Source of the DNA: a virus | Length of the DNA: 64,000 nucleotides | Virus record (IMG/VR): IMGVR_UViG_3300046777_001511 | Span: 4,602 to 68,601 of that record | Strand: one strand, 5' to 3' | Part shown: positions 1 through 64,000 of the stretch, piece by piece | Layout of the letters: the number at the start of each line of letters is the position of its first letter | Numbering within the stretch: the stretch's first letter is position 1 | Program-made: the position numbers and the translations under genes | Notes under the pieces: model-generated | Databases searched by the model: none | What the model was told of the DNA's origin: nothing | Seen by the model: the letters and a program-made list of their open reading frames with translations, nothing else

Positions 1-55
1 TCGTGAAAGAAGAAAAGTAGAAGGTCAAAACAAGGCGTAAATTGTTTAACAAATT

Positions 56-68
56 GGTTCTTTAAAAT
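56..68 (+). promoter_or_regulatory. boxA-like element (GGTTCTTTAAAAT) preceding structured RNA
   Basis: Resembles the boxA antitermination consensus (TGCTCTTTAACA) and lies directly 5' of two stem-loop domains. Confidence 0.3.
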
Positions 69-264
69 ATTGCAGGATTCGCTTGTGCAAATAGCCCCGT
101 AAGGCTTTTGTATTAGTTCCTGCAATCGTATTTTGTTCCGGGCGAAGTCCTAACTTATTTAGGTCTGTCATTGACGGTTGAGGCTAAATGTATAAGCGTA
201 GAATAGCATTAATTCATTTTATTTAGGTGCTACACATATCGTAAGAAACAGATAGTCCGGAACA
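69..264 (+). ncRNA. Putative structured non-coding RNA(s)
   Basis: ATTGCAGGA(69-77) pairs with TCCTGCAAT(118-126) around an inner stem 86-112; TGTTCCGGGC(134-143) pairs with GTCCGGAACA(255-264) and encloses several hairpins. Confidence 0.45.
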
Positions 265-300
265 TTAAACTTATTAGATGAAACAAACTATCAAAACAAA

Positions 301-1908
301 ATGAATAAACCACTTAGGAATTATCAAGTAGAGGCAATAAACGCCGTAAAAAAAGAACTTGATAAAGGAACCAACAAGCAATTGTTAGTAATGGCCACAG
401 GCACCGGTAAGACCTTTACGGCTGTTAAGGCTATTGAACAATTTCAATTTAACCGAGTATTATGGATCACTCACACAGAAGAGCTTGTGCAGCAATCTGC
501 ATTAGCCTTTTTAGCAGAAAAATTTGATAAAGAATTTTTAAATGCCGTTGAGGATATAGGATTTATTAATTGGGTGCACAATGGATCGGGTTTATTTGGG
601 CATAGAGAAACTAAATTCAAAATGGGATTAATTAAGGCAGATGCTTTTTATCCTGATGGTAATGTAGTAATGGCTTCTGCTCAAACATTATATAGAAGAT
701 TAGATAAATTGCCTAAAAATCATTTTGATGCTATTATATGTGATGAAGCTCATTTATTCCTAAGCAAATCGTTTTCCGAGCCATTGAAATACTTTGAGCC
801 TAAATTGTTATTAGGATTAACAGCTACTCCAACTAGATTGGATGGTATGCAGTTAGGCAATATGTTTGATAAGATTGTTTATTCATACGATATTGCAGAT
901 GGAATAAAAGATGGTTATCTGTGCGAATTAGATGCGGTAAGAGTTAAAACAGATTTATCACTTGACAATGTTAGAACAACTGGCGGAGAATTTAATGCAA
1001 GGGACTTATCTAATGAAGTGGATATTCCTGAAAGAAACCAATTAATAGTTGATTCATATGACAAATATGCTAATGGCAGACAAGGTATATTCTTTTGTGT
1101 TGATATTAAACACAGCTTACATTTAGCTGAAAAGTTTAAAGAAAAAGGAATTTCATGTAGCGCTGTTTCTTCGGATGAAGAAGCTACTGGAGACAGAAGC
1201 CAAACAGTTAAAAACTTTAAAGAAGGTAAAATACAAGTATTGACTAATGTGGGAATATTAACTACAGGATTCGATCACAGAAACGTAGGAGTTGTTGGTA
1301 ATTGTTCGCCTACAAAATCACTTTCTAAATACTTACAATGTATTGGAAGAGGAACAAGGTTAAAGGATGAAAACTTTGTTGCTAAATACGGACAGAATTG
1401 CGTTATTCTTGATTTTGTTGATAGCACTACTAGACATAAGTTAATCAACGCGTGGTCCATAGATTCAGGGAAAGCTACAGAGGAAAAAGTTTTCATGACT
1501 AAGGCTAAGAAAAAGGAATTGATTGAAGAGAGAGAGCGTAAAATAGCCTTTATTGCAGCGACTTCTAAAAAGGATGTTAAGGTTGATTTATTAGCATTAC
1601 CTAAAGTCCACATAAGCAGCTCTATTAAAATGGAGGAGCCTGCAACTGAGAAACAATTAGCATGGATTGCTAGATTAGGTTACGATACAGTAAACGTAGA
1701 ATATACAAAGAAAATGTGCAGCGAGATTATAAGCTCACAATCAGCAAGCCCTAAGCAAATAGCTTTATTAAAATGGAAAGGATACGATGTTAGTAATGGG
1801 GCAACAATATCTGAGTTCGAATTAGCAATTGCGGAAATAAAAAAGAAAGAGAATAAAGAATTAATAAGTAAAAACGTTCCTAATAATAATGGTAATCCAT
1901 TTTTTTAA
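301..1908 (+). CDS. SF2 DEAD/DEAH-box helicase (ResIII/UvsW-like)
   Basis: LRNYQ Q-motif, ATGTGKT Walker A, DEAH, TAT, QCIGRGTR motif VI. Confidence 0.92.
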   Translation: MNKPLRNYQVEAINAVKKELDKGTNKQLLVMATGTGKTFTAVKAIEQFQFNRVLWITHTEELVQQSALAFLAEKFDKEFLNAVEDIGFINWVHNGSGLFGHRETKFKMGLIKADAFYPDGNVVMASAQTLYRRLDKLPKNHFDAIICDEAHLFLSKSFSEPLKYFEPKLLLGLTATPTRLDGMQLGNMFDKIVYSYDIADGIKDGYLCELDAVRVKTDLSLDNVRTTGGEFNARDLSNEVDIPERNQLIVDSYDKYANGRQGIFFCVDIKHSLHLAEKFKEKGISCSAVSSDEEATGDRSQTVKNFKEGKIQVLTNVGILTTGFDHRNVGVVGNCSPTKSLSKYLQCIGRGTRLKDENFVAKYGQNCVILDFVDSTTRHKLINAWSIDSGKATEEKVFMTKAKKKELIEERERKIAFIAATSKKDVKVDLLALPKVHISSSIKMEEPATEKQLAWIARLGYDTVNVEYTKKMCSEIISSQSASPKQIALLKWKGYDVSNGATISEFELAIAEIKKKENKELISKNVPNNNGNPFF

Positions 1909-1910
1909 TT

Positions 1911-2054
1911 ATGTACAAAATAACACACAAAGACTTAGAGCAAATAAGAAAAGCTCTTAAATCAGCGGAGAAACATATTATTTCGCCGAAAACTAAAAAG
2001 GAAATAGAGAAAGCAGTTAAATTAATTGATAACGAATATCTAAAAATAAAATGA
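1911..2054 (+). CDS. Small hypothetical protein (47 aa, not in ORF track)
   Basis: ATG 2 nt after the helicase stop; its TGA overlaps the next ATG (ATGA). Confidence 0.6.
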   Translation: MYKITHKDLEQIRKALKSAEKHIISPKTKKEIEKAVKLIDNEYLKIK

Positions 2055-2353
2055 ATAAGGAACAGCAACAGCACCATTTCGAAAGAGTAATCAATAGAAT
2101 GGCTGAAACAATGATGTCAAAAGGAGATGACTATGCTAACGAGGACAGGCTGAGTAATTTTAAAGTTGCAGGAGCTATATCAGGGATAAGTCCAGAGATT
2201 AATTGCCTCAGCTTAATAGCTACAAAAGTTGCCCGATTAGGTAACTTATTAAACAGCAAAGAAAAGCCCAACAATGAAAGCATTCGGGATAGTGTATTGG
2301 ATTTAGCTAACTATGCTATATTGCTGGATATGATTTTAAGCGAGAAAAGATAA
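2051..2353 (+). CDS. DUF1599/Nmad1-like nucleotide-modification-associated protein
   Basis: K-x-x-DY...K-x-x-R...ESIRDSVLDLANYAIL pattern. Confidence 0.7.
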   Translation: MNKEQQQHHFERVINRMAETMMSKGDDYANEDRLSNFKVAGAISGISPEINCLSLIATKVARLGNLLNSKEKPNNESIRDSVLDLANYAILLDMILSEKR

Positions 2354-2363
2354 ACAAATAAAT

Positions 2364-2822
2364 ATGAAAACAACAAACAAAAAAGGATTCGATGTTCCGG
2401 CAGGATTTCCGATTCCACTAAACAAGTCGGTGATTATTGAAAAAATCAAAGAACAAACAGAAGTATCAAAGATTATTCTTACAGAAGCAGCCGAAGAAAA
2501 TAATGTTGGTAGAGTAATGGCAGTAGCGGATAATTGCGATCCACGTATCAAAGTTGGTAGCAAAGTAATGTTTAACATTCTTGAAAACAGAACTATTCGC
2601 TTTGAGGGTAATTACTACTTCATCATGCACGAAGTAGGTTTATTCTGCGCACTTCCTGATGAGGCAATATTAATGCCCGAAACAATCAGCAAACGAGTAA
2701 AAGACAGAGAAGCTAAGTTAGTTAACGAACAAAAAAGGCTTAATGAGAACTACAAAAGAGAATTAAACAGCCTTGACAAAGTAAAGTCACAAGCAAAGAA
2801 AAGATTTGCTAAGAAAAAATAA
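2364..2822 (+). CDS. groES: GroES/Cpn10-like co-chaperonin with basic C-terminal extension
   Basis: PLNKSVII...IIL...GRVMAV...IKVGSKVMF...YFIMHE matches the Cpn10 pattern. Confidence 0.75.
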   Translation: MKTTNKKGFDVPAGFPIPLNKSVIIEKIKEQTEVSKIILTEAAEENNVGRVMAVADNCDPRIKVGSKVMFNILENRTIRFEGNYYFIMHEVGLFCALPDEAILMPETISKRVKDREAKLVNEQKRLNENYKRELNSLDKVKSQAKKRFAKKK

Positions 2823-2844
2823 TTGTAAAATTTAACAAATAATA

Positions 2845-2876
2845 TTTGCATATTGAATATCTATTTTGTAATTTTG
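2845..2876 (+). promoter_or_regulatory. Bacteroidetes sigmaA-type promoter
   Basis: TTTG(-33) and TAATTTTG(-7) upstream of ATG 2903. Confidence 0.6.
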
Positions 2877-2902
2877 TCCAAAATCAATTAAAACTATCAG
2901 TT

Positions 2903-3865
2903 ATGGCACCAAGAAAAAAAGCAGACGTTATTGTTTCACAAAGTGAAGTTACGTCATTCGAGAACACTAAGCAATTGTTTATTGAGTTAGCAGATCAGGT
3001 TACTCAGATTAAAGTTACCGACACAACTTCATTAGCTATTGCTAATCAGAAAATGTCAAACGTTAACAATCACATTAAAGAGATTGAGGCTAAGCGTGTA
3101 GAGCAAAAAGCTCCATTCCTAGAAGGCGCTAAGAAAGTTGACGAAGTTGCTAAGGAATTAAAGTCTTTATTAGAACCTGCATTAAAGCATCTTAAAACAG
3201 AAGTTGCTAACTGGGAAACAGAACGTATTCGTAAAGAGAATGAGTTAAAGCAAAAGGCATTAGAAGTTGCACGTAAAACTGAAGAGGAAGCTGCTGCAAT
3301 TGCTAACGATAAAAGAATAGTAGATTACATTGCTCAAGTTAAGAACTGGTTAGAGAAAGGATTAACAACTTGCACTACAGTTGAACATGGCAATCAAATG
3401 TTATCTTCTATGCAAGGTTTACAGCCTGCTGCTTTAATGGGTAAATACTCTCAGGAATATTCTGCTTTAATTGAAATGTACAAAACATTGTTCAGCACAA
3501 AAGTTGGTGAATTAACTGGTAACATTGCTCCGGGAACAACCGATAAACATATTGATGTTTTAGGTAACCAATTAAACAACCACATTGAATCTATTAAACA
3601 AGAAGTTGAATCTAAACAAGCAGAAGTTGCTCAAGTTGAAACTCAAATTCAACAAGAGATGAATAGCTTACAGGAAGATAAAGCTACTAATGTTAGATAC
3701 AATTGGAAGTTTGAGGTACTTAGTGTTAAAGAAGTTCCTATGGAGTGGTTAACAGTTGACGAAGCTAAAGTAAAAGAGTGGATAAAAGAAAACAAAGAAA
3801 ACTTAAAAGAAGGATACTACAAGGGTATTAATTTCTTTAAAGAAATGACAGTAGTAACAAGATAA
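2903..3865 (+). CDS. Coiled-coil phage protein (probable true start ATG 2903)
   Basis: Long coiled coil with C-terminal WKFEV..VP.EWL.VDE.KV motif common in phage recombination-region proteins. Confidence 0.6.
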   Translation: MAPRKKADVIVSQSEVTSFENTKQLFIELADQVTQIKVTDTTSLAIANQKMSNVNNHIKEIEAKRVEQKAPFLEGAKKVDEVAKELKSLLEPALKHLKTEVANWETERIRKENELKQKALEVARKTEEEAAAIANDKRIVDYIAQVKNWLEKGLTTCTTVEHGNQMLSSMQGLQPAALMGKYSQEYSALIEMYKTLFSTKVGELTGNIAPGTTDKHIDVLGNQLNNHIESIKQEVESKQAEVAQVETQIQQEMNSLQEDKATNVRYNWKFEVLSVKEVPMEWLTVDEAKVKEWIKENKENLKEGYYKGINFFKEMTVVTR

Positions 3866-4158
3866 TGGCAAAAGATAAACAAGTTCCTGAAAAACTTATC
3901 AGAATGTTCCCTCAGTACACACGAAAAGAATTATACTTTATGTTGTATCCTTTTTGGACGGGAGTTTCTGATAGGTTTAAAAGGAAAAAGTCTGACGTAT
4001 CAGCCGTATCAATAACGGTTAAAGGACTTGGAAGGTTTGAGTTTAAAAGCAATGCTAAAATGAGAAAATCAGCCTTATTGTTTAGAAAGCGTTACATTAA
4101 AAAGATTACAAAGTTTCAGAGAAAAAAACAATTACAATCAGATAAATTAATTTACTAA
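3865..4158 (+). CDS. Basic HU/IHF-like DNA-binding protein
   Basis: SITVKGLGRFEFK resembles the HU arm motif; K/R-rich. Confidence 0.45.
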   Translation: MAKDKQVPEKLIRMFPQYTRKELYFMLYPFWTGVSDRFKRKKSDVSAVSITVKGLGRFEFKSNAKMRKSALLFRKRYIKKITKFQRKKQLQSDKLIY

Positions 4159-4169
4159 AACTACTAAAA

Positions 4170-4418
4170 ATGAAAATTACAATTGAAAAAAAAGAAATGG
4201 TAGAGATAGAAATATCTTTTCCTCGTTACGCTAGAAACGGATCACATTACTACAAAATAGAAGAGAATCAAACAACTGTTTTATTTGTTAGCGACATGGA
4301 GCATTCGTTTACCGTTCATGGATACATGAGCAAATATCCATTGTCTTATATGGTTATAACAGAAAATGAGTTTAGCGCAGCCCTAGAAGAATTAAAATCA
4401 AAAATAAATCTAATATAA
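4170..4418 (+). CDS. Hypothetical protein
   Basis: ORF in a tightly packed operon. Confidence 0.6.
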   Translation: MKITIEKKEMVEIEISFPRYARNGSHYYKIEENQTTVLFVSDMEHSFTVHGYMSKYPLSYMVITENEFSAALEELKSKINLI

Positions 4419-4439
4419 ACAACAAAAACAAAAACAAAC

Positions 4440-5270
4440 ATGGGACTAACATCAGTACAAGGGCAAAGAACCCAAAGACCAATTCCTCCATCAGGATTAC
4501 ACCCGGCAATTTGCTATGCAATTATTGACATGGGAACGCATCAAGAATCATTCAAAGGCAATGTAAGCAATAAGCCTAAAGTAAAGTTTTGCTTTGAGTT
4601 TCCAACGCTACCTGAGCAGGTATTTGACGAAGCTAAAGGACCACAAAGATTATCTATTATGCAAGACTTCAATGTATATTCTGATGATAAATCTAATTTG
4701 TGTAAAATGCTTAAACAATGGAGAGGAGTAGCTAAAATTGATTTAGCAAAAGACTTACCAGCGTATTTAGGACAATCATGCCAAGTAATGGTTACTCACG
4801 TTCAAAAAGACGATATTACTTACGCGAACATAGCTGCATCAGGAACAATGATTTTACCTCCTACGGCTAATTATGGAGCACCTAAAAACAATCCTATACT
4901 ATTTGACTTGGATAAGTTTTCATGGCAGCAATTCCATTCTTTATGGCCATTCTTACAAAAGAAAATTAGAGAATCATTAGATTGGCAAGGAATTATTGCT
5001 AAGTTCGGTCAAGAGCCTCAAAACGGACAACAAGCAGCACCGCAGCAACAAGCGTTTCAACAGGCACCTGCTCAACAAACATTTCAGGCTCCTCAATACC
5101 AACAGCCAGCATTTGCTCAACCGCAACAACCTGTATTCCAACAGCCAGTTGCTCCGCCACAGCAACAAGTAGTTCCTCAGCAGCAAACATTTCAGCAAGC
5201 ACCTCCTCAAATGAATGCTCCGCAGACAGGAATATTTGTAGGTAACGATATGGATGCGCCTCCGTTCTAA
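4440..5270 (+). CDS. Phage single-stranded DNA-binding protein with Q/P-rich tail
   Basis: P.GLHPAICY.IID.GT N-domain, low-complexity Q/P linker and acidic DMDAPPF C-terminus typical of SSBs. Confidence 0.7.
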   Translation: MGLTSVQGQRTQRPIPPSGLHPAICYAIIDMGTHQESFKGNVSNKPKVKFCFEFPTLPEQVFDEAKGPQRLSIMQDFNVYSDDKSNLCKMLKQWRGVAKIDLAKDLPAYLGQSCQVMVTHVQKDDITYANIAASGTMILPPTANYGAPKNNPILFDLDKFSWQQFHSLWPFLQKKIRESLDWQGIIAKFGQEPQNGQQAAPQQQAFQQAPAQQTFQAPQYQQPAFAQPQQPVFQQPVAPPQQQVVPQQQTFQQAPPQMNAPQTGIFVGNDMDAPPF

Positions 5271-5272
5271 AC

Positions 5273-5674
5273 ATGGGATTATCTGCTTCAATACCGTCTT
5301 TGAAAGAAGAAATTCCACATGGAGTTCACGAGTGTGTTATTTCCGATGTTAATTCTTTAAAGGATTTAAACGGAAACCCAATAGTACATTCAGGAGCAGC
5401 TTGTGTAGTTTTTTCTTTCAACTGCGATGGTAAAATTTCGGAAAAATCATTTCGACTTGGAAACCAATTTGAATATGATTCTTTTAAAAAGTTACTTGCA
5501 ATACTTGGAGTTAAAAGCGATATAGCATTCAATAGAAATGAAATAGTTGGTAAAAAAGTTTGCGTGATTATATACAAAGTAACTAATAAAGAAGGAGAAA
5601 GCCATTTAACCATTGCTAATTTTAAGCCAATAGGTAAAAGCTATAAACATTTAAAGACTGAAATATACGAATGA
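5273..5674 (+). CDS. Hypothetical OB-fold-like protein (DUF669-like)
   Basis: IPHGVHECVISDV...IVGKKVCV pattern. Confidence 0.45.
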   Translation: MGLSASIPSLKEEIPHGVHECVISDVNSLKDLNGNPIVHSGAACVVFSFNCDGKISEKSFRLGNQFEYDSFKKLLAILGVKSDIAFNRNEIVGKKVCVIIYKVTNKEGESHLTIANFKPIGKSYKHLKTEIYE

Positions 5675-6144
5675 GCTTAGTTATTAGACATTACGGGAAA
5701 ATAGAAAATGGAGTAAAGAAATACTACAATCCTGAATTGTATAAAAAACAAATTGAATCATTAGAAGGTCAAGAGTTTGAAGAAGTGATTAAGAAAAGAT
5801 TCCATAAAGTTTCTACTGATCAACATGCTTATTACAGAGGAGCCATATTGCAAACAGCTCATCAGCACGAAGCGTTTAGTCATTTTAATAAGCCTGACGA
5901 TATTCATGAGGACGTAATAGCTCCTACATTTTTATCTTATGTAAAACCAATAGAATTAAAAGGAAAGAGATGGGACAAATTAGAAGTTATTAGCACATCA
6001 AGTTTATCAAAGGAAGAAATGGCTAAGTTTATTGATAGAGTAATTGCGTGGTTATCTGTAGAATTTGGGATTGAAGTATTATCGCCGGAGGATTATTATT
6101 TAACATTACAAAACAATTTACAAGATGAAAACAATAACAATTAG
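5671..6144 (+). CDS. NinB/DUF1367-like recombination accessory protein
   Basis: S.DQH.YY.G...STSSLSKEEM.KFIDRV motif. Confidence 0.6.
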   Translation: MSLVIRHYGKIENGVKKYYNPELYKKQIESLEGQEFEEVIKKRFHKVSTDQHAYYRGAILQTAHQHEAFSHFNKPDDIHEDVIAPTFLSYVKPIELKGKRWDKLEVISTSSLSKEEMAKFIDRVIAWLSVEFGIEVLSPEDYYLTLQNNLQDENNNN

Positions 6145-6370
6145 ATTTGTACACAGGGTAAAAACTCATGATTACCTGATACAAAAATATACTTTCTTTG
6201 GTTGGAAGTATATACAGTATTCTCAAATGGGAGGCTTTGGAGATAGTGTAGATTTTCTCTACTGCAAAGACACAAAAGAAGAACTATTAAAAGAAGTTCT
6301 TGAGGATCACTATAAAATGGATAAAAGGTTTGTAAAGATTATTGAATACCCAGAACTTAAACATTATTAG
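6125..6370 (+). CDS. Hypothetical protein
   Basis: ORF in operon. Confidence 0.55.
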   Translation: MKTITIRFVHRVKTHDYLIQKYTFFGWKYIQYSQMGGFGDSVDFLYCKDTKEELLKEVLEDHYKMDKRFVKIIEYPELKHY

Positions 6371-6371
6371 C

Positions 6372-6650
6372 ATGGAACACAAGATTATAAACACAGGAGA
6401 TTATCTGCTAATAGTAGGTGACTCAGAGATTAAAGGAGGTGATTGGTACATAGATTTAAACTTAAAACAAATATTTTCTAAATCTAATCCACAGATTAGT
6501 AAAATAGAATGGCAGAAAAAAATCATAGGACACTTACCACTAAACAACTCGCCAATACTTGAAGATGTAGATTTATTACCTAAGTTCAGTAAAGAAGAAG
6601 ATGTTGAAAAGAAGTATAAATCTTATCTTAAAAAACAAAAAAAACAATGA
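6372..6650 (+). CDS. Hypothetical protein (probable start ATG 6372)
   Basis: EIKGGDWY...KKIIGHLPLNNSPILE pattern; ATGA overlap with the next gene. Confidence 0.55.
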   Translation: MEHKIINTGDYLLIVGDSEIKGGDWYIDLNLKQIFSKSNPQISKIEWQKKIIGHLPLNNSPILEDVDLLPKFSKEEDVEKKYKSYLKKQKKQ

Positions 6651-6928
6651 AAATAGACACAAACAAAGAAATAGATATTCTAAAAATAGAAAAAGTAAAA
6701 GATTCTATCGGAGAAGAATATACTATTCAAATCATTTGCTACGATGAGCCAATTGCTAAAAGCAATGCTTACGGAGATGTTTATTCACTTGCTAAAATTG
6801 AAAGCCCAATAGGGGAAATAGTGTTTTCTCTTTTATTCGGGCAACTTACAGGGGAACAAATAGAAAAGCAATTTGATTACATGAAAGATAACCTTGATAA
6901 AATATTGGAGGAACGTAGAAATGCCTAG
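6647..6928 (+). CDS. Hypothetical protein
   Basis: ORF in operon. Confidence 0.55.
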   Translation: MKIDTNKEIDILKIEKVKDSIGEEYTIQIICYDEPIAKSNAYGDVYSLAKIESPIGEIVFSLLFGQLTGEQIEKQFDYMKDNLDKILEERRNA

Positions 6929-7271
6929 AAAGTATTCGGTCATAAAGTCTAACCAAAAAATTAGACAGGCCATAACAGACAGAATAAATGCTCTTAAATT
7001 AACTCAGCAGGATGTAATTAACGATGCAGCAATGAGAGGATATAAGTTGCCGGTTGACATGATTAGCAGATACCTAAAGCATGGAGACACTAGAGGATCA
7101 TTAAGAGAAGAACAGATAGTTTGGCTAGCTACTAGATACGGCGTGTTTATCAATCTGACAATTGGAACTCCTGAGATTGACAAAGAGGGTAAAATTAAGT
7201 TTGCAGTAAAAGACTACAACGAAGAAGAAAGTTTAAGAAGATTAAAGTTATTATTCCCATCAACAAAGTAA
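6921..7271 (+). CDS. XRE-like helix-turn-helix protein
   Basis: LKLTQQDV...DMISRYLK HTH-like pattern. Confidence 0.5.
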   Translation: MPRKYSVIKSNQKIRQAITDRINALKLTQQDVINDAAMRGYKLPVDMISRYLKHGDTRGSLREEQIVWLATRYGVFINLTIGTPEIDKEGKIKFAVKDYNEEESLRRLKLLFPSTK

Positions 7272-7274
7272 AAC

Positions 7275-7652
7275 ATGAAACAAGAAGAAAAATCATTGAC
7301 AATTGAAAGTCAAGTTGGATTTAAAATAATCCTAACAACAAAAGGTTATGAAATATCATACGATCAAACTAATGAGCACAATTTAGCTGCATTTATGATT
7401 GTAGACCAAGTAATGAATGACAATATACAAGCCCTACAATTATCTAATGTTTATACCCCTAAGCAAAAGAAAGAAAAAAGAGATAGAGTTGAAAAGCTTC
7501 GTAAATTAAAGTTAGAATTAGTTAATTGCATGGCAGAAGTAGCTCAGTATTTATTAGCTACTAAGAATCAAGAGGACTACAACAAAAAGAAAAGTAAAAT
7601 AAAATTAGCAACTAAAGAAGATGCTAAAAAACTTAATCTAATAAAGCCATGA
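7275..7652 (+). CDS. Hypothetical protein
   Basis: ORF in operon. Confidence 0.6.
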   Translation: MKQEEKSLTIESQVGFKIILTTKGYEISYDQTNEHNLAAFMIVDQVMNDNIQALQLSNVYTPKQKKEKRDRVEKLRKLKLELVNCMAEVAQYLLATKNQEDYNKKKSKIKLATKEDAKKLNLIKP

Positions 7653-7810
7653 AAAACGTACTAAAAGCTATTTTCTTACTTACAACACTTTATGTTCCTG
7701 TTTATGTTACTGTTTTTACAGGCAATTCAGGCTGGTTATTTATGTGGGTATTTATATTTTTTATAACAATTTTTGACGATGACAAAGATAACGGGTTTAA
7801 CGTTGATTAA
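7649..7810 (+). CDS. Small membrane protein (53 aa, not in ORF track)
   Basis: ATGA overlap with the upstream stop; two hydrophobic segments. Confidence 0.5.
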   Translation: MKNVLKAIFLLTTLYVPVYVTVFTGNSGWLFMWVFIFFITIFDDDKDNGFNVD

Positions 7811-8291
7811 TCACTCTATAAGAGTTGATTTAGATTTATCACTGCAACAATACGTTGTAATGGATTTTATGAGTTATTGTTGGGATAAAAGATTAAATCC
7901 TGAAAGCAATTCTATAGAGTTAATAGCTATTGAATTTGATAAAATAATCCCTTACATTTCTTTATTGAGAGAAAAGGGATTACTTTCAGAAAATCAACCA
8001 ACAGATAAGTGGTTAAGTTGTTTTGTAAAAACTAAAAAGAAAAAATCTAAAAATGAGTTCATACCGCCAACGCAAGAAGATGTCATTTCATATTTCAAAG
8101 AAAAAGGGTATTCAGATATTCAAGCCAAAAAAGCGTTTGAATATTATTCTGTGGCTGATTGGAAAGATCGTAACGGCGATAAAGTCGTTAATTGGAAACA
8201 AAAAATGATTGCCAATTGGATGAAAGAAGAACACAAAGTAGTTAATCAGTCTCAATCAGTTTCATTTGAACCAAAAGTTTATAAAAGATGA
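7779..8291 (+). CDS. Replication initiator-like protein
   Basis: C-terminal FIPPT.EDV..YF...F.YY...W...NWK domain; ATGA-coupled to DnaB. Confidence 0.6.
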   Translation: MTKITGLTLINHSIRVDLDLSLQQYVVMDFMSYCWDKRLNPESNSIELIAIEFDKIIPYISLLREKGLLSENQPTDKWLSCFVKTKKKKSKNEFIPPTQEDVISYFKEKGYSDIQAKKAFEYYSVADWKDRNGDKVVNWKQKMIANWMKEEHKVVNQSQSVSFEPKVYKR

Positions 8292-9643
8292 ATGCTCTTC
8301 CTCAAGCAATAGAAATTGAAGCCTTAGTTTTAGGGCAAATACTTTACTTTCCTAAAGCTATGGAAGAAGTGGTTAATGTTTTAACTCCAGAACATTTTCA
8401 TCACCCTTCTCATGCTTTGGTTTATAAATGCTGCAAATGGCTTTACGATACTAAAAAGCCAATAGAAAGCATAACAGTCATTCAGGCACTAAAAGAAAAT
8501 AATTACCTCGAAAAAATAGGAGGAGCTTTTTTTGTAGTAAGTCTAACAAACGATGTGGTTTCTTACGATAGCATTGATAAATACACTGAAATTCTCAGCG
8601 AGAAAAAGATGCTAAGGGAAGTTATAAATGTAGCTTCTACAACACTGGCAGAGGCTTATAATCCAAAATGTGTAGCATCAGAATTAGTTGACAAATACGA
8701 AAAGAATTTAACCGAAATAACCACTAAGTTAACAGGAGATAATCTTTCAAGTTCAAAAGATATTCATAATAAAATGATTGAAAGAAATGCCACGATACTA
8801 AATAATCAAGGCAAACTAGGAGTTACTTCAGGATTTTCGGGCATTGATTCTATTACTTCTGGATGGCAAGAGCCTGATTTAATTATATTGGCAGCACGTC
8901 CTGCAATGGGAAAATCTTCATTAGCAGCTCAGTTAGTTTCTAATCCTGCAATAATACAAGGAAAGTCAGTTGCTTTATTTACTCTTGAAATGTCAACTAT
9001 GCAGTTTTATGCTAGAATGCAATCCCAACAAAGCGGAATAGCTGTAGAAAAGATATTAAGAACAGGATTAAATGAATATGAATTAACTCAATTAAATACA
9101 TCATGCGAACCTCTTAAAAACTCCCCTATTTACATTGATGATACTCCGGGTATATCTATATTCGATTTAAGAAATAAATGCCGTAAATTAAAAAGAGATA
9201 AGAATTTAGGGCTAATTGTTATTGATTACTTGCAATTAGTTACCGTTCCTGATCACAAAGGCAATAGAGAGCAAGAAATAGGGATGATTTCACGCTCATT
9301 AAAGAACTTAGCAAAAGAATTAAACATTCCAATTATAGCGCTTTCCCAATTAAGCAGAGCAGTTGAATCTAGGGCAGACAAAAGACCTTTGTTATCTGAC
9401 CTGAGAGAATCAGGATCAATAGAAATGGATGCAGATATTGTTTCTTTCTTATATCGCCCCGAATATTATGGTATCATGCAGGATGACAGAGGAAACCCAA
9501 CATCAGGAATGGCTATGCTAATTATAGCTAAACACAGGAACGGGCCATTGGCAGATATCATGTTATCATTCGAGCACGATAAAACTAAATTTACTGATTA
9601 TCAGCACAATAGCATGTATGGTAAAAAAAATATTACTTTTTAA
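8288..9643 (+). CDS. dnaB: Replicative DNA helicase DnaB
   Basis: AARPAMGKS, IDYLQL, LSQLSR, DLRESGSIEMDAD, IAKHRNG. Confidence 0.97.
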   Translation: MNALPQAIEIEALVLGQILYFPKAMEEVVNVLTPEHFHHPSHALVYKCCKWLYDTKKPIESITVIQALKENNYLEKIGGAFFVVSLTNDVVSYDSIDKYTEILSEKKMLREVINVASTTLAEAYNPKCVASELVDKYEKNLTEITTKLTGDNLSSSKDIHNKMIERNATILNNQGKLGVTSGFSGIDSITSGWQEPDLIILAARPAMGKSSLAAQLVSNPAIIQGKSVALFTLEMSTMQFYARMQSQQSGIAVEKILRTGLNEYELTQLNTSCEPLKNSPIYIDDTPGISIFDLRNKCRKLKRDKNLGLIVIDYLQLVTVPDHKGNREQEIGMISRSLKNLAKELNIPIIALSQLSRAVESRADKRPLLSDLRESGSIEMDADIVSFLYRPEYYGIMQDDRGNPTSGMAMLIIAKHRNGPLADIMLSFEHDKTKFTDYQHNSMYGKKNITF

Positions 9644-9654
9644 TTAAAAATTTG

Positions 9655-9662
9655 TAACTTTG
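9655..9662 (+). promoter_or_regulatory. Bacteroidetes -7 promoter element
   Basis: TAACTTTG in the intergenic gap upstream of 9702. Confidence 0.5.
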
Positions 9663-9701
9663 TACAAATTCTTACGTTAAACATTATAAAAACTATCAAA
9701 C

Positions 9702-10211
9702 ATGAAAAAATTAATCACAACAGCTTTATTGTTAGCAAGGCTTACAGTTAGCGCACAAACTCCACTAGAAGAAAGATACGATGTATTTGACAGCATCTCT
9801 AGTGATGGAATTGATTTCATAGCAAAATTCGAGGGAGCATTTGTAAATTCTGAAAACAGAAATGATACAATTGTTGTTTACCCTTACATTTCTTACTATG
9901 AGTTTGAAGGATTTAAAATCGAAGGCATTTGGCTTCATTTTTTGAATAAATTTGAGAAAGTAAAAAATGTTGATTTTATTTTTGAAAAAGAAACAATAGC
10001 TTTACATGCTTGCAAATCTCAGGATCAAACTAAATTTGATAAAAAATATATCATATCAGCAAACAGCAAAGTTAGTCCTGATGCTTTTTTTACTCCTCTA
10101 TATATGATTAACTTTAACGGAAAATCATATATTCCTATCAACAATGGCGATGTGTATTTTATATACATGCTTAATGTAATTGAAAATTTAAAGTCTAACT
10201 GGTTAAAATAA
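9702..10211 (+). CDS. Secreted/periplasmic hypothetical protein
   Basis: Signal peptide MKKLITTALLL...VSA|Q, typical of Bacteroidetes. Confidence 0.6.
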   Translation: MKKLITTALLLARLTVSAQTPLEERYDVFDSISSDGIDFIAKFEGAFVNSENRNDTIVVYPYISYYEFEGFKIEGIWLHFLNKFEKVKNVDFIFEKETIALHACKSQDQTKFDKKYIISANSKVSPDAFFTPLYMINFNGKSYIPINNGDVYFIYMLNVIENLKSNWLK

Positions 10212-10228
10212 TTAAAACAAAAACTATC

Positions 10229-10567
10229 ATGAAAACAGCAATTGAACTACAAGCCATGATTGATGCTTTAAGAATCAATATGGAAACAGAAGAAGGCAGA
10301 AAGATTGAATCTAACATTTGCCCTGAATGGAGCTTTAGATTTATGCCTGACAACAAAATTATCGTAGAATGTAAATATGTTTCTAAACATAAAGACATTA
10401 AGATTTTTTATGGCGACAATGATGAGCCGGGATGGAGAGAAGAAGTTCAGCATAGCGCTATGGCATTTGAATTTGAATCAGAAGATTTAGATACTTTTGT
10501 AGAGGAGGTTAGTAACATATTGTTTGATTTATTATTTATAAATTTAGGTTATGGGGAAATTATTTAG
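10229..10567 (+). CDS. Acidic hypothetical protein
   Basis: ORF preceded by the AAAACTATCA motif. Confidence 0.6.
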   Translation: MKTAIELQAMIDALRINMETEEGRKIESNICPEWSFRFMPDNKIIVECKYVSKHKDIKIFYGDNDEPGWREEVQHSAMAFEFESEDLDTFVEEVSNILFDLLFINLGYGEII

Positions 10568-10673
10568 TTTGTCAAGATCCATTGATTGGTGGACAAAAAA
10601 ATCAGAAAACAGCGTTAGACAATCTTTTAACATAGAATTGTACATGAAGATTATTAAAATGAGAGGCTTATAA
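10551..10673 (+). CDS. Small hypothetical protein (40 aa) ending at the first TAAC junction
   Basis: MGKLFSLSRSIDWW...MRGL*; its TAA stop is the TAA of TAAC 10671-10674. Confidence 0.55.
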   Translation: MGKLFSLSRSIDWWTKKSENSVRQSFNIELYMKIIKMRGL

Positions 10674-10796
10674 CGGTAGGCGGCTAAACGAGGTGGCTGA
10701 TTGACACCTTGAAACTTAATTAAAATAACGAAATTATGAATACAGAAAAAACTTCATTAGAAAAAGAAAGTCAGACATCTTGTTTAGGTGCTGTTA
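10671..10796 (+). repeat. attC-like hairpin J1 (126 bp)
   Basis: TAAC, 5 nt, arm 10680-10702 pairing with arm 10769-10791, T, GTTA. Confidence 0.75.
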
Positions 10797-10975
10797 TAGG
10801 CTGTAAATTTTTTCTCATAATGGCTTTACAAAGAGGCTATAATGCAGATATACCACACAGACTATATTTAACAGAAGAAGATGCAAAAAAAGTCGCAGAT
10901 GAACACAATAGGAATTACGATGTAAAATGGGTTGTAAAAGAGGTGAAGTTCGATGAAAAAATTTATTGCCTATAA
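10736..10975 (+). CDS. Cassette 1 hypothetical protein
   Basis: Starts in the J1 loop; its stop is the TAA of TAAC 10973. Confidence 0.6.
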   Translation: MNTEKTSLEKESQTSCLGAVIGCKFFLIMALQRGYNADIPHRLYLTEEDAKKVADEHNRNYDVKWVVKEVKFDEKIYCL

Positions 10976-11076
10976 CGTTTTGCAGCTTTGAGCCGTTTAA
11001 ACGAATATTAATTTAAAACAATAATTAACGAATATGAATAACAAGGAAATAGAAAATGGCTTCAAAGGTGCTGTTA
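10973..11076 (+). repeat. attC-like hairpin J2 (104 bp)
   Basis: TAAC, 5 nt, GCAGCTTTGAGCCGTTT pairing with AAATGGCTTCAAAGGTGC, T, GTTA. Confidence 0.75.
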
Positions 11077-11246
11077 GCGGTAGTTTGAGGGAACAATCTC
11101 TTGAATGGTTTTTCGCAAAAAGTGAAATTGAGAAACACGATTTAAAAGACAAACACTTTCCAAACACACCAATACAGCATAGTAGGCAATGGGGATTTCA
11201 TTTCACTTTTGGTCAAATTGAGGAAATGTATGTTAAAGAACGGTAG
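11034..11246 (+). CDS. Cassette 2 hypothetical protein
   Basis: Starts in the J2 loop and reads GAVSG across GTTA. Confidence 0.6.
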   Translation: MNNKEIENGFKGAVSGSLREQSLEWFFAKSEIEKHDLKDKHFPNTPIQHSRQWGFHFTFGQIEEMYVKER

Positions 11247-11257
11247 CAAATTACCGC

Positions 11258-11344
11258 TAACGGATGGGTATTTGCGAAGTTGCCCTTGCAGATACTTCAA
11301 ATTAAGCACAAATGTTGATGGGCAATTTTGCAAATACCTTGTTA
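11258..11344 (+). repeat. attC-like hairpin J3 (87 bp)
   Basis: TAAC, 5 nt, GGTATTTGCGAAGTTGCCC pairing with GGGCAATTTTGCAAATACC, TT, GTTA. Confidence 0.8.
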
Positions 11345-11407
11345 CCTGCTGGTGCGGTTAATTAGGACAAAACTTAAATACGGAGAACTAAAAAAACTTT
11401 TATTAAA

Positions 11408-12268
11408 ATGAGCAAAGGAAAAAAAGAAATATTGTTTGGAGATTGTTTGGACTTGATGAAAACCATTAATGATAATAGCATTGATTTGGTTTTTACATCA
11501 CCGCCTTACGCTGAACGCAGAAAAGCAACATACGGAGGCACAAATGAGAATGAATATGTTGATTGGTTTTTACCGATTGGAGCAGAGATAAAACGCATTT
11601 TGAAACCTACTGGCAGTTTCTTTTTAAACATAAAGCCACATACCAACAACGGAGAAAGAAGCCTGTATGTTTATGATTTGATTTGCCAACTGAAAAGAGA
11701 AACGGGCTTTATGTTTGTTGAAGAATATTGTTGGACTAAAAATGCTTTTCCAGGCAGTTTGAAAGGAAGGTTTAAAAATGCGTTTGAGCCGATATACCAC
11801 TTTACAAAAAACTCACCGAATAAAATCACATTTAACCCTGTGGCTTGCGGAACACCGATAAAGGAAGAAAGTATTGCAAGGACTTACAGAAAGCAATGTG
11901 GAGCACCTAAAAACGGAAGCGGAATGACTGGAATGAATACCACTAACATACGGAACTTAGGACTTGCAAGACCTTCAAATGTGATAAATGTGAATAACGT
12001 AAGCAACCAATTTTCAGATAAGCAACTACACCCTGCTACATTTCCCGAAGGATTGGTTGAGTTTTTTGTAAAATCATTTACGAATGAAGGCGATATTGTG
12101 TTGGACCCGTTTGGAGGAAGCGGAACTGTTGCTTTAACGTGTGTAAAAACCAAAAGACAATTTATACTTATGGAAAAACAAGAACAATATTTTGAACTCA
12201 TTAAAAAGCGGGTGGGAGATTTTAATAAAAGTTTTTTAACGGAACTTCCATTTGAAAACGAAATGTAG
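11408..12268 (+). CDS. Beta-class DNA amino-methyltransferase (N4-C/N6-A), cassette 3
   Basis: FTSPPY catalytic motif before HPATFP and the DPFGGSGT SAM motif; SPPY favours m4C. Confidence 0.92.
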   Translation: MSKGKKEILFGDCLDLMKTINDNSIDLVFTSPPYAERRKATYGGTNENEYVDWFLPIGAEIKRILKPTGSFFLNIKPHTNNGERSLYVYDLICQLKRETGFMFVEEYCWTKNAFPGSLKGRFKNAFEPIYHFTKNSPNKITFNPVACGTPIKEESIARTYRKQCGAPKNGSGMTGMNTTNIRNLGLARPSNVINVNNVSNQFSDKQLHPATFPEGLVEFFVKSFTNEGDIVLDPFGGSGTVALTCVKTKRQFILMEKQEQYFELIKKRVGDFNKSFLTELPFENEM

Positions 12269-12330
12269 CACTTGCAGGTAACTTACTTCTTTGCGCTACT
12301 TTATAGCGCCTTATATACATAAATTACATT

Positions 12331-12900
12331 ATGAGCAAAAAACAATCAATATCCGAAGAAACATTATTAAAGATGGGACTTCATCGTAATGCTGATGGTT
12401 CCTACTCAAAAGCTAAAACAACATTGCAACCTCGCGAAAAAGAACAAGTAGTAGTTAAAAATAATGAGTTAAGAAAAATAACTATTACTTTGTTCGGCGA
12501 GCCTATGGCAAAACAATCTGTTAGATCCACAAAGTCAGGACACTTTTTTCAGCCTAAAAAATATGTTGACAAAGAAAAAGATTATAGGAATCAAATAGCT
12601 AAACAGCTACCAAAAGATTTTGTAATGTTTACAGAAGAAGCTAGGATACTTAAATTGCATTTTATTTATCCTCCATTAAAAGCTTTCCATAAAATAAAAG
12701 GACGAATGGAGCAAATAAGAGATGGAATATTGTTTCCAAAAACAACTAAGCCAGATGTATGTGATAACTTAAAAAAATTAGTTTTAGATTCCATGAGTAA
12801 ATTAGTTTATTCTGACGATAGCATAATTTGGGCTGAAGATAATGTTAGGAAATTTTACGGAACAGGAGGATGTACCATAATTGAAATAGAAGGAAAATGA
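12331..12900 (+). CDS. rusA: RusA-family Holliday junction resolvase
   Basis: GEPMAKQSVR, KPDVCDNLKK.VLD, DDS motifs. Confidence 0.85.
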   Translation: MSKKQSISEETLLKMGLHRNADGSYSKAKTTLQPREKEQVVVKNNELRKITITLFGEPMAKQSVRSTKSGHFFQPKKYVDKEKDYRNQIAKQLPKDFVMFTEEARILKLHFIYPPLKAFHKIKGRMEQIRDGILFPKTTKPDVCDNLKKLVLDSMSKLVYSDDSIIWAEDNVRKFYGTGGCTIIEIEGK

Positions 12901-13577
12901 ATAAAGAGTGGTTAGACTTTATAAATGCTGAAATACAAAAAGACTACATGGTTAGTCTTAAATCTTTTATTGATTTCGAAAGACAATCTAATGTAGTTTA
13001 TCCTGCGGCAAACATTACTTTTAATCACATGAATTTTTGTCCATACGATAAACTTAAAGTAGTCATTATAGGAAATGCTCCATTTTGCGAAAACGTCAAC
13101 GATGGTCTTGCTTTTTCTGCCTATGGACACATTCATCCAGAAGATAACAAAAACATCATATACGAGGCTTTTAGGGATTATTTTAAGGCATGGAATAATA
13201 CTAGCGAAATTAAAAACAAACTATACCCTACAGGACAATTAACTGAATGGGCTAAACAAGGAGTTTTACTGATTAATTCAATTTATACTTGCACCGATAA
13301 AGATAGATTTTCTCACAAGAACAAAGGATGGGAAACATTTAACGAAAACCTTATTGAAAAATTAAATGATTATCACTTACCATTAGTATTTATTAATAAG
13401 TGTACTATTAAAGATTATACTAATAAAATTAATCCAAGAAAACATTTAATTATTAATGGCAATGATGCTAATTGGTGCACTAAAGCTAATGAGTTTATTC
13501 GCAATAGGAAAGTACCAATAGACCAACAGCATCATCAGTTAAAGATTAATTGGATGACAAAGCCTTTAAATGTTTAA
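12897..13577 (+). CDS. Uracil-DNA glycosylase family 1 homolog, catalytic motifs degenerate
   Basis: KVVIIGNAPF (vs GQDPY), GLAFS, WAKQGVLLIN, SH..KGWETF; HPSPLS absent. Confidence 0.8.
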   Translation: MNKEWLDFINAEIQKDYMVSLKSFIDFERQSNVVYPAANITFNHMNFCPYDKLKVVIIGNAPFCENVNDGLAFSAYGHIHPEDNKNIIYEAFRDYFKAWNNTSEIKNKLYPTGQLTEWAKQGVLLINSIYTCTDKDRFSHKNKGWETFNENLIEKLNDYHLPLVFINKCTIKDYTNKINPRKHLIINGNDANWCTKANEFIRNRKVPIDQQHHQLKINWMTKPLNV

Positions 13578-13992
13578 GCCCAATTATAACATCTGTGTAA
13601 ATTGCAATCAGCAGCGATTAATCGTTGTCAAGAAGGGATTGTGTAAATTCTGCAATCAATCTAAAAAAGGTAAAACAAAAGTTAAAATAAAACCTAAAAA
13701 GAAATCCGGTGAACTAAATATGTTTAAAGAATTATCTGAAGAAAAACAAAACAATGTTTGTCAATGCTGCAAAACTTTAATCCCTAGTTTATCACCAATT
13801 AATTTCAGTCACGTTCTCAGTAAAGGAGCTTATCCTTGTTATAGACTAGATAAAAGAAACATATTTATTGTTTGTGATAATTGTCATCATCAGTGGGAAT
13901 TTGGAGACAGGAATCAGCCTAAGTTTGCTTTTAAAAGAGACGTGGCTCAAATGCTTAAAGAGGAGTACTATAAAACAAAAAGCGGAAAATAA
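13570..13992 (+). CDS. Zn-finger HNH/NinG-like nuclease
   Basis: CxxC pairs, SH.LSKG, RN...VCDNCH. Confidence 0.7.
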   Translation: MFKPNYNICVNCNQQRLIVVKKGLCKFCNQSKKGKTKVKIKPKKKSGELNMFKELSEEKQNNVCQCCKTLIPSLSPINFSHVLSKGAYPCYRLDKRNIFIVCDNCHHQWEFGDRNQPKFAFKRDVAQMLKEEYYKTKSGK

Positions 13993-14002
13993 ATTCCGCT
14001 TT
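13977..14002. terminator. Bidirectional intrinsic terminator between convergent modules
   Basis: AAGCGGAA-AATAAA-TTCCGCTT flanked by A/T tracts. Confidence 0.7.
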
Positions 14003-14066
14003 AAGTCAATTAACTAATTAAATTAAAATCTACTATGAAAAAACAAAGTACACAAATATAATCATT

Positions 14067-14381
14067 TTAGCACTTCTGCGTAGTAATTAATTTAGATTTT
14101 TCTAACAAAGTTTTCAACTCTGCTTCCGTTAAGCAAGTATAAGGAGTTACAACAACTATTTCTTTTTCTTCATTTATTTCATAATAAGGAAACTGATAGC
14201 ATTGCATGTATTCTATATACTTAGCGGCTAAAACTAATTGACCGTTACAGCATTCGCAAATATCTTCACCGTATTGCTCTTTTGTCAATGTTTCAACTGA
14301 TTTATTAGCTAACCATGATTTAAGAACTAATATAGCATTTACTGTACTTGCTTGCAATTGAGGATTTACGTATTCTGGCAT
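14067..14381 (-). CDS. Cys-rich virion-associated hypothetical protein
   Basis: Last gene of the late operon; DICECC. Confidence 0.6.
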   Translation of the reverse strand: MPEYVNPQLQASTVNAILVLKSWLANKSVETLTKEQYGEDICECCNGQLVLAAKYIEYMQCYQFPYYEINEEKEIVVVTPYTCLTEAELKTLLEKSKLITTQKC

Positions 14382-14391
14382 ATTCTATTTA

Positions 14392-15252
14392 TTAAGGAGT
14401 GTATGTGAATTTTCTTACAGCTCTAACCTCATACCCATCAGATTTTATTAACTGCTGAAATGTTGGATTCCCTAAAGAAGAACTAGGTCCGGTATAAAAT
14501 TGATAAGCTACTGTTCCGTCATCAGCATCGTTATTGCTAGTCCAATAAGAAACCTTATATCCTATTAAATCGTAAGGCGTTGGAGACACGCTTGCTAATC
14601 CGCGATTAACTTCCCATCTGTTATTATAAAGCTTCCACATTTCATCTATTGCAGGCAAATACCAATCAGATTTTCCTCCCGATGTATAGTTAGCGCAATC
14701 ATAAGCTGCTCCACTTGTTGCTCCGGCAGTCATTATGGCGTTAGTATTAGATTCTCCATCCCAATTGCTAGATGCTCCTGTTATGTACGTGCCTTGAAGA
14801 GCAACATTAACCCATTCTGTAACAGAAGAAACATCTTCTAAAGAAACTATCAAATAATTTTGAACTGTTCCGTTTTCAGGAATACCATAAGCCGTAGTAG
14901 ATAACCATCTATGAAATACTACTCCTGCTTCAGCAGATACATATTCGCCTATTTCGTACAAAAATCCTGCACCGCTTGGTCCCGGAGGCCCTTGAGGACC
15001 AATTAAACTTGTAGGGCTTCCCCATCCACTAATCGTTTTTGGACCGTAAATTTCGTCCGTAGCAGTATTGATATAAAAATCACCAATTTCTCCCTGAAAC
15101 AATGGATCAGTAGTTCCGCTTAGTATCGTTCTACCATCTTCACCCGGTTCTCCCGGTTCGCCTTGCTCCCCTTGTATTCCCTGAATCCCTTGAGGTCCTT
15201 GAGGCCCAATGTCTCCTTTTTGGATTATTGTGTTACAATTACAATTTGACAT
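14392..15252 (-). CDS. Collagen-like fibre with C-terminal DUF1566/Lcl (CLec-like) domain
   Basis: Gly-X-Y repeats; DWYLP..DE, YWTS, VRAVR. Confidence 0.8.
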   Translation of the reverse strand: MSNCNCNTIIQKGDIGPQGPQGIQGIQGEQGEPGEPGEDGRTILSGTTDPLFQGEIGDFYINTATDEIYGPKTISGWGSPTSLIGPQGPPGPSGAGFLYEIGEYVSAEAGVVFHRWLSTTAYGIPENGTVQNYLIVSLEDVSSVTEWVNVALQGTYITGASSNWDGESNTNAIMTAGATSGAAYDCANYTSGGKSDWYLPAIDEMWKLYNNRWEVNRGLASVSPTPYDLIGYKVSYWTSNNDADDGTVAYQFYTGPSSSLGNPTFQQLIKSDGYEVRAVRKFTYTP

Positions 15253-15262
15253 ATTCTATTTA

Positions 15263-15793
15263 TTAAGATATTCTTATTATACTTAAATCGCCTCTAAGAA
15301 TCATGGTAGAACTAGAGTTTCCGGGATTTGCATTTCTTTCATATTTCATCTTCACAACATCACCAGCAATTAAATCTTCTATCGTAAATATATCTACGCT
15401 TTGCCAAAATTCTTGACTTACATAAGTGTTGTAATTAAAACTTAGTAATTTTGCTCTCAATACAGTAGAAGGATTTTTAACCAAATTAACATATATGCTT
15501 CCAGCCACATCTGTATTTGCTGTAATTCTTAAATTACCAGAATAACAAATAATATATTTTCCTGTGTCTGCAACAGTAATAGTTAATTCGGTATCATTAT
15601 ATATTGGACTTTCAGCCGTTATTAATGGTGTATAAAGAGCATTTCTTTCTATATAATTTGTTTCAGTATAATTTGCTCCCGGCTCACCTTGTTCGCCCTG
15701 AGGTCCTTGAACGCCTTGTGGACCTTGTGGGCCTACATCTCCTTTTTGAATTACTGTGCTACAGTTACAGCTACATCCGCAATTACAACTCAT
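15263..15793 (-). CDS. Collagen-like fibre with C1q/BclA-like C-terminal domain
   Basis: Cys-rich N-terminus, Gly-X-Y repeats, beta-rich C-terminus. Confidence 0.7.
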   Translation of the reverse strand: MSCNCGCSCNCSTVIQKGDVGPQGPQGVQGPQGEQGEPGANYTETNYIERNALYTPLITAESPIYNDTELTITVADTGKYIICYSGNLRITANTDVAGSIYVNLVKNPSTVLRAKLLSFNYNTYVSQEFWQSVDIFTIEDLIAGDVVKMKYERNANPGNSSSTMILRGDLSIIRIS

Positions 15794-15809
15794 TTTTGTA
15801 TTTTTTTAA

Positions 15810-16463
15810 TTAACATGATTTACAATTTCCTTTGCAAATTTCATTTGCTTTATCTATATTTTTTTGAGCCTTTTCCATGTAGCCCATGTTTGCTGAATAA
15901 ATAGCAGACTTCAAATAAGCATCAGCTAATTGAGCAGTTCTAAAGTATCCATCGTCACATCCACAATCAGGAAGGTTTATGAATAATTTTTGTATGCAAC
16001 AACAAGCTCCACAAGTAGTTAATTGATAACTATTAGTGGTATAAATATTTTCTGATTCATCAACAATTGTATAATTTATTGTCCATGCCCCATCTATTAT
16101 CGAAGTGTTATCTTCATAATCCAAATAAGTTTCTTTTATTTCAAACTCGTTACCTACTGAAAAAGGAAACGATAAACTTGATACGTCCGATAAAATATCT
16201 ACAACAGTTCCGTCTGGCTTAGTTAAAGTAGCCAATGTATAATTGTATGGGAAAAATTTGTCCCACTCAAAATAAAATACATAAGGAATTGTTGAGTTTG
16301 GAGGGTAAACTTTAATGGTGCAATTTGCAACATCTGTTGTATTTATGTTTGGACCACCATAGCCTCCGGGATTATCAACTGAATAATCTCCTGTGCTGTC
16401 TATAAAGCTAAATCCATAACATCCATCTAGTACTGTTACGGTTGATTTTAATTCTAATGCCAT
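15810..16463 (-). CDS. Virion structural protein with Cys-rich C-terminus
   Basis: D.TG.Y...NPGGYG N-terminus; CGACCC...CKGNCKSC. Confidence 0.55.
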   Translation of the reverse strand: MALELKSTVTVLDGCYGFSFIDSTGDYSVDNPGGYGGPNINTTDVANCTIKVYPPNSTIPYVFYFEWDKFFPYNYTLATLTKPDGTVVDILSDVSSLSFPFSVGNEFEIKETYLDYEDNTSIIDGAWTINYTIVDESENIYTTNSYQLTTCGACCCIQKLFINLPDCGCDDGYFRTAQLADAYLKSAIYSANMGYMEKAQKNIDKANEICKGNCKSC

Positions 16464-16479
16464 GTTTCAAATTTAATAA

Positions 16480-19400
16480 TTATTTTTCTTCTTCTTCTGT
16501 TAAATCCTTCATTAGTTTTGCACCGGGAGTTACTCTAGTAAATTTATCAAAAGCTACTAAATCTCCATCGTCATGCTTCTTAGTTTTGCTCTTATATCTT
16601 TCTGCTTTAATTCCACTTTCAAAAGCATCTATAAAGTCATAAAGTAATCCTGTTCCAGCAGCACCTTGTTTAATCATAAACTTAGCCTGCTCAGGATCAA
16701 ATATAAATGTTAAGTTGTTTATTGATTGTGACAGCACATCTCCCTTTTTACGTTTTCTTTCATCATCACCTGCTCCTAATGAAATAGCTAATAAACCACC
16801 CATCATTAATGCTGACCTTAAATTCTTTCTCATGGCAACAGCAGCAGGCTTATCTGACTTCCAAAAATCAGGATCAGTAAAGTCCTTTCTTAATTGTTTG
16901 ATTCCTTGATATTGAACAACCCTCCAGCTTCCGTAATGTTCTTTACCATCTCTATCAATGTATCTGTCTCCAAATCTTTGTTTCCACCAATCAGGAACCC
17001 AAGTCTTAAATTGTCCTAAAAACTTACCAAGCTCCCAATATTCAAAGTTTCTTCTATCCTTAGCAGGATACTTACCATGAACATTTGATGTTCTTGTTTT
17101 GTACGTTTCAATCTTTTCAGCCATTTTAGGATCATTTCCTTTGTAGTTGCCCTGAGAATCAAAATCGTTCCATTCAGGAGTAGAGAATTGTCCTAAGAAC
17201 ATTGCACCCTGAATGTTGTGTTCGGCTAGCACCGTTAATCCCTGAGACAATGTATCGAATATTCCTTTTGCAGATACAGTAGCTTTCTCATCGTAATCAG
17301 TAGAAACTACATTGTACTTTTTAATCATGTTAAAAGCCTTTGTAGAATATTTCATTTCTCCGCCTTTTGTTGGAGTAAATAATCTTAATTGACCTCTAAC
17401 TAATGCCTTTCCTCCTAATTCTCTGAAATTATTTTGCTGACCTGCAATTAAGTTGACTAATGGAGCTTTAATGTTAAATCCTAATCTAATCATTGAAGTC
17501 ATTTGCCTTAATACACGCATCATTACATTTACTTCAGGAGGTAATAAATCATCTCTTCTTTCCTGATAAACGTGCATTTTTTTCCAAGTCTGTATCCACT
17601 TAACCAAATTAGGTTTAATCTTTCTGTCAATACCAGTAGTATTGTTAAAATGCTCTATTGATTCTACTACGGGAACTATTGGCTGCATGTACTTATTCCA
17701 AGTCATATCATCAATGTATTGCACCGCAGCAGCGTAAAAGTTTCTTGAGTAATCAAAATCAACAGGTCTTTTTAATCCAAACTTATTTACCAACTTACCT
17801 CTTTTGTCAAGCATATAATCGGCACGTAAAGCATTTATTTCGTTACCCTCTTCATCAACTCCTGTTTTTAATAAACTTTTAGCTCTCTTGTTGTAATAAA
17901 CAGATTTTGTTGCTGCCGAAGTCTTAGATATTTTACCATCCTTAGCCTCTTTTTGCAACGCTTGTTCTATTTCTCCAAATGTTTTTATAGAAGTTTTTCC
18001 TGACGAATCAGTAAACTTCATTTTAATTTGTCTTAAATTTTCGTTAGATCCTGACCATTGTTGAATTGCAGCTACTATACCGCTTGATTCAAATTGCTCT
18101 ACAAAGTCCTTATCAGTTTTCATTACCTCCAAAGGACTATATCCTGCCGGAGTATCTTTTTGTAAGTCTTTGTAATCTTCTTTTAATTTTAAAGTATATT
18201 CTAGGAATTTACCTTTTGCTTCACTTAAACTTTTTGCTTTTGCAACAGAAATATATTCTCCGTTACCTGCATCCATCCATGCAAAGAATTTATGAGCATT
18301 ACCAATAGTGAAATCTTTTGCTTTAACTCCTATGTTTTTAGCTTCCTCATCAATAACAACCTTTGCTAACTCCTGTAACTTTTTCTTTTTCTCGTTACGT
18401 TCCGTCTGCATATCATTAGCCTGCTTGTCATATAGCTTGCTCATTGACTGAACTTCCGGGAAAGCTTCGCTCATGTGAGGTAATGCCTTCATAATAACGT
18501 CTTTATTCTTTAAGTCCTCAAATTTAGCTCTTGACATATCAGCTCCAACTTTTTCTAATTCCTTAGTTTGTTGTTGTGATAATAAATAAGCTATTCTGTA
18601 CTTAACTTCGCCTAAGAATGCGTTATCGGAATTAGGATCATATTCTTTTGTTAAGTTAAATATATCCAATAATTCATCTAAACTCTTGTTATCTAAATTG
18701 CCTTCAGATATTCTTAATCTATTTATTTTATTGTAATCAAAAGAATATTTCTTAAATGCTTTCTCAAAATCTTCGTATCTTGATTTAGCTATATCATACT
18801 TTTTCTGTATATCTTTTCTTTCGGCTAATGTTAGCTTACCTCTTAGCATGTTTTCCAATCGTGCAATCTCATTCTCAAAAGTGCTTAACTGCATACCTAC
18901 TCTTCCATAAGCCTTACTAAAAAATTCTTCTCTAGTTAACTTAGGAGTTTTTCTGTCTGCTTTTTGCTCGTATGTTTCTTCTTCTAATTCAGCCACTTCA
19001 AATTTACCAGCCAATACTTGTTTAGCTAGTTCTTTTGCTAGGTTCTTTTGAATGCCAAATAAACTTTTAATCTTATCAAAGATGTAATCTAAAAATTGCT
19101 TAAACTTACTAGCTTGTTCCTTTGATTCAAATACATCAGCACCCTCTCTACCAATGGCTTCTGCTAATACTTCTTTGCCCAAATTCTTTTCGTTCAAATT
19201 AGGGTACCTTTTTTTAGTATCACTCCAAAGTTTAGTATCTTTTAATTGATTAATAGCAGCCTGTATTACTTTATTATCGTATCCAATAGCATCAATGAAT
19301 ATATGACCTACCTCGTGAATAGGGGTATCTAATCCAGCGTAATTAGGATTAATCTTAACTACCACTTTTCCGTCTTTGTCTTTCATTACAACCCCTGCAA

Positions 19401-19674
19401 GCGGAAGCCCTTCATTGTCAACAATAGTTTCATCCTCCTCTATTATTAAATTAGGATTTGCTTTTTTAAGAGCATCGACTACTTTGTTAATCTTTTCACG
19501 AACTTGCTCTTTACGATTTACAGCTTCTTTCAGGAATGTTTTATCTCCTTTAAGTTCATTTTTATCAACAGACTTATCAGCTACAAATTTCTGCAACAAG
19601 CCATCATGCAACATTGTTGCGAATGAAGCGAAGTCATACTCTTTGCCATTATATACAATAATACAATCAGCCAT
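16480..19674 (-). CDS. Large ejection/internal virion protein with N-terminal zincin (MPTase-like) domain
   Basis: DTPIHEVGH...EVLAEAIG HExxH-E motif; helical body; position in the late module. Confidence 0.65.
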   Translation of the reverse strand: MADCIIVYNGKEYDFASFATMLHDGLLQKFVADKSVDKNELKGDKTFLKEAVNRKEQVREKINKVVDALKKANPNLIIEEDETIVDNEGLPLAGVVMKDKDGKVVVKINPNYAGLDTPIHEVGHIFIDAIGYDNKVIQAAINQLKDTKLWSDTKKRYPNLNEKNLGKEVLAEAIGREGADVFESKEQASKFKQFLDYIFDKIKSLFGIQKNLAKELAKQVLAGKFEVAELEEETYEQKADRKTPKLTREEFFSKAYGRVGMQLSTFENEIARLENMLRGKLTLAERKDIQKKYDIAKSRYEDFEKAFKKYSFDYNKINRLRISEGNLDNKSLDELLDIFNLTKEYDPNSDNAFLGEVKYRIAYLLSQQQTKELEKVGADMSRAKFEDLKNKDVIMKALPHMSEAFPEVQSMSKLYDKQANDMQTERNEKKKKLQELAKVVIDEEAKNIGVKAKDFTIGNAHKFFAWMDAGNGEYISVAKAKSLSEAKGKFLEYTLKLKEDYKDLQKDTPAGYSPLEVMKTDKDFVEQFESSGIVAAIQQWSGSNENLRQIKMKFTDSSGKTSIKTFGEIEQALQKEAKDGKISKTSAATKSVYYNKRAKSLLKTGVDEEGNEINALRADYMLDKRGKLVNKFGLKRPVDFDYSRNFYAAAVQYIDDMTWNKYMQPIVPVVESIEHFNNTTGIDRKIKPNLVKWIQTWKKMHVYQERRDDLLPPEVNVMMRVLRQMTSMIRLGFNIKAPLVNLIAGQQNNFRELGGKALVRGQLRLFTPTKGGEMKYSTKAFNMIKKYNVVSTDYDEKATVSAKGIFDTLSQGLTVLAEHNIQGAMFLGQFSTPEWNDFDSQGNYKGNDPKMAEKIETYKTRTSNVHGKYPAKDRRNFEYWELGKFLGQFKTWVPDWWKQRFGDRYIDRDGKEHYGSWRVVQYQGIKQLRKDFTDPDFWKSDKPAAVAMRKNLRSALMMGGLLAISLGAGDDERKRKKGDVLSQSINNLTFIFDPEQAKFMIKQGAAGTGLLYDFIDAFESGIKAERYKSKTKKHDDGDLVAFDKFTRVTPGAKLMKDLTEEEEK

Positions 19675-20198
19675 TATTCTCCGAATAAGTTTTCTTCAAG
19701 CATTAATAATTCAAATTTACTAGACGTATCTGTTCCTTCTAACATGTTTAACATATCAGAGTATTCTGCAACAGCAGCAGTTTGTTCGCCTCTAAAGAAT
19801 TGTAAAAAATCAAAAGTACAAACATCACCTTCTTTAAAGATTTTCATTGACGTATCTTCATAATCTTCATATAAAGCATACTCAATGTTATAAGACATTT
19901 CAATACCCTCTAATAATCCCTTGAACTCAATTTTAGGCTCATCAATAGCTGGCAATTGTGGATTAACATTCCAGTCAACTAAATATTTTTCAATCTTTTT
20001 AGCATGACTTAATTCGTTATCAGATTCAGCCTGAAAGAACTTTGCTGCCTTTACGAATCCTACGCCTTGACAATAGTTAGATAGTGCCCTATAATGATAA
20101 TAAGCAGTAAATTCGTCCTTTAATCTTGGCATCAATAAGTCCACAATTTCTTGTGGTAATTGTTTAGGTTTTTTCATGTTTATGTTATTTACGGACAA
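19674..20198 (-). CDS. Ferritin-like protein
   Basis: E..A...Y, FF..E..NE..HA, EY, TFDFLQFF..EQ, matching the non-haem ferritin pattern. Confidence 0.88.
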   Translation of the reverse strand: MSVNNINMKKPKQLPQEIVDLLMPRLKDEFTAYYHYRALSNYCQGVGFVKAAKFFQAESDNELSHAKKIEKYLVDWNVNPQLPAIDEPKIEFKGLLEGIEMSYNIEYALYEDYEDTSMKIFKEGDVCTFDFLQFFRGEQTAAVAEYSDMLNMLEGTDTSSKFELLMLEENLFGE

Positions 20199-23100
20199 TT
20201 GCCCTTACGTTTAATAATTCCTTTTTTCTCTAATTGTTCAAAGATAGAACTTATATTGTTATCTATAAACTTCACAGACGGATTTTCTTTTAACAAGTCT
20301 TTACGTTCTTGTGTTAAATTTCTTTTTTTAGAAGCTCCCTCTGTTCCGCGTATTTTATAAAATAATTTTACGGCTTCGTCAAAGATTGATTTGACTGATT
20401 TGGCTTTTTGGAACGGGTATTCCTCATCACCTTCTTCGCGAACAATATCTTTGCCTTCTTCAATTTCGTATTCTTTTTCGCCAGCAGCCTCTTCTATTTC
20501 TTGTTCCAAAATAGCAGCCTTAGCCATTTCGGATTCACTAATCATTTCCTCTGTAACAGGAAACTCTTCGTAAATTTCTTTGAAAGCTTTTGCATCTTCT
20601 TCTAAAAATTGGCCTTCGTCAACTTCTTTTAATGATTCTAAAAATAAATCTAATGGAATAAAGTTAGATTTTTTACCAGCATACTCTGCCTCTATATATC
20701 CCTCACTTACAATTGTTTCCAATTGTTTTAAAAGTGCATTTGCGCCATTTGAAGGAATGTTTTGAGCTACATCGTTTATTGATGCGGACAATTGCTTATT
20801 AGACATTCTTTTTCCATCAGCACCCATTATCTTAGGCCAAACCCATAATCCAGCATTATTAAGTTTATCAAATAAGTCAATAACAATTTTATCTCTTTGC
20901 TCTAACGGAATGTAGTCTTTTGCTTTACCTCTATTCCTGTATTCGTAACTAACAAATCTATAAGGCTTGTTTCTTTGGTTTACTATTTTAATTCCATTTC
21001 CTGTATCGCGAACCCTTACATTTTCATTGTTTAATTCGTTTACAGCTTGATTAATCCTCATTTTAAGCATTTGCCCTTCAGGCTTTCCTTTTCCTAGCCT
21101 TCCTTTTTTTAGCGAATTATATTCACTAACCATACTCAATATGCTGTTTATGGACTTTTGAAGTTCTGTAGCTTCTTTGAATTTTACTTCTTTTGGTTTT
21201 TTTTCTGCTTTTTTCTTAACAGGCTTTTCTTTAACTTCTTTTGGTTTAACTTCAGCAGGTTTAGCCTCAGCAACTTTTTCCTGAACTTGCTCCGCAGATG
21301 TTTTGCCTGTAGGTTTTAAAATTTGTTTACGCTTAAAGTCAACTCTCTTAGACCTTACAGCGTGCTCTATTCGTATAGGTTGTCCTTTTTTAGCAACTTC
21401 ATAATCTACATTAAAAGGAATTACACCTACTTTGCCAACTTCTATTCCGTATTTATTGTTTAAAATATCAGCTAATATATTTACTTGAGCAGATATTCTT
21501 TCGGCGTTTGTTGGTTTATTTTCGTATCTTTTATTTAGCAATTCTTTTGTTTCTACTCCACTTGTATTTCTTAAAGTTGCTACATCATAAACATAAAATT
21601 TACCGTTTTCATCAACCATTATAAGATTAGGTTGTCCAGCAATTTTATTTACATCGTCAGCAATAATCAAAGGTTTAGTAATAATAGAATACCCTTTTTC
21701 TTTTGCGTATTGATTTACCTTTTGTAATTGCCTAATAATATCATTATAATCATCGCGAGATATGTTTTCTGCATAATTAGAATAAGCCTTTATAGTGCCA
21801 TTAAAAAAATCTTTTACTATTCCATTGATAATGTTACCTACGCCAAAAGCAGTTCTTTTTAAATTTTCTCTATTTTTTCCAAAATCGCCGCCAGACCTGC
21901 CGCTTACAAATGTGCTTACAGACGTATATCTTTCGCCTGTTTTTTTGTTTACATATCCTCTACCTAATTCATCTTCTACTAATTCGTAATCAGATTGGTT
22001 TTTTTCTATTTGTTGTAATTTTTCTTTAGCAACATCAGATAACTCAACAGGAACATCTACATCAATATCTTCTGTTTCAGATATTTTTTCTACAGCAATA
22101 GTTCCTTGTGCTTTGCCTGCACGTCTAATATATCCTAAAGGAATACCTTCCTGAGTTTCAACTATAACGCCACGCCCTACATTCTTTCCCTTACTGTCTT
22201 TAACATTTTCTACTGCTCTAACGTTAACATCAACATCTCCTGATGGCAAATCTTCTTTGTTTAATAAACTTTGAGAAGCAAAAGGAACGTCTACTCCGTT
22301 AATAGTAACTCCAACAGTATTATTGGATAGTACCTTTAATTTAGCTTTATTTACTCCGCTTTTTACAGTTTCGTATGTTTGTTTAAATAGCTCGGATTCA
22401 ACAATTTCTTTTTCTTCAGGAATTTCTTCATCTTCTTCTACTTCTTCTTCAAATTCAGCTTCAGGAACTAAACCTAATCCTTTTATTTCATCGGAAAGAG
22501 TAGCCGCCTCTATACCTAACTCATTAAACGCTTGAACTATATTGTCAAAATTTAATTCATTCTTTTTAGCTGTTTCATATTTAAACTCTTGGTGGCCTTC
22601 GTAACCTCCTTCTTCGTTTAATTTAATTAAATAGGAAACATCGGGAGCGCCTGTATCAGTTTTTTCACCGGTAGCAAATAACCATGTTCCACCATCTTTA
22701 TCTTGCATAGCATAAACAGGCAATTCTCTTGTTTCAGTCTTATCTTCTTCACCTTCTTTTTTTACCGTATAAGGCTCATATAAAACTCCTTTTCTAATTT
22801 GTATTCCAGATCCTTCGGGTAAATGAGGGGCTTTAAAGTCAATACTAAACGATTCGGTCACTCTATTCAATTCGGGAGTTACTCCAATAGATGAATTTAT
22901 TTGTTCTCTTGTGGTTAAATTTTTAGAATCTAATTTATCTGCATTTCCAGTATTTTTTCTAAATGTTTCTAATTTTGTTTTCCATATAGGAACTTCCACC
23001 TTAGCTTCTTCAACAGGACTTGTTGATGTTCTAGCTTCGGCGTTAGACCAAATATCTTTTATTTGTTGATTATAATCACTTAACTCTTGCTCTTTTGTAG

Positions 23101-24877
23101 CAATTAATTGATCTTGTATTCCGCCGGGATTGTTTTGTTTTAAATTTTCAATTCCAGATTTTATATTTTCTTTTTCGTATGTTAAATCGAATATCTTTCT
23201 TCTTTCTTCATCAGTAACAGGTCTATCCTTAGTAGCTTCGTAATATTCTTTATAAGAATTAATTTTAAATATAGCTCTATCGTAATCGTCTTTTGTTAAT
23301 CTGCCTTCTTTTAAACCTGAAGTTAATTGAACTTTTAATTCATTTTCTTTTCCGTCCTTAATAGCATCGTAAGCAGTTTGAGATTGTTTGTTTTTTATAA
23401 ACAACGAACCTCCCATACCCCCTATAAGTCCGCCTGCCGCAGAATTTATATATTCTGCTAATGCTTCAGGCGACCAAAACTTAGTGTTATACTTTGCTGA
23501 TTCAGGATCATCTTTCATCACTATATCGTGAATTTCTTGAGCTCCGTTTTGAATCATGTTTTGCGCAACCTCTTCGGTCACTTCACCAATAGTATTTTTA
23601 GCGTACTTAGCGTAGAAACTTGGAATTTCTTTTAAAGTTTCTTTGTAAAGATTTTCTACTGATTCTTTTGTTAATTTACCGCCAACAACTTCTACATTGT
23701 CTTTAATGATTTTATTAATCATTTCTTTTTTAGCAGTTGTAGCCGCATCGTCAAATATCTTACCTTCAATACCTATTAGAGTTTCTATTGCGCTTGCCGC
23801 TAAAGCGTAAGTTGCCGCAACAGCATATTTGCCTCTACCTTCTACTCCTGCATCTTCGGCAGCCTGTAAAGGCTCTTTAATATTCATAGCAATCCCTGCC
23901 GCAAACGTACCCGCTTTTCCTTTTAACGGTATCATTTTTCTAGTTAAAGCAAATTCTCCTAATGAAGACGCTACATTTACAACGGTATTTAAAATTTTAT
24001 CACCTGACAAATCATAAACGTCCTTAGATAAAAAATCTGAAAACTCATCTATTTTTTCAGTATCTAAAATTCCTTTTTGATATTCTTGTGTAGTTTTAAA
24101 TTTACCTTCTTCTAAAGCGCTTTTTAATAATTTATAAGTCCCTCCAGTTTTACCTGTAACTAAACCTTGAACTGTTTCGGGAATTGAAATAAACCCTTGC
24201 GCTACGGAAGGAATTATATTGTATGCCTTCTTAGCAATGTCAGCAAATCTGCTATCACCAATAGCATCATCGTCTAAACTTGAAAATACTTGAGCGCTTT
24301 TAACGTCTTTTGCTTCTGGCTTCTCATTTATAGCCAAAGGAAAGGCAATAAGTGTTCCGTCACCCTTGTCTTTCATGTAATAACTATTTTTGCCTGATGC
24401 TTGTATTTTTGAAGTTAAATCAGAAACTAATTTATCATAATTAAAATCTTTTTTTTGCTCTTCAAATATGTCAAACATATCTTTCTCGTCTGCATATATT
24501 TTATTTCCTTTTGCGTCTTTAGTTAATATTTTTTTTTGTTCAGGCATTAAGCCTGCCATAGTAAATAAAGTTTGTGAGAAATCTGCGCCTTTTAATTCTC
24601 CTTTAATATTTTTGTCTATTAAATATTTTTTTTCTTGCTCGTTTAATCCTTCGTACTGATCTAATTCTTTTCTTAAATTTTCTGCATTTTGAATTGATTG
24701 CCTACTTATATCTTCTAATTCTTTATAGGAAGGCGTTTCAATTTTTTCAGGTTTTGATCCGCCAATTACACCTAACCTAATATCCCTTGCTATTGGATTC
24801 TCTTCTTCTTCATTCTCTTCTTTTGGGGTTACGCCATACCGTAAAGCTATTGGATTTAATGTTTCTTTTTTTGCCAT
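20189..24877 (-). CDS. Large ejection/internal virion protein (1562 aa) with degenerate PD-(D/E)xK domain
   Basis: Ala/Gly-rich membrane-like segment, GEVTEEVAQ motif, nuclease-like segment at about 21400-21990. Confidence 0.6.
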   Translation of the reverse strand: MAKKETLNPIALRYGVTPKEENEEEENPIARDIRLGVIGGSKPEKIETPSYKELEDISRQSIQNAENLRKELDQYEGLNEQEKKYLIDKNIKGELKGADFSQTLFTMAGLMPEQKKILTKDAKGNKIYADEKDMFDIFEEQKKDFNYDKLVSDLTSKIQASGKNSYYMKDKGDGTLIAFPLAINEKPEAKDVKSAQVFSSLDDDAIGDSRFADIAKKAYNIIPSVAQGFISIPETVQGLVTGKTGGTYKLLKSALEEGKFKTTQEYQKGILDTEKIDEFSDFLSKDVYDLSGDKILNTVVNVASSLGEFALTRKMIPLKGKAGTFAAGIAMNIKEPLQAAEDAGVEGRGKYAVAATYALAASAIETLIGIEGKIFDDAATTAKKEMINKIIKDNVEVVGGKLTKESVENLYKETLKEIPSFYAKYAKNTIGEVTEEVAQNMIQNGAQEIHDIVMKDDPESAKYNTKFWSPEALAEYINSAAGGLIGGMGGSLFIKNKQSQTAYDAIKDGKENELKVQLTSGLKEGRLTKDDYDRAIFKINSYKEYYEATKDRPVTDEERRKIFDLTYEKENIKSGIENLKQNNPGGIQDQLIATKEQELSDYNQQIKDIWSNAEARTSTSPVEEAKVEVPIWKTKLETFRKNTGNADKLDSKNLTTREQINSSIGVTPELNRVTESFSIDFKAPHLPEGSGIQIRKGVLYEPYTVKKEGEEDKTETRELPVYAMQDKDGGTWLFATGEKTDTGAPDVSYLIKLNEEGGYEGHQEFKYETAKKNELNFDNIVQAFNELGIEAATLSDEIKGLGLVPEAEFEEEVEEDEEIPEEKEIVESELFKQTYETVKSGVNKAKLKVLSNNTVGVTINGVDVPFASQSLLNKEDLPSGDVDVNVRAVENVKDSKGKNVGRGVIVETQEGIPLGYIRRAGKAQGTIAVEKISETEDIDVDVPVELSDVAKEKLQQIEKNQSDYELVEDELGRGYVNKKTGERYTSVSTFVSGRSGGDFGKNRENLKRTAFGVGNIINGIVKDFFNGTIKAYSNYAENISRDDYNDIIRQLQKVNQYAKEKGYSIITKPLIIADDVNKIAGQPNLIMVDENGKFYVYDVATLRNTSGVETKELLNKRYENKPTNAERISAQVNILADILNNKYGIEVGKVGVIPFNVDYEVAKKGQPIRIEHAVRSKRVDFKRKQILKPTGKTSAEQVQEKVAEAKPAEVKPKEVKEKPVKKKAEKKPKEVKFKEATELQKSINSILSMVSEYNSLKKGRLGKGKPEGQMLKMRINQAVNELNNENVRVRDTGNGIKIVNQRNKPYRFVSYEYRNRGKAKDYIPLEQRDKIVIDLFDKLNNAGLWVWPKIMGADGKRMSNKQLSASINDVAQNIPSNGANALLKQLETIVSEGYIEAEYAGKKSNFIPLDLFLESLKEVDEGQFLEEDAKAFKEIYEEFPVTEEMISESEMAKAAILEQEIEEAAGEKEYEIEEGKDIVREEGDEEYPFQKAKSVKSIFDEAVKLFYKIRGTEGASKKRNLTQERKDLLKENPSVKFIDNNISSIFEQLEKKGIIKRKGNCP

Positions 24878-24879
24878 AA

Positions 24880-26352
24880 TTAATCTTCGGTTACAGTAGC
24901 ATTATAATTATTTTTAAAATCATCTATTTGCGCATCAGTGTATCCTTTAGATTTTAATTGACTTCTACTATACACTTGTGTCGGCTGATCCGTATTAGAT
25001 TTTTCTAACGTCTGTCCGGCTCCATGATTATAAGCAGCAGCAGAAGATACGCCCGCACTGCCTGTTTGAATAGGGAAATAAACTTTAAAGTTTACATCTT
25101 TTCCTTGAAGTGATATTTGATCTTTATATTCTGGATCTATATTAGTATCATCTAACCAAAACCAATGAACAAATGGAGTATCAACAGGTTTTATCGTTTT
25201 AAACGCATCTTCAGCGGCATCTTCGTTTAATGAAACATCCGCTGACATATAATGTTGTTTTGTTTTAGGATCATAAATAACTTCAGATTTATTTGTTCTA
25301 AAATTAGAAGTAATTAAATTATTCATCGGAACGTATGTTCCTTCAGGAGTTTTAAAAAATCCGCCACCTAAATCAACAGATGGATCATCTCCGGCAATTA
25401 AAGCCCTAGCTCCTTTTGGATTTGCAGCAATTGGCCTTCCCGGATTTAAAGTCGAAACATCAACTATATTGGTATATAATCCTAAATCGTTTGCTGTTCT
25501 TGAACCATCGCTGTCACGAGGCTCTCTATCTTCTTTAACTTGATAATGAGTATCGTTATATTTTGAAGCAGGGAACCAATCTTTCATTTTATCATAAACA
25601 TACCTGTCTATCGGTAATGGTTTTTGACCTTCAGGAACCTCGTTGCTTAAATACTTATTATATTCTTGCTGCAAAGTTCTGCTTAATTTTTGATCCGTAA
25701 GAGCAAATTGAGCTCTTCTTAATTTAGCTGCATCAGATACATATTGTTTTCTTGTTCTAACTCCACGCATATAAGAATCAGATTCAGCATCATATTCAGT
25801 AGCTTGAGCTATTTTTGCTAGTTCACCCCATGTATCAACTCTTTCTTCAGGAGGTTGGAATGTAAATAATTTTCTGTTAGCAGTAACCCCATCAGCGCTT
25901 CCTGTTTTAATGTAGTTTTGATATTCCTGCATCTTTTGTTGAAATTCAGGGGTATCTAACATAGGAGCGTTCTTAGGATCGTTCTTATAAGCATCCATTG
26001 CCTTAATATTAGAATCAACTTGCAATCCTTCCAATAAAGGCTTACTATCTTTTAATTCTCTTTTAAGGTTATTATAAGCAATTCTTTTTTCTACATTGTA
26101 TAAATAATCAGGATTCTCTCTTACGAAAGCTCCTAGTTCTTTTATTTTACCTTGAGCGTAATCTTTTATAGCAGTATTATCCCACGCGTTTATAGCATTG
26201 TTATAATCGAAATCTTCGGCCAACATCTTAGCCTTATTTTCAGCATAAATCTTAGCTTGGCGCATTTGATCCTGCTGCCTTGCTAAATCGGCTACTCTTT
26301 GGTCGAAACCAAATGATTGCGCTAAACCTCTCCGTACTCCAAACTCTGCCAT
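24880..26352 (-). CDS. Putative internal virion/ejection protein
   Basis: Size and position between the tail and ejection genes. Confidence 0.5.
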   Translation of the reverse strand: MAEFGVRRGLAQSFGFDQRVADLARQQDQMRQAKIYAENKAKMLAEDFDYNNAINAWDNTAIKDYAQGKIKELGAFVRENPDYLYNVEKRIAYNNLKRELKDSKPLLEGLQVDSNIKAMDAYKNDPKNAPMLDTPEFQQKMQEYQNYIKTGSADGVTANRKLFTFQPPEERVDTWGELAKIAQATEYDAESDSYMRGVRTRKQYVSDAAKLRRAQFALTDQKLSRTLQQEYNKYLSNEVPEGQKPLPIDRYVYDKMKDWFPASKYNDTHYQVKEDREPRDSDGSRTANDLGLYTNIVDVSTLNPGRPIAANPKGARALIAGDDPSVDLGGGFFKTPEGTYVPMNNLITSNFRTNKSEVIYDPKTKQHYMSADVSLNEDAAEDAFKTIKPVDTPFVHWFWLDDTNIDPEYKDQISLQGKDVNFKVYFPIQTGSAGVSSAAAYNHGAGQTLEKSNTDQPTQVYSRSQLKSKGYTDAQIDDFKNNYNATVTED

Positions 26353-26356
26353 ACTA

Positions 26357-27304
26357 TTATCCTAAATTTGTATTTCCGTACATCATTTTATTAATCTGAT
26401 CCTGAGCCATTCTTTCTTGTTTGTATCTTTGTGCTCCTACTAAGTTTTGAATGCCTGCCCCTAACAATTCTGCACCAGCTTGTTGTTTTTGCATAAACTC
26501 ATTCATTTTATCTTGGAACAATTGTCTGCCCATTTGAGCCCTTACTCCTGCTGGTTGAAGAGCGGCTTGAACTTTTTGCATTCTCATTTGCTCATCTTTT
26601 GCAGCAAGTTCCATTCTGTTTCTTACTTCTTCATTTAAGGCTGCTCTCGCGCTAGTCAATCCAACAGCAGCATTTCCACCTGCTAATTGATTTATTCTTG
26701 CTTGTTGAGCCTGTCTTGTTCTAATTATATCTTGTTCTAATAAAGCTCTTTGAGTTGGACTATATCCGTATTTAGAAGCAGCAATAGCTTCATCTGTTAA
26801 TGCGCTATAAGCAGGATCTATTTCTCCAACAGGACGCTTATCTTTTAGTAATTGTTGTAAACCATAACCCGCTTGTAAGCCTGCTAATCCTGTTTCTAAT
26901 GCAGCAGAATAATTACTTGTTTTTTTAGCGTTAGATTCTTGTAATTTTCTTTTTGCATCAGCACCTATTTCGGCAACCTTACCGATACTTGTGGATTGCT
27001 TAGGCTCTAAAGATTCATTATTTGATGGAGATGGCATACTAGGTAATGCAACACTTCTTGGCTGCATTCTTTCTTCTTGCATCATTCCGTATCTAGGATT
27101 AACCTTTTCAGCAATTCCTCCTTTTTTGGTTGTTGGAGTTGCAGTAACAGTTGTTTTAGTTGATTCTGGAGTAGTTACCTGCATAGCCTTCCATTCAGCT
27201 ACTTCTTTAGCACTAGGTCTTTGAGTTGTTTTTACATAAGTCTTTCCGCCATCTTTGCTTACCTCAAAATACCCATCCTTTGTTATTCTTCTTTTCTCTT
27301 TCAT
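26357..27304 (-). CDS. Putative pilot/ejection protein
   Basis: A/Q-rich helical protein with Gly-rich amphipathic segments. Confidence 0.5.
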   Translation of the reverse strand: MKEKRRITKDGYFEVSKDGGKTYVKTTQRPSAKEVAEWKAMQVTTPESTKTTVTATPTTKKGGIAEKVNPRYGMMQEERMQPRSVALPSMPSPSNNESLEPKQSTSIGKVAEIGADAKRKLQESNAKKTSNYSAALETGLAGLQAGYGLQQLLKDKRPVGEIDPAYSALTDEAIAASKYGYSPTQRALLEQDIIRTRQAQQARINQLAGGNAAVGLTSARAALNEEVRNRMELAAKDEQMRMQKVQAALQPAGVRAQMGRQLFQDKMNEFMQKQQAGAELLGAGIQNLVGAQRYKQERMAQDQINKMMYGNTNLG

Positions 27305-27323
27305 AACATAATTCTTTTATAGA

Positions 27324-29618
27324 TTAACCCCATTCCCAATCTCTATTCATTGTGCCTCCGTTAGCATACTTACCGATAATACCACCCATGCTTTTTTTAC
27401 CACCTGCTACCCATCCAAAGTATTTTCTTTGCTTGTCAGTCAATGGTTTACCATGAGCTTTTTTATCGTGTAACATAGTCTTTGCTTTTTCTTTTGATAA
27501 TTCTCCGCCTTTTGCTTTTTCCATTGTGCTTCCAACAGTTCCGCCTTCAGCCCATGTTTCTCTTGCGAATGCTCTAAAGTAAGGATTTTTTTTCAAATTC
27601 TTTTCATGTCTTGCATAAAAAGCTTTTTTTCTTACAGGATTGTTTGGATGTTGTCCCAAATTTGAATCACCAAAGTATTTTTTAGTTCCATCAGGTCCAA
27701 TCACAACATGAGTTTTTCCTTTTCTCTCACTTGATTTTTTTACAACGTAACCACCTTTTTTTAATTCAGCTTTTATTTTTTCTTCTTGCTTTAACATTTC
27801 AGGAGTTGGCTTTTTACCACTTCCTGCATTTTCTCTAATGTTATCCCAAAGTCCTCTTTTAGAATAAGATCCATCGGCGCGTTTTAACATGCCACCTTTG
27901 TTCTTTTCCATTTCATTTTCTTCGGCTTCAGGTGCAAGTTTTTCTAATATTTCTTCTCCTAAATAATTAACTATTTTCTTTTTTTCTTTTGGAGTAAATA
28001 AATGTTCGCCATTACTTACAGCAACTTTATCAGAATTAGTAGTGCCTCCTTTTTTAAATTCAGCAGTTTTGTTAGGATTTTGACGAAGTATATAGCCTCT
28101 TATTCCTTTTGCTAATTCATTGTTTTTAGCAGGAGTTATAAAACTTCCTTCAGGAATACCTTTATTGTTTATATCGGTTACAATGCTATCAGAAGTTCCT
28201 GTTCCCGGTCCTTTAATAGTTCCGCCAGTTGCATAGTTAATTTTGTTTACAGAGTTAGGCATTTGTTTTACACTTCCTCCATTAGCAAATAAAGCTTTAA
28301 TTCCCTTGTCATAATCTTTTGCATTATAAGATTCTATTTTAACAGGACCTCTATTTGGATTCATTGATTCTTGAGCTTCAATAGCTTTAGCTCTGGTTTC
28401 TTGAGAAGTAATGTTTTTTCTTTCTTTTCTCTCTTTAATTCCTTTAGCAGCACCTTTAGCAGCTTCTATTGTTCCAAAAATTATAGCTCCCGGAACTCCA
28501 GCGGTTGCAAATCCTTGAGCAGCACCTCTAACGGCTCCTGCGGTTGTTTGACCAGCTATTGAACTTCTGCCATCTTTTCTATCTAAAGTATCTAATCCTC
28601 CAGCAGCCAAATTTCCAATTGTGCTTATTACGTTGGGGTTTTTTAATTGATTCAAACTAGAAGATTTACTTGAACTCCCAGAATCTTTATTTACACTAAC
28701 AGAATTTTTATCAAACGATAAATCACTAATTCCCGTATCAGAAACTTCCATGTCTGACATGCTGGGAGAATCCGATTTTATATCGAACATATTATAATCG
28801 CCTACACCAGTCAATCCTGTGCCGTCTGCATATCTAGCTACAATTCCACCTTTTTTCTTGGATATAAGAGAAGCTTCTTTTGCTTTTTTTTCTTGAGGAA
28901 CAAATTGTTGATAAAAAGTATTATACGAATCTCTGCCTGATGGCTTTTGTAGCAATTCAAAATGTTTAGAAGGATCATAAGGAATATATTCTTTTGTGTC
29001 AAGACTTCCCTCTTTACTTATTTTAGATGCTGGAGCAACATATTTTTTATTTCCCCATACAACAGGTATATATCCTTCTGTACTTAATGGCGCTCCGGGC
29101 ATGCCAGAAGGCAAAACTTCTCCCCTATAACTAATTTCTGGCTGAACATATCTCATTCCTGATGTTTGAGTACCTAGCCATCCCTCTGCCTGAACTTTTG
29201 GATCAACCATTTTGTGATATTGTTGAATAGCAAGAATTTGTTCTGGAGTTATTTTATTTTGAGGAAATTGCTTTACATAATCTCCGGCATTCCATCTATC
29301 AATAGCTTCTTGACCATATTTTCTGCCTTCTTCGGTATTTAATACCGGATTTCCAACAAAAGGTTTTCCTTCTATTTGCTGTTTTTTTAAAAACTTCTGA
29401 AAATTATTCCATGCAGAATAATTAATTCCTTTGGCTATCTGAGAAGGATCTCTATTTAAAATAATATCTTCCGTTAAATCTACGCCGGTAGTAGCCCCTA
29501 ATCTTCTTTCTTTTAATTTAGCTGGCTCTTGTTTTTTAGCTTTATCATCTCCACCTTCAACATCCCCTCCTACTGCCATTTTAGCCATCAAAGCTTTTCT
29601 TAATAATTCTGATTTCAT
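27324..29618 (-). CDS. Modular virion protein with repeated xxxGG linkers
   Basis: ATGG.IKGPGTGTSDSI motif; several small basic domains separated by GG motifs. Confidence 0.6.
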   Translation of the reverse strand: MKSELLRKALMAKMAVGGDVEGGDDKAKKQEPAKLKERRLGATTGVDLTEDIILNRDPSQIAKGINYSAWNNFQKFLKKQQIEGKPFVGNPVLNTEEGRKYGQEAIDRWNAGDYVKQFPQNKITPEQILAIQQYHKMVDPKVQAEGWLGTQTSGMRYVQPEISYRGEVLPSGMPGAPLSTEGYIPVVWGNKKYVAPASKISKEGSLDTKEYIPYDPSKHFELLQKPSGRDSYNTFYQQFVPQEKKAKEASLISKKKGGIVARYADGTGLTGVGDYNMFDIKSDSPSMSDMEVSDTGISDLSFDKNSVSVNKDSGSSSKSSSLNQLKNPNVISTIGNLAAGGLDTLDRKDGRSSIAGQTTAGAVRGAAQGFATAGVPGAIIFGTIEAAKGAAKGIKERKERKNITSQETRAKAIEAQESMNPNRGPVKIESYNAKDYDKGIKALFANGGSVKQMPNSVNKINYATGGTIKGPGTGTSDSIVTDINNKGIPEGSFITPAKNNELAKGIRGYILRQNPNKTAEFKKGGTTNSDKVAVSNGEHLFTPKEKKKIVNYLGEEILEKLAPEAEENEMEKNKGGMLKRADGSYSKRGLWDNIRENAGSGKKPTPEMLKQEEKIKAELKKGGYVVKKSSERKGKTHVVIGPDGTKKYFGDSNLGQHPNNPVRKKAFYARHEKNLKKNPYFRAFARETWAEGGTVGSTMEKAKGGELSKEKAKTMLHDKKAHGKPLTDKQRKYFGWVAGGKKSMGGIIGKYANGGTMNRDWEWG

Positions 29619-29621
29619 AAT

Positions 29622-32600
29622 TTATCTTTTTTCTCTAAATACTGATGTTATAAACTCAAATACCTTTTGCAAGTTACGACTATTTGTTGGAATATTTGTA
29701 TAAGTTTTCAACGTATATTTTACTTTTAAATAAAAATCTACTAACCTACCTTTTGTTCCCAAAGGAACGCTGCTATTCCAGCTTTTATCAATGTATCTGT
29801 ACCACTTATTATTAGTGGATTCTATAGAATTGTCATCGTCTGTAGTACATTCTATGATGTCATAATTCACATCGTTACTTTTTTGACGTAAATTATCAAC
29901 AGCAAATGGCTTACCCGTTTTAGGATTTATTACAAACTCAATATCGTGATTATATGTTTGTCCAAAAAACTTAGTAAAATTTAATGTGGAAAACAACAAA
30001 TGAGATTCATTAGCTTGATTTGTTTTTGCCCAATAAATGCTTCCAACATAATCAGGCTGCTGATTTGCCGCAACAGGATTGCTTGTTGTAAAATCTTTTA
30101 CGCAAACATATTCTATGTTGTCTTTTGTAACGTTATTACCTATTATGTAATCAGTACTTGAATTTATTTCGTTATCCTCAATGTTTTTATTTGCTAAAAC
30201 TAAATTGTTATGATTTTGCCAAACAGCTCCTTTTAAATCAAAGAAACCTACAAACACATTTCTTGAGTGCTGATAACCTACTGTTAAGTTTTTCCAATAA
30301 ATAGGATCTTCATCTTCGCCTTCTACCCATTTAAAGTTCATGTAAGTCATTTTGTAATTCGGATCATAAACTCCCGAAATACCTATACCCAATAATGGAG
30401 TATCGTTATTCTGTAATTCATAATCAAAATTAGTTAATTGACTTGCGTAAAATTGTTGCGGACTATTAAAGAATGTTCTAAGTCCTTTCACGAAAGAAAC
30501 TTCTTGTATTCCTCCGCCAACGGTCATTACTAAAAATGCTCTTCTTCTAAAGTCAAACCAAGCGAATCCGTATTCGGTTTCTATTAAGCCAAATTTATGT
30601 TGGTTTCCAAAATAAGTATTAAAGTTATCAAATCTATCAATAACTCCACTTACACCTAACTGAGTAGCTTCTCCGATAGCTCCATTAATAACTTGTCTTT
30701 CTAGTATTGGTAAATAACCTATTGAATGATCTTGCCAAAAGAAAACTTTGCCATCCCTGTTTCTAACATTATTGATTTGTCCTTTGTTTCCGTCCAAATC
30801 CCTAAATTGAAGTTGAGGGAATGTTCTAAAAGAATCCTGACCTTCGCCGGAAGTTTTCGCTCCTGCCCATCGAACTCTGTATGGAAACTTAGAAACTAAA
30901 GATGTTATCGGTAACGCAGGATACGCTACAACTCCATCAGATGTATAAGCAGGATTTATTAAAAATTGTTCAGGATTTGTACTGCCTGAATTATTATAAT
31001 AAACGCCTGAAGAACTTGCGTGCATTCCGTATTGCTCAATATTTAATCCTTGTCTTAAATAATGATTAATACTTGATTCTACCGGATAAAATATTCCATA
31101 AGAAAACGAAGTATATTGAACATTATCGTATAATGATTTTCCTAAACTAAATACGCCTAAAAATGAATCTCCTCCAAATACATCTATTTCATTAAACACG
31201 TAATTAGTTCCGTCAAATGTATCTGCCTTAACAGAACTATCTATTCTTTGATAGTGACCTGTTGGAATGTAAATAGTATTAGCTAAAGCTGAAGGAGTTG
31301 TTCCTCCATACAAATTAGTTTTAGGTATTTTGAAATTCATTAAAGGCTTGGCGGTATTGTATTCCTCTGTAATGCTACTCATTAAATTTCCGTTAGGAAA
31401 ATTAGGAAAACCATTTAATTCTAATACGAATGTTTTGCACCCAACAGCCTGAAGTCCTGCATAAGGAGTAACGTAACCTCCGTTAACTGTAACTAAATTG
31501 TTATCATAAGTTACGCCAAGATAATAATTTGTGATACTGTCTCCCGGATTAACGCCATCTATTCTGTTTATTACGAATTGTTGATTTGTTTGCCCCTCGT
31601 AATCATACCATTTAGAGTTTGCTTGCTCTGGAATTTGAATACTATACAAAGATTGTATCGTTCCTCCGCTAGGTACTTTTACAAAACAATCACCTTCTAA
31701 TTGCTTTCCTGCGCTAGGAGTGTAATAATTAAACAAAGCATCAGGGCTGTGCCAATTCATTATGTTGCCATAATTATTGCTAGTTGCCACAAATTCAGCG
31801 GAAGAATTTAATTGAGCCATAGGAACTTGTTGTATGGTTCCGCTAGGAGATATGGATGTTCCGCAAGTCTGAAAAAGAATACCTTGAGCATAATATTGTT
31901 TATCTCTAGGAGCCCTCATTATACTAAACCCACTCATCTTATCAATATCTTCAGGAGAAAAAGTTAATCCACTTATTCTAAGCCCATTTATTCTTAATGA
32001 ATGGTTTCTTGAAGAATTATATTTCATAGGACCACCCTTATCGCCTAAAGATTGTACTTGATGATCTCCTAACCATCTAGCATACATAGGATCTCCTTTT
32101 TTATCGTAAGGCACAACAGCAAATCTATATGTTTCGTTACTCCAATATTGTCTTAAATATTGAGTAGCAGCCATTCCTCTATAATCAAAAAAATCATCAT
32201 TTAGCGGAATAGCTTTCCATTTATCAACCCCTGCTGATGTTTTATATCTTTTAGTTCTAATACATGCTCTAACTAAAGGAGTTCCTGAAACATAAGAATA
32301 ACTTAACCCTATTGCAGAGGTAACTTGAAACGTATTTTGAGGCTGATTATCTCCATAATTAGTAGCTCCATAAGTAATAACTCCTCCCGTAACTAAGTAG
32401 CAAGCATCTAAATAAAGATTTCCTGATGCTACTCCAGCGGAAGGTTGCGCAGGCAAACCTGCATTCATAGGAGAAGATCCGTAAGTAAGTGGAGTTGTTG
32501 GAACTGCCCAATATGAATCAGCAGGAACTAAATAGCTTAAATCGTTAATGCTAACAGATGCTTTATCAAAATCCTGTAATTCTTCTCTTTCTGTTATATT

Positions 32601-33773
32601 ACCTATTACGTTATAATTTTTATTAGTAGTAATATCTTTTACCCTTAATATACTTGCAGGAAAAATTGTTAAATCTTCTAATGTTAATTCAGTTCCTCCC
32701 TCAGAAGTGTGCTGAATAAACATTGTTTCTCCTGTAATTTTTTGAGTAGCAAATATGTTTGCGGACCTTAACAAGTTGTTAGCTTGATCATATTCTGCTG
32801 CCGCAACCTCTATGGTATCGTAGTAACTATAATCTATTCCTGATATTTTTAATTCTACTCCTGTTGTTGTTGTCGCTAAAGTTCCACCTGCTCCAGCGCC
32901 TTGAACCATATTAAAGTTACTAGGAACATAAGCTCCAATGCTATAAACATTTATAGGAAAAGAACCGTAACTCCATGCGCTAGTTATGCCTTGACTTTCA
33001 ATGCTTAGTCTTATAAAATAAGACTTGGATCCTCCATAAAGAGTTCCCGGAACATACTTGTTAAAGTCTATTTCAGGATTTATTCTGTCAGGGTACCAGC
33101 TTAAAGCTTTATAATCTATGTATTGATAAACTTTTGGATTGCCATCAACAACAGTATAAGTAGTTGTTGCTCCAGCAGTAAACACGTTTGTTGCTGTTAA
33201 TCCCGGTCCATAATTAGTACTGCTATAACTAATGGCTCCGCCAACAACCATGTATTGTTCGCCATTAACTAAATCACCTGAATTTATTTCAGTAAATGCA
33301 GGATCTTTTACATTTAAAACTCTTGGCTGATTAAAATTATCAGTCCAATAAACTCTTTTTATTCTGTCATTTTCTTCAAATGTAAACCCCGTTATTTGAT
33401 GTTCAATAGAAAAATTTAATTCTACATGACCATACAAGGGAGTATAAGTTCCTATTCCATCTTTATCGAAAGATACCTGACCTATTTCTCCATAACCGGG
33501 AGTAGCACTATTTGTTGAAAAAACAACTAACGTATCTATAAAAGATATGTAGCCTATAACAGAAGGAGGTAATTGTTTTACAGTGTAAACTGCATCGTAA
33601 ATAGCAGGTATTGTAAAAGAAGTTTTAGTTCCTTTTGGTAATTCAACAACATAGTCATTGCCATCATAGGAAACTAACATTCCGTTATTCATATCCCTAT
33701 AAGTACCTCTAGGTTGTAAAAGGATATTTGAATCCTTATTTAAACCACCTTCAAATGTGTTTGTAAATTCCAT
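29622..33773 (-). CDS. crAss-like tail stabilization/muzzle protein
   Basis: NTF.GGLNKD N-terminus, YWTDNFNQPR.LN, ETYRFAVV, FGGD.F, G.I..V; 1383 aa. Confidence 0.8.
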   Translation of the reverse strand: MEFTNTFEGGLNKDSNILLQPRGTYRDMNNGMLVSYDGNDYVVELPKGTKTSFTIPAIYDAVYTVKQLPPSVIGYISFIDTLVVFSTNSATPGYGEIGQVSFDKDGIGTYTPLYGHVELNFSIEHQITGFTFEENDRIKRVYWTDNFNQPRVLNVKDPAFTEINSGDLVNGEQYMVVGGAISYSSTNYGPGLTATNVFTAGATTTYTVVDGNPKVYQYIDYKALSWYPDRINPEIDFNKYVPGTLYGGSKSYFIRLSIESQGITSAWSYGSFPINVYSIGAYVPSNFNMVQGAGAGGTLATTTTGVELKISGIDYSYYDTIEVAAAEYDQANNLLRSANIFATQKITGETMFIQHTSEGGTELTLEDLTIFPASILRVKDITTNKNYNVIGNITEREELQDFDKASVSINDLSYLVPADSYWAVPTTPLTYGSSPMNAGLPAQPSAGVASGNLYLDACYLVTGGVITYGATNYGDNQPQNTFQVTSAIGLSYSYVSGTPLVRACIRTKRYKTSAGVDKWKAIPLNDDFFDYRGMAATQYLRQYWSNETYRFAVVPYDKKGDPMYARWLGDHQVQSLGDKGGPMKYNSSRNHSLRINGLRISGLTFSPEDIDKMSGFSIMRAPRDKQYYAQGILFQTCGTSISPSGTIQQVPMAQLNSSAEFVATSNNYGNIMNWHSPDALFNYYTPSAGKQLEGDCFVKVPSGGTIQSLYSIQIPEQANSKWYDYEGQTNQQFVINRIDGVNPGDSITNYYLGVTYDNNLVTVNGGYVTPYAGLQAVGCKTFVLELNGFPNFPNGNLMSSITEEYNTAKPLMNFKIPKTNLYGGTTPSALANTIYIPTGHYQRIDSSVKADTFDGTNYVFNEIDVFGGDSFLGVFSLGKSLYDNVQYTSFSYGIFYPVESSINHYLRQGLNIEQYGMHASSSGVYYNNSGSTNPEQFLINPAYTSDGVVAYPALPITSLVSKFPYRVRWAGAKTSGEGQDSFRTFPQLQFRDLDGNKGQINNVRNRDGKVFFWQDHSIGYLPILERQVINGAIGEATQLGVSGVIDRFDNFNTYFGNQHKFGLIETEYGFAWFDFRRRAFLVMTVGGGIQEVSFVKGLRTFFNSPQQFYASQLTNFDYELQNNDTPLLGIGISGVYDPNYKMTYMNFKWVEGEDEDPIYWKNLTVGYQHSRNVFVGFFDLKGAVWQNHNNLVLANKNIEDNEINSSTDYIIGNNVTKDNIEYVCVKDFTTSNPVAANQQPDYVGSIYWAKTNQANESHLLFSTLNFTKFFGQTYNHDIEFVINPKTGKPFAVDNLRQKSNDVNYDIIECTTDDDNSIESTNNKWYRYIDKSWNSSVPLGTKGRLVDFYLKVKYTLKTYTNIPTNSRNLQKVFEFITSVFREKR

Positions 33774-34522
33774 TAGTAATAACTATAACCTGTTGGATAC
33801 ATACCCACCCATAAACCTCTTCCTTTGTAAGGATTGTTTATTGTTTGAGCTATTTCTTCTCTATCAGCCTCAGTCAATATATTGTCTTGAGCTCTTGCGT
33901 GCTTGCACAACCTAAACCATTCTCTTTTGTGCTCCATTGTCAAAACAGGAGATAATGGCTTTGCAGAATATTCGCTGCGAACACCATACTTCCATAATAT
34001 ATATTCTGTAATTGCTCTCGTGTGATTTTCAGAAATCATTATGAATCCATCTTCATCTTCTTGATAACCAACGTATTCAATGGTAACTTTTTTACCATCT
34101 AAATCTTTTCTGAAAATTATATGATTGTTTTGAACTTGATAATCAACAAATCCTGAAAAATAATTTATAGAATTTGGATCATAATCAACTATTAAGAACC
34201 CTGAGCTGTATTGATTTGTGTTGTTTATAAAGTAATTTCCTGAATTTTGAAAACAAGTATTAAATAAACTTTCACAATCACAGCCATGATCTCCCATAAT
34301 TGCTCTTTGCAGTATAACTACACAACAAGGTAACTCCGCTGAACATCCTTTAATAGTCAACACTTTTTTCTTAACTACCATAGCAAATCTACTTGCTATT
34401 TCTTTTTCAGCTTGTACTGCCCAGTTAGTAAATATAGGCATATCTACCGACCTATCTCCGCCAACCATGTCGAGCGCATCTATAATCGGATTTTTTATTG
34501 ATATTAGTCTATTAATTGACAT
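33773..34522 (-). CDS. Tail tubular/ring protein (P22 gp4-like, crAss-type)
   Basis: V.IEY.G...DEDGF.MI...RAI..YI; position. Confidence 0.65.
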   Translation of the reverse strand: MSINRLISIKNPIIDALDMVGGDRSVDMPIFTNWAVQAEKEIASRFAMVVKKKVLTIKGCSAELPCCVVILQRAIMGDHGCDCESLFNTCFQNSGNYFINNTNQYSSGFLIVDYDPNSINYFSGFVDYQVQNNHIIFRKDLDGKKVTIEYVGYQEDEDGFIMISENHTRAITEYILWKYGVRSEYSAKPLSPVLTMEHKREWFRLCKHARAQDNILTEADREEIAQTINNPYKGRGLWVGMYPTGYSYY

Positions 34523-34959
34523 TCTCTAAAATCTTTTCCTTTACTTACTGTTTCAAATATTTTCTTCTTTAATTTTTGACAAGGATAAAACTTTACCCCG
34601 TCAACTATTGATTTGCCCTTATAATAATTGACTTTAAAAGCATAATCTAAATTGTTTAGATTTAATACTCTTAAAGGAATTAATACGCCTTTCTTGGCTA
34701 CCAATCCTTTTAATCTCAATCTTTTTGCTGATTCGGATACTTTGCTTTTTTCTATTACAAACTTTCCTACATTAGCCATTCCGCTAACTTCTTTTCCCAT
34801 CAACAAATCTTCATAGAACAAATCTAAATACGCTTCCCAAACTTTATATACCTCAGAACGCTTTACTCTTTTTTTAGTAACAGCCTTAATCATTTTTCTG
34901 CCTCTATTAGCAGATTTTTTATTAAGGAGTAACTGCCTTTTTACGCTCTTGTTCGTCAT
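34504..34959 (-). CDS. IHF/HU-like protein within the tail module
   Basis: Basic; G.EV....VGKF.I pattern; matches the known crAss-like gene order. Confidence 0.6.
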   Translation of the reverse strand: MTNKSVKRQLLLNKKSANRGRKMIKAVTKKRVKRSEVYKVWEAYLDLFYEDLLMGKEVSGMANVGKFVIEKSKVSESAKRLRLKGLVAKKGVLIPLRVLNLNNLDYAFKVNYYKGKSIVDGVKFYPCQKLKKKIFETVSKGKDFRECQLID

Positions 34960-35764
34960 CTTCAGAACTATTTTTAACGTCAGTTATCTTAGTTTCTTCT
35001 ATTCCAAACTCTTTTGTAAGAACTTCTAATATTATTTGTCTAGCCATATCACCTTGTACAGGGTATTGACTATCTTCAGTGTATGCTGTCGTTCTGCTTT
35101 CAGTCTTTACTTTTCCACTACCTGTGAAAATTGTATTCACAGCCGTAAATGTTTGTCCCGGATTGTAACCTAAACCATTGTGAACAATTTGAGCTTCGTA
35201 AACTTTATAAACTTTTCCAACAACCAAACTTCCCGAATTAACAAATTCAGTAGTAATTACAGAAGCATCTTTTGGTCTATTTAAAACCATTACTGCCCTT
35301 ACTTTGTCCATCTGTTTATTAAAAAAATAAGAATTACCTATTTTGTAATAATAGTAAAATTTGTTTCTTACATGCTCTTTTGGAATTTCTCTCAATAATT
35401 CTATTGGATAATAGTAAAATTGTCTTGTTCCGCAAGAAGAAATTAATTTTACAGATGAATCAGTATTTGATTGTGGATTGTACAAACTTATGTTGTCAGG
35501 CAAAGTTACCTTTGACATTATACACTCACAATAAGGAATAGTGTCGTCATCATTAAAGTTCACAGGAGTTAATTGAACGAACCCTATATCCTGCATCCAA
35601 GCGGTATCTATAATTTTGGTCGCATTGAACTCCTGATGAATAAGTTGTGAACGAGCATTGTCGCGCATAAACGCTATTTGGTCTGGATCCAATCTGCTAT
35701 CATCGGTAAAACCGAATCTAGTCAAAATATTAATGATTGTATATGTTATTTCGTTTCCAGTCAT
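34922..35764 (-). CDS. Tail ring/adaptor protein
   Basis: DDSRLD...I...R..LI N-terminus; YP...II..VL C-terminus. Confidence 0.6.
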   Translation of the reverse strand: MTGNEITYTIINILTRFGFTDDSRLDPDQIAFMRDNARSQLIHQEFNATKIIDTAWMQDIGFVQLTPVNFNDDDTIPYCECIMSKVTLPDNISLYNPQSNTDSSVKLISSCGTRQFYYYPIELLREIPKEHVRNKFYYYYKIGNSYFFNKQMDKVRAVMVLNRPKDASVITTEFVNSGSLVVGKVYKVYEAQIVHNGLGYNPGQTFTAVNTIFTGSGKVKTESRTTAYTEDSQYPVQGDMARQIILEVLTKEFGIEETKITDVKNSSEDDEQERKKAVTP

Positions 35765-35769
35765 GGTAA

Positions 35770-35777
35770 CAAATATA
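35770..35777 (-). promoter_or_regulatory. -7 promoter element TATATTTG
   Basis: CAAATATA immediately upstream of 35764. Confidence 0.5.
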
Positions 35778-35803
35778 AGAAAAATTAGATAGCTTAAAGA
35801 TTG

Positions 35804-36322
35804 TTATTTATTAACAATCAATGACATAATTTTTTTGAAACCATATCTAACTAAAATTATAGATATTGTAATCCAAAACCACCAAAAAGTATATTCATCA
35901 AACCAAGTTTTATGCTCTAAATGACAAACAGGAACTTCTTTAATTTCTTTTTCCTTAGTTATCCTTATTGTTTCTTTTAAACCGTTTATTACAGCCTTTA
36001 AACTATCAGCCTCGCAGTTAACAGCTAATGAATTACCAACTGTTGTTATAGTTGATTTAATGCCATTTTTTTTGCTTTCAACCTTAACGGGCTTTAGCTT
36101 ACCTAAGCTGTCGCAAAGATTTTTACATGGATTATCCAAATACTGAATAGGACCTTGTTGAGTAATATAAATAGTAGTGTCCCTAAGTATTTCTATAATA
36201 GAATCATGAATTTCTTTTTCTATTCTTACCGGGCAAGTTTGACAAATCTTTTGTCTTTTCTTTTCGGTTACGCAAGAAACACTAAGGAATATTAGTAGTG
36301 CTAGTGTTAGATTTTTTGCCAT
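35804..36322 (-). CDS. Putative unimolecular spanin (lipoprotein with C-terminal TM)
   Basis: Lipobox SVSC, C-terminal hydrophobic helix, in the lysis cassette. Confidence 0.65.
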   Translation of the reverse strand: MAKNLTLALLIFLSVSCVTEKKRQKICQTCPVRIEKEIHDSIIEILRDTTIYITQQGPIQYLDNPCKNLCDSLGKLKPVKVESKKNGIKSTITTVGNSLAVNCEADSLKAVINGLKETIRITKEKEIKEVPVCHLEHKTWFDEYTFWWFWITISIILVRYGFKKIMSLIVNK

Positions 36323-36563
36323 TTTTTAATTTTATATTTTCAAATGTAGTCAATCCTAAGCATACTGCCATCATTCCGTAATCAATAAGTAGTATTTCGG
36401 GAAATAAACTAAAGTCAGACTTGTAGCAACTGTTTTTAATCCAAAATCCATGAATTACAATAACTAGCATTGCAATCACAAATGCTGTTAATTTACGTGC
36501 AGAAAATGAATTTTTTGTAACTGTATCAAAAGATCCTAAAAGTTTAGTGTATAATTGTTTCAT
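36282..36563 (-). CDS. Holin-like membrane protein
   Basis: Two TM helices, S.RKL motif, adjacent to the endolysin. Confidence 0.65.
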   Translation of the reverse strand: MKQLYTKLLGSFDTVTKNSFSARKLTAFVIAMLVIVIHGFWIKNSCYKSDFSLFPEILLIDYGMMAVCLGLTTFENIKLKNGKKSNTSTTNIP

Positions 36564-37219
36564 AATGATTTAAGCATTTCTATTAGTTTTGGTTGTGGCG
36601 CAACATCAATTTTATCGTAACGAACAGAGTTGTGAGTAAACACCCCTGATTCGCCTTTTAAGGCTCTAGGGGTTACATCCCAAATATCTTCATTGTATTT
36701 TAATGGTATTCCGTACTTTTGATTCCAAAGCAATAATAACTCTTTAATAGCTAATATCTGAGCATCTGTATAAGCATGAACATACTTGTATCCCTTATAT
36801 TCTTTTGAGAGCTCTATAACGTCCTCTTCAGGAATAACAGAGTTTACATAAGTGTAGTATTTTCCTTCTTTATATTTCAATCCTCCAAAATTACATACTT
36901 CTATTCCTATTGATATTTTATCTAATGAAATATATGGTAATTTAAAATTATGGAAAGTAGATTCTTTTAATCCTAAATGATAAGCCCAATGTTTACTGCT
37001 ATATCCCTGAACAACTTCTCCATCAATCCATTTAGCTGTTTTAGTTGGTTTACCCCCTATTGTTACGCAAGTGGCAATCTTTTCAGGATTGTTTTCCCAT
37101 ACCTTAAAAACAGCAAAAGGATCTGCTGATCCTGCCGTATGATGTAGATAAATTTGTTTTTTTGTGTGCTCCTCCGCTATATATTGATTAGCTGAAAAAG
37201 GAACTTGAGTTAATTTCAT
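36560..37219 (-). CDS. Endolysin, N-acetylmuramoyl-L-alanine amidase (Amidase_2)
   Basis: IYLHHTAG, WAYH.G, SIGIE, THNS...K.D. Confidence 0.85.
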   Translation of the reverse strand: MKLTQVPFSANQYIAEEHTKKQIYLHHTAGSADPFAVFKVWENNPEKIATCVTIGGKPTKTAKWIDGEVVQGYSSKHWAYHLGLKESTFHNFKLPYISLDKISIGIEVCNFGGLKYKEGKYYTYVNSVIPEEDVIELSKEYKGYKYVHAYTDAQILAIKELLLLWNQKYGIPLKYNEDIWDVTPRALKGESGVFTHNSVRYDKIDVAPQPKLIEMLKSL

Positions 37220-37524
37220 TATATTTTACTAGCTAGCCCTAGTTGAATTTGAACTAATTGGTCAACGCTTGCTGACAGCTTATTTACTGTTTGCGCTAGA
37301 GTTCTTAGTTCTAACTGAGTAGTTTGTTCTAATCTTTTTACGTCACTATTAAGTTGCTGTTCAACTAACTCTATTCTTCCTTTATTTTTACCAACTTCTT
37401 CTATTGCTTTTTTGGTATCATTATGGATAATCTTTAAAAAGTATCCTAATATTAAAAGAAGTAATCCGATAATTCCTCCGGATATTCCTATTATTGTTTC
37501 GGCTAACTCTAGTGTCATATTCAT
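37219..37524 (-). CDS. Membrane protein with coiled coil (holin/XhlA-like)
   Basis: N-terminal TM plus coiled coil, first gene of the lysis cassette. Confidence 0.55.
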   Translation of the reverse strand: MNMTLELAETIIGISGGIIGLLLLILGYFLKIIHNDTKKAIEEVGKNKGRIELVEQQLNSDVKRLEQTTQLELRTLAQTVNKLSASVDQLVQIQLGLASKI

Positions 37525-37549
37525 TAAATAATTAATATTTATTTTTCTT

Positions 37550-37557
37550 CAAATTTA
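37550..37557 (-). promoter_or_regulatory. -7 promoter element TAAATTTG for lysis genes
   Basis: CAAATTTA upstream of 37524. Confidence 0.45.
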
Positions 37558-37599
37558 ACTTTTAATACAATATATTAATATTTTACTTATTAACTAATT

Positions 37600-39657
37600 T
37601 TAATATTTTATCATTGAAGGATCTCCAATTAAAATGCTTGATGTTTGACCAACTGTTAAATTGTTGGAAACACTAGCATCATTTTTAGCAATTCCATTAG
37701 GGGATTGATTATTATATCTTGTACCTCTCGCATTAGTAGAACTCTTTTTTGTATTAGTGAGCATCAATAATTGTTGATGTCTTGATAATGTGCAATTAGT
37801 AATAGTTACAAACTTCGCTATTTTTTCAAAGTTATCGGTAAATGTTACTGTATAATTTGATGCGGAAGTAGAAGCAACTATTGTTTTAAAATTAGGTTTA
37901 CCACAAAAAAACTCATTCATAGTTAAAATTGTGGTTGTTCCTGCAATATTAACACTTTTCCAAGCAATTTTGTGCATATTTGTAAGCGTGTGATTAAAAT
38001 TTTGATTTAAGTATAAATCACATTTACTTGCATCAACATTACCTCTTATTAAGTTTATTATTCTTGAAGCTCCATTTGCGAAATTGATAGGACTGCTAAT
38101 GGTTATTTTACCACTAGTATCAAAGTACAAGTTTGTATTTATAGGATAAGCTATACTTAAACTTGATATAACACCATTGCCTACCATATAAATATTTCCT
38201 GCTCCTTGAGTTGATGCGGGCGCATTAAAAAATACACTACCACCAACATAAACTGTTCCTGTAATTGAAGAAACACCTGTATTGCTACTATATGTTAAAT
38301 TATTTGAACAATAAATTATTCCTGAATATGTTATTGTTGTATTTGTTGCTCCAGAAGAAGAATTATTTATATTGCAATTTCCGCAATAAATATTAAAAGC
38401 ACCGTTTATGGTTCCTTGACCACCACAAGTAAAAGTGTTTGAAATATATAAATTATTTGCTAATGTCATAGTATTTGCTCCACTACTAGCAAAGAAAAAA
38501 TTATTCCAAGTAATATTAGGGGTATTTATTGTAGCATTTACAGTTTGAAAAGTATTAGAATTAGTAATAACATCTACATCTCCTAATGTATGTGTTAGTG
38601 TACCTGTCGCATAATAAACATTAGCACCTAAAGTTAAAGTTCCACTTGTTTTATTTATAGTAACGCTTGTCCCTAAATAACCTGCCGCCGTATGATTCCA
38701 AGTTTGATTAACTGTTCCATTAAAATTTATTAATGTTGTTCCACCTATAGAAGCAGTTGTTGTTATACTTAAATTTCCTGTAATAAAAATATTATTACTT
38801 GTAAGTGTCATTGCAGTTGTTCCCGATAATGATAAATTTCCTGCTATTGTAAAATCATTACTAAAAGTGTATGTTTGAGATGTTCCTGCAAAAGTAACAT
38901 TGTTCCAAGTTATTCCATTAGCAGCAAATGTTGTAGATACTACAGAATTTAAAGTTGATGTGCCTGCATCAACAATTCCTTGAACATAGGTAAAAGTTCC
39001 TGTGTTGTAGTTTATTGTTCCTGATAAAGAAAGTGTGCCGCCAGTTTTATCTATTTTAATATTATTTCTTACTGCTCCAGTTGCGGTCCAAGAAATATTT
39101 TGATTTGCAGTACCGGTAAACTTAATTAAAGCTGTTCCTGCTAAAACTGACGAAGTACCACTATATGTAAAATCTCCTAATACATCAAATCTTTCAGTGT
39201 CTAAAACATTAGCTGAACTTAAAGTTATTGTAGTGCCAACTGAGCCACCTACTGTAACCGCTCCACTAATAGTAGCTTTATCATTTAAAGTTATAGTATA
39301 AGTACCAGATAAAAAAGTTAATTTTCCTGTCCAAACTTTATTGTTTGATGTAATAAAACCTGTTCCGGTTTTTCTAAAATCTCCATTAGCATTCGTTACA
39401 ACTGTATATGTAGCATTTCCGCCTGCATCACCAAACACTATATTGCCATTAATAATCAATGAAGAATTAAAAGTAATTACATTTTGATAATTAGAAAAAT
39501 CTATATTTGTTATAGTAGTGCTAATATTAACAGTTAGTTGACCTGATGATGTCGTAAAGTCAATATTGTCTGCCGCTCCCGGAATACCAACCCCACCGAC
39601 ATAAGTTGATGCAGAATTTATATTACCACCACCCGGAGCTACTGTGTAAGTTGCCAT
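37600..39657 (-). CDS. Beta-solenoid tail spike/receptor-binding protein
   Basis: T/N/G-rich internal repeats (G..NQ...W.....INKT.GTL.L). Confidence 0.7.
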   Translation of the reverse strand: MATYTVAPGGGNINSASTYVGGVGIPGAADNIDFTTSSGQLTVNISTTITNIDFSNYQNVITFNSSLIINGNIVFGDAGGNATYTVVTNANGDFRKTGTGFITSNNKVWTGKLTFLSGTYTITLNDKATISGAVTVGGSVGTTITLSSANVLDTERFDVLGDFTYSGTSSVLAGTALIKFTGTANQNISWTATGAVRNNIKIDKTGGTLSLSGTINYNTGTFTYVQGIVDAGTSTLNSVVSTTFAANGITWNNVTFAGTSQTYTFSNDFTIAGNLSLSGTTAMTLTSNNIFITGNLSITTTASIGGTTLINFNGTVNQTWNHTAAGYLGTSVTINKTSGTLTLGANVYYATGTLTHTLGDVDVITNSNTFQTVNATINTPNITWNNFFFASSGANTMTLANNLYISNTFTCGGQGTINGAFNIYCGNCNINNSSSGATNTTITYSGIIYCSNNLTYSSNTGVSSITGTVYVGGSVFFNAPASTQGAGNIYMVGNGVISSLSIAYPINTNLYFDTSGKITISSPINFANGASRIINLIRGNVDASKCDLYLNQNFNHTLTNMHKIAWKSVNIAGTTTILTMNEFFCGKPNFKTIVASTSASNYTVTFTDNFEKIAKFVTITNCTLSRHQQLLMLTNTKKSSTNARGTRYNNQSPNGIAKNDASVSNNLTVGQTSSILIGDPSMIKY

Positions 39658-39670
39658 AACTTATAATTTA

Positions 39671-40090
39671 TTAATAATCACCAGCAAAAGCACAAGCATC
39701 AGTTTGGTCTTGAACTCCAGCATAAACAGATTGAATAACCGTCATTAATTGGCTTGATTTCATAATTATCGGTTGGTCAAAAGTATAAATAGCTGTTTGC
39801 CCAATAGCTGTTGTAGATCTTGTTGCTGCTCCAGCCGCAACTTCCCCAATTAATCTTGGATTAGCTCCTGCTGTATCAGATAAAAATATTCTATATACTT
39901 TTGCTCCTGCCGCTGCCGCTGTAGCTTGAGAATTAATAAATCTTACGCCATCTACTCTTGTGCCGTCAGTTACCGCAGTAACCAATGTTACTAAAGTTCC
40001 TGATCCATCAGATGCGGTATTAGCCGCTGCTATTCTAGCAGGAGTAAAGTTACCCTGCTTTATAAATATTGGAGTTGTGTTTGCCGCCAT
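39671..40090 (-). CDS. Tail fibre-associated structural protein
   Basis: MAANT.PIF...ANTA.DGSGTL motif; Ala/Thr-rich. Confidence 0.6.
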   Translation of the reverse strand: MAANTTPIFIKQGNFTPARIAAANTASDGSGTLVTLVTAVTDGTRVDGVRFINSQATAAAAGAKVYRIFLSDTAGANPRLIGEVAAGAATRSTTAIGQTAIYTFDQPIIMKSSQLMTVIQSVYAGVQDQTDACAFAGDY

Positions 40091-40353
40091 TATATTAAAG
40101 TATTATTATTTATATATTCTATTAATTCTTCGTTGCTATATTCTTTTATTTTTATAGTCATATCTCCGTTATCAACTACTCTAGTTATATGAATGCCTTG
40201 TATTCCTATTTCTGTAGCAGCTCCTTTTATTTCGTCTGTATGATAAACGCCATCAGCATACTCTAATGGATTACATAAACAAGAGTAAGTAATTTCCTCT
40301 GGATATGGCAAGCTTTCTATAATATGCCCATCGGGCGCAGGGTATGTCATCAT
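40090..40353 (-). CDS. Hypothetical protein (possible fibre chaperone)
   Basis: Small acidic ORF among fibre genes. Confidence 0.5.
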   Translation of the reverse strand: MMTYPAPDGHIIESLPYPEEITYSCLCNPLEYADGVYHTDEIKGAATEIGIQGIHITRVVDNGDMTIKIKEYSNEELIEYINNNTLI

Positions 40354-40383
40354 ATTTTTTTTTGTTTTAAAATTAATAATTTT

Positions 40384-41337
40384 TTATATAAAATTGTAAT
40401 AAGCAAATAAATTATTTGTGGCAGTAGCTACCCCGCCTCCGCCCCCAGTTGGTTGTTTATTTTCCCATAATTGTGTTGAACTATTGTAAGTCAAAACATC
40501 ATTATTGGCTAAAGTTCCTGTATTAATGTAAACGTTATGAAGCTCATCTAGCTCCCATCCGTTCATTATCTTAACGTATATCTTTCCGTTTACGGCGTGA
40601 GAATATTCTACGTATCCTATTACTACAATATGACCTGTTGAACCATTTGGCTTAACATTTGTAATTGCTCCCGGAGTTGTTGGGCTCAAATAAAGAACAT
40701 TTCCGTCTCCCCATGTTTCACCTTGTAAACTACCAGTAGTATCTATTCCTTCTAATTGACCAACAGTGATTATAAATCCTTCCTGATTTGTAGCTATTGT
40801 TTCTGTTACAACACCTAATGTATCAGCAGAATTATTATCGTTATTTGCTTGCGCTAAATCAATCGCTAATCTTTGTCCTTGTGCTCCACTAACTTTTACA
40901 ACTTGATATGCTGCTTTAGTTAATGTGGTATTTGGAACGACTTTGTTTACCACTCTAGCAACTAAGTCAACTCCGTTTTTTAAGGTTACACTTCCTCCCT
41001 TTAATAAGGTCTCAGAAGAACCTAATGAATCATTCCATGTAGTAGATCCCACAACAGGAGTTCCTGTAGGTGAAGTATCTAAATTAAATTGTCCAGCGGA
41101 TATTCCGTATTCGCCTAAGTTTACATCCTGAGTAGCTCCCGTATAAGGAACGTACCCACTAGGATCCATTTGTACCCAATTAGTACCGTCTGAATAATAA
41201 TATTGTCCTGCCCAATACACTATTCTTTTAGTGTTAGCACTTGCAGCATTTGTAGTAATATCTAAAGTGTCTGCTTTTAAATTATTAACCTCATTGTCTT
41301 GAAGATTAATATTTACAAAAAACTTTTTTTCTGACAT
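40384..41337 (-). CDS. Tail fibre protein
   Basis: VPYTGAT.DVNLG, LYLSPTT.G, ELDELH.V, L.YNS...WEN motifs. Confidence 0.75.
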   Translation of the reverse strand: MSEKKFFVNINLQDNEVNNLKADTLDITTNAASANTKRIVYWAGQYYYSDGTNWVQMDPSGYVPYTGATQDVNLGEYGISAGQFNLDTSPTGTPVVGSTTWNDSLGSSETLLKGGSVTLKNGVDLVARVVNKVVPNTTLTKAAYQVVKVSGAQGQRLAIDLAQANNDNNSADTLGVVTETIATNQEGFIITVGQLEGIDTTGSLQGETWGDGNVLYLSPTTPGAITNVKPNGSTGHIVVIGYVEYSHAVNGKIYVKIMNGWELDELHNVYINTGTLANNDVLTYNSSTQLWENKQPTGGGGGVATATNNLFAYYNFI

Positions 41338-41354
41338 ATTATTATTTGTTTAAA

Positions 41355-41382
41355 ATATCCCCTCTATATTTCAAGAGGGGAT
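41355..41382 (-). terminator. Intrinsic terminator
   Basis: ATCCCCTCT...AGAGGGGAT hairpin. Confidence 0.65.
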
Positions 41383-41392
41383 TATTTAATTT

Positions 41393-43051
41393 TTATTTAG
41401 AAACACCTACACTTACAGATGCAGGAGCAGCAATGTTAGATTTTAATACAATTGTATTAGCATCAGAAACTTGAACTGCAAATTCTACTAAGTTACCTGA
41501 AACATAAGCAGATACTTTTGGATTAGAAGAGTTAACAAAATGAGCCACCTCTAAAGAGTAATAACCTTTTACAGCATCATAAGTCCAATCAGTATCAGCA
41601 AATGTTGCACTAAACACAGAAGCACCTAATTGAGTATCTACATAGTTCTTAGTAGCAGCGTCTTGAGCAGATGTTGGGTCTGATAAGTTAATAATAGAAT
41701 TGCTATTTGCCTCTAAAGATGAGCCTAATGTAGCATTACTTAAATTAGGGTTTAAAATAGCATTACTATTCATGTTAATGTCACCTGACATTATACCACC
41801 TGCTAAGTCTAACTTAGTAGCAAGACCAGTATCGGTATAAGCATTAGCATCAGCAATAGCTTCAGATTTAGCAGTTGCAATAGCAGCATTTCTATCAATA
41901 ACTTCTTGTGCAATCTCACCATCAGTGTAAGAGTTAGCATCTGCAATAGCCTCACCTTTTGCTGTAGCAATAGCAGCATTTCTGTCAGTTACTTCTTGAG
42001 AAATAGCTGAATCTGTATAAGAATTAGCATTTGATTCTGCTGTAGCAGCAGCACCAGCAGCATCGTAGTTTGGAGCTAAACTGTCAGCATAAGCTTTAGC
42101 GTTATTTTCAGCAGTAGTAGCTGATCCAGCAGCATCATAATTAGGAGCAAGACTATCAGCGTATGCTTTAGCATTGTTCTCTGCTGTTGTAGCTGAACCT
42201 GCTGCGTCATAATTTGGAGCTAATGAATCTGCATAAGCTTTTGCATTATTTTCTGCTGTTAAAGCAACACCATCTGCATAACTTTCAGCAGCAGCTTGAG
42301 CAGCGTCAGCTTTTGCAGTAGCATCAGCAGAAGCAGTTGCCTCAGCATTTGATTGTGCAGTTGAAGCAGCATTATCTACATAATCTTTGTTAGCTGCATC
42401 ACCTCCGTTTACTGGAGCAGATATGTTAGTAATGACATTACTATCCATATCAAGGGCACCAGTCATTGCTTGACTACCATCTCTTGCTAACTTATCTGTT
42501 TCTAAAGCATCAATTGAATTATTAATGTCAGCAAGTTGAGAAGAAGCAGCAAATGTAGCAGGAGTTAATACAACTGCACCACCTTCTGTTCCAGCATCAA
42601 CCTCAGCTTGTGTAGCTAATCTTACAATACCATCTACTGAATCAGTAGCAATAACTACATTACCTTGAAGAATTAACCAATCACTAATAGAAGCTCCTGC
42701 GTCATCAACTGTCGCAATTAAAGAATCACCAACTTGAACAGCTTCACCTAAGAAAGTACCTGCTGCTGTTGCAACCCAAAAGAAACCTTTTTTAGCTGTA
42801 CCATTAGCAATATCAGGAATGTTTGTTGTTGGGTCATAACCACCTTGAAGAATCAAACCACCTGTTACTGCTGAAATATCAGACAAGTCAGCTACTTGTT
42901 GAACACTTGAACCATTATAGTATTCTAATCTTGTTCCATTATACTGAAATGAACCACCTTTGGTCATATCAGAGTTTGTACCGATTGTTGCGTTTTTTAA
43001 CGCATTGCCTTGTAGATTAATATCTACAAAAAACTTTTTGTCTACTGCCAT
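41393..43051 (-). CDS. Tail fibre with coiled-coil tandem repeats
   Basis: GIVRLATQAE, DAANKDYVD/DAATKNYVD motifs, 24-aa repeats. Confidence 0.8.
   Translation of the reverse strand: MAVDKKFFVDINLQGNALKNATIGTNSDMTKGGSFQYNGTRLEYYNGSSVQQVADLSDISAVTGGLILQGGYDPTTNIPDIANGTAKKGFFWVATAAGTFLGEAVQVGDSLIATVDDAGASISDWLILQGNVVIATDSVDGIVRLATQAEVDAGTEGGAVVLTPATFAASSQLADINNSIDALETDKLARDGSQAMTGALDMDSNVITNISAPVNGGDAANKDYVDNAASTAQSNAEATASADATAKADAAQAAAESYADGVALTAENNAKAYADSLAPNYDAAGSATTAENNAKAYADSLAPNYDAAGSATTAENNAKAYADSLAPNYDAAGAAATAESNANSYTDSAISQEVTDRNAAIATAKGEAIADANSYTDGEIAQEVIDRNAAIATAKSEAIADANAYTDTGLATKLDLAGGIMSGDINMNSNAILNPNLSNATLGSSLEANSNSIINLSDPTSAQDAATKNYVDTQLGASVFSATFADTDWTYDAVKGYYSLEVAHFVNSSNPKVSAYVSGNLVEFAVQVSDANTIVLKSNIAAPASVSVGVSK
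42045..42260 (-). repeat. Three tandem 72-bp (24-aa) repeats in the fibre gene
   Basis: TAENNAKAYADSLAPNYDAAG x3 with divergent synonymous codons. Confidence 0.85.
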
Positions 43052-43104
43052 TTTTTTGTTTTTTTGTTTTTTTATTTAGATTCTATCACCACGATAGAAT
43101 TTTT

Positions 43105-43563
43105 TTAATTACAATATACGTATCCTGTTGTAGCTGTGTTAAATGTAACAACCACGTTATTATCGTCAGTCCAAGTTATGCTAGCTTCTATTTCTTCAAA
43201 GCTATCATTAACCACTTGAACAGAACATCTTTTTGCTAAATTATGAGCCACATTCCATGTAGTACTTGCTACAGATTGTGTGTGAACATAATTCTTATCG
43301 CCTGTTTCACTATTGTCTATTTTTTGCCAAATAGTACCATTGAATATAGCCCAATCGTCTATGTCCCAATCGGTTATTCCGTCTAGGTTAGTATTCCCAG
43401 CAGTTGAAACTACATAATAATCCCCAGCAGTTCCTACCCCACTCGTTAAAAATGGAGAATTAGCATTAGCATCCCAAGTACCTTTATAGGTTAACCCAGC
43501 GCCAGTTCCTCCACCGCCATTTTGCGAGAATATCCTTCTGTAATTTTTTAATGCTGTTATCAT
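43105..43563 (-). CDS. Tail fibre adaptor protein
   Basis: YKGTWDA...GDYYVV...WQKIDN and TWNVAHNL domains. Confidence 0.65.
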   Translation of the reverse strand: MITALKNYRRIFSQNGGGGTGAGLTYKGTWDANANSPFLTSGVGTAGDYYVVSTAGNTNLDGITDWDIDDWAIFNGTIWQKIDNSETGDKNYVHTQSVASTTWNVAHNLAKRCSVQVVNDSFEEIEASITWTDDNNVVVTFNTATTGYVYCN

Positions 43564-43566
43564 TTT

Positions 43567-43905
43567 TTACTTATAATATTGTACGTGTAAAGTATGAGTT
43601 CCTGCTGTTGTTCTGATAACTCTAAAATTCATCATATTAGTGCCATTATCAATATCGAAAAAATCTAAATGATTTAATGCCATTCCAACAGTTGATGTAG
43701 GAAGAGTATCGTTACCTAACATTAAGTATCTTACAGGTATAGAAGCTGTAACATCGCTCTCTAGTCTTAATTCAGCATAGGTAGCTCCGTCAGGAATTGT
43801 TAAGGCCTGAGCTGTTCCGGTTATTGATAATTTCTCATAACCAATAGCTATACTATCTTTTTCGCTTAATAGCCTATATAATGTATTTCTATTTTGAGTA
43901 TTCAT
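43567..43905 (-). CDS. Small virion protein
   Basis: Beta-rich; LTIP.GA, VRY, PT..VG, LHVQYY. Confidence 0.55.
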   Translation of the reverse strand: MNTQNRNTLYRLLSEKDSIAIGYEKLSITGTAQALTIPDGATYAELRLESDVTASIPVRYLMLGNDTLPTSTVGMALNHLDFFDIDNGTNMMNFRVIRTTAGTHTLHVQYYK

Positions 43906-43917
43906 GATTAGTATTTA

Positions 43918-43943
43918 AAAAAGGGGAACTTTTACATTCCCCT
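43918..43943 (-). terminator. Intrinsic terminator
   Basis: AAGGGGAA...TTCCCCTT with a U-tract on the - strand. Confidence 0.7.
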
Positions 43944-43961
43944 TATTATTTATTGGGTTTA

Positions 43962-45569
43962 TTAGATTTTCCAATCATCAGCGTTAACAGCTAAAAGCTC
44001 GCTAATGATTACATCGGGATCACCACCACCTACGTTTACTGCACGTACGGTTGGAATTAAAATGTCACCAGCATCTAAAACTAATGGAGTAGTACCTACT
44101 GAATAAACAGGGTAAACAACACCATTGTAAAGAGCAGTTACAACACCACTTCCGTCAACTCTAATTTCGAAAGTTTCGCTAGCTCCATCAGCAGGAACAA
44201 CAGCAGTGTTAGTAGCAACAGTTGCAGCATTATTTAAAATACCCCAAGTGTAAACTAAATCACCGATGAATCCAATTGCAGCTAAATCAGTGTAATTGTT
44301 GAAATCAGCTTGATGAGCAGCTTTTTTACGTAAACCTATTACTACAGAAGCGTCAGTATGATCAGTTACAGTCAAACGAGCTAAAACTGAAATTCCTGAT
44401 GCGCCAACTGTAAATTCTTTAGGACAAGCAGTTAATAAAGAAGGAGTGTATTCAGCACCTTCAGTAGCAGTAGCGTCTTGATCTAAATTTAATCCACCAT
44501 CAACAGGCGTTGGAACTGCAATTGTAGCATCTCCGATTAAATGATACACAAGTTGACCGTATTCAGTAGCCATTTTATTTTGTGCACCCGCACTACCTGC
44601 TCCAGATGTTGGAACAGCTCCAGCAGCACCTTGAAACAAAGTTGGGCTATCGAAAAATTCACCTACGATTGTAGCGTAAGCTGAATAAAACTTAACAACT
44701 AATCTGTGGAATGCTTCTTCAAAAGCAATAAATCCTGCTAAGTTAGCTGTAGAAGCACCAGTTCCGTTATCAACATAAACGATTGTTTCGTAAGGAACTA
44801 AAGCCCACTGACCTGTCACGTTATGTGCAGATTGTAATTCTAAAGTTTCAATACGGAAACCATCATAGTTTTGTCCGCTTACAGCATAAGAGCCATCAGC
44901 AGCAACAGGAGCAGTAAATACACCAGAAGCAAGGTTTCCTGCCATGTTGTACATTACCGGTTTCTGAAGTAATAACTCAGCACCTACACCGAAAGAATAA
45001 ACAGCAGCAGTTACTACTGATACAGAAGATGATCCAAATCCTGAACCATCATTGTTCATAGCAGCGATAACAGTTGTTGCTCCTAAACGGTTTGATTGAT
45101 TTTGACCATGAACAGGGTAGTAACCTGCATCGTCAGTGATTGTAAATCCTGCACCACCACCTAATGTAGCAGCCGTAACATAATTGTTAAGGTTAGCATT
45201 GATTTTAGAAATGATTTCACCATGAATGAACTCACGTTGCGCAGCAGCGTTAGCTCCAATCAAAGTTAAATCAGCAGGAGTAGTGTAAGAGTATGGTAAC
45301 AATACTTCGTGACCACCTTGAATTACACGATTTACATCTCCTAATAAAATTGTGTACTTAGTTGATGCAGTAGGAGTATAAGATCCTAATCCTGCTTCTA
45401 CAACTTGTACTACTTCGGCTCTGTACTTTTCTTGTTTGATAGAAACGATTCTATCAACATTAATCGCACGTTTAGCCCCTGTGATAGTTAATTCTCTACC
45501 ACTGTACTTTAAGTCTGCTGCTGAAGAACTCTTCAACAAGATAGACTGAAGTGCTGGTTTTAAACTCAT
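43962..45569 (-). CDS. Putative auxiliary capsid/decoration protein
   Basis: Own promoter and terminator, codon choice similar to MCP, position near MCP. Confidence 0.55.
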   Translation of the reverse strand: MSLKPALQSILLKSSSAADLKYSGRELTITGAKRAINVDRIVSIKQEKYRAEVVQVVEAGLGSYTPTASTKYTILLGDVNRVIQGGHEVLLPYSYTTPADLTLIGANAAAQREFIHGEIISKINANLNNYVTAATLGGGAGFTITDDAGYYPVHGQNQSNRLGATTVIAAMNNDGSGFGSSSVSVVTAAVYSFGVGAELLLQKPVMYNMAGNLASGVFTAPVAADGSYAVSGQNYDGFRIETLELQSAHNVTGQWALVPYETIVYVDNGTGASTANLAGFIAFEEAFHRLVVKFYSAYATIVGEFFDSPTLFQGAAGAVPTSGAGSAGAQNKMATEYGQLVYHLIGDATIAVPTPVDGGLNLDQDATATEGAEYTPSLLTACPKEFTVGASGISVLARLTVTDHTDASVVIGLRKKAAHQADFNNYTDLAAIGFIGDLVYTWGILNNAATVATNTAVVPADGASETFEIRVDGSGVVTALYNGVVYPVYSVGTTPLVLDAGDILIPTVRAVNVGGGDPDVIISELLAVNADDWKI

Positions 45570-45600
45570 GTTTTCTTGTTTTTATTGGTTTATAATAATA

Positions 45601-45608
45601 CAAATATA
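45601..45608 (-). promoter_or_regulatory. -7 promoter element TATATTTG
   Basis: CAAATATA upstream of 45569. Confidence 0.55.
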
Positions 45609-45658
45609 TTATTTATAATTAATCTAATTATAAATAAGATTTGTTAGTTTTCAACAAA

Positions 45659-46438
45659 TTATTGTTTCTCAACTTCTTTTTGTAAAAACGCGGATTTGTT
45701 ATAATCTTCAATGGTTCCATTCATTATTTCGGATGCTAATTTGCACACTTCGTCATGAACATTTTCAGGCATATCACAATTAACTATAATTGAATTTAAA
45801 ATAACTATTCCTGATGTTAAAGAAGTTGCAGATGCAGTAAATGTTTGGCCTGCGTAATAAGTAGTTCCTGCGTGAACACATTCTTGATAAACGATATAAA
45901 CTTGACCTATTGTCAATACTGATCCTCCCGGATAAATCTTATTGCTTTCAGTTCCTATCGAAACAGTGTTTGGAACTTTTAAATAAGTTAATGTTGCACT
46001 TGTAAAAGTACCCGTTCCAAAATAAACATTTAATCCATCTTTGTTTTCAATGTAATATGTTTTTTTAGGAGTTGGCTTTCTAAACGGATCAACCTGCAAT
46101 GGTCCTATCTCGTTTAAATTAGTCGGTTTTGAGTAAACTGAATTTCCATCAACTGTAGTGTACATATTGCCAAAATAATAGAAATCAGCAGGATACGTTA
46201 CATTAATGCCAGTTGGAACTACTGTCGCCGTTTTAATTAATGTATATAATTCTCTTCTAACTTGCTCATTACTCTGAAAAGAATATCTTCTAAATATTTT
46301 CTTATTATCCGTTTTATCTTTAAACATTGCATTTATGGATGAGTTTATAGCATCCATATAGTTTGAATCGGCAAAACGAGCTGACTTATATCTATCATTG
46401 TAGAAGTCAATTCTTTCCATCATTTCTATAGCATTCAT
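45659..46438 (-). CDS. Head-tail ring protein (crAss-like)
   Basis: EL.TL, P.D..Y, DPF.KP, L.YLK.P, H.E...LA motifs. Confidence 0.65.
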   Translation of the reverse strand: MNAIEMMERIDFYNDRYKSARFADSNYMDAINSSINAMFKDKTDNKKIFRRYSFQSNEQVRRELYTLIKTATVVPTGINVTYPADFYYFGNMYTTVDGNSVYSKPTNLNEIGPLQVDPFRKPTPKKTYYIENKDGLNVYFGTGTFTSATLTYLKVPNTVSIGTESNKIYPGGSVLTIGQVYIVYQECVHAGTTYYAGQTFTASATSLTSGIVILNSIIVNCDMPENVHDEVCKLASEIMNGTIEDYNKSAFLQKEVEKQ

Positions 46439-46451
46439 ACTTTTATAATTT

Positions 46452-46476
46452 AAAAAAGCGGCATTTAGCCGCCTTT
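46452..46476 (-). terminator. Intrinsic terminator
   Basis: AAAAAAGCGGC-ATTTA-GCCGC. Confidence 0.7.
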
Positions 46477-46478
46477 AT

Positions 46479-47570
46479 TTATTTGTTTTCTTGTTCTTTT
46501 TTAGCTTTTTCTATTTCTTCTTTTAGCTTTTGAACTCCGAAAAGGTGACTGCCCCTTATTCCTAATTCTTTGGCTTCTTTAACTAAATCTTCTTTTTCAG
46601 ATTCATTAACTTCCATTTTAGGAGCTGCATCGGCAGGTATTAATTTTCTTCTTAATTCTTCAAGCTCTCTTTCTTTTGCCTCTAATTGTTTTCTCATTTC
46701 TTCTACAGGATTAACCTGCTTAGGAACAACCGGAGTAAAAGCGTGAACCGAGTTAGTTTCTTTCTCTTTTGATAACATATCAATTGCTGAAAGTAACTGT
46801 ATATTTCTAGTCAAATAAGAATAAGCTTGCGGCTCTGTTTTACCCAATACTTGACCTTCATAAGTGTATCCGTAAGTTTGATTAAATGAAATCAATCCAT
46901 TTTTCAAAGCTCTTTTAAATACAACCATTCCTTGTCTGTCTGGATTATCCCAAATTGATAAAAACTTTTTGTGATCCGTATCTGCTATTTTTAATATTTC
47001 AGCAGTTAACATTGTTTGAGAATGAGCTTCGGGACGTATTCCAAATGCAGGACCTAAATCCACCATTTGTTCATAAGTCAAGTTTTCAGCAATCTCAGCC
47101 GATCTTTTTCTTTCTGACCTTTCTTCAAGATAATTGCTAGCCTTTCTTTGTTGGTCAATAACTCTCCAATTAGGTTTACCAAATTGGTTAGGGCTACCTT
47201 CCATTGTGTAGTGACGGCTTAATACAATGTATCTTTGTCTTTCTTTTCTGTTTGATAAATCAAAGAACTCAAATTCTTTTAGATTAATGCGCTCCCAAAT
47301 AATGTCCTTAGTTACTCTGTCAACTCCAATATCAATACCGAATATTGCTCCGGTTTGTTTGTCATTAACTGTTTTAATAATTACATTCTTGTTGTTTCTT
47401 GCGCTTACTTTTGTTGCCTCAATCTTTACGATTCCTGTATTAGGACACCAGCTTGGATGTTCTAAATTAGCAACTTTTAATTCAAAGCCATGTCCATCTT
47501 TAATGATTTTAAACATTGGCGATTTTTCTTCCATAACGGCTCCACCGTTAGCTTCTTGAAGTGTATTCAT
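46479..47570 (-). CDS. Conserved crAss-like protein downstream of MCP with C-terminal Rho-N-like domain
   Basis: EDLVKEAKELGI...LKEEI C-terminus; position. Confidence 0.55.
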   Translation of the reverse strand: MNTLQEANGGAVMEEKSPMFKIIKDGHGFELKVANLEHPSWCPNTGIVKIEATKVSARNNKNVIIKTVNDKQTGAIFGIDIGVDRVTKDIIWERINLKEFEFFDLSNRKERQRYIVLSRHYTMEGSPNQFGKPNWRVIDQQRKASNYLEERSERKRSAEIAENLTYEQMVDLGPAFGIRPEAHSQTMLTAEILKIADTDHKKFLSIWDNPDRQGMVVFKRALKNGLISFNQTYGYTYEGQVLGKTEPQAYSYLTRNIQLLSAIDMLSKEKETNSVHAFTPVVPKQVNPVEEMRKQLEAKERELEELRRKLIPADAAPKMEVNESEKEDLVKEAKELGIRGSHLFGVQKLKEEIEKAKKEQENK

Positions 47571-47591
47571 TTTGTTTATTATTTATTGATT

Positions 47592-47622
47592 TAAAAAATC
47601 CCCCTCAAATTAAGAGGGGGAC
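47592..47622 (-). terminator. Intrinsic terminator after MCP
   Basis: AAAAAATCCCCCTC...GAGGGGGA. Confidence 0.75.
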
Positions 47623-47640
47623 TTATTTTTAAAGAACTAA

Positions 47641-49110
47641 TTATGCAGATTTGTAAAGGATACCACACTTGTTAGTGTTATAAATAACAAGTAAGTCCTC
47701 TGTTAACATCGCATATTTTTTTGCATCTTCTTCAGACATGATAGCACCTTGAGCACCAGTCATACCGTTGAACTCTTGGTTAACGAATGAACGGTTAACG
47801 CCATTTTTACCACCTTTTGCAAATACATCCATGTTTTTAGATGCACCTTGACCGATAGTCAAGCAGTAGTAGTTAGATGACATTAATAATTTACCATCAT
47901 TACCTCTTTCAGGAAAACGCTCTTCATCATCAAACATTGGATGCTTAATGAAGAATACAGTATCACCATCAATGTTGAAGTTAGCGAAAGTAACACCTGC
48001 TTCAGGAGTATCTCCACCAGCTTTGTTTACATCAGCTACGTTACGGAACAATTGAATGTTTTGGTTAACATTTAATGCAGCCATTTTCTTTTGTGCATTA
48101 GAGAAACCATCTTCACCTGTTACAAACACGTAAGTTAAACCTGATACCATATCAGACTTCTTACGGATAGCTTTCATCATATCAGCGAAATCATCTTCAG
48201 TAGCTTCACCGTTCACACCTGAACCATAAATTTCGTTACCGCCTTTGATTTGCTCTTCTAAACCATCACCAGCGATAATTCCTTTTCCTGTTTCAGGATC
48301 AATTAAACGTGGAATAGCTAATAAAGCACCGTTAGCATCTTTCATTGTAGAGATACCGAACCATCTTTGGTATTCGCGCTCCATTAAGAATTGCGCTCTT
48401 GCTTGTTGTAATTGCTCGTACATCCATCCTTTGATTGGACCATTTTCTGATTCAACTTCATACCATAATACATCAGATAAAGCTGTACCAGTGATAGAAA
48501 CAGTTTTACGTTGGATAGTAGTGTGGTTGATATAAGTATCAGGGAAATGTGAACGTCCGTAACCACGTAAAGAAGCTTCTCCATAAGAAGTATAACTTCC
48601 AAAACAAGTTTTAACACCCGGCTGCGGAGCAACGTGAGTAGCATAACTGAAAATTTCACCATTTGGAGATTGGAAAGTATATGTATAGTTTCCTGAAGTT
48701 CCAACAGGGTATCCCATTACACGAGCAGTAAAACGACCACCGTAAAATACAGCGTTCATACCCGGTACTAAATAGTTGTCAGCCATTACTAATTGGAAAG
48801 TTCCATCAGTTGAAGTTGAACCAACTTGAGATAAAATGTTAGATGCTTTTTGGATACGGCCCATGATGTTAAAACGATAAGCATTATCTGCTACCATTTT
48901 ACCTTCTTCTAATGAAGGAAGTTTTGAGCTTGGAACATCTTTAATTCCGTAAGGACCAACTGCACCGTTTACTAATAAAGTAGAAACCATACGCTGATCT
49001 TTGTATTCCAACATTTTTCTAATTGCTGGATACTTAATTTGATTCAACATCAAATCGTTTTCGTCTGTACAATCGCCAGACCATGTGCCTCTGTTAATGT
49101 TAATATTCAT
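47641..49110 (-). CDS. Major capsid protein (HK97 fold, crAss-like)
   Basis: N..T.QRK..SITG, GDGL.EQI, TGEDG, H.MFDD; portal-scaffold-MCP order. Confidence 0.85.
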   Translation of the reverse strand: MNININRGTWSGDCTDENDLMLNQIKYPAIRKMLEYKDQRMVSTLLVNGAVGPYGIKDVPSSKLPSLEEGKMVADNAYRFNIMGRIQKASNILSQVGSTSTDGTFQLVMADNYLVPGMNAVFYGGRFTARVMGYPVGTSGNYTYTFQSPNGEIFSYATHVAPQPGVKTCFGSYTSYGEASLRGYGRSHFPDTYINHTTIQRKTVSITGTALSDVLWYEVESENGPIKGWMYEQLQQARAQFLMEREYQRWFGISTMKDANGALLAIPRLIDPETGKGIIAGDGLEEQIKGGNEIYGSGVNGEATEDDFADMMKAIRKKSDMVSGLTYVFVTGEDGFSNAQKKMAALNVNQNIQLFRNVADVNKAGGDTPEAGVTFANFNIDGDTVFFIKHPMFDDEERFPERGNDGKLLMSSNYYCLTIGQGASKNMDVFAKGGKNGVNRSFVNQEFNGMTGAQGAIMSEEDAKKYAMLTEDLLVIYNTNKCGILYKSA

Positions 49111-49155
49111 GGCTTTTTGTTTTTTGTTTTTTGTTTATTTTGGGTTGTTTATTTT

Positions 49156-50322
49156 TTATTCTCCAAAAAGTGAATTTAAGGCCTCGAATCCAGAAGTTGT
49201 CTTAGCATTTTGTTTTGCAGATACTCTAGTGTTGTTTTGCTGCGGAACAGGAGGGACGTTTGAAAGATGTTTAGTAACTTTCTCCCTGCCTTCTTCTAAC
49301 GCTTTGTTGCGTATGTTCTTTGCGGCTTGCTCACCAAAGTGATGATACATGATAAATTCGGCTTTCTTAGCAGGATCATTAAGAATGCTGTCATACTGAC
49401 CTTCGGCATATCTTTGAGCCAATTGTTGACGAGCATTCTCGTTAATTGGTTGTCCCATGAAATCTTTAACTGTGTTAAAAGCATTTGTCATGAGTTGTGC
49501 CTCAGCTTGTCTTTCAGCTTGCAATTTCGCTTCATAATTCGTTGCAACTTGTTGAGCTAATTGCTGTCTTTCCGCTAATACCGATTCTCTTGCATTATGC
49601 AAAACTAATTTAATTTTTTCGGCTTCGTGATCTATTACTCCTTTTTCGGTTAATAATTCTATTTCTTTTTCTATTAAACTTTCACTCATTCCCTGTAGCT
49701 CTAAATCTTTTTTTACAAGATCTATATTGCTCATAGTCAATAAAGTGTCAATCTCTTTTGTTGGCTCATTTATTTGCTCGCGAGTATATCCCTCACGCAA
49801 CAATAAAAAGTCAACTTGAGCTTCTACAGGTAAACTTGCTAACTCTTTTTCTATTGTAGTTTCCTTACCTCTTAATTCGGCTTGCTCAATAGCTGATTGC
49901 GCAGCAGTGATAAATCCTTCGTAAGAGTTTTCGGCAGCTTCAATACCAAAAATGTTTTTAGCAGTTTCCACCCAAAGATTTTCATCAGAAGCACCATTGA
50001 TATTTGAATCATCTAATTTTAATTCAAAATCATCAGCCTTTGTTTCTGTAGATACCTCTTCGATTTTTTGCTCTTTGTTTTCTTCGCCAACTTTTGTTTC
50101 GTCAGCAACTTCTTTTTTAGGCTCCTCTAAGTTTAAATCAACCGGAACTTGTTCTTTTGTTTCTTGCTCTATTTTATCTTCGATTTTCTTTTCCTCTTTT
50201 ACTGCCGTAGCATTGTAGCTTGGATCAAATAAATCTTCAGACAAAAGCTCAAAATTGGGCGCAGTGGCCACAGCCTCACCACCTCCAGTGGCTTCATTTG
50301 GGCTATAATACTTCTTTTGCAT
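49156..50322 (-). CDS. Capsid scaffolding protein
   Basis: Acidic coiled coil between portal and MCP. Confidence 0.7.
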   Translation of the reverse strand: MQKKYYSPNEATGGGEAVATAPNFELLSEDLFDPSYNATAVKEEKKIEDKIEQETKEQVPVDLNLEEPKKEVADETKVGEENKEQKIEEVSTETKADDFELKLDDSNINGASDENLWVETAKNIFGIEAAENSYEGFITAAQSAIEQAELRGKETTIEKELASLPVEAQVDFLLLREGYTREQINEPTKEIDTLLTMSNIDLVKKDLELQGMSESLIEKEIELLTEKGVIDHEAEKIKLVLHNARESVLAERQQLAQQVATNYEAKLQAERQAEAQLMTNAFNTVKDFMGQPINENARQQLAQRYAEGQYDSILNDPAKKAEFIMYHHFGEQAAKNIRNKALEEGREKVTKHLSNVPPVPQQNNTRVSAKQNAKTTSGFEALNSLFGE

Positions 50323-50337
50323 TTAATGAATTTTAAA

Positions 50338-50345
50338 CAAATATA
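50338..50345 (-). promoter_or_regulatory. -7 promoter element TATATTTG for scaffold/MCP
   Basis: CAAATATA upstream of 50322. Confidence 0.55.
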
Positions 50346-50410
50346 ATAATTTTATTTATAATTAGTCTAAATAAAAATAATTGTTGAAAAATAATTTTTG
50401 TTATTATATA

Positions 50411-50438
50411 TAAAAAAAGCCCTGAAATTCAGAGCTTT
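50411..50438 (-). terminator. Intrinsic terminator after portal
   Basis: AAAAAAAGCCCTGAAATTCAGAGCTTT. Confidence 0.6.
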
Positions 50439-50443
50439 TAATT

Positions 50444-52681
50444 TTACATAGGTGCCATAGGAGGAGGCATACCTCCGTTTTTGTCATTAAAGACAGCCTT
50501 TTGTTCTATATTATTAGTATCAACAATCATTTGCTTACCCATCTTATTGTTGTCAATCATAATCTGACCTTGAGTTTTTGCATTTATTTCATCAATTCTT
50601 GATGCCTGCATATCTTCTCTATTCTCTAAAGCCATCTGCTGTTGAGCTTGCAATTGTTGAGCCTGCATTTGCTGTTGAGCTTCTAATTGTCTTTGTTGTT
50701 GTTCAGCCGCAGTTTGTTGTATAGTTTTCCAAGCGTTCTTTAATATGTTCTTAGCTTCGGTATATGATTCAGCAGTTTCTAATTGCATTAAATCTTCTAA
50801 TCTTATTTCTTTTGCATTTAATGAAACTTCAGCTAACTGCATAATCTTATTCTTCATTTCAGCATATTTACCTCCGTCCTGAATGGTAACTCCATAATCC
50901 TGATAGCCAATTTCTTTTTCTATTACTAAGAATCTTTGCTGAACATCTCCTAAGATTTGCTTTCCTTTTTCTACCTTATAGAATCCATAAGACAATTTAT
51001 AGTATTCGCACATCTTCATTAATACTCTTTCTGTGAATTTATTCATTCCATAAAATAAAGGAGTAGTAATGTTTTTAGAAGCTCCAATTGCTATTTGAGC
51101 ATTGGTTACTGTAGAACTCGCAGCAATATCTCCTTGACGATTCTCGTTAATCCCGGTAATTAAATCTAATGTTTGACGAATATCATTCTTTAACATTACT
51201 AATTGTTGGAATGTAGCAGATAAACCAATATCCAATACTTGTATTAAGTCTTGTAAATTAAGTTCTCTTCCCGATTCGTTACCATCAGCCGAAGTATCAA
51301 AGTCAATAAATCCATCATTTACGGCATCGTAAATAATTTCTTTCATTGTTCTTTTTTGAGGTAAAGCAGCTCTGTTGTATCCGATAACCTTACCTTTTGC
51401 AATATTCAATTCTTTTAATATCTGATACATGCAAATATCAAAAGCAGAATCAAAGTTTTCTACTATCTGCTGTAAAGAAATTCTTATTCCATCAACTGTA
51501 TTAAATAAGTATCCAACATAAGACATATCAACAACCCTGTTTGGATTATCTACTCTTCTTGGCTGAAATTTCTTTCTGCCTAAATCTAAGCTAATTACAC
51601 CACCGATTCTAACAGCCTCGCGAATATCTTCAGCCCATTTAGTTTCAATACCTAACAATTTACCTTTTTCTACAAGCTTATCGTAATACTCTCTGTTGTT
51701 CTCATACTCAGCAGCATCCATTTGAATAGTGTAATACTCAGACGAAGGATCTAATTCTAATTGCTTTTGAGTTTTAGGAGAAAGTTTATAGTAAGTTGGT
51801 ACATAAGAAATCCATTCTATATGAACAACATCCATACATAAATCACCATTGATTTGATATGTTGTCGCTCTTCTAGTCCCGGCATTTTGGTTCCCAGTAT
51901 TCTCATACGCTTTGAGCATTTCTCTTTGCTCTTTAGTAAGATTGTATTTCCTTAGTATTTCGGAAATAGTCATTCTATACCTTGCGCCCTTTAATGGAGC
52001 CCTTTCAATAAAGTCATCCCCCTCTATTTCATCAAAGATAGCATCACGAGGATCTATCTTTATATAATTTACATTACCCTCTAAATCAATATCAATCTTT
52101 CCGTAACACATTGAGGTAATTTCCAAATCAAGAAAGTTCTTTGCAAGTTTATTTTTCATGTCCAATTCAGTGATACCGTTTTCCAATATCAACTGCATAA
52201 CATGCTCATTCTTATCCTTGAAAGTCATTGAGTTCCAAACCTCATCAGGATCACCCTCCGGTAACTGCATTCCCTCAAGAACGTCAACGCCAACCTCTTT
52301 AAGTTTAGCTAATTCATCACGCGCCAAAAGAGCCCCTCTAACTAAATCAGCTTCATCTAATTTCTTAATTTTAGCATCAGAATTTATAGTAGTTACTGTT
52401 GGTTTAAGCGCCTGATTAAGCCACTCACCTTTAAGTAGTTCTATTTTATTCCTTCCTAATCTATAAGAAATGAATCTTGATTTGTTTTCTCGGCCATAAG
52501 TTTTACCTATAAATCTTAAAGCATCTGCATTCTTAATACCATTATAGGTATTATACAATCTGCTCATTATAGAGTAAATGTTATTTCTCCTATTTAAAAT
52601 AGTTTCGGCGTAGTTTAGATGAAGTTTCACCCACTCTAACGTCTTATCCTTTTCTGGGATGTCCTGTCTTGGAAAGATCAT
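50444..52681 (-). CDS. Portal protein (crAss-like)
   Basis: FP.Q.....K...W, KI.LL.GE, ITGI...RQG.I, Q-rich barrel; follows TerL. Confidence 0.88.
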   Translation of the reverse strand: MIFPRQDIPEKDKTLEWVKLHLNYAETILNRRNNIYSIMSRLYNTYNGIKNADALRFIGKTYGRENKSRFISYRLGRNKIELLKGEWLNQALKPTVTTINSDAKIKKLDEADLVRGALLARDELAKLKEVGVDVLEGMQLPEGDPDEVWNSMTFKDKNEHVMQLILENGITELDMKNKLAKNFLDLEITSMCYGKIDIDLEGNVNYIKIDPRDAIFDEIEGDDFIERAPLKGARYRMTISEILRKYNLTKEQREMLKAYENTGNQNAGTRRATTYQINGDLCMDVVHIEWISYVPTYYKLSPKTQKQLELDPSSEYYTIQMDAAEYENNREYYDKLVEKGKLLGIETKWAEDIREAVRIGGVISLDLGRKKFQPRRVDNPNRVVDMSYVGYLFNTVDGIRISLQQIVENFDSAFDICMYQILKELNIAKGKVIGYNRAALPQKRTMKEIIYDAVNDGFIDFDTSADGNESGRELNLQDLIQVLDIGLSATFQQLVMLKNDIRQTLDLITGINENRQGDIAASSTVTNAQIAIGASKNITTPLFYGMNKFTERVLMKMCEYYKLSYGFYKVEKGKQILGDVQQRFLVIEKEIGYQDYGVTIQDGGKYAEMKNKIMQLAEVSLNAKEIRLEDLMQLETAESYTEAKNILKNAWKTIQQTAAEQQQRQLEAQQQMQAQQLQAQQQMALENREDMQASRIDEINAKTQGQIMIDNNKMGKQMIVDTNNIEQKAVFNDKNGGMPPPMAPM

Positions 52682-52782
52682 TATAATTAAATTTCGTTAT
52701 TTAATTTAAAATACCATGTTGGTAAATTTTGCCTAAAAATACAAATAATAATGATTTTTATTAAATGTTATTTATTAACATA

Positions 52783-54756
52783 CTATTTACCAAATAAATC
52801 ATGGTCTTGTTCTATGCCTTTTAACTTTGGAGGATTAAAACTAAATTCATCATTTAGTAAGTATTTATTGTACTTATCCTTTTCTTTTTCGTCACGCGGA
52901 TTCAGAGAATTTGATATATCCTGCATTAACGATATTCCTAAGGCATCCGCTAAATCATTATCGGAATCATTTGTATATTCGTCATAAGCTTTTAATTCGT
53001 CTATTAGTGTAGGGAAAACTATATTTTCTCCATGATCTAATATGTAAGACTGCATAACAGCAACCATTGCAGGTCTTGACCATTTGTTTAAAGATACACC
53101 ATATTCGTGAGTTTGCTCACTATTTGCCGATTCAAATTTCTTTGGCCTTCTAGCTAAATATCTTCCTCCGCCATTAGATTTAAAATACTCTATAATAAAT
53201 GGCTTTGCAACGTCCACTAATACCGATGAGTTCAGATTGTAATAAATAGCTACCTTTAAACACATCTCATAAAACTTTTCCTTTCTGTCAGGACGATTCC
53301 TAACAACACAAACAGGCTTCATTTTTGGGGCACTAGGTAATCTGTGGTCTCTTATCATTACTAGCATGGCTCCCAATGACTTAGATGTTTTAGATTGATC
53401 CTGATCGTAACTATCAATCCCGGCTGAGTAAAGATTATTTACACCAACCACAGGATGTCCATCCATTGAAATCAATACGCAGTCTTTCTCTAAATCAGTA
53501 TCTTTTGCCGGGATAGCCTCAACTCTCAAAGGTATCATTCTTTCTCCTTTGTCATTTTTTACAAATTCTAATTTATACTTAGCGTATTTCTTTGGGCTTG
53601 ACGCTAAATCAAATCCTACTTTGTTTAGCAATTCAATATCGAACTTGTTGCTAGATACTTTCTTAAATACTTCTTCTATTGTCAATGGATTGTTTTGGCA
53701 TTCCTCAATCCACCCTTCTATATCTCCGGTATCCAATAAGTGTTGCCTTACTCTTTTGATGTTTTCTTCAGCAGCCTCTTCGTCCTCAATGCCCAACATT
53801 TCGTAAGGCTGATATTTCAATTTTAAATTAGGAACTTCTTCTACATTCTCGCCCAAGTCATTTGTAGCTCCAGCAAAGAATGGATGATAAAATCTAGTTC
53901 CCTTTATAAAGAATCTGTACATGTTATACGATTCGTAATTGTGCCACATTTCCTCAAAATCTTCTCCGGCAGAACTTTTGTTACCACCTGTTGCCCAAGT
54001 CCAAAAGTTACCTTTTTGAACTGAACCGTACATTAAACAAGCCTTAGTTGCATTAAAAAATGCTTTTAGTTTTTTAAACTCTACTCCCTCTTCTGCAACC
54101 ACATCATTCAAAAATAAACCTTTAAATAAGTTGGCATTCTGAAACATTGTAGCTACATGTATCTTATTAAATGTACCTTCTTCCCTTTTACCATTCTCGT
54201 CAATAACATCATAACATGCTGTTATTTCATCAGTACCCTTACTCCTTAATCGTAATTCAGGAACTAATATGTTATCATGAACTCCCCACTTTTTCATAAA
54301 TTCTTCGGTATAAGTAGAAAGTCCTGCTGCCACACCTGCATTATATCCGGGAATAAACCTGTAACCATAATCAATAACCATGTTATTAAAAGCTTCAGAT
54401 AATCCTCCCCTACGTTTCTTAGGACCTATAAAGTTTAATCCGTTCTTTTTACAATGCTCAATAACATAGGCTAGTTCTAAATGCAAATCACAAATATCTG
54501 CATTACGTGGTCCTAATACGGTATCGAATATCTTAAAGTTAGCATAGTAGTAATATCTTCCGGGAATAAACATTCCGCCAGTTTGATAACCATGCAGTAT
54601 ATAATATAGCTGTTCCTCCCAATACTTTTCCCAATCAGGAGTTCCTATTACGCTTTTATTGTACTTGCTGTCAGCATACTTTGGAATCCCATGTTTTGCC
54701 ACAGGATTCGGGCAAAATCCTTTTCCCTTTTTATAGGGGTATTTAGGTACACTCAT
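52783..54756 (-). CDS. terL: Terminase large subunit
   Basis: G..YYYAN, KKRRGGLS, VVAEE, ATGG, AGIDSY, DLADA RNase H-like domain. Confidence 0.9.
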   Translation of the reverse strand: MSVPKYPYKKGKGFCPNPVAKHGIPKYADSKYNKSVIGTPDWEKYWEEQLYYILHGYQTGGMFIPGRYYYYANFKIFDTVLGPRNADICDLHLELAYVIEHCKKNGLNFIGPKKRRGGLSEAFNNMVIDYGYRFIPGYNAGVAAGLSTYTEEFMKKWGVHDNILVPELRLRSKGTDEITACYDVIDENGKREEGTFNKIHVATMFQNANLFKGLFLNDVVAEEGVEFKKLKAFFNATKACLMYGSVQKGNFWTWATGGNKSSAGEDFEEMWHNYESYNMYRFFIKGTRFYHPFFAGATNDLGENVEEVPNLKLKYQPYEMLGIEDEEAAEENIKRVRQHLLDTGDIEGWIEECQNNPLTIEEVFKKVSSNKFDIELLNKVGFDLASSPKKYAKYKLEFVKNDKGERMIPLRVEAIPAKDTDLEKDCVLISMDGHPVVGVNNLYSAGIDSYDQDQSKTSKSLGAMLVMIRDHRLPSAPKMKPVCVVRNRPDRKEKFYEMCLKVAIYYNLNSSVLVDVAKPFIIEYFKSNGGGRYLARRPKKFESANSEQTHEYGVSLNKWSRPAMVAVMQSYILDHGENIVFPTLIDELKAYDEYTNDSDNDLADALGISLMQDISNSLNPRDEKEKDKYNKYLLNDEFSFNPPKLKGIEQDHDLFGK

Positions 54757-55283
54757 TTCTTTTTCTTTCTTAGTAAAGACATATATCTATCTCTGTTTCT
54801 CTGAAACTTCTCCAAAAAGGACAATGTTCCACCTCCGACTACCTTTCCCTCCTTAGCCACTTCATCGTAAACCTCAGTCTCCAAGTCTCTAATGGATTCT
54901 CTAATAGCATTAATAGATTTGATAATCCTTGCTATTTCTTTTTCATCAGAAGCCAATACCATTTCGTCCTGCAATTGATCTATCTTTGATTGATAGGTTC
55001 TAGCTAGCTCAACTTTTGGATTGTATTGTAAACTAATGTACGCTTCAACAGCTTGCTTGATTTTGTCTTTATCAAAGATGTTTTTATCGTCATTACCGTA
55101 AACATGAACTAATGCTTTTCTGCGCCTATCCGAATCCACAAATTGCCTGTAAGGAGACTTGTAGTCATAAGCTAGTATAATAGCCAATGTTTCTTTTTCA
55201 TCCAATACAGTTAACTCTGGACACAATCTGATTGCATCCGGGTGCAAAACAGCCGTATTCTTTTCATCTAAATAAAATAGCAT
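54753..55283 (-). CDS. Probable terminase small subunit
   Basis: Directly upstream of TerL with ATGA overlap; D..SPY motif; coiled coil. Confidence 0.6.
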   Translation of the reverse strand: MLFYLDEKNTAVLHPDAIRLCPELTVLDEKETLAIILAYDYKSPYRQFVDSDRRRKALVHVYGNDDKNIFDKDKIKQAVEAYISLQYNPKVELARTYQSKIDQLQDEMVLASDEKEIARIIKSINAIRESIRDLETEVYDEVAKEGKVVGGGTLSFLEKFQRNRDRYMSLLRKKKK

Positions 55284-55284
55284 G

Positions 55285-55482
55285 TTATTTAAATATTATA
55301 GTGTCGCTAACATTTGCCTTATTGTCATTAATCAAAGAATCGTATTTTCTTGACCAATAAGAATCTTCTTTGTGGTGATTATTGTACTCTTTTGCGTACA
55401 TAAAAAACATCACTAAAAATCCCACTACCAATAGCAAAAATATGCCATTATAAAATTTTATTGTTTCTTTACAGTTTTTCAT
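55285..55482 (-). CDS. Small membrane protein
   Basis: Single TM helix. Confidence 0.5.
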   Translation of the reverse strand: MKNCKETIKFYNGIFLLLVVGFLVMFFMYAKEYNNHHKEDSYWSRKYDSLINDNKANVSDTIIFK

Positions 55483-56212
55483 TAGTTAAATTTTGTTTTC
55501 TGATTCTTAAAATATGTTCTACTTCTGGTTTTAAATACATCACTGGCATATAAATATGCTTCATGTAGTTGTCAGGGGGAATAAACCTAATCCCTAGTTT
55601 CCTGCATTGTTTGCCCGTTAATTGCTCAAACATGTACGCGTAAATGCTTAACTGCAAAGAATACTTAACAAAGTTACAATCTTCCAAATAATCAAATGGA
55701 GGATTTAATCTAGTTCCGTATTTATTAAAAGTCTCTATACCGTTACGCATATTAGTCTTATAATCTTCTACGTCAAACTTAGATCCTTTGCTTTTGCTAA
55801 TCATGCAAATCATATCGCTCGTCCCGGCAATTCTTGTTTCATCGTGGTACAATGTCAACTCATCGTAAACCTGATAATAGTCTTTATAGTTAGAACAAAC
55901 GTCTATTATCATTTCTCGCAAATCTTCATCTTCCGGGAGTATAGTAGCAAACTTTTTGTACCTCTCTAAGGCATTGTGAATCCTAGTTCCATGATCAGTA
56001 GATTTTGTAGCAATATCTTTCCATTCCTGCAAAACTGATTCTTGACTAACACCTCTCTTTTTGGCAACCATAGCGGATACTTTTTCTGAATCAAACTTGG
56101 TTCCTAAAGATCCCAAAAGTTTACTAACACTGATGTATTCTTCGCCTGTTTCATTATTAAAGTATTTATGCTGAACAGGCTCTAACTGAACTTTTGGATT
56201 AAATAGCTTCAT
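55469..56212 (-). CDS. PD-(D/E)xK exonuclease
   Basis: SVS, GT.IH, E, IAGTSD, EDYKT, YSLQLSIY. Confidence 0.85.
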   Translation of the reverse strand: MKLFNPKVQLEPVQHKYFNNETGEEYISVSKLLGSLGTKFDSEKVSAMVAKKRGVSQESVLQEWKDIATKSTDHGTRIHNALERYKKFATILPEDEDLREMIIDVCSNYKDYYQVYDELTLYHDETRIAGTSDMICMISKSKGSKFDVEDYKTNMRNGIETFNKYGTRLNPPFDYLEDCNFVKYSLQLSIYAYMFEQLTGKQCRKLGIRFIPPDNYMKHIYMPVMYLKPEVEHILRIRKQNLTNEKL

Positions 56213-56967
56213 TAGAATGCAGGGGCTTTAAATGCAGGCGGAGTTAATGGTATTTCTAATGGTTCCGATTCTTCTTTAACATCCAAAACAACAGGCTCAA
56301 TTGCTTCAACCTCTACTTCTTGAATGTTTAATTGAACATCAACATCATCAATCTCCAATTCGTCATTAATCAAAACAACTGCTCCCATTTTTTCCAATAT
56401 CTCTGTACACTTATCTCTCTTTTCTTTGTTGCTCATGTCCTTAAATTCTTTAATCAGAACATCGTCATTTTTCAACTTAGCAAATTTCTTTAAAAACTCA
56501 GCCTCATCTAGTTTCTTTTTACCAGAAATGTACTCATGAGTTTCCTCTACAATTTTAGCAATAACTTTTACTACTGTATCAAAGTGAGAATACCCATCAG
56601 ACACTTCAACATCCGGCGTTGAAATCTTAATGAACTTGTCACCCAATGTTCTCATTTCACCTGAAATCTTAAAACTGTCGGAGCCATTAATTACCAACTC
56701 AGTAATCTTTGTTTCGTCAATAAGATAATCCTTGTGCATTACAGAAATAGTCTCATTGTAATAACCACATAATTCTAACATGAAATTTCTCAAGTCATTA
56801 ATTGAACTTTCAAGGTCATTGTGAATAGGATGTTTCCTTTTTTCGATATGCTCATTGTTCCATATCAAATTGTCCTTCTCCTGAGGGTGCATGTAAGTAA
56901 CCTCAAGCCCTTTCAAGCCATCATCCTTTAGCCTGATCTTTGTGATTTGTTTCACTGTTTTTGTCAT
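56212..56967 (-). CDS. Hypothetical protein
   Basis: Long ORF in operon with an acidic C-terminus. Confidence 0.65.
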   Translation of the reverse strand: MTKTVKQITKIRLKDDGLKGLEVTYMHPQEKDNLIWNNEHIEKRKHPIHNDLESSINDLRNFMLELCGYYNETISVMHKDYLIDETKITELVINGSDSFKISGEMRTLGDKFIKISTPDVEVSDGYSHFDTVVKVIAKIVEETHEYISGKKKLDEAEFLKKFAKLKNDDVLIKEFKDMSNKEKRDKCTEILEKMGAVVLINDELEIDDVDVQLNIQEVEVEAIEPVVLDVKEESEPLEIPLTPPAFKAPAF

Positions 56968-57100
56968 CTTTATTTTGGTTTTTATTGTTTACTTGTCTGC
57001 AAAATGTATCCTTCTCCATTCTCTCTAGCCTCTCCCGATCAGCCCTAATGCGAAGCTTTATTGATTCTGCTTCTATCCACCATTGTATTCTTTCTATATC

Positions 57101-57226
57101 CATAACCACAAATGTAATAAATTATTTTTAATTATACAAAAATACAAATTATTTAGTTGATAATCAAGTCAATTAATTTTTTAACATTTGTATATTTGTA
57201 CAAATAGAATTTATTTATTATATTTG
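57101..57226. promoter_or_regulatory. Divergent Bacteroidetes promoters
   Basis: - strand TACATTTG (57109-57116) with TTTG 20 nt upstream; + strand TTTG(57195) and TATATTTG(57219-57226). Confidence 0.65.
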
Positions 57227-57242
57227 CTGAAAATTAATTACT

Positions 57243-57437
57243 ATGGAAAAAGAATTTAAAGTAGGAGATATTCCTTACAAGATTGTCGGGGACGATATTT
57301 ACAGACTTCCCTATGAGAAAAATCACAAGTGCTTTAGCCTTAAAAAGCTGTGCCCTACATGGCAATTAAAGTACAGACTGAATGGTCAAGTATATTCAAT
57401 GGAGCAAATAGAAGCTATATTCCTTAAAGATAAATAA
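57243..57437 (+). CDS. Hypothetical protein
   Basis: First ORF after the + promoter. Confidence 0.55.
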   Translation: MEKEFKVGDIPYKIVGDDIYRLPYEKNHKCFSLKKLCPTWQLKYRLNGQVYSMEQIEAIFLKDK

Positions 57438-57439
57438 AC

Positions 57440-57706
57440 ATGAAAACTAAAAAAGAAATAGAACAGTTGGCGTTTTTAGAATACCCAAGACTTATAAATG
57501 ACCCTTACAACCCAATGGAAGATGGTAATACCTATGAAAGACAAATTTGGATTGATGGCTATACTCAATGCCAAGAAGATATGAAGGAATACATTTTCGA
57601 AGTAGCATTTCAATTCCATAGATTAGGAAAGTATTATGGCAACATAAGCGATACCCATTTTACTGATATTTATGAAGAAACAATTAAATCAATAAATAAA
57701 CCATGA
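57440..57706 (+). CDS. Small phage protein, paralog of 62821..63066
   Basis: Shares IDGYTQCQED..YIFEVAFQFHRLGKYYGN.SDTHF. Confidence 0.7.
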   Translation: MKTKKEIEQLAFLEYPRLINDPYNPMEDGNTYERQIWIDGYTQCQEDMKEYIFEVAFQFHRLGKYYGNISDTHFTDIYEETIKSINKP

Positions 57707-57951
57707 AAACACACAAGTACAAATTAACAATCTACAATGGCCGCGTGAAAGTCTACGTTGACAACTATGTAATGTTCACATTCAACCAAATAGACTTCAA
57801 AGGCTACTACTCCTACAAAGACGATACCGACCTGTACGGAATAGACATATACCTCATGAACGAAAAAGGCGGTGCAACAACAATGGAAATCTATTTCAAA
57901 ACTAAACAACATTGGCTAAATATCCTCAAACTGCTAGATACCCACTTGTAA
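57703..57951 (+). CDS. Hypothetical protein
   Basis: ATGA overlap with the upstream gene. Confidence 0.6.
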   Translation: MKTHKYKLTIYNGRVKVYVDNYVMFTFNQIDFKGYYSYKDDTDLYGIDIYLMNEKGGATTMEIYFKTKQHWLNILKLLDTHL

Positions 57952-58249
57952 CGCTCCCCTTTCTTTTTATTGTATGTAAGAAAGTCTGAGGGATGCTTCT
58001 TACTCTTCATAGTTATACGCATAGAAGTTTGGGGGATGCTATATACCCCTCTACAAAAATCGGGGGGTAGGTCTGCCTATACGGGGGGCTTATTTTATTT
58101 GCCTACTATCTGCCTGCCTTTTTTGTTGACCGACTAAATTACATGATCCATCTATAAAATAGGATTGAATAAATTTATTTTTAGCTATGTAAAAATATTT
58201 TTTTGTAGGTAAGCCAATGAGAAAAAAAATAATAAATTGCTGCCTTACT

Positions 58250-58450
58250 TGTTTAGAATCATTCTAAATAATATTATTACTATGTGCCGCCGCTTATTTA
58301 GAATTAGACTAAATAAAAATATTGAAATTAACAAAACTTGGCATGATATTATTTTGTTTAGAATGTATCTAAATTATATAATATTAATACTTTGGCATGA
58401 TATTATTTTATATAGACTTATTCTAAATAAAAACTTTGGCACGATTTTAT
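58250..58450. repeat. Cluster of TTTAGA-N5-(T/A)CTAAA palindromes and TTGGCAYGAT direct repeats
   Basis: Four palindromes and three TTGGCAYGAT copies in non-coding DNA. Confidence 0.7.
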
Positions 58451-58570
58451 TTAAAAGTTTACATTTATATATAAATAATGAATAATAAATAAATTTATAT
58501 GTTAATGTAAAATTAATTAGCCTGATAATCAGCTAGTTACATAATTTATTGTAAAAAAGTACAAAAAAAA

Positions 58571-58602
58571 TTTGCATTTTGCCCGTTCTTGTTGTATATT
58601 TG
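58571..58602 (+). promoter_or_regulatory. Early promoter
   Basis: TTTG-N20-TATATTTG. Confidence 0.7.
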
Positions 58603-58643
58603 TATCAGATAATTAAACAATAACAATTTAAAAACTATCAGCC

Positions 58644-59045
58644 ATGAGAACAACAATCGAAAACAAAACTAGAGTAGAATTATTAAACACTATTTTAGAC
58701 GCTGCAAAAGATGGAAGATTGACAGACATTCCAGTTAGCGAAATTCACCACGAAGTTTTTAATACTGACTATTTTATTATAGGAAGTTACAAGGCTGAAC
58801 AATGGTTAATTGATAACTACGGAGTTTTTAACGCTATTGAAACTATTCAGGAATACGAGCAAATGAACTTTGGCGAAGTTAACACGAAGCTAGGCGAAGC
58901 GGAGCACGTTTGTAACATGTTAGTTTACATTTTAGGCGAAGAGATATTAAACGACTTAAAATTTATTAGCGACAATTGGAACGAAGATACAACACCGGAA
59001 ATGATTGAAGAACTTATAAAAGAAATCGAAGAAGAATTAAACTAA
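58644..59045 (+). CDS. Acidic Ocr-like DNA-mimic/antirestriction candidate
   Basis: Very D/E-rich 133 aa; IHHEVFNTDY.II pattern; first gene after the early promoter. Confidence 0.55.
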   Translation: MRTTIENKTRVELLNTILDAAKDGRLTDIPVSEIHHEVFNTDYFIIGSYKAEQWLIDNYGVFNAIETIQEYEQMNFGEVNTKLGEAEHVCNMLVYILGEEILNDLKFISDNWNEDTTPEMIEELIKEIEEELN

Positions 59046-59072
59046 TTAACTAACCAATAAAAACTATCAGCC

Positions 59073-59417
59073 ATGAAAAGTTATAAAATAACAACACAAC
59101 ACGACGTTTATATTGATACATACGAAAACGGCGAAGGTAAACACGTAAATTTTTATACCTTAACAAGTGAATGTAAAGCCCTAAATTATCAGGATGCAAT
59201 TATAAACCATTTTAATAATACAGTTTTTTTACCTTTTGATTTTCAGCACGCCGATATTGACAAAGAACAAAATTTAATTTTTTACTCTAATTTAGTAGAC
59301 GCGGAAAACTTAGAGCCATACAAGGAAGATATTGAAAAATGGAAAAAAGGAGAAAAAGAACTTTACTGCAATCAATCAGTAATAAGTATTGAAATAGTAG
59401 AAAAATTAATTTTTTAA
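59073..59417 (+). CDS. Early hypothetical protein
   Basis: Preceded by AAAACTATCAGCC. Confidence 0.65.
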   Translation: MKSYKITTQHDVYIDTYENGEGKHVNFYTLTSECKALNYQDAIINHFNNTVFLPFDFQHADIDKEQNLIFYSNLVDAENLEPYKEDIEKWKKGEKELYCNQSVISIEIVEKLIF

Positions 59418-59438
59418 TTAACCTTTAAAACTATCAAA

Positions 59439-59597
59439 ATGAATATTTATAAAATAACACTAAAAAGTGACAGCGGAAAAATTAACATTATAACCACTGC
59501 AATAGATTCCGACACAGCAAAATTTAAAGTTTGTGAGGCGGAAGGCTGCCCGCCCTTCGCAATAGTAAGATGCAAACTAATTAAAAAAATTTATTAA
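59439..59597 (+). CDS. Small early protein (52 aa, not in ORF track)
   Basis: Preceded by AAAACTATCA; open frame MNIYKITLKSD...AEGCP. Confidence 0.6.
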   Translation: MNIYKITLKSDSGKINIITTAIDSDTAKFKVCEAEGCPPFAIVRCKLIKKIY

Positions 59598-59616
59598 TCT
59601 ATTAAAATTTAAAGTT

Positions 59617-59820
59617 ATGTTAAGTTATATAAGCCACCCAGAAACGGACGAAAGAAAAGCCCATACAGATATTATGCTAAATAATGAGTATATAGGTTAT
59701 TATATCATATTAGATGAAGTTTTAACGGCTTTTATTGAAATTGAGCGCGAAATGTACGCCGGAGAATTTCAAAACATTGAACAGTTAGAAATAAAAATAA
59801 ATGAAATATTAATTTATTAA
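59617..59820 (+). CDS. Early hypothetical protein
   Basis: ORF in the early cluster. Confidence 0.55.
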   Translation: MLSYISHPETDERKAHTDIMLNNEYIGYYIILDEVLTAFIEIEREMYAGEFQNIEQLEIKINEILIY

Positions 59821-59926
59821 AAACTTTACAAAAACATATAAATTTTGAAAATAAATAAAATTTATATAATTTATATAAATAATTGAAATTTTCAAAACTT
59901 TACAAAATCGTATAAATAATAAAATC

Positions 59927-60085
59927 ATGTTAACAAGTGCAGCACTCATAAAGACGTACACTAGCAATGGCGTAAAATTAGCCCTTATTAGATACGCAGA
60001 CGGCGGAGAAACTGTAATAAAGTTTGAACACCTGCCTAAATTCATTCAAGACGATTTAAAAACAACTAAAAAAATAAAACCATGA
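59927..60085 (+). CDS. Small early protein (52 aa, not in ORF track)
   Basis: Open frame with ATGA overlap with the next ORF. Confidence 0.5.
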   Translation: MLTSAALIKTYTSNGVKLALIRYADGGETVIKFEHLPKFIQDDLKTTKKIKP

Positions 60086-60222
60086 CATTACCAACTTGTA
60101 AACAATACAGTGATTTTTTAGATATAGCAACCGAAAAACTAAAAATCGACAGAAACGCGGCGCGCTCATTATACGGTAAATTTACAGTTGATCAATGGAC
60201 AGAACTATTAAAACATATTTAA
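60082..60222 (+). CDS. Small early protein (46 aa, not in ORF track)
   Basis: Open frame MTLPTCKQY...LKHI. Confidence 0.5.
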   Translation: MTLPTCKQYSDFLDIATEKLKIDRNAARSLYGKFTVDQWTELLKHI

Positions 60223-60273
60223 AAACAGGTAGGCAAGCGAACTAATTAATTAACATATTAAAATTTAGAAATT

Positions 60274-60525
60274 ATGAAACTGAAAATTGAAAACTTAATC
60301 AGCATTGGAGAAATTATACCCGATCTCAAACCAACTCATATAGACTGTGCGTGTTGTTTAAAAGAAACTAAAATAAATATCTTAACTCATTATAAGGATA
60401 AAAACGAGTACTTTTGTCCTGAGTGCATCCTTGATGGCTCCGCCGCGCGGCACATTCTTTTTTATTTCAGCGGCACCGTAGCACAATACACAGACACATT
60501 AAACGAAATAGGAGCCATTTTATAG
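60274..60525 (+). CDS. Small Zn-finger protein
   Basis: CACC...CPEC. Confidence 0.55.
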   Translation: MKLKIENLISIGEIIPDLKPTHIDCACCLKETKINILTHYKDKNEYFCPECILDGSAARHILFYFSGTVAQYTDTLNEIGAIL

Positions 60526-60688
60526 TTAAAATCAGGTAGGCAAACGGCTATTTTTTAAGGTATTTTTTAGCCCCTAAAATTTTTGTCTCCGCCCGGTGGA
60601 CAAAGTAGACTAAATAGTTAATAATTAAGCAGTTACAAAAATGCCTTTTTTTCAATTTTTAAGTGTAATTTTAACCAAAATTTAAGTC

Positions 60689-60940
60689 ATGGATCCAAAT
60701 AACGAACTAAAAGAGATTTTAATCTATACTATCATGCTGCAATTGGATATTCTTAACCCTGATGATAGCAGAAACGAGGTAAAAAAACGTAATAAAGTGA
60801 ACTTTTTAACCTTTTTGAGCTGCGAAGAACTAGAAGGAATCATTCAAATTTACGAGCAGCAAATAAACGCCTTAATCCTCAAACGTAAACAAAAGCTATT
60901 AAGCAAATTAACCAATCCCACGCATTATTGTCAGAATTGA
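60689..60940 (+). CDS. Hypothetical protein
   Basis: ORF track. Confidence 0.5.
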   Translation: MDPNNELKEILIYTIMLQLDILNPDDSRNEVKKRNKVNFLTFLSCEELEGIIQIYEQQINALILKRKQKLLSKLTNPTHYCQN

Positions 60941-61344
60941 CTTATAAGCCATTATTTATATTTAAAGGTAGGTAGGCAAGGGAAGAGTGTTAAAAGCTTC
61001 TCAGAGGGCAGGGAAATAAGGAAATCAGGGTATGCGGTAAGGTAGGTAAGGTATATAACCCCACAAATGAGGTAAAAAGATAAATTTTGGGTATAATGTG
61101 CATGTATAGTGTTATTAGGTTATTATGGTTTACTTCTTAGATATTTTTAAGATTCTTTTTAGGCTGTATGCTGCCTGATGATTATTGGTTGGTGCTGTAA
61201 TTAAGAATTGGTAGGGCGGGTAGGACTTATTTACGAATTGGTAGGCCAGAAAAATCTTTTAGAACTTTTAGAACTTTTTAAAATTCAGAAGTCGGTACCT
61301 TCGGTAAGGAACTATTCGGATATATTATATTCAAATAATGAGCA

Positions 61345-62202
61345 TTATACTAATAGGGTATATTTATTACAGTATATCTTTATTATATATCCGTAGGAGT
61401 ATATGCAGTTCTTATATACCTTTTGGTAGGACAGATAGTCTTTCCATATGTGTTCTGGTATGTTAGATAGTAATACTTCTTTTTTGGAATGTACATGCAG
61501 GAAGCTTTTCCGCGCGATGTTACGGACAAAATTGTAGGCTGATCCTACTGAACACTTTAAGAGCTTGGCAATTCCTTTGTAGCTTATTTGGAGCCTGTAG
61601 TCATTTTCACCCTCAGAAGCTTCTATCGAATACTTCTTTGATAGGCTAAGAAGCTTTTTATACTCCTTAACTGTTTTCGGTTTATGCAGGTCATGACTTA
61701 ACTCCATTGCAAAGTTCTTTGTAACCTCTTTGTGCTTTATTATTAAATACCTTAAATAGGTCTCTAATTCTTTTACTTGTTTATTCTTGCATTCTAAATA
61801 TACATTTGCTCTCTTGCTGAACTTCTCAGGTTTATGACAAACATAATCCCGGCTGATTTCACTTACCTTTAATAACATTAAGTTGTTATTGTGATACCTT
61901 ACCCAGCCTTTCAACTCTAATTGCTTTCTCATCCTCCCGGCAGTCTGACGTGATACTTTTAATATCCCAGCCAATTTACTATCAGTAGAATTGTATATAC
62001 AAGAATTCTTAAATTCCGATTTAAGCCTTAAAAAAACCGCAAGCAATCTTAAATCTCCTTCATCAGAGATAACCTTTATTACTTGCGGATTTATTCTTAA
62101 ATGACGGAAGCCCTCCGGCGCATGAACAGAAGTGCACAATGGCTTAGGGCCACTTTTTACGGCAGGACTAATGCTTGTATGTGAATAAACAATATTTTCC
62201 AT
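61345..62202 (-). CDS. Rep-like DNA-binding protein with two winged-HTH motifs
   Basis: KLAGILKVSRQTAGRMRKQLELKGW and KGIAKLLKCSVGSAYN. Confidence 0.6.
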   Translation of the reverse strand: MENIVYSHTSISPAVKSGPKPLCTSVHAPEGFRHLRINPQVIKVISDEGDLRLLAVFLRLKSEFKNSCIYNSTDSKLAGILKVSRQTAGRMRKQLELKGWVRYHNNNLMLLKVSEISRDYVCHKPEKFSKRANVYLECKNKQVKELETYLRYLIIKHKEVTKNFAMELSHDLHKPKTVKEYKKLLSLSKKYSIEASEGENDYRLQISYKGIAKLLKCSVGSAYNFVRNIARKSFLHVHSKKEVLLSNIPEHIWKDYLSYQKVYKNCIYSYGYIIKIYCNKYTLLV

Positions 62203-62377
62203 TTCTGTTCATTTAAAAAACGTAACCCTGTTAACTTCCGTCCTGAATGTTTTTGAGAAAAAGAGGGGATCAAACTATCAGGAAATCTCCCCTCCGCGTT
62301 AAAATAATGACTTATTGCTTAACTGCTGCTAAATTAATAAATACTTATTTAATTACCAAATAAAATATGTTAAATTT

Positions 62378-62605
62378 TTAAGATATTTTACCATAAGTTT
62401 CCTCGTAGTATTTTTCACCAGTTTTGGTTTCAATGTAGTTACCTACTCCACCGGATTTAACTTTCTTATTTCCATGAGCCTCGATAATCTGTTGGCGTTC
62501 CATTGCTTTAGCCTTTTCAACTAATTCAAAAGGACTATTTATAAATTTAGCACCCATTAGATTTTCTACTAAAAACTTTACCGCTGTTTGTTTTTTATCT
62601 TCCAT
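62378..62605 (-). CDS. Small phage protein (QTAV...AKAMERQQIIEA family; probable start 62605)
   Basis: Motif recurrent in Bacteroidetes phages. Confidence 0.6.
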   Translation of the reverse strand: MEDKKQTAVKFLVENLMGAKFINSPFELVEKAKAMERQQIIEAHGNKKVKSGGVGNYIETKTGEKYYEETYGKIS

Positions 62606-62610
62606 AGTTT

Positions 62611-62817
62611 TTATAACTTTTTCAACTCGTTCTTGACATCCATCCAATAATCAAATATTTCTGTATGCTTATGAGAACTATGCTTATATTCCGCAATAGC
62701 ATCTAATATCTCATTAACAGCAGCGTAGGCGCAAGCCTTAGATGTTTCGGGGTCAATGTCCCATCTAACATCTCTAAATTTGTTTCTTAACTCTATTGCT
62801 TTTTCTTTAGGTTTCAT
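62611..62817 (-). CDS. Small phage protein (PKEKA.EL...YW..VK.E family)
   Basis: Motif recurrent in Bacteroidetes phages. Confidence 0.6.
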   Translation of the reverse strand: MKPKEKAIELRNKFRDVRWDIDPETSKACAYAAVNEILDAIAEYKHSSHKHTEIFDYWMDVKNELKKL

Positions 62818-62820
62818 ATT

Positions 62821-63066
62821 TTAAAATGTTTTTTTTATTAATTTAATTGTTTTTTCATAAATATTATAAAAATGAGTATCACTTGTATTGCCATAATATT
62901 TACCTAATCTGTGAAATTGAAATGCTACTTCAAAAATATATTGCTTTATATCTTCTTGGCATTGAGTGTAGCCATCTATAAAACCAATATGAAAAAGATA
63001 AATTTCAAAATCAGAAGTTGATTTATATTTTTCAGCTAACTTTTCTATTTCTTTTTGTGTTTTCAT
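62821..63066 (-). CDS. Small phage protein, paralog of 57440..57706
   Basis: Near-identical C-terminal half. Confidence 0.7.
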   Translation of the reverse strand: MKTQKEIEKLAEKYKSTSDFEIYLFHIGFIDGYTQCQEDIKQYIFEVAFQFHRLGKYYGNTSDTHFYNIYEKTIKLIKKTF

Positions 63067-63068
63067 AG

Positions 63069-63290
63069 TCAATTGCTTTTAGTTGCTAACATTTTTAATC
63101 TTTGTAAATCATTAATCTTTATGCCTAGTGACTCACCATACTTATAGAAATCTTCTTTAGTATTGGGAAGTGTTTCACAAGTATGACACTGTTCTCTAAA
63201 CCAGAGTATTCTATTAACTTGTTGTGGTTCACAAGTAGGGCATGACTTCTTCCAAGCTTTATCAAAAGCATTATCTGTTATTAGTTTCAT
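63069..63290 (-). CDS. Small Zn-finger protein
   Basis: CPTC...CHTC. Confidence 0.5.
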   Translation of the reverse strand: MKLITDNAFDKAWKKSCPTCEPQQVNRILWFREQCHTCETLPNTKEDFYKYGESLGIKINDLQRLKMLATKSN

Positions 63291-63513
63291 TCTTTTGTTG
63301 TTTTTTAATATAAGATTTATACTTCTTTTACGCAAACAACTTCTTTCAAGTTTATAACAAGAAATATCTTATTGTTTTCATTAAAACATTGATAATCTAG
63401 GTGTCCCAATAATAAATTATCTATTAATATTTTTGCTAATTCATTAGATATTTCTTCCTCGTGTCCGTTTTTAAAAATTATTTTCATTTATAAAGTTTTT
63501 TTTAATTAATAAA

Positions 63514-63708
63514 TTAGTTTTCTACTTGTGGTACATCTCTCCATTCTTCATTACCTTTATTACTAACCCAAAGTTGCTCTAATGTGTTAAGATAAGTTTG
63601 GCGAATAAATTTTCTATTCCATCTTAACTGAAAAGTTGGATTCCATACTTCAAGCACTTCAATAGTTCCAATAAAGTGTCCATTTATTTCATTTTCTATT
63701 TTGCTCAT
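63514..63708 (-). CDS. Hypothetical protein
   Basis: LRW...LEQLW...EEWRDVP pattern. Confidence 0.55.
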   Translation of the reverse strand: MSKIENEINGHFIGTIEVLEVWNPTFQLRWNRKFIRQTYLNTLEQLWVSNKGNEEWRDVPQVEN

Positions 63709-64000
63709 GTTTATTTTTTTTTAGTTATTAATTTTGTTTGTTTTTAGTTTTTAGTTGTTATTTTTTTGTTTAGTGAGTTAATAAAATCTTGTTTTTTCTA
63801 CTTTACAATCAATGTTGTATGTGTGTTTAAGATAATATACAATATAGTCAGTTTCTTTTTGACTAAATCGAGTTATTTTAGTAACCGACAAGTCATTTCC
63901 AATAATTGTAATTGTGAATTTGTGTGTTGGCATATTATTTAATCATCTTTAAATTCTTACTCCATCAATTTTTTCAATTTTTTTAATATAATAAATTGTA

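Follow-up and report, generated by a model that had tools for sequence, protein, structure and literature searches.

The question raised by positions 10671-12282 of the viral DNA studied here is whether three small genes, alternating with imperfect hairpins, represent a set of mobile cassettes, and which kind of system would move them. The analysed stretch, referred to below as the window, comprises 64,000 nt and corresponds to positions 4,602-68,601 of the record IMGVR_UViG_3300046777_001511; the whole genome record amounts to 68.6 kb and was estimated by CheckV to be 90% complete. The original prediction, derived from the letters of the DNA, had read the locus as a non-canonical, integron-like cassette array. 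This reading is supported by a covariance model, by breakpoints in relatives, by an empty site and by a linked recombinase, from which we infer the recombination chemistry. We consider it rather probable that the locus is an array of three mobile cassettes that belongs to an integron-like system of Bacteroidota phages.

Architecture of the array

The region is tiled by three TAAC-hairpin-GTTA elements (J1-J3) and three GTTA...TAAC cassettes (C1-C3), all on the + strand, and is closed at its right-hand end by a fourth TAAC at 12279-12282; the predicted positions and counts of these elements were reproduced in full. J1 (10671-10796) is of the 126-nt class and holds the ATG of ORF1 (10736) in its loop, and J2 (10973-11076, 104 nt) likewise contains the ATG of ORF2 (11034). 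J3 (11258-11344) is of the 87-nt class with a 20-bp stem, and its loop ATG opens a 17-codon frame that continues across both the 3' arm and the terminus of the cassette. J1 folds with -26.6 kcal/mol (z -2.9) on the + strand vs -18.3 on the - strand, and J3 with -33.1 kcal/mol (z -5.1) on the + strand; the z value of J2 on that strand was -1.85 only, with 12 of 200 shuffles folding equally well. The hairpins are not followed by a T-run terminator, and inspection by eye of the J loops and arms for Bacteroidota -33/-7 promoter boxes gave partial matches only. Rfam returned no match in the array; its only signal, a sub-threshold fluoride riboswitch at 12363-12411 (15.5 bits vs the threshold of 34), was taken as chance.

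The cassettes C1 (10793-10976, 184 nt), C2 (11073-11261, 189 nt) and C3 (11341-12282, 942 nt) have ends that pair with each other: 10793-10814 with 10955-10976 in C1 (20/22), 11073-11087 with 11247-11261 in C2 (14/15) and 11341-11355 with 12268-12282 in C3 (13/15), precisely the matches foreseen. The sole mismatch in C2 is G.T at position 11 and, save for T.T in C1 and C3, all mismatches set a 5'-arm G opposite a 3'-arm T, so that they form wobble pairs on the + strand only. It had further been claimed that each TAAC flank fits best the GTTA flank of its own cassette; Watson-Crick pairing was indeed 9-10/11 with the own flank vs 2-4/11 with those of the other cassettes. The cores after the hairpins read GTTATAG, GTTAGCG and GTTACCT and do not follow the R-box consensus RYYYAAC/GTTRRRY.

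The left junction (10664-10674, + strand) coincides with the end of a 40-aa ORF, the stop codon of which falls inside ...CTTATAAC, with J1 directly after. With A instead of T at its position 11, this flank departs from the canonical 3' terminus of a cassette. The right junction with the phage backbone (12279-12330, + strand) is formed by the closing TAAC and a 48-nt flank that extends to the start of RusA.

Controls for chance and covariance model

Bare GTTA..TAAC inverted pairs, counted at a pairing of at least 13/15, were not significant, since three were observed against a mean of 1.86 in Markov shuffles, 28 of 100 of which reached three or more; C-type pairs alone occurred at a mean of 3.6 per shuffled strand. 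Chained hairpin-cassette (J-C) units, on the other hand, were absent from 120 dinucleotide-shuffled strands of the genome. The repeats withstood the shuffling as chained units and failed it as isolated pairs. From the real genome the same strict detector returned one unit and the J3 hairpin only, because J2 and C3 lie just below its thresholds.

A covariance model, R1, was built from 70 hairpins of other contigs, none of them from the window. As had been suggested for such a model, it recovered hairpins both in the window and in other phages: J3 was found with 89 bits (E 8.7e-17) and J2 with 37.6 bits (E 1.5e-5), J1 stayed below significance (11.6 bits, E 6.9), and no further match scored in the 64 kb.

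Anatomy of the family

A set of 300 non-identical J-C units was assembled, in which pairing of a cassette's own ends was one of the unit-calling criteria and for which the pattern search was biased towards J elements of 87-91 nt. All follow one anatomy: the stem covaries, it includes invariant G.T pairs, and a helix of 15 bp joins each cassette's own ends. The J elements are 48-190 nt long, begin with TAACG (295/300), terminate with TGTTA (299/300), carry A at position 11 and T at position 19 from the 3' end (295/300 each) and have a 4-5-nt bulge on the 5' side. Among the 70 J elements from outside the window, 17 of the 24 consensus pairs exhibited compensatory double changes. The G.U pairs of columns 5/93 (68/70) and 24/78 (69/70) were invariant, and wobbles were almost only of the type 5'-arm G with 3'-arm T, those of the U.G and A.C types numbering at most 1-2 per column.

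Watson-Crick pairing between own ends was 77-99% at positions 5-10 and 12-15 of the 300 units and random from position 16, while position 11 of the 3' side was T without exception and faced G in 230 units. At position 5 after GTT-A we found T in 198 and G in 89 units, the partner before TAAC being A in 199. Own ends paired at a mean of 9.9/11 positions in 297 units, a figure that reflects their role in detection, vs a mean of 5.0/11 for the flank across J, which attained at least 9 in 8/297. The original remark that the cores depart from GTTRRRY and that complementarity extends far beyond 7 bp is thus true of the whole family, with 15 bp in the 300 units. The median cassette length was 301 nt; the longer open frame lay on the + strand in 262 units and on the - strand in 34, and an ATG was located inside J in 264/300, its frame continuing through GTTA in 208.

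Exact junctions and exchange of units among relatives

Two near-identical relatives, L004 and L002, share 99.6% identity over 8,084 nt and split right after TAAC, where L002 proceeds into the RusA flank (an empty site, ...CTTATAAC|TTACATCTTTGCG) and L004 into J-C-J-C-J (an occupied one). The empty site expected among related phages therefore exists, and the flank that precedes it in L002 is the one that precedes J1 in the window. Homology of the window to L001-L003 picks up again exactly at 12279, the same position from which a 26-kb contig of another metagenome matches onward. A single unit has also been transferred: L082 carries J3 and C3 at 99.5% over 11249-12283 and has no other homology to the whole 68.6-kb genome.

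Blast matches ended at 10671, 10796, 11258, 11344 and 12279-12283, and at J3 nine of them begin exactly at 11258 and three finish exactly at 11344. In assemblies of four other metagenomes, contigs are interrupted at 10973, 11344, 12279 and 12282, with loose ends from two metagenomes at 10973, the start of J2; only stretches with contig cover were taken as evidence in this comparison. RNA sequencing runs contained a fraction of 0.06-0.10 of the sampled words. A homologue of J1 in L153 (86% identity) spans exactly 10671-10796, and J2 is homologous to L005 11561-11686, whose stem differs but is compensated. The expectation that homologous cassettes and hairpins elsewhere break exactly at TAAC/GTTA was hence borne out; megablast and blastn of the region against cultured phages gave no match.

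L117, L130 and L168 stop matching at 11344, having same-type J hairpins before different cassettes, and GTTA is therefore a breakpoint as well. A one-sided crossover does not predict this breakpoint, except if J types become homogenised in the manner of chromosomal integrons. The simple cassette model also does not explain the replacement of cargo within conserved cassette ends. Both ends of C3 are retained with other cargo in L005 and in contigs of other metagenomes, and the L004 cassette at 12865-13142 combines a C1-type terminus, altered by a compensatory G>A/C>T change, with different cargo. It should be added that in a contig from another metagenome position 10811 is directly followed by 10958, both inside C1, and that C3 has a second inverted repeat, perfect over 19 bp (11391-11409/12219-12237), which covers the start codon of its gene and is kept in L005 around another gene.

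A tyrosine recombinase linked to the arrays

In related phages, the gene linked to the arrays encodes a Xer/IntI-like tyrosine recombinase of 265-287 aa; it has the orientation of the array, begins 36-52 nt past the final TAAC and adjoins the array in L052, L112, L138 and L162. Among 80 loci picked by recombinase homology alone, 50 had upstream units on the same strand and none on the opposite one; with at least 1,500 nt available upstream, units were present in 46 of 63. The gap of 36-52 nt between the last TAAC and the ATG was recorded in 25 loci, with a recurrent TAT(T/A/C)ATATAT motif in the spacer. The co-occurrence of a tyrosine recombinase that had been proposed is thereby confirmed for related phages, at a fixed distance from the array, and does not extend to the phage of the window, since no such gene was found in its 68.6-kb genome. 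The same search was negative in four array-bearing virus records of 99-100% completeness and positive in three of the nine records searched. Arrays in complete records without the recombinase indicate that the structure is kept in phages unable to service it themselves. Next to bacterial homologues of the recombinase (n=80), units were detected on the + strand in three cases and on the - strand in two. Arrays are common in phages and rare next to the bacterial homologues (3/80), so that in the original attribution to Bacteroidetes and their phages 'mainly their phages' would be the better wording.

The catalytic R..K..HxxR..Y residues are retained in the array-linked recombinases. These proteins fell below the curated integron-integrase cut-offs, scoring 148-167 bits with TIGR02249 (cut-off 265), which matched in two stretches, and 69-96 bits with NF011946 (cut-off 435). 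Their best model was recomb_XerA_Arch (175-200 bits, cut-off 220), and alignment covered residues 15-181 only with IntI4 (2a3v) and residues 10-262 with XerA (4a8e).

Cassette cargo

ORF1 (10736-10975, + strand), in C1, encodes 79 aa if started at the ATG in J1 and 52 aa if started at the one at 10820, and ORF2 (11034-11246, + strand), in C2, encodes 70 aa; neither matched any family. C3 carries an N4/N6 DNA methyltransferase (11408-12268, + strand; Pfam PF01555, E 1.5e-45; PHROG 67). Family-wide, 150 cassette ORFs compared with Pfam matched 14 families, among them N6_N4_Mtase (8), Mom (3), D12 MTase (3) and N6_Mtase, C5 methylase, MT-A70, Dam and Lar (one each), whereas about 5/6 of the ORFs had no Pfam match. 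The functions that can be named are mostly DNA modifications that defeat restriction, represented in the window by the methyltransferase of C3.

Arrays in cultured phages

The Polaribacter phages Freya_1, 2, 5, 6, 9 and 10 are ~100% identical and differ only by blocks at the cassette site. These blocks all end in ...TAAC|ACCCC, ~50 nt before the integrase gene, with left junctions at xAAC; the first core in Freya is CAAC, hence the shared triplet is AAC. The junctions share 10-20 nt of similarity, and microhomology-driven deletion is therefore possible there. The block of Freya_10 consists mostly of sequence that the detector did not call as canonical units, and R1 had no match in this phage at E<=0.1; in Leef_1 and Ingeline_1 R1 matched weakly (25-26 bits). 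The arrays of these three phages, if any, use other hairpin classes.

Danklef_5, phi18:3 and P12002L possess J-C units around methyltransferase or Mom genes, the J hairpins of P12002L being placed at about 38035-38090 and 38879-38936. Qi et al. 2023 (PMC9892861) assigned to Polaribacter phage P12002L a CALIN that includes two genes for methyltransferases, and found that one of its two tested sites recombined with attI1 under IntI1. The same paper describes attC sites in 21 phages, called by canonical models and seen as parts of bacterial integrons. A few members of the family, e.g. in P12002L, may already have been caught by canonical attC tools. Bartlau et al. (PMC8776804) took the 'integrase' that Freya, Danklef and flavobacterial phages related to them encode as an indication of lysogeny.

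Proposed mechanism and alternative explanations

On the reading that we favour, the mobile unit would consist of the J hairpin, GTTA, the cassette and TAAC, and units would be linked in head-to-tail order through the common core AAC, the crossover being predicted within this triplet or immediately behind it. J would be the analogue of attC, i.e. an imperfect hairpin bounded by TAACG...TGTTA with a sequence-variable but paired stem, of which only the + strand folds well owing to a few invariant positions, G.T pairs included. The 11 nt inside the GTTA and TAAC of a cassette are complementary to each other and not to the neighbouring cassette. In an excised circle the own ends would add a helix of 15 bp to the J stem, presumably corresponding to the R box of integrons. 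The 265-287-aa Xer/IntI-related recombinase of related phages is the likely catalyst, and folded single-stranded DNA its likely substrate. As the phage of the window lacks the recombinase gene, its array resembles a CALIN and would be serviced in trans by an enzyme of a co-infecting phage, a prophage or the host. Cassettes would be read on the folding strand, with translation often starting from the J-loop ATG.

A broader proposition seems to us evenly poised. Bacteroidota phages would run a gene-capture platform of their own, apart from bacterial integrons, in which a Xer-like clade uses structured sites on single strands to swap self-contained cassettes among unrelated phages, with the translation start, and perhaps a promoter, inside the hairpin. 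The phages would share a counter-defence pool, the counterpart on their side of the integrons in which bacteria keep defence systems, and the window would show a recombinase-less client of it.

The most serious alternative, although we think it unlikely, places the modules at the level of RNA. J and the own-end helices would be structures of early polycistronic mRNAs, with a translation start in the loop and a closing stem around each ORF for processing or stability; shuffling would be a by-product of homologous or microhomology recombination, as proposed for the PeSL (promoter-early stem-loop) elements of T4-like phages, and the recombinase just the last gene of the early region. Better folding on the transcribed strand agrees with this, G.U pairs being ordinary in RNA; wobbles fixed as 5'-arm G/3'-arm T are, however, unlike neutral RNA drift. 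The start codons in 264 of the 300 hairpins, with 208 frames running through GTTA, the reading of all cassettes on the folding strand and the perfect 19-bp repeat over the methyltransferase start, kept in L005 around a different gene, would all fit structured messages, but the hairpins have no T-run terminator. The persistence of arrays in complete phage genomes devoid of tyrosine recombinase and the 10-20 nt shared at Freya junctions would suit recombination by homology. Against it stand breakpoints at a core of 4 nt, past which homology is lacking on one side, and the fixed position of arrays, 36-52 nt from the recombinase, at 50/80 loci and never on the other strand.

With still lower probability, the arrays could be ordinary integron debris, namely divergent but genuine attC sites in a CALIN that was made by a bacterial IntI and is still recombinable, with the phage recombinase unrelated to them. 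AAC...GTT cores, hairpins of 48-190 nt and the own-end logic all fit attC; however, the cores beyond TAAC/GTTA do not fit RYYYAAC/GTTRRRY, pairing spans 15 bp and not 7, the hairpin precedes the ORF and includes the start codon of the latter, and the element is tied to a recombinase other than IntI. The site of P12002L that recombines under IntI1 (PMC9892861) also speaks for debris, as J-C units occur in the same phage, but the identity of the tested attC sites with J hairpins is only putative.

Single-strand transposition of the HUH (IS200/IS605) type, with insertion 3' of TAAC through subterminal hairpins, is very improbable. Insertion 3' of a tetranucleotide without target duplication, a hairpin at the 5' end and strand-specific folding would conform to it, yet the enzyme that co-occurs is a tyrosine recombinase, PF01797 (Y1 transposase) had no match at E<=1 in the genome, and the 25 neighbour clusters that recur most often around about 120 loci included no HUH gene. 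Inverted repeats arising by chance in AT-rich DNA, suggested by the frequency of bare pairs in shuffled strands, are refuted for practical purposes by the lack of shuffled J-C units, by the R1 matches at E 9e-17 and 1.5e-5 and by hundreds of homologous units with covariation.

Should the integron-like reading be true, gene capture of this type would extend beyond bacteria and IntI, a different recombinase clade and site design doing the same job in phages, and the mosaic 'accessory' regions of phage genomes would acquire a concrete site-specific mechanism. The 'integrase' of the Freya/Danklef type might then instead, or also, be a cassette recombinase, and the cassettes would form a catalogue of candidate anti-defence genes. 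Cultured phage-host pairs exist in the Freya series/Polaribacter, phi18:3/Cellulophaga and P12002L.

Comparison with known systems

PeSL elements, which are near-identical promoter-terminator repeats, recombine by homology and are not known to use a recombinase. The PeSL cassettes of T4-type phages (PMC2839356, PMC4122927) resemble the present arrays, as stem-loops flank small ORFans in plastic regions and delimit insertions, deletions and replacements. Unlike PeSL, J stems vary in sequence and covary, junctions occur at a 4-nt core with no flanking homology on one side, and a recombinase is linked. The attP of the CTX phage is a hairpin of one folded DNA strand on which XerCD acts. A Xer-family recombinase and a hairpin from one DNA strand are common to both systems, its action being predicted here, but CTX/XerCD integrates a whole phage genome at dif and is not known to build cassette arrays. 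The Y1 HUH transposase that characterises IS200/IS605 elements had no match in the genome at E<=1.

With its three hairpins and no recombinase in 68.6 kb, the array of the window resembles a CALIN in composition. Integrase-less hairpin clusters with methyltransferase cargo occur in virulent phages, a Polaribacter phage included, and act as single strands in the IntI1 assay, according to PMC9892861. Its text does not describe a dedicated phage recombinase, a 15-bp own-end helix, a family of hundreds or cassette turnover from isolate to isolate, and holds no mention of Bacteroid-, Flavobacter- or Xer. We did not find a description of the system in the literature on integrons, attC/CALIN, phage cassettes, PeSL and flavobacterial phages, and it is apparently a widespread, so far undescribed cassette-swapping system of Bacteroidota phages.

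The closest likeness is to integrons themselves. In related phages an array of short cassettes, all in one direction and for the most part unannotated, borders on the recombinase gene; each cassette has an imperfect hairpin bounded by AAC...GTT and a junction at that triplet, as observed in J1-J3 and throughout the family. The two ends of each cassette are mutually complementary, the 5' end pairing with its own repeat rather than that of the neighbour in the window and, on average, across 297 units; one strand is favoured for folding, and recombinase-less, CALIN-like arrays are common. Read along its bottom strand, an integron presents array, short spacer and recombinase, which is the order of the phage elements along the folding strand. 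In contrast to integrons, the phage recombinase has 265-287 aa, scores below the IntI cut-off and aligns with XerA along its whole length; the cores depart from RYYYAAC/GTTRRRY, and own-end pairing covers 15 bp with a fixed G.T. Further differences are that the phage hairpin is placed 5' of the ORF and usually contains its ATG, that cassette genes lie on the folding strand, co-directional with the recombinase, and that the carriers are Bacteroidota phages with a cargo that leans to anti-restriction genes.

Organisation of the array

The array is located in a replication/recombination module of a 68.6-kb IMG/VR virus record (~90% complete), with DnaB (8288-9643) on one side and RusA (12331-12900) on the other. 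Three elements opening with TAAC and closing with GTTA, J1 (10671-10796), J2 (10973-11076) and J3 (11258-11344), are each followed by a cassette, and a TAAC at 12279-12282 closes the last one. The ends of every cassette form an inverted repeat, matching at 20/22 positions in C1 (10793-10814/10955-10976), 14/15 in C2 (11073-11087/11247-11261) and 13/15 in C3 (11341-11355/12268-12282); all of this reads in the sequence as the original prediction had it. The predicted preference of each TAAC flank for the GTTA flank of its own cassette was also found (9-10 of 11 positions, against 2-4 of 11 for other cassettes). The ORFs are all on the plus strand: ORF1 (79 aa) and ORF2 (70 aa) begin at ATG codons within the loops of J1 and J2, respectively, and matched no family in Pfam or PHROG, and C3 carries an N4/N6 DNA methyltransferase.

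The number of GTTA...TAAC inverted pairs (three in the window) is by itself not unusual, as at least three occurred in 28 of 100 Markov shuffles. The unit detector required a hairpin followed at once by a cassette whose ends pair; with thresholds of our own choice, it returned no unit in 120 dinucleotide-shuffled strands of the genome and eight in ~1.4 Mb, over both strands, of bacterial control loci, the loci being truncated stretches. The expectation that shuffling would not reproduce the repeats was therefore borne out for chained units and not for the count of pairs, and the chained hairpin-cassette unit is unusual against chance. J2 by itself is a weak hairpin (fold z -1.85); the case for it is made by homology and by the covariance model described below.

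Several further features were seen in and around the array. C3 contains a perfect 19-bp inverted repeat (11391-11409/12219-12237), with the left arm over the methyltransferase start codon and the right arm in the final 50 nt of the ORF. In contig L005 the repeat is retained and encloses an unrelated gene; as a result, the first few residues and the final ~20 are common to the two proteins. In contigs of other metagenomes, positions 11422-11431 are joined to 12203-12211, inside C3. The methyltransferase CDS holds two more strong inverted repeats, 11591-11608/11768-11785 (17/18) and 11801-11821/12052-12072 (19/21), each at about chance level genome-wide by a rough estimate, yet concentrated in one gene. 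A uracil-DNA-glycosylase-like gene (12897-13577) is a clean gene-sized indel: contigs L001-L003 lack it and pass directly from window 12898 to 13569, i.e. from the RusA stop to the start of the next gene, and no TAAC/GTTA hairpins lie beside this indel. Positions 9648-9722, upstream of the ORF at 9702, match two places in the relatives at ~84% identity, the syntenic one and a second one (5548-5618 of L002); the stretch is probably a promoter or regulatory region that occurs more than once.

Breakpoints in related contigs

Contigs L001-L005 were obtained as DnaB relatives. Homology to L001-L003 ends at 9758 and restarts exactly at 12279. The anticipated empty site was found in L002, which is 99.6% identical to L004 over 8,084 nt; the two diverge right after ...CTTATAAC, where L002 continues into the RusA flank and L004 into J-C-J-C-J up to the contig end. 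In the second cassette of L004, the termini are of the C1 type and show a compensatory change, and the gene is a different one. L005 holds three cassettes, each with pairing ends of its own, together with four J elements; in its C3 homologue the termini are compensated and another gene lies inside. Breakpoints were predicted at TAAC/GTTA, and that is where they fell: blast match ends clustered at 10671, 10796, 11258, 11344 and 12279-12283, contigs of four other metagenomes broke at the same places, and the only sequence common to contig L082 and the whole genome was 11249-12283 (J3 and C3; 99.5% identity). A pair of long contigs among those of the other metagenomes shares the backbone as far as 10685 and again from exactly 12279, and carries different content in the interval. 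Since breakpoints and unit transfer in other contigs fall at these positions, the mobile unit, as read from sequence comparison, is J-GTTA-cassette-TAAC, joined at the core.

Family of units

A degenerate pattern of the J3 class, a search biased to one hairpin class, matched at least 119 IMG/VR stretches, with element lengths peaking at 87-91 nt. Among the matches listed, the best downstream TAAC paired at no fewer than 10 of the 11 ungapped positions in 68 of 124, and most of the others paired around a T.T mismatch or a single-base bulge. Pooling of pattern and recombinase loci gave 331 units, 300 of them non-identical. Own-end pairing was itself a criterion for unit calls; in the 300 units the helix measured 15 bp including GTTA/TAAC (77-99% Watson-Crick at positions 5-10 and 12-15), longer than the ~7 bp of classical attC, as had been noted for the window, and pairing was random from position 16 on. 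Position 11 of the 3' side was T in 300/300 units, opposite G in 230, and the flank across the hairpin was unpaired (mean 5.0/11). J lengths clustered at 48, ~80, 87-91 and 115-130 nt; the elements started with TAACG in 295/300 and ended with TGTTA in 299/300, with A at position 11 and T at position 19 from the 3' end in 295/300 each.

Cassettes were 75-3,274 nt long (median 301), and the longer open frame was on the plus strand in 262 units and on the minus strand in 34. A Pfam scan of 150 ORFs drawn at random from the 284 distinct cassette ORFs of at least 45 aa left most proteins without a match; 14 families were found, including N6_N4_Mtase (8), Mom (3), D12 MTase (3), single cases of N6_Mtase, C5 methylase, MT-A70, Dam, Lar and GP88, and a few DUFs. 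Because these matches are chiefly methyltransferases and Mom, the nameable cargo is read as mainly DNA modification, which would shield phage DNA from restriction; C3 fits this.

Alignment of 70 J elements of 85-92 nt, the window left out, with RNAalifold gave 24 pairs, 17 with compensatory double changes and many with three or four pair types. G.U pairs at columns 5/93 and 24/78 were invariant. Wobbles almost always placed G on the 5' arm and T on the 3' arm, so that the complementary strand would carry A.C mismatches and the plus strand folds better (J3, -33.1 vs -24.9 kcal/mol). A covariance model, proposed originally for J1-J3, was built from this alignment of other contigs' hairpins; it recovered J3 and J2 and nothing else in the 64 kb of the window, hairpins in L004, L005 and L082, three in Cellulophaga phage phi18:3 and four in Polaribacter phage P12002L, and none in the empty-site contig L002. 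Units of P12002L carry a methyltransferase and a Mom-like gene.

Associated tyrosine recombinase

Protein clustering revealed a 265-276-aa tyrosine recombinase (PF00589 and PF13495) in eight hairpin-bearing loci; in L052, L112, L138 and L162 it starts ~40-60 nt past the last TAAC on the same strand. In L162, hairpin and ORF coordinates are identical on both strands, which suggests an inverted duplication or assembly artefact. The best NCBIfam model was 'XerA / integron integrase', below its cut-off, with scores far under integron-integrase cut-offs; XerA aligned over the full length and IntI4 over the first half only. In the reverse test, 80 IMG/VR loci were collected by recombinase homology alone (36-100% identity): units lay upstream on the recombinase strand in 50/80 (46/63 with at least 1,500 nt upstream) and on the other strand in none. 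The gap from last TAAC to ATG was 36-52 nt in 25 loci and opened with recurrent TAT(T/A/C)ATATAT. Among 80 bacterial control loci (homologues 34-46% identical, nearly all Bacteroidota), units were present in three on the plus and two on the minus strand.

The predicted co-occurrence of a recombinase thus stands for relatives and fails for the window's own genome, where no tyrosine recombinase was found. Also counting against the link, only three of nine further array-bearing virus records have the gene, and none of the four array-bearing records that are 99-100% complete. Host assignment draws solely on recombinase relatives and cultured phages.

Two neighbouring observations can be added. L251, a 420-kb Flavobacterium sp. 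MAG contig, has four units on the strand opposite the recombinase homologue, the sole such case among 80 bacterial loci, and these may belong to a prophage or to an array of the chromosome. NinG/Rap-like HNH genes are often near arrays (14 of ~120 loci; also window 13570-13992).

Cultured phages

Recombinase homologues labelled 'integrase' occur in Polaribacter phages Freya_1-10, Danklef_1-5 and Leef_1, and in Cellulophaga phage Ingeline. Freya isolates, all from one host, are ~100% identical around the integrase gene and differ in blocks directly upstream: Freya_1 has no block, Freya_10 has 4.9 kb, Freya_2, 5 and 9 have nested subsets and Freya_6 an additional 440 nt. The right junction, common to all variants, is ...TAAC|ACCCC..., ~50 nt before ATG; the left junctions are CAAC, TAAC, CAAC and CAAC, and AAC is therefore the triplet that they share. 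In the Freya_10 block the first unit is canonical, and the detector did not call most of the remainder. In Danklef_5, a unit with an adenine methylase precedes an integrase gene that is annotated in pieces. This gene looks broken in the Danklef isolates, its tblastn match covering residues 111-264 only.

In the Danklef_5 record (5976-6495), 'integrase' is annotated only as a 132-nt remnant with an opposite-strand hypothetical gene alongside; hairpin-cassette units remain upstream. In both Freya and Danklef an HNH endonuclease gene lies directly 3' of the integrase gene. The isolate-description paper, in the passages available, takes such integrases as signs of a temperate lifestyle, and the words integron, cassette, indel or hairpin do not occur in those passages.

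Proposed mechanism

The layout may be read as an integron along the bottom strand: a 5' arm that ends in AAC, the predicted point of crossover, is followed by a spacer, a stem with variable loop and a 3' arm beginning with GTT, then by the cassette, whose far end would pair with its near end, and past the last cassette by a short spacer and then the recombinase gene, read in the sense direction. Once circularised, X'-TAAC-J-GTTA-X would fold into a single long hairpin: a 15-bp helix containing one fixed G.T, then an asymmetric bulge, then a 20-bp stem in which further G.T pairs are fixed. This structure would offer two binding sites for a recombinase dimer. The recombinase would swap one strand at AAC between two hairpin sites or, alternatively, between one hairpin site and the spacer that precedes the recombinase gene; replication would then finish the event, as in integrons. 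We infer this chemistry, and consider such an integron-like mechanism somewhat more likely than not.

Three observations are awkward for it. Breaks also occur at GTTA, as one and the same J precedes different cassettes; cargo is swapped inside conserved cassette ends, including the 19-bp inner repeat over the start codon; and the hairpin/cassette structure is retained in recombinase-less phages. For these reasons a role at the RNA level, with hairpins and own-end helices acting in early mRNA, may still compete with this reading or exist beside it as a second function.

Comparison with known systems

In the literature on integrons, phage cassettes and related recombinases, we found no published description of this phage cassette system. 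The nearest finding, judged from the parts of the paper available (PMC9892861), is that of canonical attC clusters in 21 phages, including P12002L, with IntI1-mediated recombination of phage sites; it may have touched members of the present family, whereas the family, the own-end helices and the recombinase are not described in those parts. A looser parallel is offered by the promoter-early stem-loop (PeSL) cassettes of T4-type phages. Compared with integrons, the recombinase fails the integrase test and the cores, as the original prediction stated, depart from the R-box consensus of classical attC, so the family is not an integron by definition; in every feature testable, the system resembles one.

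Follow-up and report, generated by a model that had tools for sequence, protein, structure and literature searches.

What are the three imperfect hairpins that lie between successive small genes on the + strand of this phage genome? The window (the whole stretch of 64,000 nucleotides that was analysed, part of a 68.6-kb phage record rated 90% complete by CheckV) carries them at 10671-11344, and the initial annotation described them as junctions that share geometry, fold preferentially on the + strand and might be read by a structure-specific enzyme. The evidence set out below leads us to conclude that these hairpins, J1, J2 and J3, are very probably attC-type sites that bound three mobile gene cassettes, in an integron-like array that has no recombinase of its own. 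If they are attC-type sites, three cassettes form an array in the window that no integrase accompanies; judged by sequence, such an array would be classed as a CALIN (cluster of attC sites lacking an integrase), with three sites within 700 nt that a covariance model of the family recognises.

Layout of the array and structure of its hairpins

The array is flanked by a small conserved phage gene on one side and RusA on the other, and its cassettes contain two small ORFs and one DNA methyltransferase gene. Its features, from left to right, are:

10551..10673, + strand: conserved 40-aa phage gene that borders the array on the left and stops at the TAA contained in the first TAAC (ORF list)
10671..10796, + strand: J1, attC-type hairpin of 126 nt; covariance model score 128.8 bits
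10736..10975, + strand: cassette 1 ORF of 79 aa without a family match, running from the J1 loop to a stop codon formed by the TAA in the TAAC of J2; its 20-aa leader also begins unrelated ORFs of 71-101 aa, in frame, at 16/16 loci (~12 distinct)
10793..10814, + strand: cassette 1 left terminal inverted repeat, beginning GTTA; inverted repeat I11, whose 22 nt show 91% complementarity to 10955-10976
10955..10976, + strand: cassette 1 right terminal inverted repeat, ending TAAC; inverted repeat I11
10973..11076, + strand: J2, attC-type hairpin of 104 nt, which is shortened and diverged for a member of the family and has the ORF2 ATG in its loop; 71 bits
11034..11246, + strand: cassette 2 ORF, 70 aa, no family match
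11073..11088, + strand: cassette 2 left terminal inverted repeat, 14/16 complementary to 11246-11261
11246..11261, + strand: cassette 2 right terminal inverted repeat, ending TAAC
11258..11344, + strand: J3, attC-type hairpin of 87 nt with a 19-bp stem, 2 G.T pairs and a short loop; inverted repeat I23; 54.2 bits
11341..11354, + strand: cassette 3 left terminal inverted repeat, 13/16 complementary to the stretch ending at 12282
11408..12268, + strand: cassette 3 gene, DNA methyltransferase (N6_N4_Mtase; PF01555, E 1.5e-45; phrog_67), with its own start codon
12269..12282, + strand: cassette 3 right terminal inverted repeat, ending in the TAAC that closes the array (12279-12282)

Each mobile cassette most likely consists of one hairpin and the sequence to its right, which places the three at 10674-10975, 10976-11260 and 11261-12281. 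At the left border the relative phage L002 has a 46-aa ORF at the position equivalent to that of the 40-aa ORF (a likeness judged by eye on unaligned translations), and contigs from two other metagenomes match the flank of the 40-aa gene as far as 10675 and 10685, beyond which they diverge. No related viral locus was found for the 112-aa ORF at 10229-10567, and blastn of window positions 9600-13600 against GenBank phages gave no match. Searches of the phage record for a tyrosine recombinase gave 0 matches to PF00589 and none by tblastn.

In all three junctions a TAAC (at 10671, 10973 and 11258) is followed by a 5-nt spacer (GGTAG, GTTTT and GGATG, respectively) and then by the stem, and the stem is followed by T in J1, T in J2 and TT in J3 before GTTA (at 10793, 11073 and 11341). 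This arrangement, which the initial annotation had pointed out, can be read directly from the sequence, as can its observation that J1 and J2 both have a G.G mismatch at stem position 4 (an A-T pair in J3) and share the end AGGTGCTGTTA. J1 is an imperfect stem of ~20 bp with a ~72-nt loop that contains the ATG of ORF1. Enumeration of the stems arm by arm gave 3 G.T pairs in the 20-bp stem of J1 (4 if 22 pairs are counted), 1 in J2 and 2 in J3, in agreement with the earlier count of 4, 1 and 2, and no A.C mispair in any of the three stems.

The preference for the + strand holds as well. With DNA parameters the + and - strands fold at -15.2 and -5.7 kcal/mol for J1, -11.9 and -7.3 for J2, and -19.3 and -16.2 for J3; with RNA parameters the corresponding pairs of values are -37.65 and -22.9, -21.45 and -14.5, and -34.7 and -28.3 kcal/mol. 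Compared with shuffled sequences, the + strands of J1, J2 and J3 have z values of -2.5, -1.3 and -4.4 (DNA) and -4.9, -1.6 and -4.5 (RNA), so J2 on its own is not significant.

The weak J2 value is one of two observations that would suit a reading of the hairpins as chance inverted repeats, or as intrinsic terminators between genes. The other is that the whole window has 8 GTTA...TAAC pairs with complementary ends, a number that shuffled sequences also give (2-11); what stands out is the exact tiling of three such pairs with the hairpins, not their bare count. Against chance, a covariance model made from 25 family members (J1-J3 included) finds exactly J1, J2 and J3 in the 64-kb window (E 7e-24 to 1e-8; the next match has E = 0.21), recovering J2 and J3, both of which a first nhmmer profile had missed. 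Against terminators, no terminator-like site was found in 10400-12500. With the covariation and the hundreds of homologous copies elsewhere that are described below, this reading is refuted. In Rfam, too, the region 10400-12500 stays far below every gathering score: its best matches have 21 and 18.8 bits where 134 and 65.3 are required.

A covarying hairpin family with strand asymmetry

J1, J2 and J3 belong to one family of ~126 nt, with members in at least 90 stretches of viral and at least 120 of bacterial DNA and with hundreds of homologous module copies outside the window. Of 80 titles listed for the bacterial carriers, 71 belong to Bacteroidota. Near-identical copies of J1 occur with unrelated flanks in many viral contigs, and the subfamily of J3 also includes L012:3811-3930 and L032:1491-1608. 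When J1-J3 and 22 other modules are aligned, TAAC, G5 and TGTTA are invariant (A2, A3, C4 and the closing G, T and T are the same in all 25), and TAAC opens 191 of 208 bacterial modules. The three sites are thus homologous, and the initial description of them as sharing geometry and not sequence is only half right: the common geometry stands, and the supposed lack of common sequence does not.

The family covaries strongly. Standard pairs fill 95% of the pair cells of the 25-module alignment, compared with 33-49% when the partners are slid, and 17 of the 19 inner-stem pairs show compensatory double changes, at a score that none of 500 shuffles reached. The strands are also unequal: in 130 distinct viral members the mispairs on the + strand comprise 254 G.T and 28 A.C, one G.T is invariant (129/129 viral members), and the + strand is the more stable in 117/130 with DNA parameters, though in only 93/130 with RNA parameters. 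The initial proposal that selection acts on a single-stranded + strand structure, plausibly one read by an enzyme, is therefore borne out by the covariation, the excess of G.T pairs and the greater stability of the + strand; strand bias and covariation are both present in this larger set of homologues (25 aligned and 130 viral modules), where their absence would have spoken against it.

One part of that proposal fails, namely its contrast with classical attC, in which the bottom strand is the substrate. In the account of attC sites by Nivina 2016 (PMC5027507), in the parts on which we draw, the recombinogenic bottom strand has 5'-AAC-3' at its 5' end, and G:T mispairs number 1.24 on the bottom strand versus 0.39 on the top strand. 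The + strand has both the 5' AAC and the G:T excess, and it therefore corresponds to the attC bottom strand. Known attC biology explains the strand bias of J1-J3.

The same parts of that account give attC sites as imperfect hairpins of 57-141 nt in which structure is conserved over sequence (PMC5027507). The attC sites of sedentary chromosomal integrons, as far as the sources used here describe them, resemble the present family in the 5' AAC and 3' GTT that delimit the recombinogenic strand, in hairpin length (87-126 nt here), in covariation, in the G:T excess on the hairpin strand, and in the high similarity of sites within arrays. The differences lie in the details of the stem. The attC central spacer has 5-6 unpaired bases on each arm (PMC5027507, same parts), unlike the family consensus, in which 5 nt follow TAAC and 1-2 nt precede GTTA. 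Nor does the consensus have a bulged base, so that no equivalent of the attC extrahelical bases, which lie on the arm facing the AAC, is evident; instead it has the invariant G.T and a conserved G.G mismatch, which is at stem position 4 in most of the 25 aligned modules (by reading of the alignment).

Where the cassettes begin and end

If J1-J3 are recombination sites, the units between them should have definite ends, and two kinds of observation bear on this. The first is the complementarity of cassette ends. At a level of at least 8/10, the 10 nt that follow module n and the 10 nt that precede module n+1, at the two ends of one cassette, are complementary in 34/77 viral and 33/62 bacterial pairs of consecutive modules, whereas the two flanks of one and the same module reach this level in 0/154 viral and 0/124 bacterial cases. 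In sedentary chromosomal integrons, too, the far end of a cassette can pair with the inner end of the site that belongs to it, according to the parts of the sources used here; the complementarity in the window is longer, 14-22 nt versus ~7 in attC cassettes.

The second is the position of homology breakpoints in other contigs. Four other metagenomes have contigs in which the match is interrupted at 10675, 10973, 11258, 11344 and 12279/12282. Among these, contigs of two metagenomes begin to match exactly at 10973 and are unlike before it, one contig matches 11258-11344 only, with unlike sequence on both sides, and contigs of three metagenomes break at 12279 or 12282. Contigs L024 and L025 share only 11249-12283 (99.5-99.7% identical), and their neighbouring sequences differ beyond TAAC. 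In the relative phages L002-L004 homology resumes at 12279, and L002 has the breakpoint at this locus with neither a module nor an alternative hairpin cassette. The cassette 2 ORF has relatives in three viral contigs at 90, 75 and 61% identity, and its region 11066-11263 is 99.5% identical in L021. The complementary ends and the breaks at AAC/TAAC imply, as far as sequence can indicate, that the cassettes are mobile, with a putative circular form and crossover at AAC/GTT.

Not all breaks fall at this point. In L021 and L026 the same cassette bodies lie behind different hairpins, and homology begins inside the 3' arm; a single AA|C crossover is insufficient for these, and exchange within sites is needed. 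Such in-module breakpoints fit a different explanation, in which the hairpins are purely RNA elements of the early transcript (for start-codon display, translation coupling or processing) and the cassettes have been shuffled by homologous recombination between modules. Homologous exchange leaves unexplained why cassette ends are complementary and module flanks are not. It also does not account for L005, an otherwise unrelated contig that shares 10672-10976 only (99.3% identical): this 305-nt unit has no adjoining module there, and outside it L005 is unlike the window over 16 kb of the latter. We had considered the L005 unit as a solo insertion, an idea given up on finding a second module ~1.8 kb downstream of it.

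Known stem-loop modules also provide a comparison. Promoter-early stem-loop modules of T4-type phages are shuffled by homologous recombination and carry an early promoter. The present modules resemble them in being short, conserved stem-loops between small, variable early phage genes, in a region that varies among related phages, and differ in their complementary cassette ends, their AAC-fixed boundaries and their link to a tyrosine recombinase (below). There is also no above-chance promoter signal here, at least for the sigma-70 consensus, to which the scan was confined and outside which Bacteroidota promoters fall (5 sites versus 7.5 +/- 3.2 expected by chance).

Gene orientation, linked recombinases and a possible mechanism

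The RNA side of the explanation just given draws on the position of the start codons. The ATGs of ORF1 and ORF2 are in the loops of J1 and J2, and in 81/148 viral cassettes a start codon in the module is followed by a frame open to the end of the cassette. Among 99 small cassette bodies, 40 have the GTT frame open throughout, compared with 1-11 for each of the other five frames. RNA folding (z about -4.5 to -4.9 for J1 and J3) and the conserved G.U pairs point the same way. All three cassette genes of the window are on the + (hairpin, or bottom) strand, as is the longer open frame in 127/148 viral cassettes; the same hairpin would therefore form in the mRNA, and a layer of function at the mRNA level, in which the hairpin presents the start codons of ORF1 and ORF2 in an A-rich loop, is probable.

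Such a role cannot be what conserves the family as a whole. In bacterial cassettes the longer open frame is on the - strand, opposite the hairpin strand, in 98/106, and only 22/198 bacterial modules have an in-frame ATG; the bacterial modules are antisense to their genes, so a function in sense RNA is not available to them. The family is, moreover, linked to a tyrosine recombinase, as follows. We therefore regard the combination of pure RNA elements and homologous exchange as improbable, and retain the reading of J1-J3 as attC-type sites.

Each of 5 bacterial genomes has arrays of 10-23 modules, which are co-oriented and have gene-sized spacing, and at whose end a tyrosine recombinase is encoded. 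In 4 of the 5 genomes a distance of 0.8-3.2 kb separates an array end from the best IntI-like tyrosine recombinase (its orientation relative to the array differs in 1 of these 4, G005:C57), homologues occur in 19/120 loci of 8 kb, and the genomes with arrays hold other Xer-like genes elsewhere. The arrays of sedentary chromosomal integrons are likewise co-oriented and end near a tyrosine recombinase, as the sources used here have it in part.

The array-linked recombinases are not typical integron integrases. They score 208 and 191 bits against TIGR02249 (integron integrase), below its curated cut-off of 265, and match it in two stretches, with ~55 profile positions missing at about 180-237; these positions are presumably the IntI-specific insertion, or domain. 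The best family is the XerA-like NF040815, which they match from end to end with 213 and 208 bits, below its cut-off of 220, and the nearest solved structures are of XerA type (archaeal XerA, PDB 4a8e and 5hxy), ahead of VchIntIA. Phage-borne versions are compact, at 264-267 aa. The enzymes thus resemble the simple tyrosine recombinases of the Xer group and differ from them in being placed where hairpin arrays end, and not acting at a dif site.

Strand-specific imperfect hairpins with a fixed flanking tetranucleotide, present in many copies per genome, are also features of HUH/Y1 single-strand transposition (IS200/IS605 or REP-RAYT type), of which J1-J3 might be ends or targets. Each end of an IS200/IS605 element has its own hairpin, whereas here the two arms of one hairpin lie between successive cassettes. 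PF01797 (Y1 transposase) has 0 matches in the phage record, and the co-oriented, gene-sized arrays that end at a tyrosine recombinase also speak against such transposition; we consider it very improbable here.

On the preferred reading, recombination at attC-type sites, the following sequence of events can be proposed. The + strand, when single-stranded, would fold into the hairpin, in which TAAC would pair with GTTA to form the R box, and the inner stem would be set off by a 5-nt/1-nt internal loop. The host or a co-infecting element would provide a tyrosine recombinase in trans, which would cut within the 5' AAC and exchange that strand with one at a second site. After excision as a circle, the two ends of the cassette itself would lengthen the hairpin by 14-22 bp. 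We infer the chemistry (a single-strand substrate, a cut between A and C, and replicative resolution) as well as the identity of the enzyme that acts on the phage.

The orientation of the phage genes is the reverse of that in canonical cassettes, where the gene is read on the top strand and is followed by attC, and this real peculiarity, genes on the bottom strand, is the source of the earlier misreading of the strand. Cassettes in reverse orientation have never been observed in integrons, according to the part of the account on which we draw (PMC5027507).

Phage CALINs with N6_N4_Mtase cassettes have been published: standard attC tools yielded 17 arrays, and the reported hosts include a flavobacterium, Polaribacter (Qi et al. 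2023, PMC9892861, in part). The present array resembles them in its virulent-type phage, at least two attC sites with cassettes, the lack of an integrase and an N6_N4_Mtase cassette. The parts of that report used here mention divergent attC directions in one phage; they do not describe the 126-nt family, a start codon within the site or a systematic inversion of orientation (PMC9892861). In the literature searched, whose scope lay outside the array tables of Qi et al. 2023, we found no account of this hairpin family, of start codons in attC loops or of inverted phage cassettes.

These features together suggest a more specific picture, toward which we lean slightly less than away. Bacteroidota phages may keep their own version of the integron, in which the hairpin doubles as a translation-start module: the bottom strand would be the mRNA sense strand, with the start codon in the loop, the 3' arm encoding a leader of ~20 aa, and the TAA within the following TAAC marking the end of the cassette. 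Compact XerA-like recombinases without the IntI insertion, some of them phage-encoded, would then shuffle tiny early genes and anti-restriction genes, in a pool distinct from the chromosomal arrays of the hosts, with the same site family and the opposite gene orientation.

Integrons are held to be rare in Bacteroidetes, for which one complete integron, in Salinibacter, is reported in the part of the IntegronFinder 2.0 paper used here (PMC9024848). Here a single hairpin family bounds hundreds of cassettes in the chromosomes and phages of Bacteroidota, with gene orientation opposite in phages and hosts and with a linked recombinase that presumably lacks the domain that defines integron integrases. 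If the proposed mechanism is true, it would widen the known range of integron-like recombination and would provide a natural test of the role of the IntI insertion in strand choice and site geometry. It would also make visible a large and easily delimited pool of small phage early genes, which likely includes counter-defence functions such as the orphan methyltransferase of the window.

Folding and spread of the junction hairpins

The three junction hairpins, J1 (10671-10796), J2 (10973-11076) and J3 (11258-11344), lie among small early genes of a 68.6-kb IMG/VR virus record, of which the window covers bases 4602-68601 and whose completeness is given as 90% by CheckV. The long structural genes are on the - strand of the window, and the surrounding + strand features are as follows:

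301-13992, + strand, early and replication genes
8288-9643, + strand, DnaB helicase
11408-12268, + strand, N6_N4 DNA methyltransferase
12331-12900, + strand, RusA

The shared geometry described in the initial annotation can be read in the sequence: a spacer of 5 nt (GGTAG in J1, GTTTT in J2 and GGATG in J3) separates TAAC from the stem, T, T and TT, respectively, stand between stem and GTTA, J1 and J2 have the common end AGGTGCTGTTA and a G.G at stem position 4, and the stems hold 4, 1 and 2 G.T pairs and 0 A.C mispairs. Its proposal that folding favors the + strand was borne out when both strands were folded, with DNA and RNA parameters alike; + versus - values are -15.2 and -5.7 kcal/mol for J1, -11.9 and -7.3 for J2 and -19.3 and -16.2 for J3 with DNA parameters, and -37.65 and -22.9, -21.45 and -14.5, and -34.7 and -28.3 with RNA parameters. 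Measured against shuffles, the folding of J1 and J3 is significant and that of J2 taken alone is not. By eye, the distal 5' arm at 10690-10712 (about columns 21-42 of the aligned modules) can pair about 10 nt downstream into a small hairpin, and this pairing appears to covary between family members; it excludes the long stem, so the small hairpin may be an alternative fold.

When ORF1 (10736-10975, cassette 1) was used as the query, 16 viral loci were found, most of which match only its first 21-30 residues. They share a DNA module of ~126 nt with TAAC at its start and GTTA at its end, the similarity of their flanks ends exactly at these motifs, and in 16 of 16 loci (about 12 distinct) an ATG within the module opens a 71-101-codon frame into unrelated sequence. 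A pattern of the two module ends matches at least 120 stretches of bacterial genome assemblies and at least 90 of viral contigs (viral and bacterial as labelled in the source collections); among the 80 matches listed, 71 titles are Bacteroidota and 3 are Ignavibacteria relatives. The family was not found in Rfam.

Twenty-five modules, J1-J3 included, can be aligned over 128 columns. The structure tested was TAAC:GTTA plus an inner stem of 19 pairs, and standard pairs make up 95% of its cells, as against 33-49% when the partners are slid by 1-3 columns; both sides change in 17 of the 19 inner pairs, and 0 of 500 shuffles reached the observed covariation. The covariance model built from this alignment, and thus from J1-J3 among others, scores them at 128.8, 71 and 54.2 bits and has no further match with E < 0.2 in the rest of the 64-kb window. 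J1-J3 are members of one widespread hairpin family. In the stems of 130 distinct viral modules G.T outnumbers A.C by 254 to 28, one G.T is invariant (129/129), and folding is more stable on the + strand in 117 (DNA parameters) or 93 (RNA parameters) of the 130. Covariation, G.T excess and strand stability together give good support to the earlier view that selection acts on a single-stranded + strand structure.

Cassette ends and boundaries

Terminal inverted repeats are present in the segments between the hairpins as well:

10793-10814 and 10955-10976, ends of cassette 1, 22 nt, 91% complementary (inverted repeat I11)
11073-11088 and 11246-11261, ends of cassette 2, 14/16 complementary
16 nt from 11341 and 16 nt ending at 12282, ends of cassette 3, 13/16 complementary, spanning the methyltransferase gene

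Together with the hairpins, these ends make the region a chain of hairpin, segment and hairpin that closes at the TAAC at 12279-12282. In an integron each cassette has its own attC (the recombination site), whose inner end is matched by a complementary sequence at the opposite end of the cassette, because the crossover falls within a conserved triplet. We compared consecutive modules only, with no choosing of partners: the 10 nt right of one module and the 10 nt left of the next are complementary at 8 or more of 10 positions in 34 of 77 viral and 33 of 62 bacterial pairs, and the two flanks of one same module in 0 of 154 viral and 0 of 124 bacterial cases. Complementarity of 10/10 was never reached, the maximum being 9/10. 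A longer comparison of cassette ends peaks at 13/14 with a sole perfect case (14/14, locus L020), and the recurrent mismatch in the examples read sets a left-end G opposite a right-end T, a further + strand G.T.

The loops of J1 and J2 contain the start codons of ORF1 and ORF2 (11034-11246, cassette 2), respectively, and the TAA within the TAAC of J2 serves as the ORF1 stop; the methyltransferase gene starts at a codon of its own, downstream of J3. By eye, the J3-loop ATG opens only a 17-codon frame (11312-11365), which ends upstream of the methyltransferase start (11408), and in a related module (L012:3811-3930) the loop ATG frame continues into the cassette.

Other genomes break at the same points. 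Over 16 kb of the window the only similarity to locus L005 is 10672-10976 (99.3% identical), a unit that begins with AAC, takes in J1 and ORF1 and stops with the following TAAC; in L005 the left junction of this unit is ...G|AAC, and there is no module next to it. Two further loci, L024 and L025, share only 11249-12283, J3 and the methyltransferase up to TAAC. The match to a relative phage (RusA 83% identical) runs up to 9758 and resumes at 12279, and contigs of four other metagenomes from four studies break at 10675, 10973, 11258, 11344 and 12279/12282. In L021 and L026 the bodies of cassettes 2 and 3 stand behind different hairpins and homology begins within the 3' arm; these two loci do not fit a single crossover, so there must also be exchange inside the sites, for which homologous recombination is the simplest route.

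In the array's place the relative phage (L002 3584-3958) has a 124-aa ORF with a HEMMH motif, ending in TAAC exactly where the window's last TAAC stands; no hairpin module was found in L002, and the ORF could be either the original occupant of the insertion site or a cassette whose own site has been lost. A second gene-sized difference near the array is a 226-aa ORF (12898-13569) with a weak uracil-DNA-glycosylase-superfamily match, which is missing in the relative phage (L002-L004), where homology jumps from 12898 to 13569. Elsewhere, 57100-59900, flanked by the structural genes and by small + strand ORFs, is very AT-rich, with many long overlapping and inverted repeats (I1, I3-I5, I8, I10, I13, I16, I21), and is possibly an origin or regulatory region.

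Comparison with integrons

The recombinogenic bottom strand of attC carries 5'-AAC-3', cut between A and C, and the top strand is the strand of the cassette genes (PMC5027507); G:T mispairs average 1.24 per folded bottom strand versus 0.39 per top strand (Nivina et al. 2016, PMC5027507). By its 5' AAC and its G.T excess the window's + strand is the attC bottom strand, and homologous bacterial arrays, with genes on the opposite strand, agree. The contrast with classical attC drawn in the initial annotation is therefore unsupported: the G.T bias is the classical signature, already published for the bottom strand (PMC5027507), and the explanation of the hairpin strand bias is known biology.

In bacterial assemblies the modules form co-oriented arrays of up to 7 per 8 kb, and the five genomes examined have 10-23 modules each; with the modules read as +, the intervening genes are on the - strand. 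Four of these genomes have their best match to the integron-integrase model 0.8-3.2 kb past the last module of an array (G001:C35, G003:C3, G004:C10 and G005:C57, the last with a relative orientation differing from the other three). With its similar attC sites, one gene-sized cassette between each two of them and a tyrosine recombinase at one end, this arrangement is that of a sedentary chromosomal integron. Of 120 bacterial 8-kb loci, 19 contain a homologue of the array-linked recombinase (17 at 37% identity or more), as do 5 of 112 viral loci. Two viral contigs carry compact enzymes directly after the last cassette and on the same strand as the genes:

L006 2767-3561, phage-borne tyrosine recombinase, 264 aa
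L233 4370-5173, phage-borne tyrosine recombinase, 267 aa

In its catalytic part the phage-borne enzyme shares 51% identity with a bacterial array-linked recombinase, and with the recombinase placed after the last cassette some phages appear to hold the complete system.

The family differs from published integrons in several respects. Published attC sites have 5-6 unpaired nt on each arm, whereas this family has 5 nt and 1-2 nt; it has no evident extrahelical bases, only the conserved G.G mismatch and invariant G.T. Against the integron-integrase model TIGR02249, whose cut-off is 265 bits, the array-linked recombinases reach 208 and 191 bits; the match falls into two parts and misses about 55 profile positions, presumably the place of the IntI-specific insertion; their best family is XerA-like NF040815, also below its cut-off (213 and 208 bits, cut-off 220), and the closest solved structures are XerA-type, ahead of VchIntIA. 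Finally, the longer open body frame is on the + strand in 127 of 148 viral cassettes but on the - strand in 98 of 106 bacterial ones, and an in-module start codon opens a frame to the cassette end in 81 of 148 versus 3 of 106. Of 99 small viral bodies, 40 have no stop in the frame set by GTT, compared with 1-11 for the other five frames.

Phage attC arrays without an integrase are already published (PMC9892861), and the methyltransferase cassette fits the orphan methyltransferases described among phage-borne cassette genes (Qi et al. 2023, PMC9892861). For Bacteroidetes, IntegronFinder 2.0 reported only one complete integron (PMC9024848). Our literature search, with supplementary tables outside its scope, found no description of this Bacteroidota/phage site family with its asymmetric spacer, of its link to a recombinase lacking the IntI insertion, or of phage cassettes with reversed gene orientation and a start codon within the site.

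Proposed working in this phage

Most likely, insertion between RusA and a conserved 40-aa gene has given the window three cassettes, each of which consists of a hairpin and the gene on its right. A tyrosine recombinase would act in trans on the folded + strand, with strand exchange within the 5' AAC, and in the excised circle the hairpin would be lengthened by the cassette's own ends. No tyrosine recombinase was found in the window's phage, so a host array-linked enzyme or that of another phage would have to supply the activity. Since the hairpin strand is the sense strand, the same structure would form in early mRNA, where the start codon would be exposed in an A-rich hairpin loop; the mRNA hairpin would then probably have a translational role.

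Follow-up and report, generated by a model that had tools for sequence, protein, structure and literature searches.

Gene content of the locus

The window, by which we mean the whole 64,000-nt stretch of viral DNA that was analyzed, was taken from a 68.6-kb IMG/VR virus record (IMGVR_UViG_3300046777_001511), and its + strand carries early and replication genes encoding a SNF2-type helicase, DnaB, an N6/N4 methyltransferase, RusA, and a UDG-like protein. Three hairpin sites, J1, J2, and J3, lie inside 674 nt of the window, from 10671 to 11344, with a methyltransferase gene behind the last of them and a TAAC at 12279–12282 marking the end of the region (Table 1). The stretch from 10671 to 12282 is best explained as an array of three gene cassettes of the integron type, in a record without a recombinase of its own, and its setting as the early-gene region of a phage whose host belongs to the phylum Bacteroidota. 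The tyrosine recombinase profile PF00589 gave no match anywhere in the 68.6-kb record. With at least two sites and no integrase nearby, J1–J3 have the composition by which a CALIN is defined, provided that the sites are counted as attC.

The ATG of the 40-aa ORF on the backbone side follows immediately on a GTT. The cassette bodies carry terminal inverted repeats by which the core is prolonged. The cassette-1 ORF begins with a leader of 20 codons, the last of which is the GTT encoding Val20, and the cassette-2 ORF contains a TTG at codon 18 and stops on a TAG (11244–11246) located 12 nt ahead of the TAAC at 11258 and not on the TAAC itself. The methyltransferase has its own start, 64 nt past the end of the GTTA of J3. 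Searches of Pfam and PHROGs returned no family for either small cassette protein, for the 40-aa ORF, or for the two ORFs upstream of it. With blastn against GenBank phages, no match was obtained for 9600–12400, and J1 alone gave only short, AT-rich chance matches at E ≤ 1. Contigs from an RNA-library run (X15) cover the methyltransferase only and not the leaders. In X3, the contig joint between 10811 and 10958 may be an artifact caused during assembly by the 22-nt inverted repeat of cassette 1, and it was not used as evidence.

Table 1 Features of the array and its upstream border in the window
Feature	Position	Strand	Remarks
40-aa ORF, backbone side	10551..10673	+	Stop is the TAA of the TAAC of J1
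J1, attC-like hairpin site, 126 nt	10671..10796	+	Leader-bearing loop; TAAC 10671–10674, GTTA 10793–10796
Putative cassette unit 1 (J1 + body 1)	10674..10975	+	C of the J1 TAAC through TAA of the J2 TAAC
Cassette-1 ORF, 79 aa	10736..10975	+	ATG in the loop of J1; stop is the TAA of the TAAC of J2
Cassette-1 terminal inverted repeat, 5′ arm	10793..10814	.	Pairs with 10955–10976; 22 nt, 91% complementary
Cassette-1 terminal inverted repeat, 3′ arm	10955..10976	.	Pairs with 10793–10814
J2, attC-like hairpin site, 104 nt	10973..11076	+	Shorter variant, conserved ends kept; TAAC 10973–10976, GTTA 11073–11076
Cassette-2 ORF, 70 aa	11034..11246	+	ATG in the loop of J2; GTT encodes Val14
Cassette-2 terminal inverted repeat, 5′ arm	11073..11087	.	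Pairs with 11247–11261; 15 nt, 93% complementary
Cassette-2 terminal inverted repeat, 3′ arm	11247..11261	.	Pairs with 11073–11087
J3, attC-like hairpin site, 87 nt	11258..11344	+	Other subclass, without leader ORF; TAAC/GTTA ends
Cassette-3 body	11341..12282	+	Starts GTTACCTGC, ends GCAGGTAAC, a short terminal inverted repeat; read from the sequence
N6/N4 DNA methyltransferase, 286 aa	11408..12268	+	PF01555 1.5e-45; phrog_67 1.5e-62

Structure of the hairpin sites

Folding of the three sites as RNA gave −37.45 kcal/mol (z −4.5) for the + strand of J1 against −22.9 for its − strand, −26.15 kcal/mol (z −2.4) against −15.2 (z −0.2) for J2, and −35.7 kcal/mol (z −4.1) against −28.3 for J3; as DNA, J2 folds only modestly better than shuffled sequences (z −1.2). 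A covariance model (R1) was built from 51 family copies, mutually less than 85% alike, with J1 in the training set and J2 outside it. The model scored J1, a training member, at 101.9 bits, and it recovered J2 (58.8 bits, E 2e-13) and J3 (24.1 bits, E 6e-4) on the + strand at the exact junction coordinates. Across the 64 kb, nothing beyond J1–J3 fell below E 0.1.

In the 51 copies, 95.5% of cells are paired compared to 73.4% in shuffles, double-sided changes occur in 216 cells compared to 67 in shuffles, compensatory change is found at 13 of the 15 main-stem pairs, and the covariation score of 0.53 drops to at most 0.12 when the partners are slid. The structure is under selection and strand-specific. 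TAAC and GTTA are invariant and paired in all 51 aligned copies, in the manner of the inverted core boxes of attC sites. Inside these ends, the site consists of a 7-nt unpaired stretch in the 5′ arm, a 3-bp L-like helix that is 94% paired, and a 3-nt GGT bulge in the 3′ arm, beyond which lie a covarying 15-bp stem and a variable loop. The loops cannot be aligned between subfamilies, so that the structure is kept and the sequence and loop vary as they do in attC, with ends that are unusually conserved. A G·U wobble (G·T in DNA) is retained in 48 of the 51 copies, and since the complementary strand has C·A mismatches at these positions, the + strand folds far better than the − strand. Fold energies and the retained wobble both give the sites the strand asymmetry of attC, with the folding strand presumably being the one that is cut.

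Over the window, Rfam had no match that reached the gathering score, over 10400–12400 it had none at E ≤ 1, and ARAGORN found no tRNA; given these negatives, assignment to a known structured RNA is unsupported. A group I intron or other large ornate RNA over 10570–11400 was also considered and dropped, as the units are modular and widespread.

A family of sites in Bacteroidota and their phages

A search pattern consisting of the two exact conserved ends retrieved at least 120 matching stretches each from the viral and the genome collections, a sample biased to one subclass because it was drawn with this exact end motif. Nearly all genome records among the matches listed are titled as Bacteroidota, and their orders include Flavobacteriales, Chitinophagales, Sphingobacteriales, Cytophagales, and Bacteroidales. 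The length distribution is narrow: of 337 distinct copies among the matches listed, 155 are 126 nt long and 246 fall between 125 and 127 nt, with shorter forms of the site (40–96 nt) also present. When 201 genomes sampled evenly over the phylum were searched, 12 contained an exact-pattern copy (the query genome, G001, included), and the reversed pattern, used as a control, was found in none of the same 201.

The viral members were also reached from the protein side. Searching with the 79-aa cassette-1 protein led to 16 viral loci, nine of which match only residues 1–21 or 1–22, that is, the leader, and in the DNA of those loci an element of about 125 nt is conserved exactly from TAAC to GTTA between unrelated flanks. 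In 15 other viral contigs, unrelated flanks surround copies of J1 that are 77–89% identical, and a 100% copy is present in another viral locus (L002). The hairpins of the window are members of a large family of ~126-nt sites in Bacteroidota chromosomes and the phages of this phylum.

Cassette orientation and the associated recombinase

In the bacterial loci, the sites form tightly packed arrays in which each site is accompanied by one ORF, encoded on the other strand. Among the matches listed, the bodies are on the opposite strand to the site in 74 genome loci and on the same strand in nine, whereas in viral loci they are on the same strand in 79 cases and on the opposite one in four. The viral gene is hence preceded by its site, and the strand that folds well corresponds to the mRNA. 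The phage cassette is the reverse of the bacterial layout, with the site followed by the ORF instead of the ORF followed by the site.

A tyrosine recombinase adjoins the array and points into it in three of the five genomes examined, being in each of the three the best IntI-like tyrosine recombinase of that genome, and a fragment of one was found in a fourth. This recombinase passes the cut-off of NF040815, ‘tyrosine recombinase/integron integrase’ (239.5 bits, cut-off 220), and lies under that of TIGR02249, the integron-integrase subfamily (226.5 bits, cut-off 265). It aligns to residues 8–213 and 243–318 of the structurally solved Vibrio integrase VchIntIA, residues 214–242 having no counterpart, and for a stretch of 59 model positions the top match of each of the five genomes has only 15–21 residues. 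Next to the bacterial arrays, the recombinases are short of ~40 residues of the IntI-specific insertion, and the loci do not have the adjacent IntI with additional domain by which a complete integron is recognized; with this insertion missing, we use the term integron-like for the system and stop short of classing it as an integron. Among the matches listed, homologues of the recombinase were found at 16 of 120 element-centered genome loci and nine of 151 viral loci, and in one of the viral loci (L029, positions 8157–8951) the homologue directly follows the phage array. The location of bacterial arrays beside an Xer/IntI-like recombinase is the reason for regarding J1–J3 as attC-like sites and the window as carrying a three-cassette array. 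Since the insertion is missing and the phage record is devoid of a tyrosine recombinase, integron-type recombination is used here as an analogy, according to which a recombinase of this kind would act on these sites.

Putative start codons in the loops and the predicted leaders

The initial annotation had placed the start codons of both small cassette genes in the loops of J1 and J2, and had both ORFs crossing the right arm in the frame in which the GTT of GTTA is read as Val. Both points hold. The ATGs at 10736 and 11034 are wholly unpaired in the + strand folds, as RNA and as DNA, in loops of 66 and 55 nt, respectively, and both ORFs read GGT GCT GTT, or G-A-V, over the right arm (CLGAV|IG and FKGAV|SG). 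Its observation that the 40-aa gene and cassette 1 stop on the TAA of TAAC was likewise borne out and extends to the family, in which 60 of 184 viral cases among the matches listed have an upstream ORF that closes on this TAA.

The generality of the arrangement was assessed by comparing 147 long viral sites to 120 genome sites among the matches listed (Table 2). When sites were counted by the frame in which an ATG opens a run of at least 10 codons reaching the right end, the three frames gave 110, 14, and 20 viral sites and 5, 8, and 22 genome sites. Leaders in the family are mostly 14–25 codons long, with 20 and 14 codons in cassettes 1 and 2 of the window, and they are hydrophilic and of many unrelated sequence types that converge on G-A-V at their ends. 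The 25 nt ahead of 110 leader ATGs contain 53% A and 7% G, with an A at −3 in 86%. Such an A-rich, G-poor upstream region would fit Shine-Dalgarno-independent initiation in Bacteroidota. From these frame statistics alone, we infer that translation begins at the loop ATG.

Table 2 Reading frames across long viral sites and genome sites, among the matches listed
Property	Viral sites	Genome sites
In-frame loop ATG	111/147	9/120
GTT frame open for at least 40 codons	108/147	22/120
Frame +1 open for at least 40 codons	18/147	20/120
Frame +2 open for at least 40 codons	4/147	9/120
Loop ATG and open GTT frame together	100/147	3/120

A different reading of the same ORFs is that the leaders are not translated and that the starts lie at or after GTTA, on a GTT-ATG, an internal ATG, or a TTG, the open GTT frame being a by-product of constraints on the arm. 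The arm sequence is indeed constrained by pairing, an ATG immediately follows GTT in 19 of 100 leader ORFs, and body 1 contains an internal ATG (M29) that is the annotated start of two database homologues (P0005 and P0006). We nevertheless judge this reading unlikely, since bacterial sites are under the same arm constraints, yet in-frame loop ATGs are found in so few of them compared to phage sites (9/120 and 111/147), and since the other two frames are rarely open in phage sites. It also fits poorly with the composition ahead of the ATG and with the 23 of 100 leader ORFs that have no later in-frame ATG within the 300 nt examined. For cassette 2, a homologue in another viral locus (L020) has no hairpin and has an N-terminus of its own that reaches upstream of the region of homology, indicating that the cassette-2 body needs an upstream start. 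That any cassette open in the GTT frame would gain expression on insertion, as the initial annotation proposed, is not supported here. Not every cassette follows this arrangement, as the cassette of J3 and the methyltransferase, and short sites of 49–96 nt, have no leader and their own start and occur in the same arrays as leader-bearing sites.

The only near-invariant columns among 92 otherwise unrelated leader-fused proteins are M, G, A, and V. On the level of sequence, the initial annotation is upheld in seeing at the junction a start codon with a short leader that continues in frame into unrelated bodies, and ‘portable start plus leader’ fairly describes what the sites encode.

The probable mobile unit and its breakpoints

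Two viral loci (L002 and L022) share positions 10672–10976, that is, J1 and body 1, with the window at 99.3% identity, with unrelated flanks on both sides. In L002, the insertion is at a GAAC, with no second hairpin and no flanking homology past the AAC. Loci sharing a body on one side only were then tabulated for co-inheritance of the hairpin at an identity of at least 0.92, in rows that are partly non-independent. In 12 of 28 informative rows the hairpin and the downstream body had been inherited together, and none of 10 rows showed joint inheritance with the upstream body alone. The movement of J1 and body 1 into L002 as one unit suggests that the start codon is normally in the cassette's own site, and the downstream and upstream counts suggest that the start is mostly the cassette's own and not borrowed. 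As the main mode of exchange, the borrowing of a start codon from the upstream cassette, as the initial annotation had it, is not supported by these results.

Whole-unit movement does not account for all of the rows. The same downstream body stands behind a different hairpin in 16 of the 28, and in six of these the body is at least 94% identical while the hairpin is at most 87% identical. In one pair of loci (L032 and L066), the bodies are 96% and the hairpins 69% identical, and in L018 cassette 2 is found at 99.5% with a different hairpin ahead. The initial annotation had named, as a check, that homology between cassette proteins should start exactly at the Val codon, and for cassette 1 this is the case: homology begins at the Val/Ile codon in all four leader-bearing homologues of body 1, each with a different leader, and P0002–P0004 have body 1 in common beginning with the V/I codon, each preceded by another leader. 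Contigs from other metagenomes break from the window at 10675, 10973, 11258, 11340, 11344, and 12282/12283, and an independent metagenome contig has J3 alone, with both flanks different and breaks at 11258 and 11344.

The 16 rows and the solitary J3 indicate that a single crossover at TAA|C is insufficient for everything, and the different hairpins on the same body, the different leaders, and the contig breaks mark GTTA as a second exchange point. Exchange at GTTA may result from recombination on the top strand or from homologous exchange within the 10 conserved nucleotides of the arm, both being compatible with the data. The further claim of the initial annotation, that reshuffling yields new N-terminal fusions, stands insofar as leader swaps at GTTA are seen, in the six rows and in L018; they are probably less frequent than exchange of the whole unit.

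Leader swaps are also what would be expected under the literal form of the initial annotation's model, in which the hairpin would belong to the upstream cassette, in the order ORF then attC of classical integrons, so that any incoming downstream cassette would borrow a context-free start and new N-terminal fusions would be routine. The same body behind different leaders (L032/L066 and cassette 2 of L018), the four leaders on body-1 homologues with homology from the V/I codon, and the contig breaks at 11340 and 11344 all fit this model as well. Against the one moved unit in L002, the 0/10 upstream-only compared to 12/28 downstream co-inheritance, and the presence of the leaderless J3 and 49–96-nt sites in shared arrays, we consider it improbable.

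The hairpins might instead be mainly RNA elements in the phage, acting in RNase III-type processing, as a stabilizer, or as an insulator with the start region in its loop, with modularity arising by homologous recombination through the conserved 10–14-nt ends, a mechanism proposed for the promoter stem-loops of T4-type phages, instead of through a site-specific recombinase. This is in keeping with phage mRNA being the well-folding strand (−37 and −26 kcal/mol) with the start region unpaired, with exchange at both hairpin ends, and with a phage record without a recombinase. In bacteria, on the other hand, the strand bearing the G·T runs antisense to the genes and its conserved structure is thus not a feature of the mRNA, the arrays adjoin a tyrosine recombinase, and the L002 insertion has no flanking homology past AAC. 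We give this explanation a small share of the probability, slightly more than the two preceding alternatives, and note that a role as RNA element and a role as recombination site are not mutually exclusive.

That the sites are miniature transposable elements of the MITE or PATE type that landed between genes is very improbable. Being short, hairpin-forming, numerous, and strand-asymmetric with exact ends, they do look like such elements, yet in arrays each ORF border has one of them, they are inherited along with the neighboring body, the enzyme linked to them is a tyrosine recombinase and not a transposase, and only TAAC is common to both ends as an inverted repeat. MITEs and PATEs are defined by terminal inverted repeats, target-site duplication, and scattering regardless of gene borders. 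Hairpin elements of the IS200/IS605 type were dropped on the absence of a transposase and on the array layout.

The explanation we favor, and hold to be probable by a modest degree, is that J1–J3 are attC-like sites in a phage cassette that is reversed, with the loop as start region, and that the mobile unit is the hairpin plus the downstream body, exchanged at TAA|C, with less frequent leader swaps at GTTA. The variable loop of the site would have been turned into a region for translation initiation that is rich in A, has no Shine-Dalgarno sequence, and leads into an ATG and leader codons. Ribosomes would start in the open loop and read through the 3′ arm (ending in G-A-V) and the GTT core into the body. 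Exchange of the unit would take place at TAA|C on the folding strand, with the TAA often doubling as the stop of the preceding ORF, and a second, rarer exchange at GTTA would swap leaders between bodies. Within this model, initiation at the loop ATG, the cleavage chemistry, the cut strand, and any role for the leader peptide are features that we infer.

The usual description of an integron cassette is an ORF with the site behind it, expressed from an outside promoter. If the favored explanation is true, start region, start codon, and first codons would all come from the site ahead of the gene, and each cassette could be translated on its own in hosts that initiate without Shine-Dalgarno sequences; it would also explain the ‘...GAV’ N-termini common to unrelated small phage proteins.

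Comparison with known systems

Phage CALINs, which are clusters of attC sites without an integrase, have been reported by Qi et al. (2023; PMC9892861), whose passages on phage cassettes describe attC sites in divergent directions in a Polaribacter phage (Bacteroidota host) and N6_N4 methyltransferase cargo. The sites studied here resemble attC sites and CALINs in that a hairpin is bounded by ..AAC and GTT.. and has an unpaired spacer, bulged bases, and a variable loop, in that one strand folds better, and in that arrays have about one ORF per site, with a unit that would be ORF plus site. Classical attC sites have two single extrahelical bases, and the geometry found here is similar to this and not identical. 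The differences are that the folding strand is here the coding strand of the phage genes, each with its site on the 5′ side, that the loop holds a start region, an ATG, and a leader, that the linked recombinases are without the IntI-specific insertion, and that exchange also occurs at the GTTA end. Sequence conservation of the site ends greatly exceeds that of classical attC sites, and the lengths cluster tightly at 126 nt.

The Vibrio cholerae repeats of sedentary chromosomal integrons are attC sites of very uniform length with high mutual identity within a lineage. They differ from the family described here in sequence, host phylum, and recombinase type, and the orientation of the phage genes is opposite. 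Promoter-early stem-loops of T4-type phages are conserved intergenic elements that flank small accessory genes in a plastic part of the phage genome and have been proposed as drivers of modular shuffling. Those elements combine a promoter with a stem-loop and are not known to contain start codons, unlike the loop ATG found here, and we know of no recombinase-linked bacterial counterpart of them.

A translation start combined with a short ORF across the crossover point has a precedent in the attI1 site of the class 1 integron, where, according to the part of PMC8876359 that deals with them, ORF-11/ORF-18 serve cassettes that have no start region of their own, mostly by translational coupling and with a cassette-supplied stop. 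ORF-11/ORF-18 belong to a single attI site, whereas here the attC-like site of each cassette, borne by a phage, would provide an in-frame N-terminal fusion. Regarding the phylum, the passage on Bacteroidetes in the description of IntegronFinder 2.0 (PMC9024848) lists only In0 elements, the sole kind in its earlier study, and one complete Salinibacter integron. In the main texts of the open-access literature searched, we found no account of start codons in attC loops, of inverted phage cassettes, or of this family of sites in Bacteroidota.

Cassette cargo

Taken beyond the window, the observations allow a wider proposal that we offer tentatively and at somewhat less than even probability: Bacteroidota and their phages would share an undescribed integron-like system, built on a ~126-nt site with conserved ends and an Xer/IntI-like recombinase without the IntI insertion, in which the phage cassette is inverted and its hairpin serves as a portable start and N-terminal leader. 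The phage arrays would then be exchangeable banks of counter-defense genes (methylases, Mom, Lar, and many small proteins without a known family), mirroring the anti-phage cassette banks of bacterial integrons. Such a system would suggest that genes pass between phage and chromosomal arrays within a phylum in which integrons have been considered rare, and the hairpin sites offer a route to phage accessory genes.

The content of the cassettes was examined in the 92 distinct leader-fused phage proteins, which are mostly 60–130 aa long. Pfam named few of them, mostly for DNA modification or anti-restriction, with N6_N4 methylase found in four, C5 methylase in three, and Mom, Lar, Methyltransf_11, and NUMOD4 in one each. 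This composition suggests that the cargo is a bank of counter-defense genes, judging from the sequences that Pfam could name.

A recombinase adjoining bacterial arrays and its phage homologues

On Bacteroidota chromosomes, arrays of the ~126-nt site lie immediately downstream of a co-oriented recombinase resembling Xer and IntI, the integron integrase. The recombinase adjoining these Bacteroidota arrays lacks the IntI-specific insertion, and the arrays together with this insertion-less enzyme may represent an undescribed integron-like class. Homologues of the recombinase are also encoded by some phage contigs; in one (L029) the gene sits immediately after the cassette array, and other phage contigs carrying a homologue of their own are L064, L068/L130 and L071/L114.

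Coordinates of the recombinases, adjoining arrays and cysteine-rich protein gene
Feature	Location	Strand	Remarks
Xer/IntI-like recombinase (bacterial)	L280:1492-2610	-	array sites at L280:30-155 and 846-971
Further Bacteroidota arrays of the ~126-nt site with adjoining recombinase	G003:C10; G005:C53		
Phage homologue of the array-adjoining recombinase	L029:8157-8951	-	264 aa; 168 bits to NF040815 (tyrosine recombinase/integron integrase), under the cut-off
Cysteine-rich protein, 140 aa	window 13570-13992		matched weakly by PHROGs of HNH and NinG/Rap junction endonucleases

Boundaries and possible remnants of the window array

The 3′ end of the array (12279-12330) looks like the point at which the array was inserted. 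RusA starts 48 nt downstream of the closing TAAC and, in another metagenome contig, is joined at 12272 to different sequence. No hairpin follows the TAAC that closes the array. The gene for the cysteine-rich protein adjoins RusA and a UDG-like gene.

Within cassette 1, a high-depth contig from sequencing run X3 joined the arms of the inverted repeat (10811/10958) and omitted the 146 nt between them, a joint that could be either an assembly artefact or an empty cassette.

Elsewhere in the array, GTTA is followed by CCTGCTGGTGCGGTTA (11341-11360), which resembles a second right-arm end; the same motif was found behind sites of two other contigs (L024 and L019), and it may be the remnant of a fused or empty cassette. 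The 40-aa ORF, which may be a former cassette body with a decayed site of its own, is opened by GTT-ATG (10548-10553) immediately behind sequence resembling a degenerate right arm.
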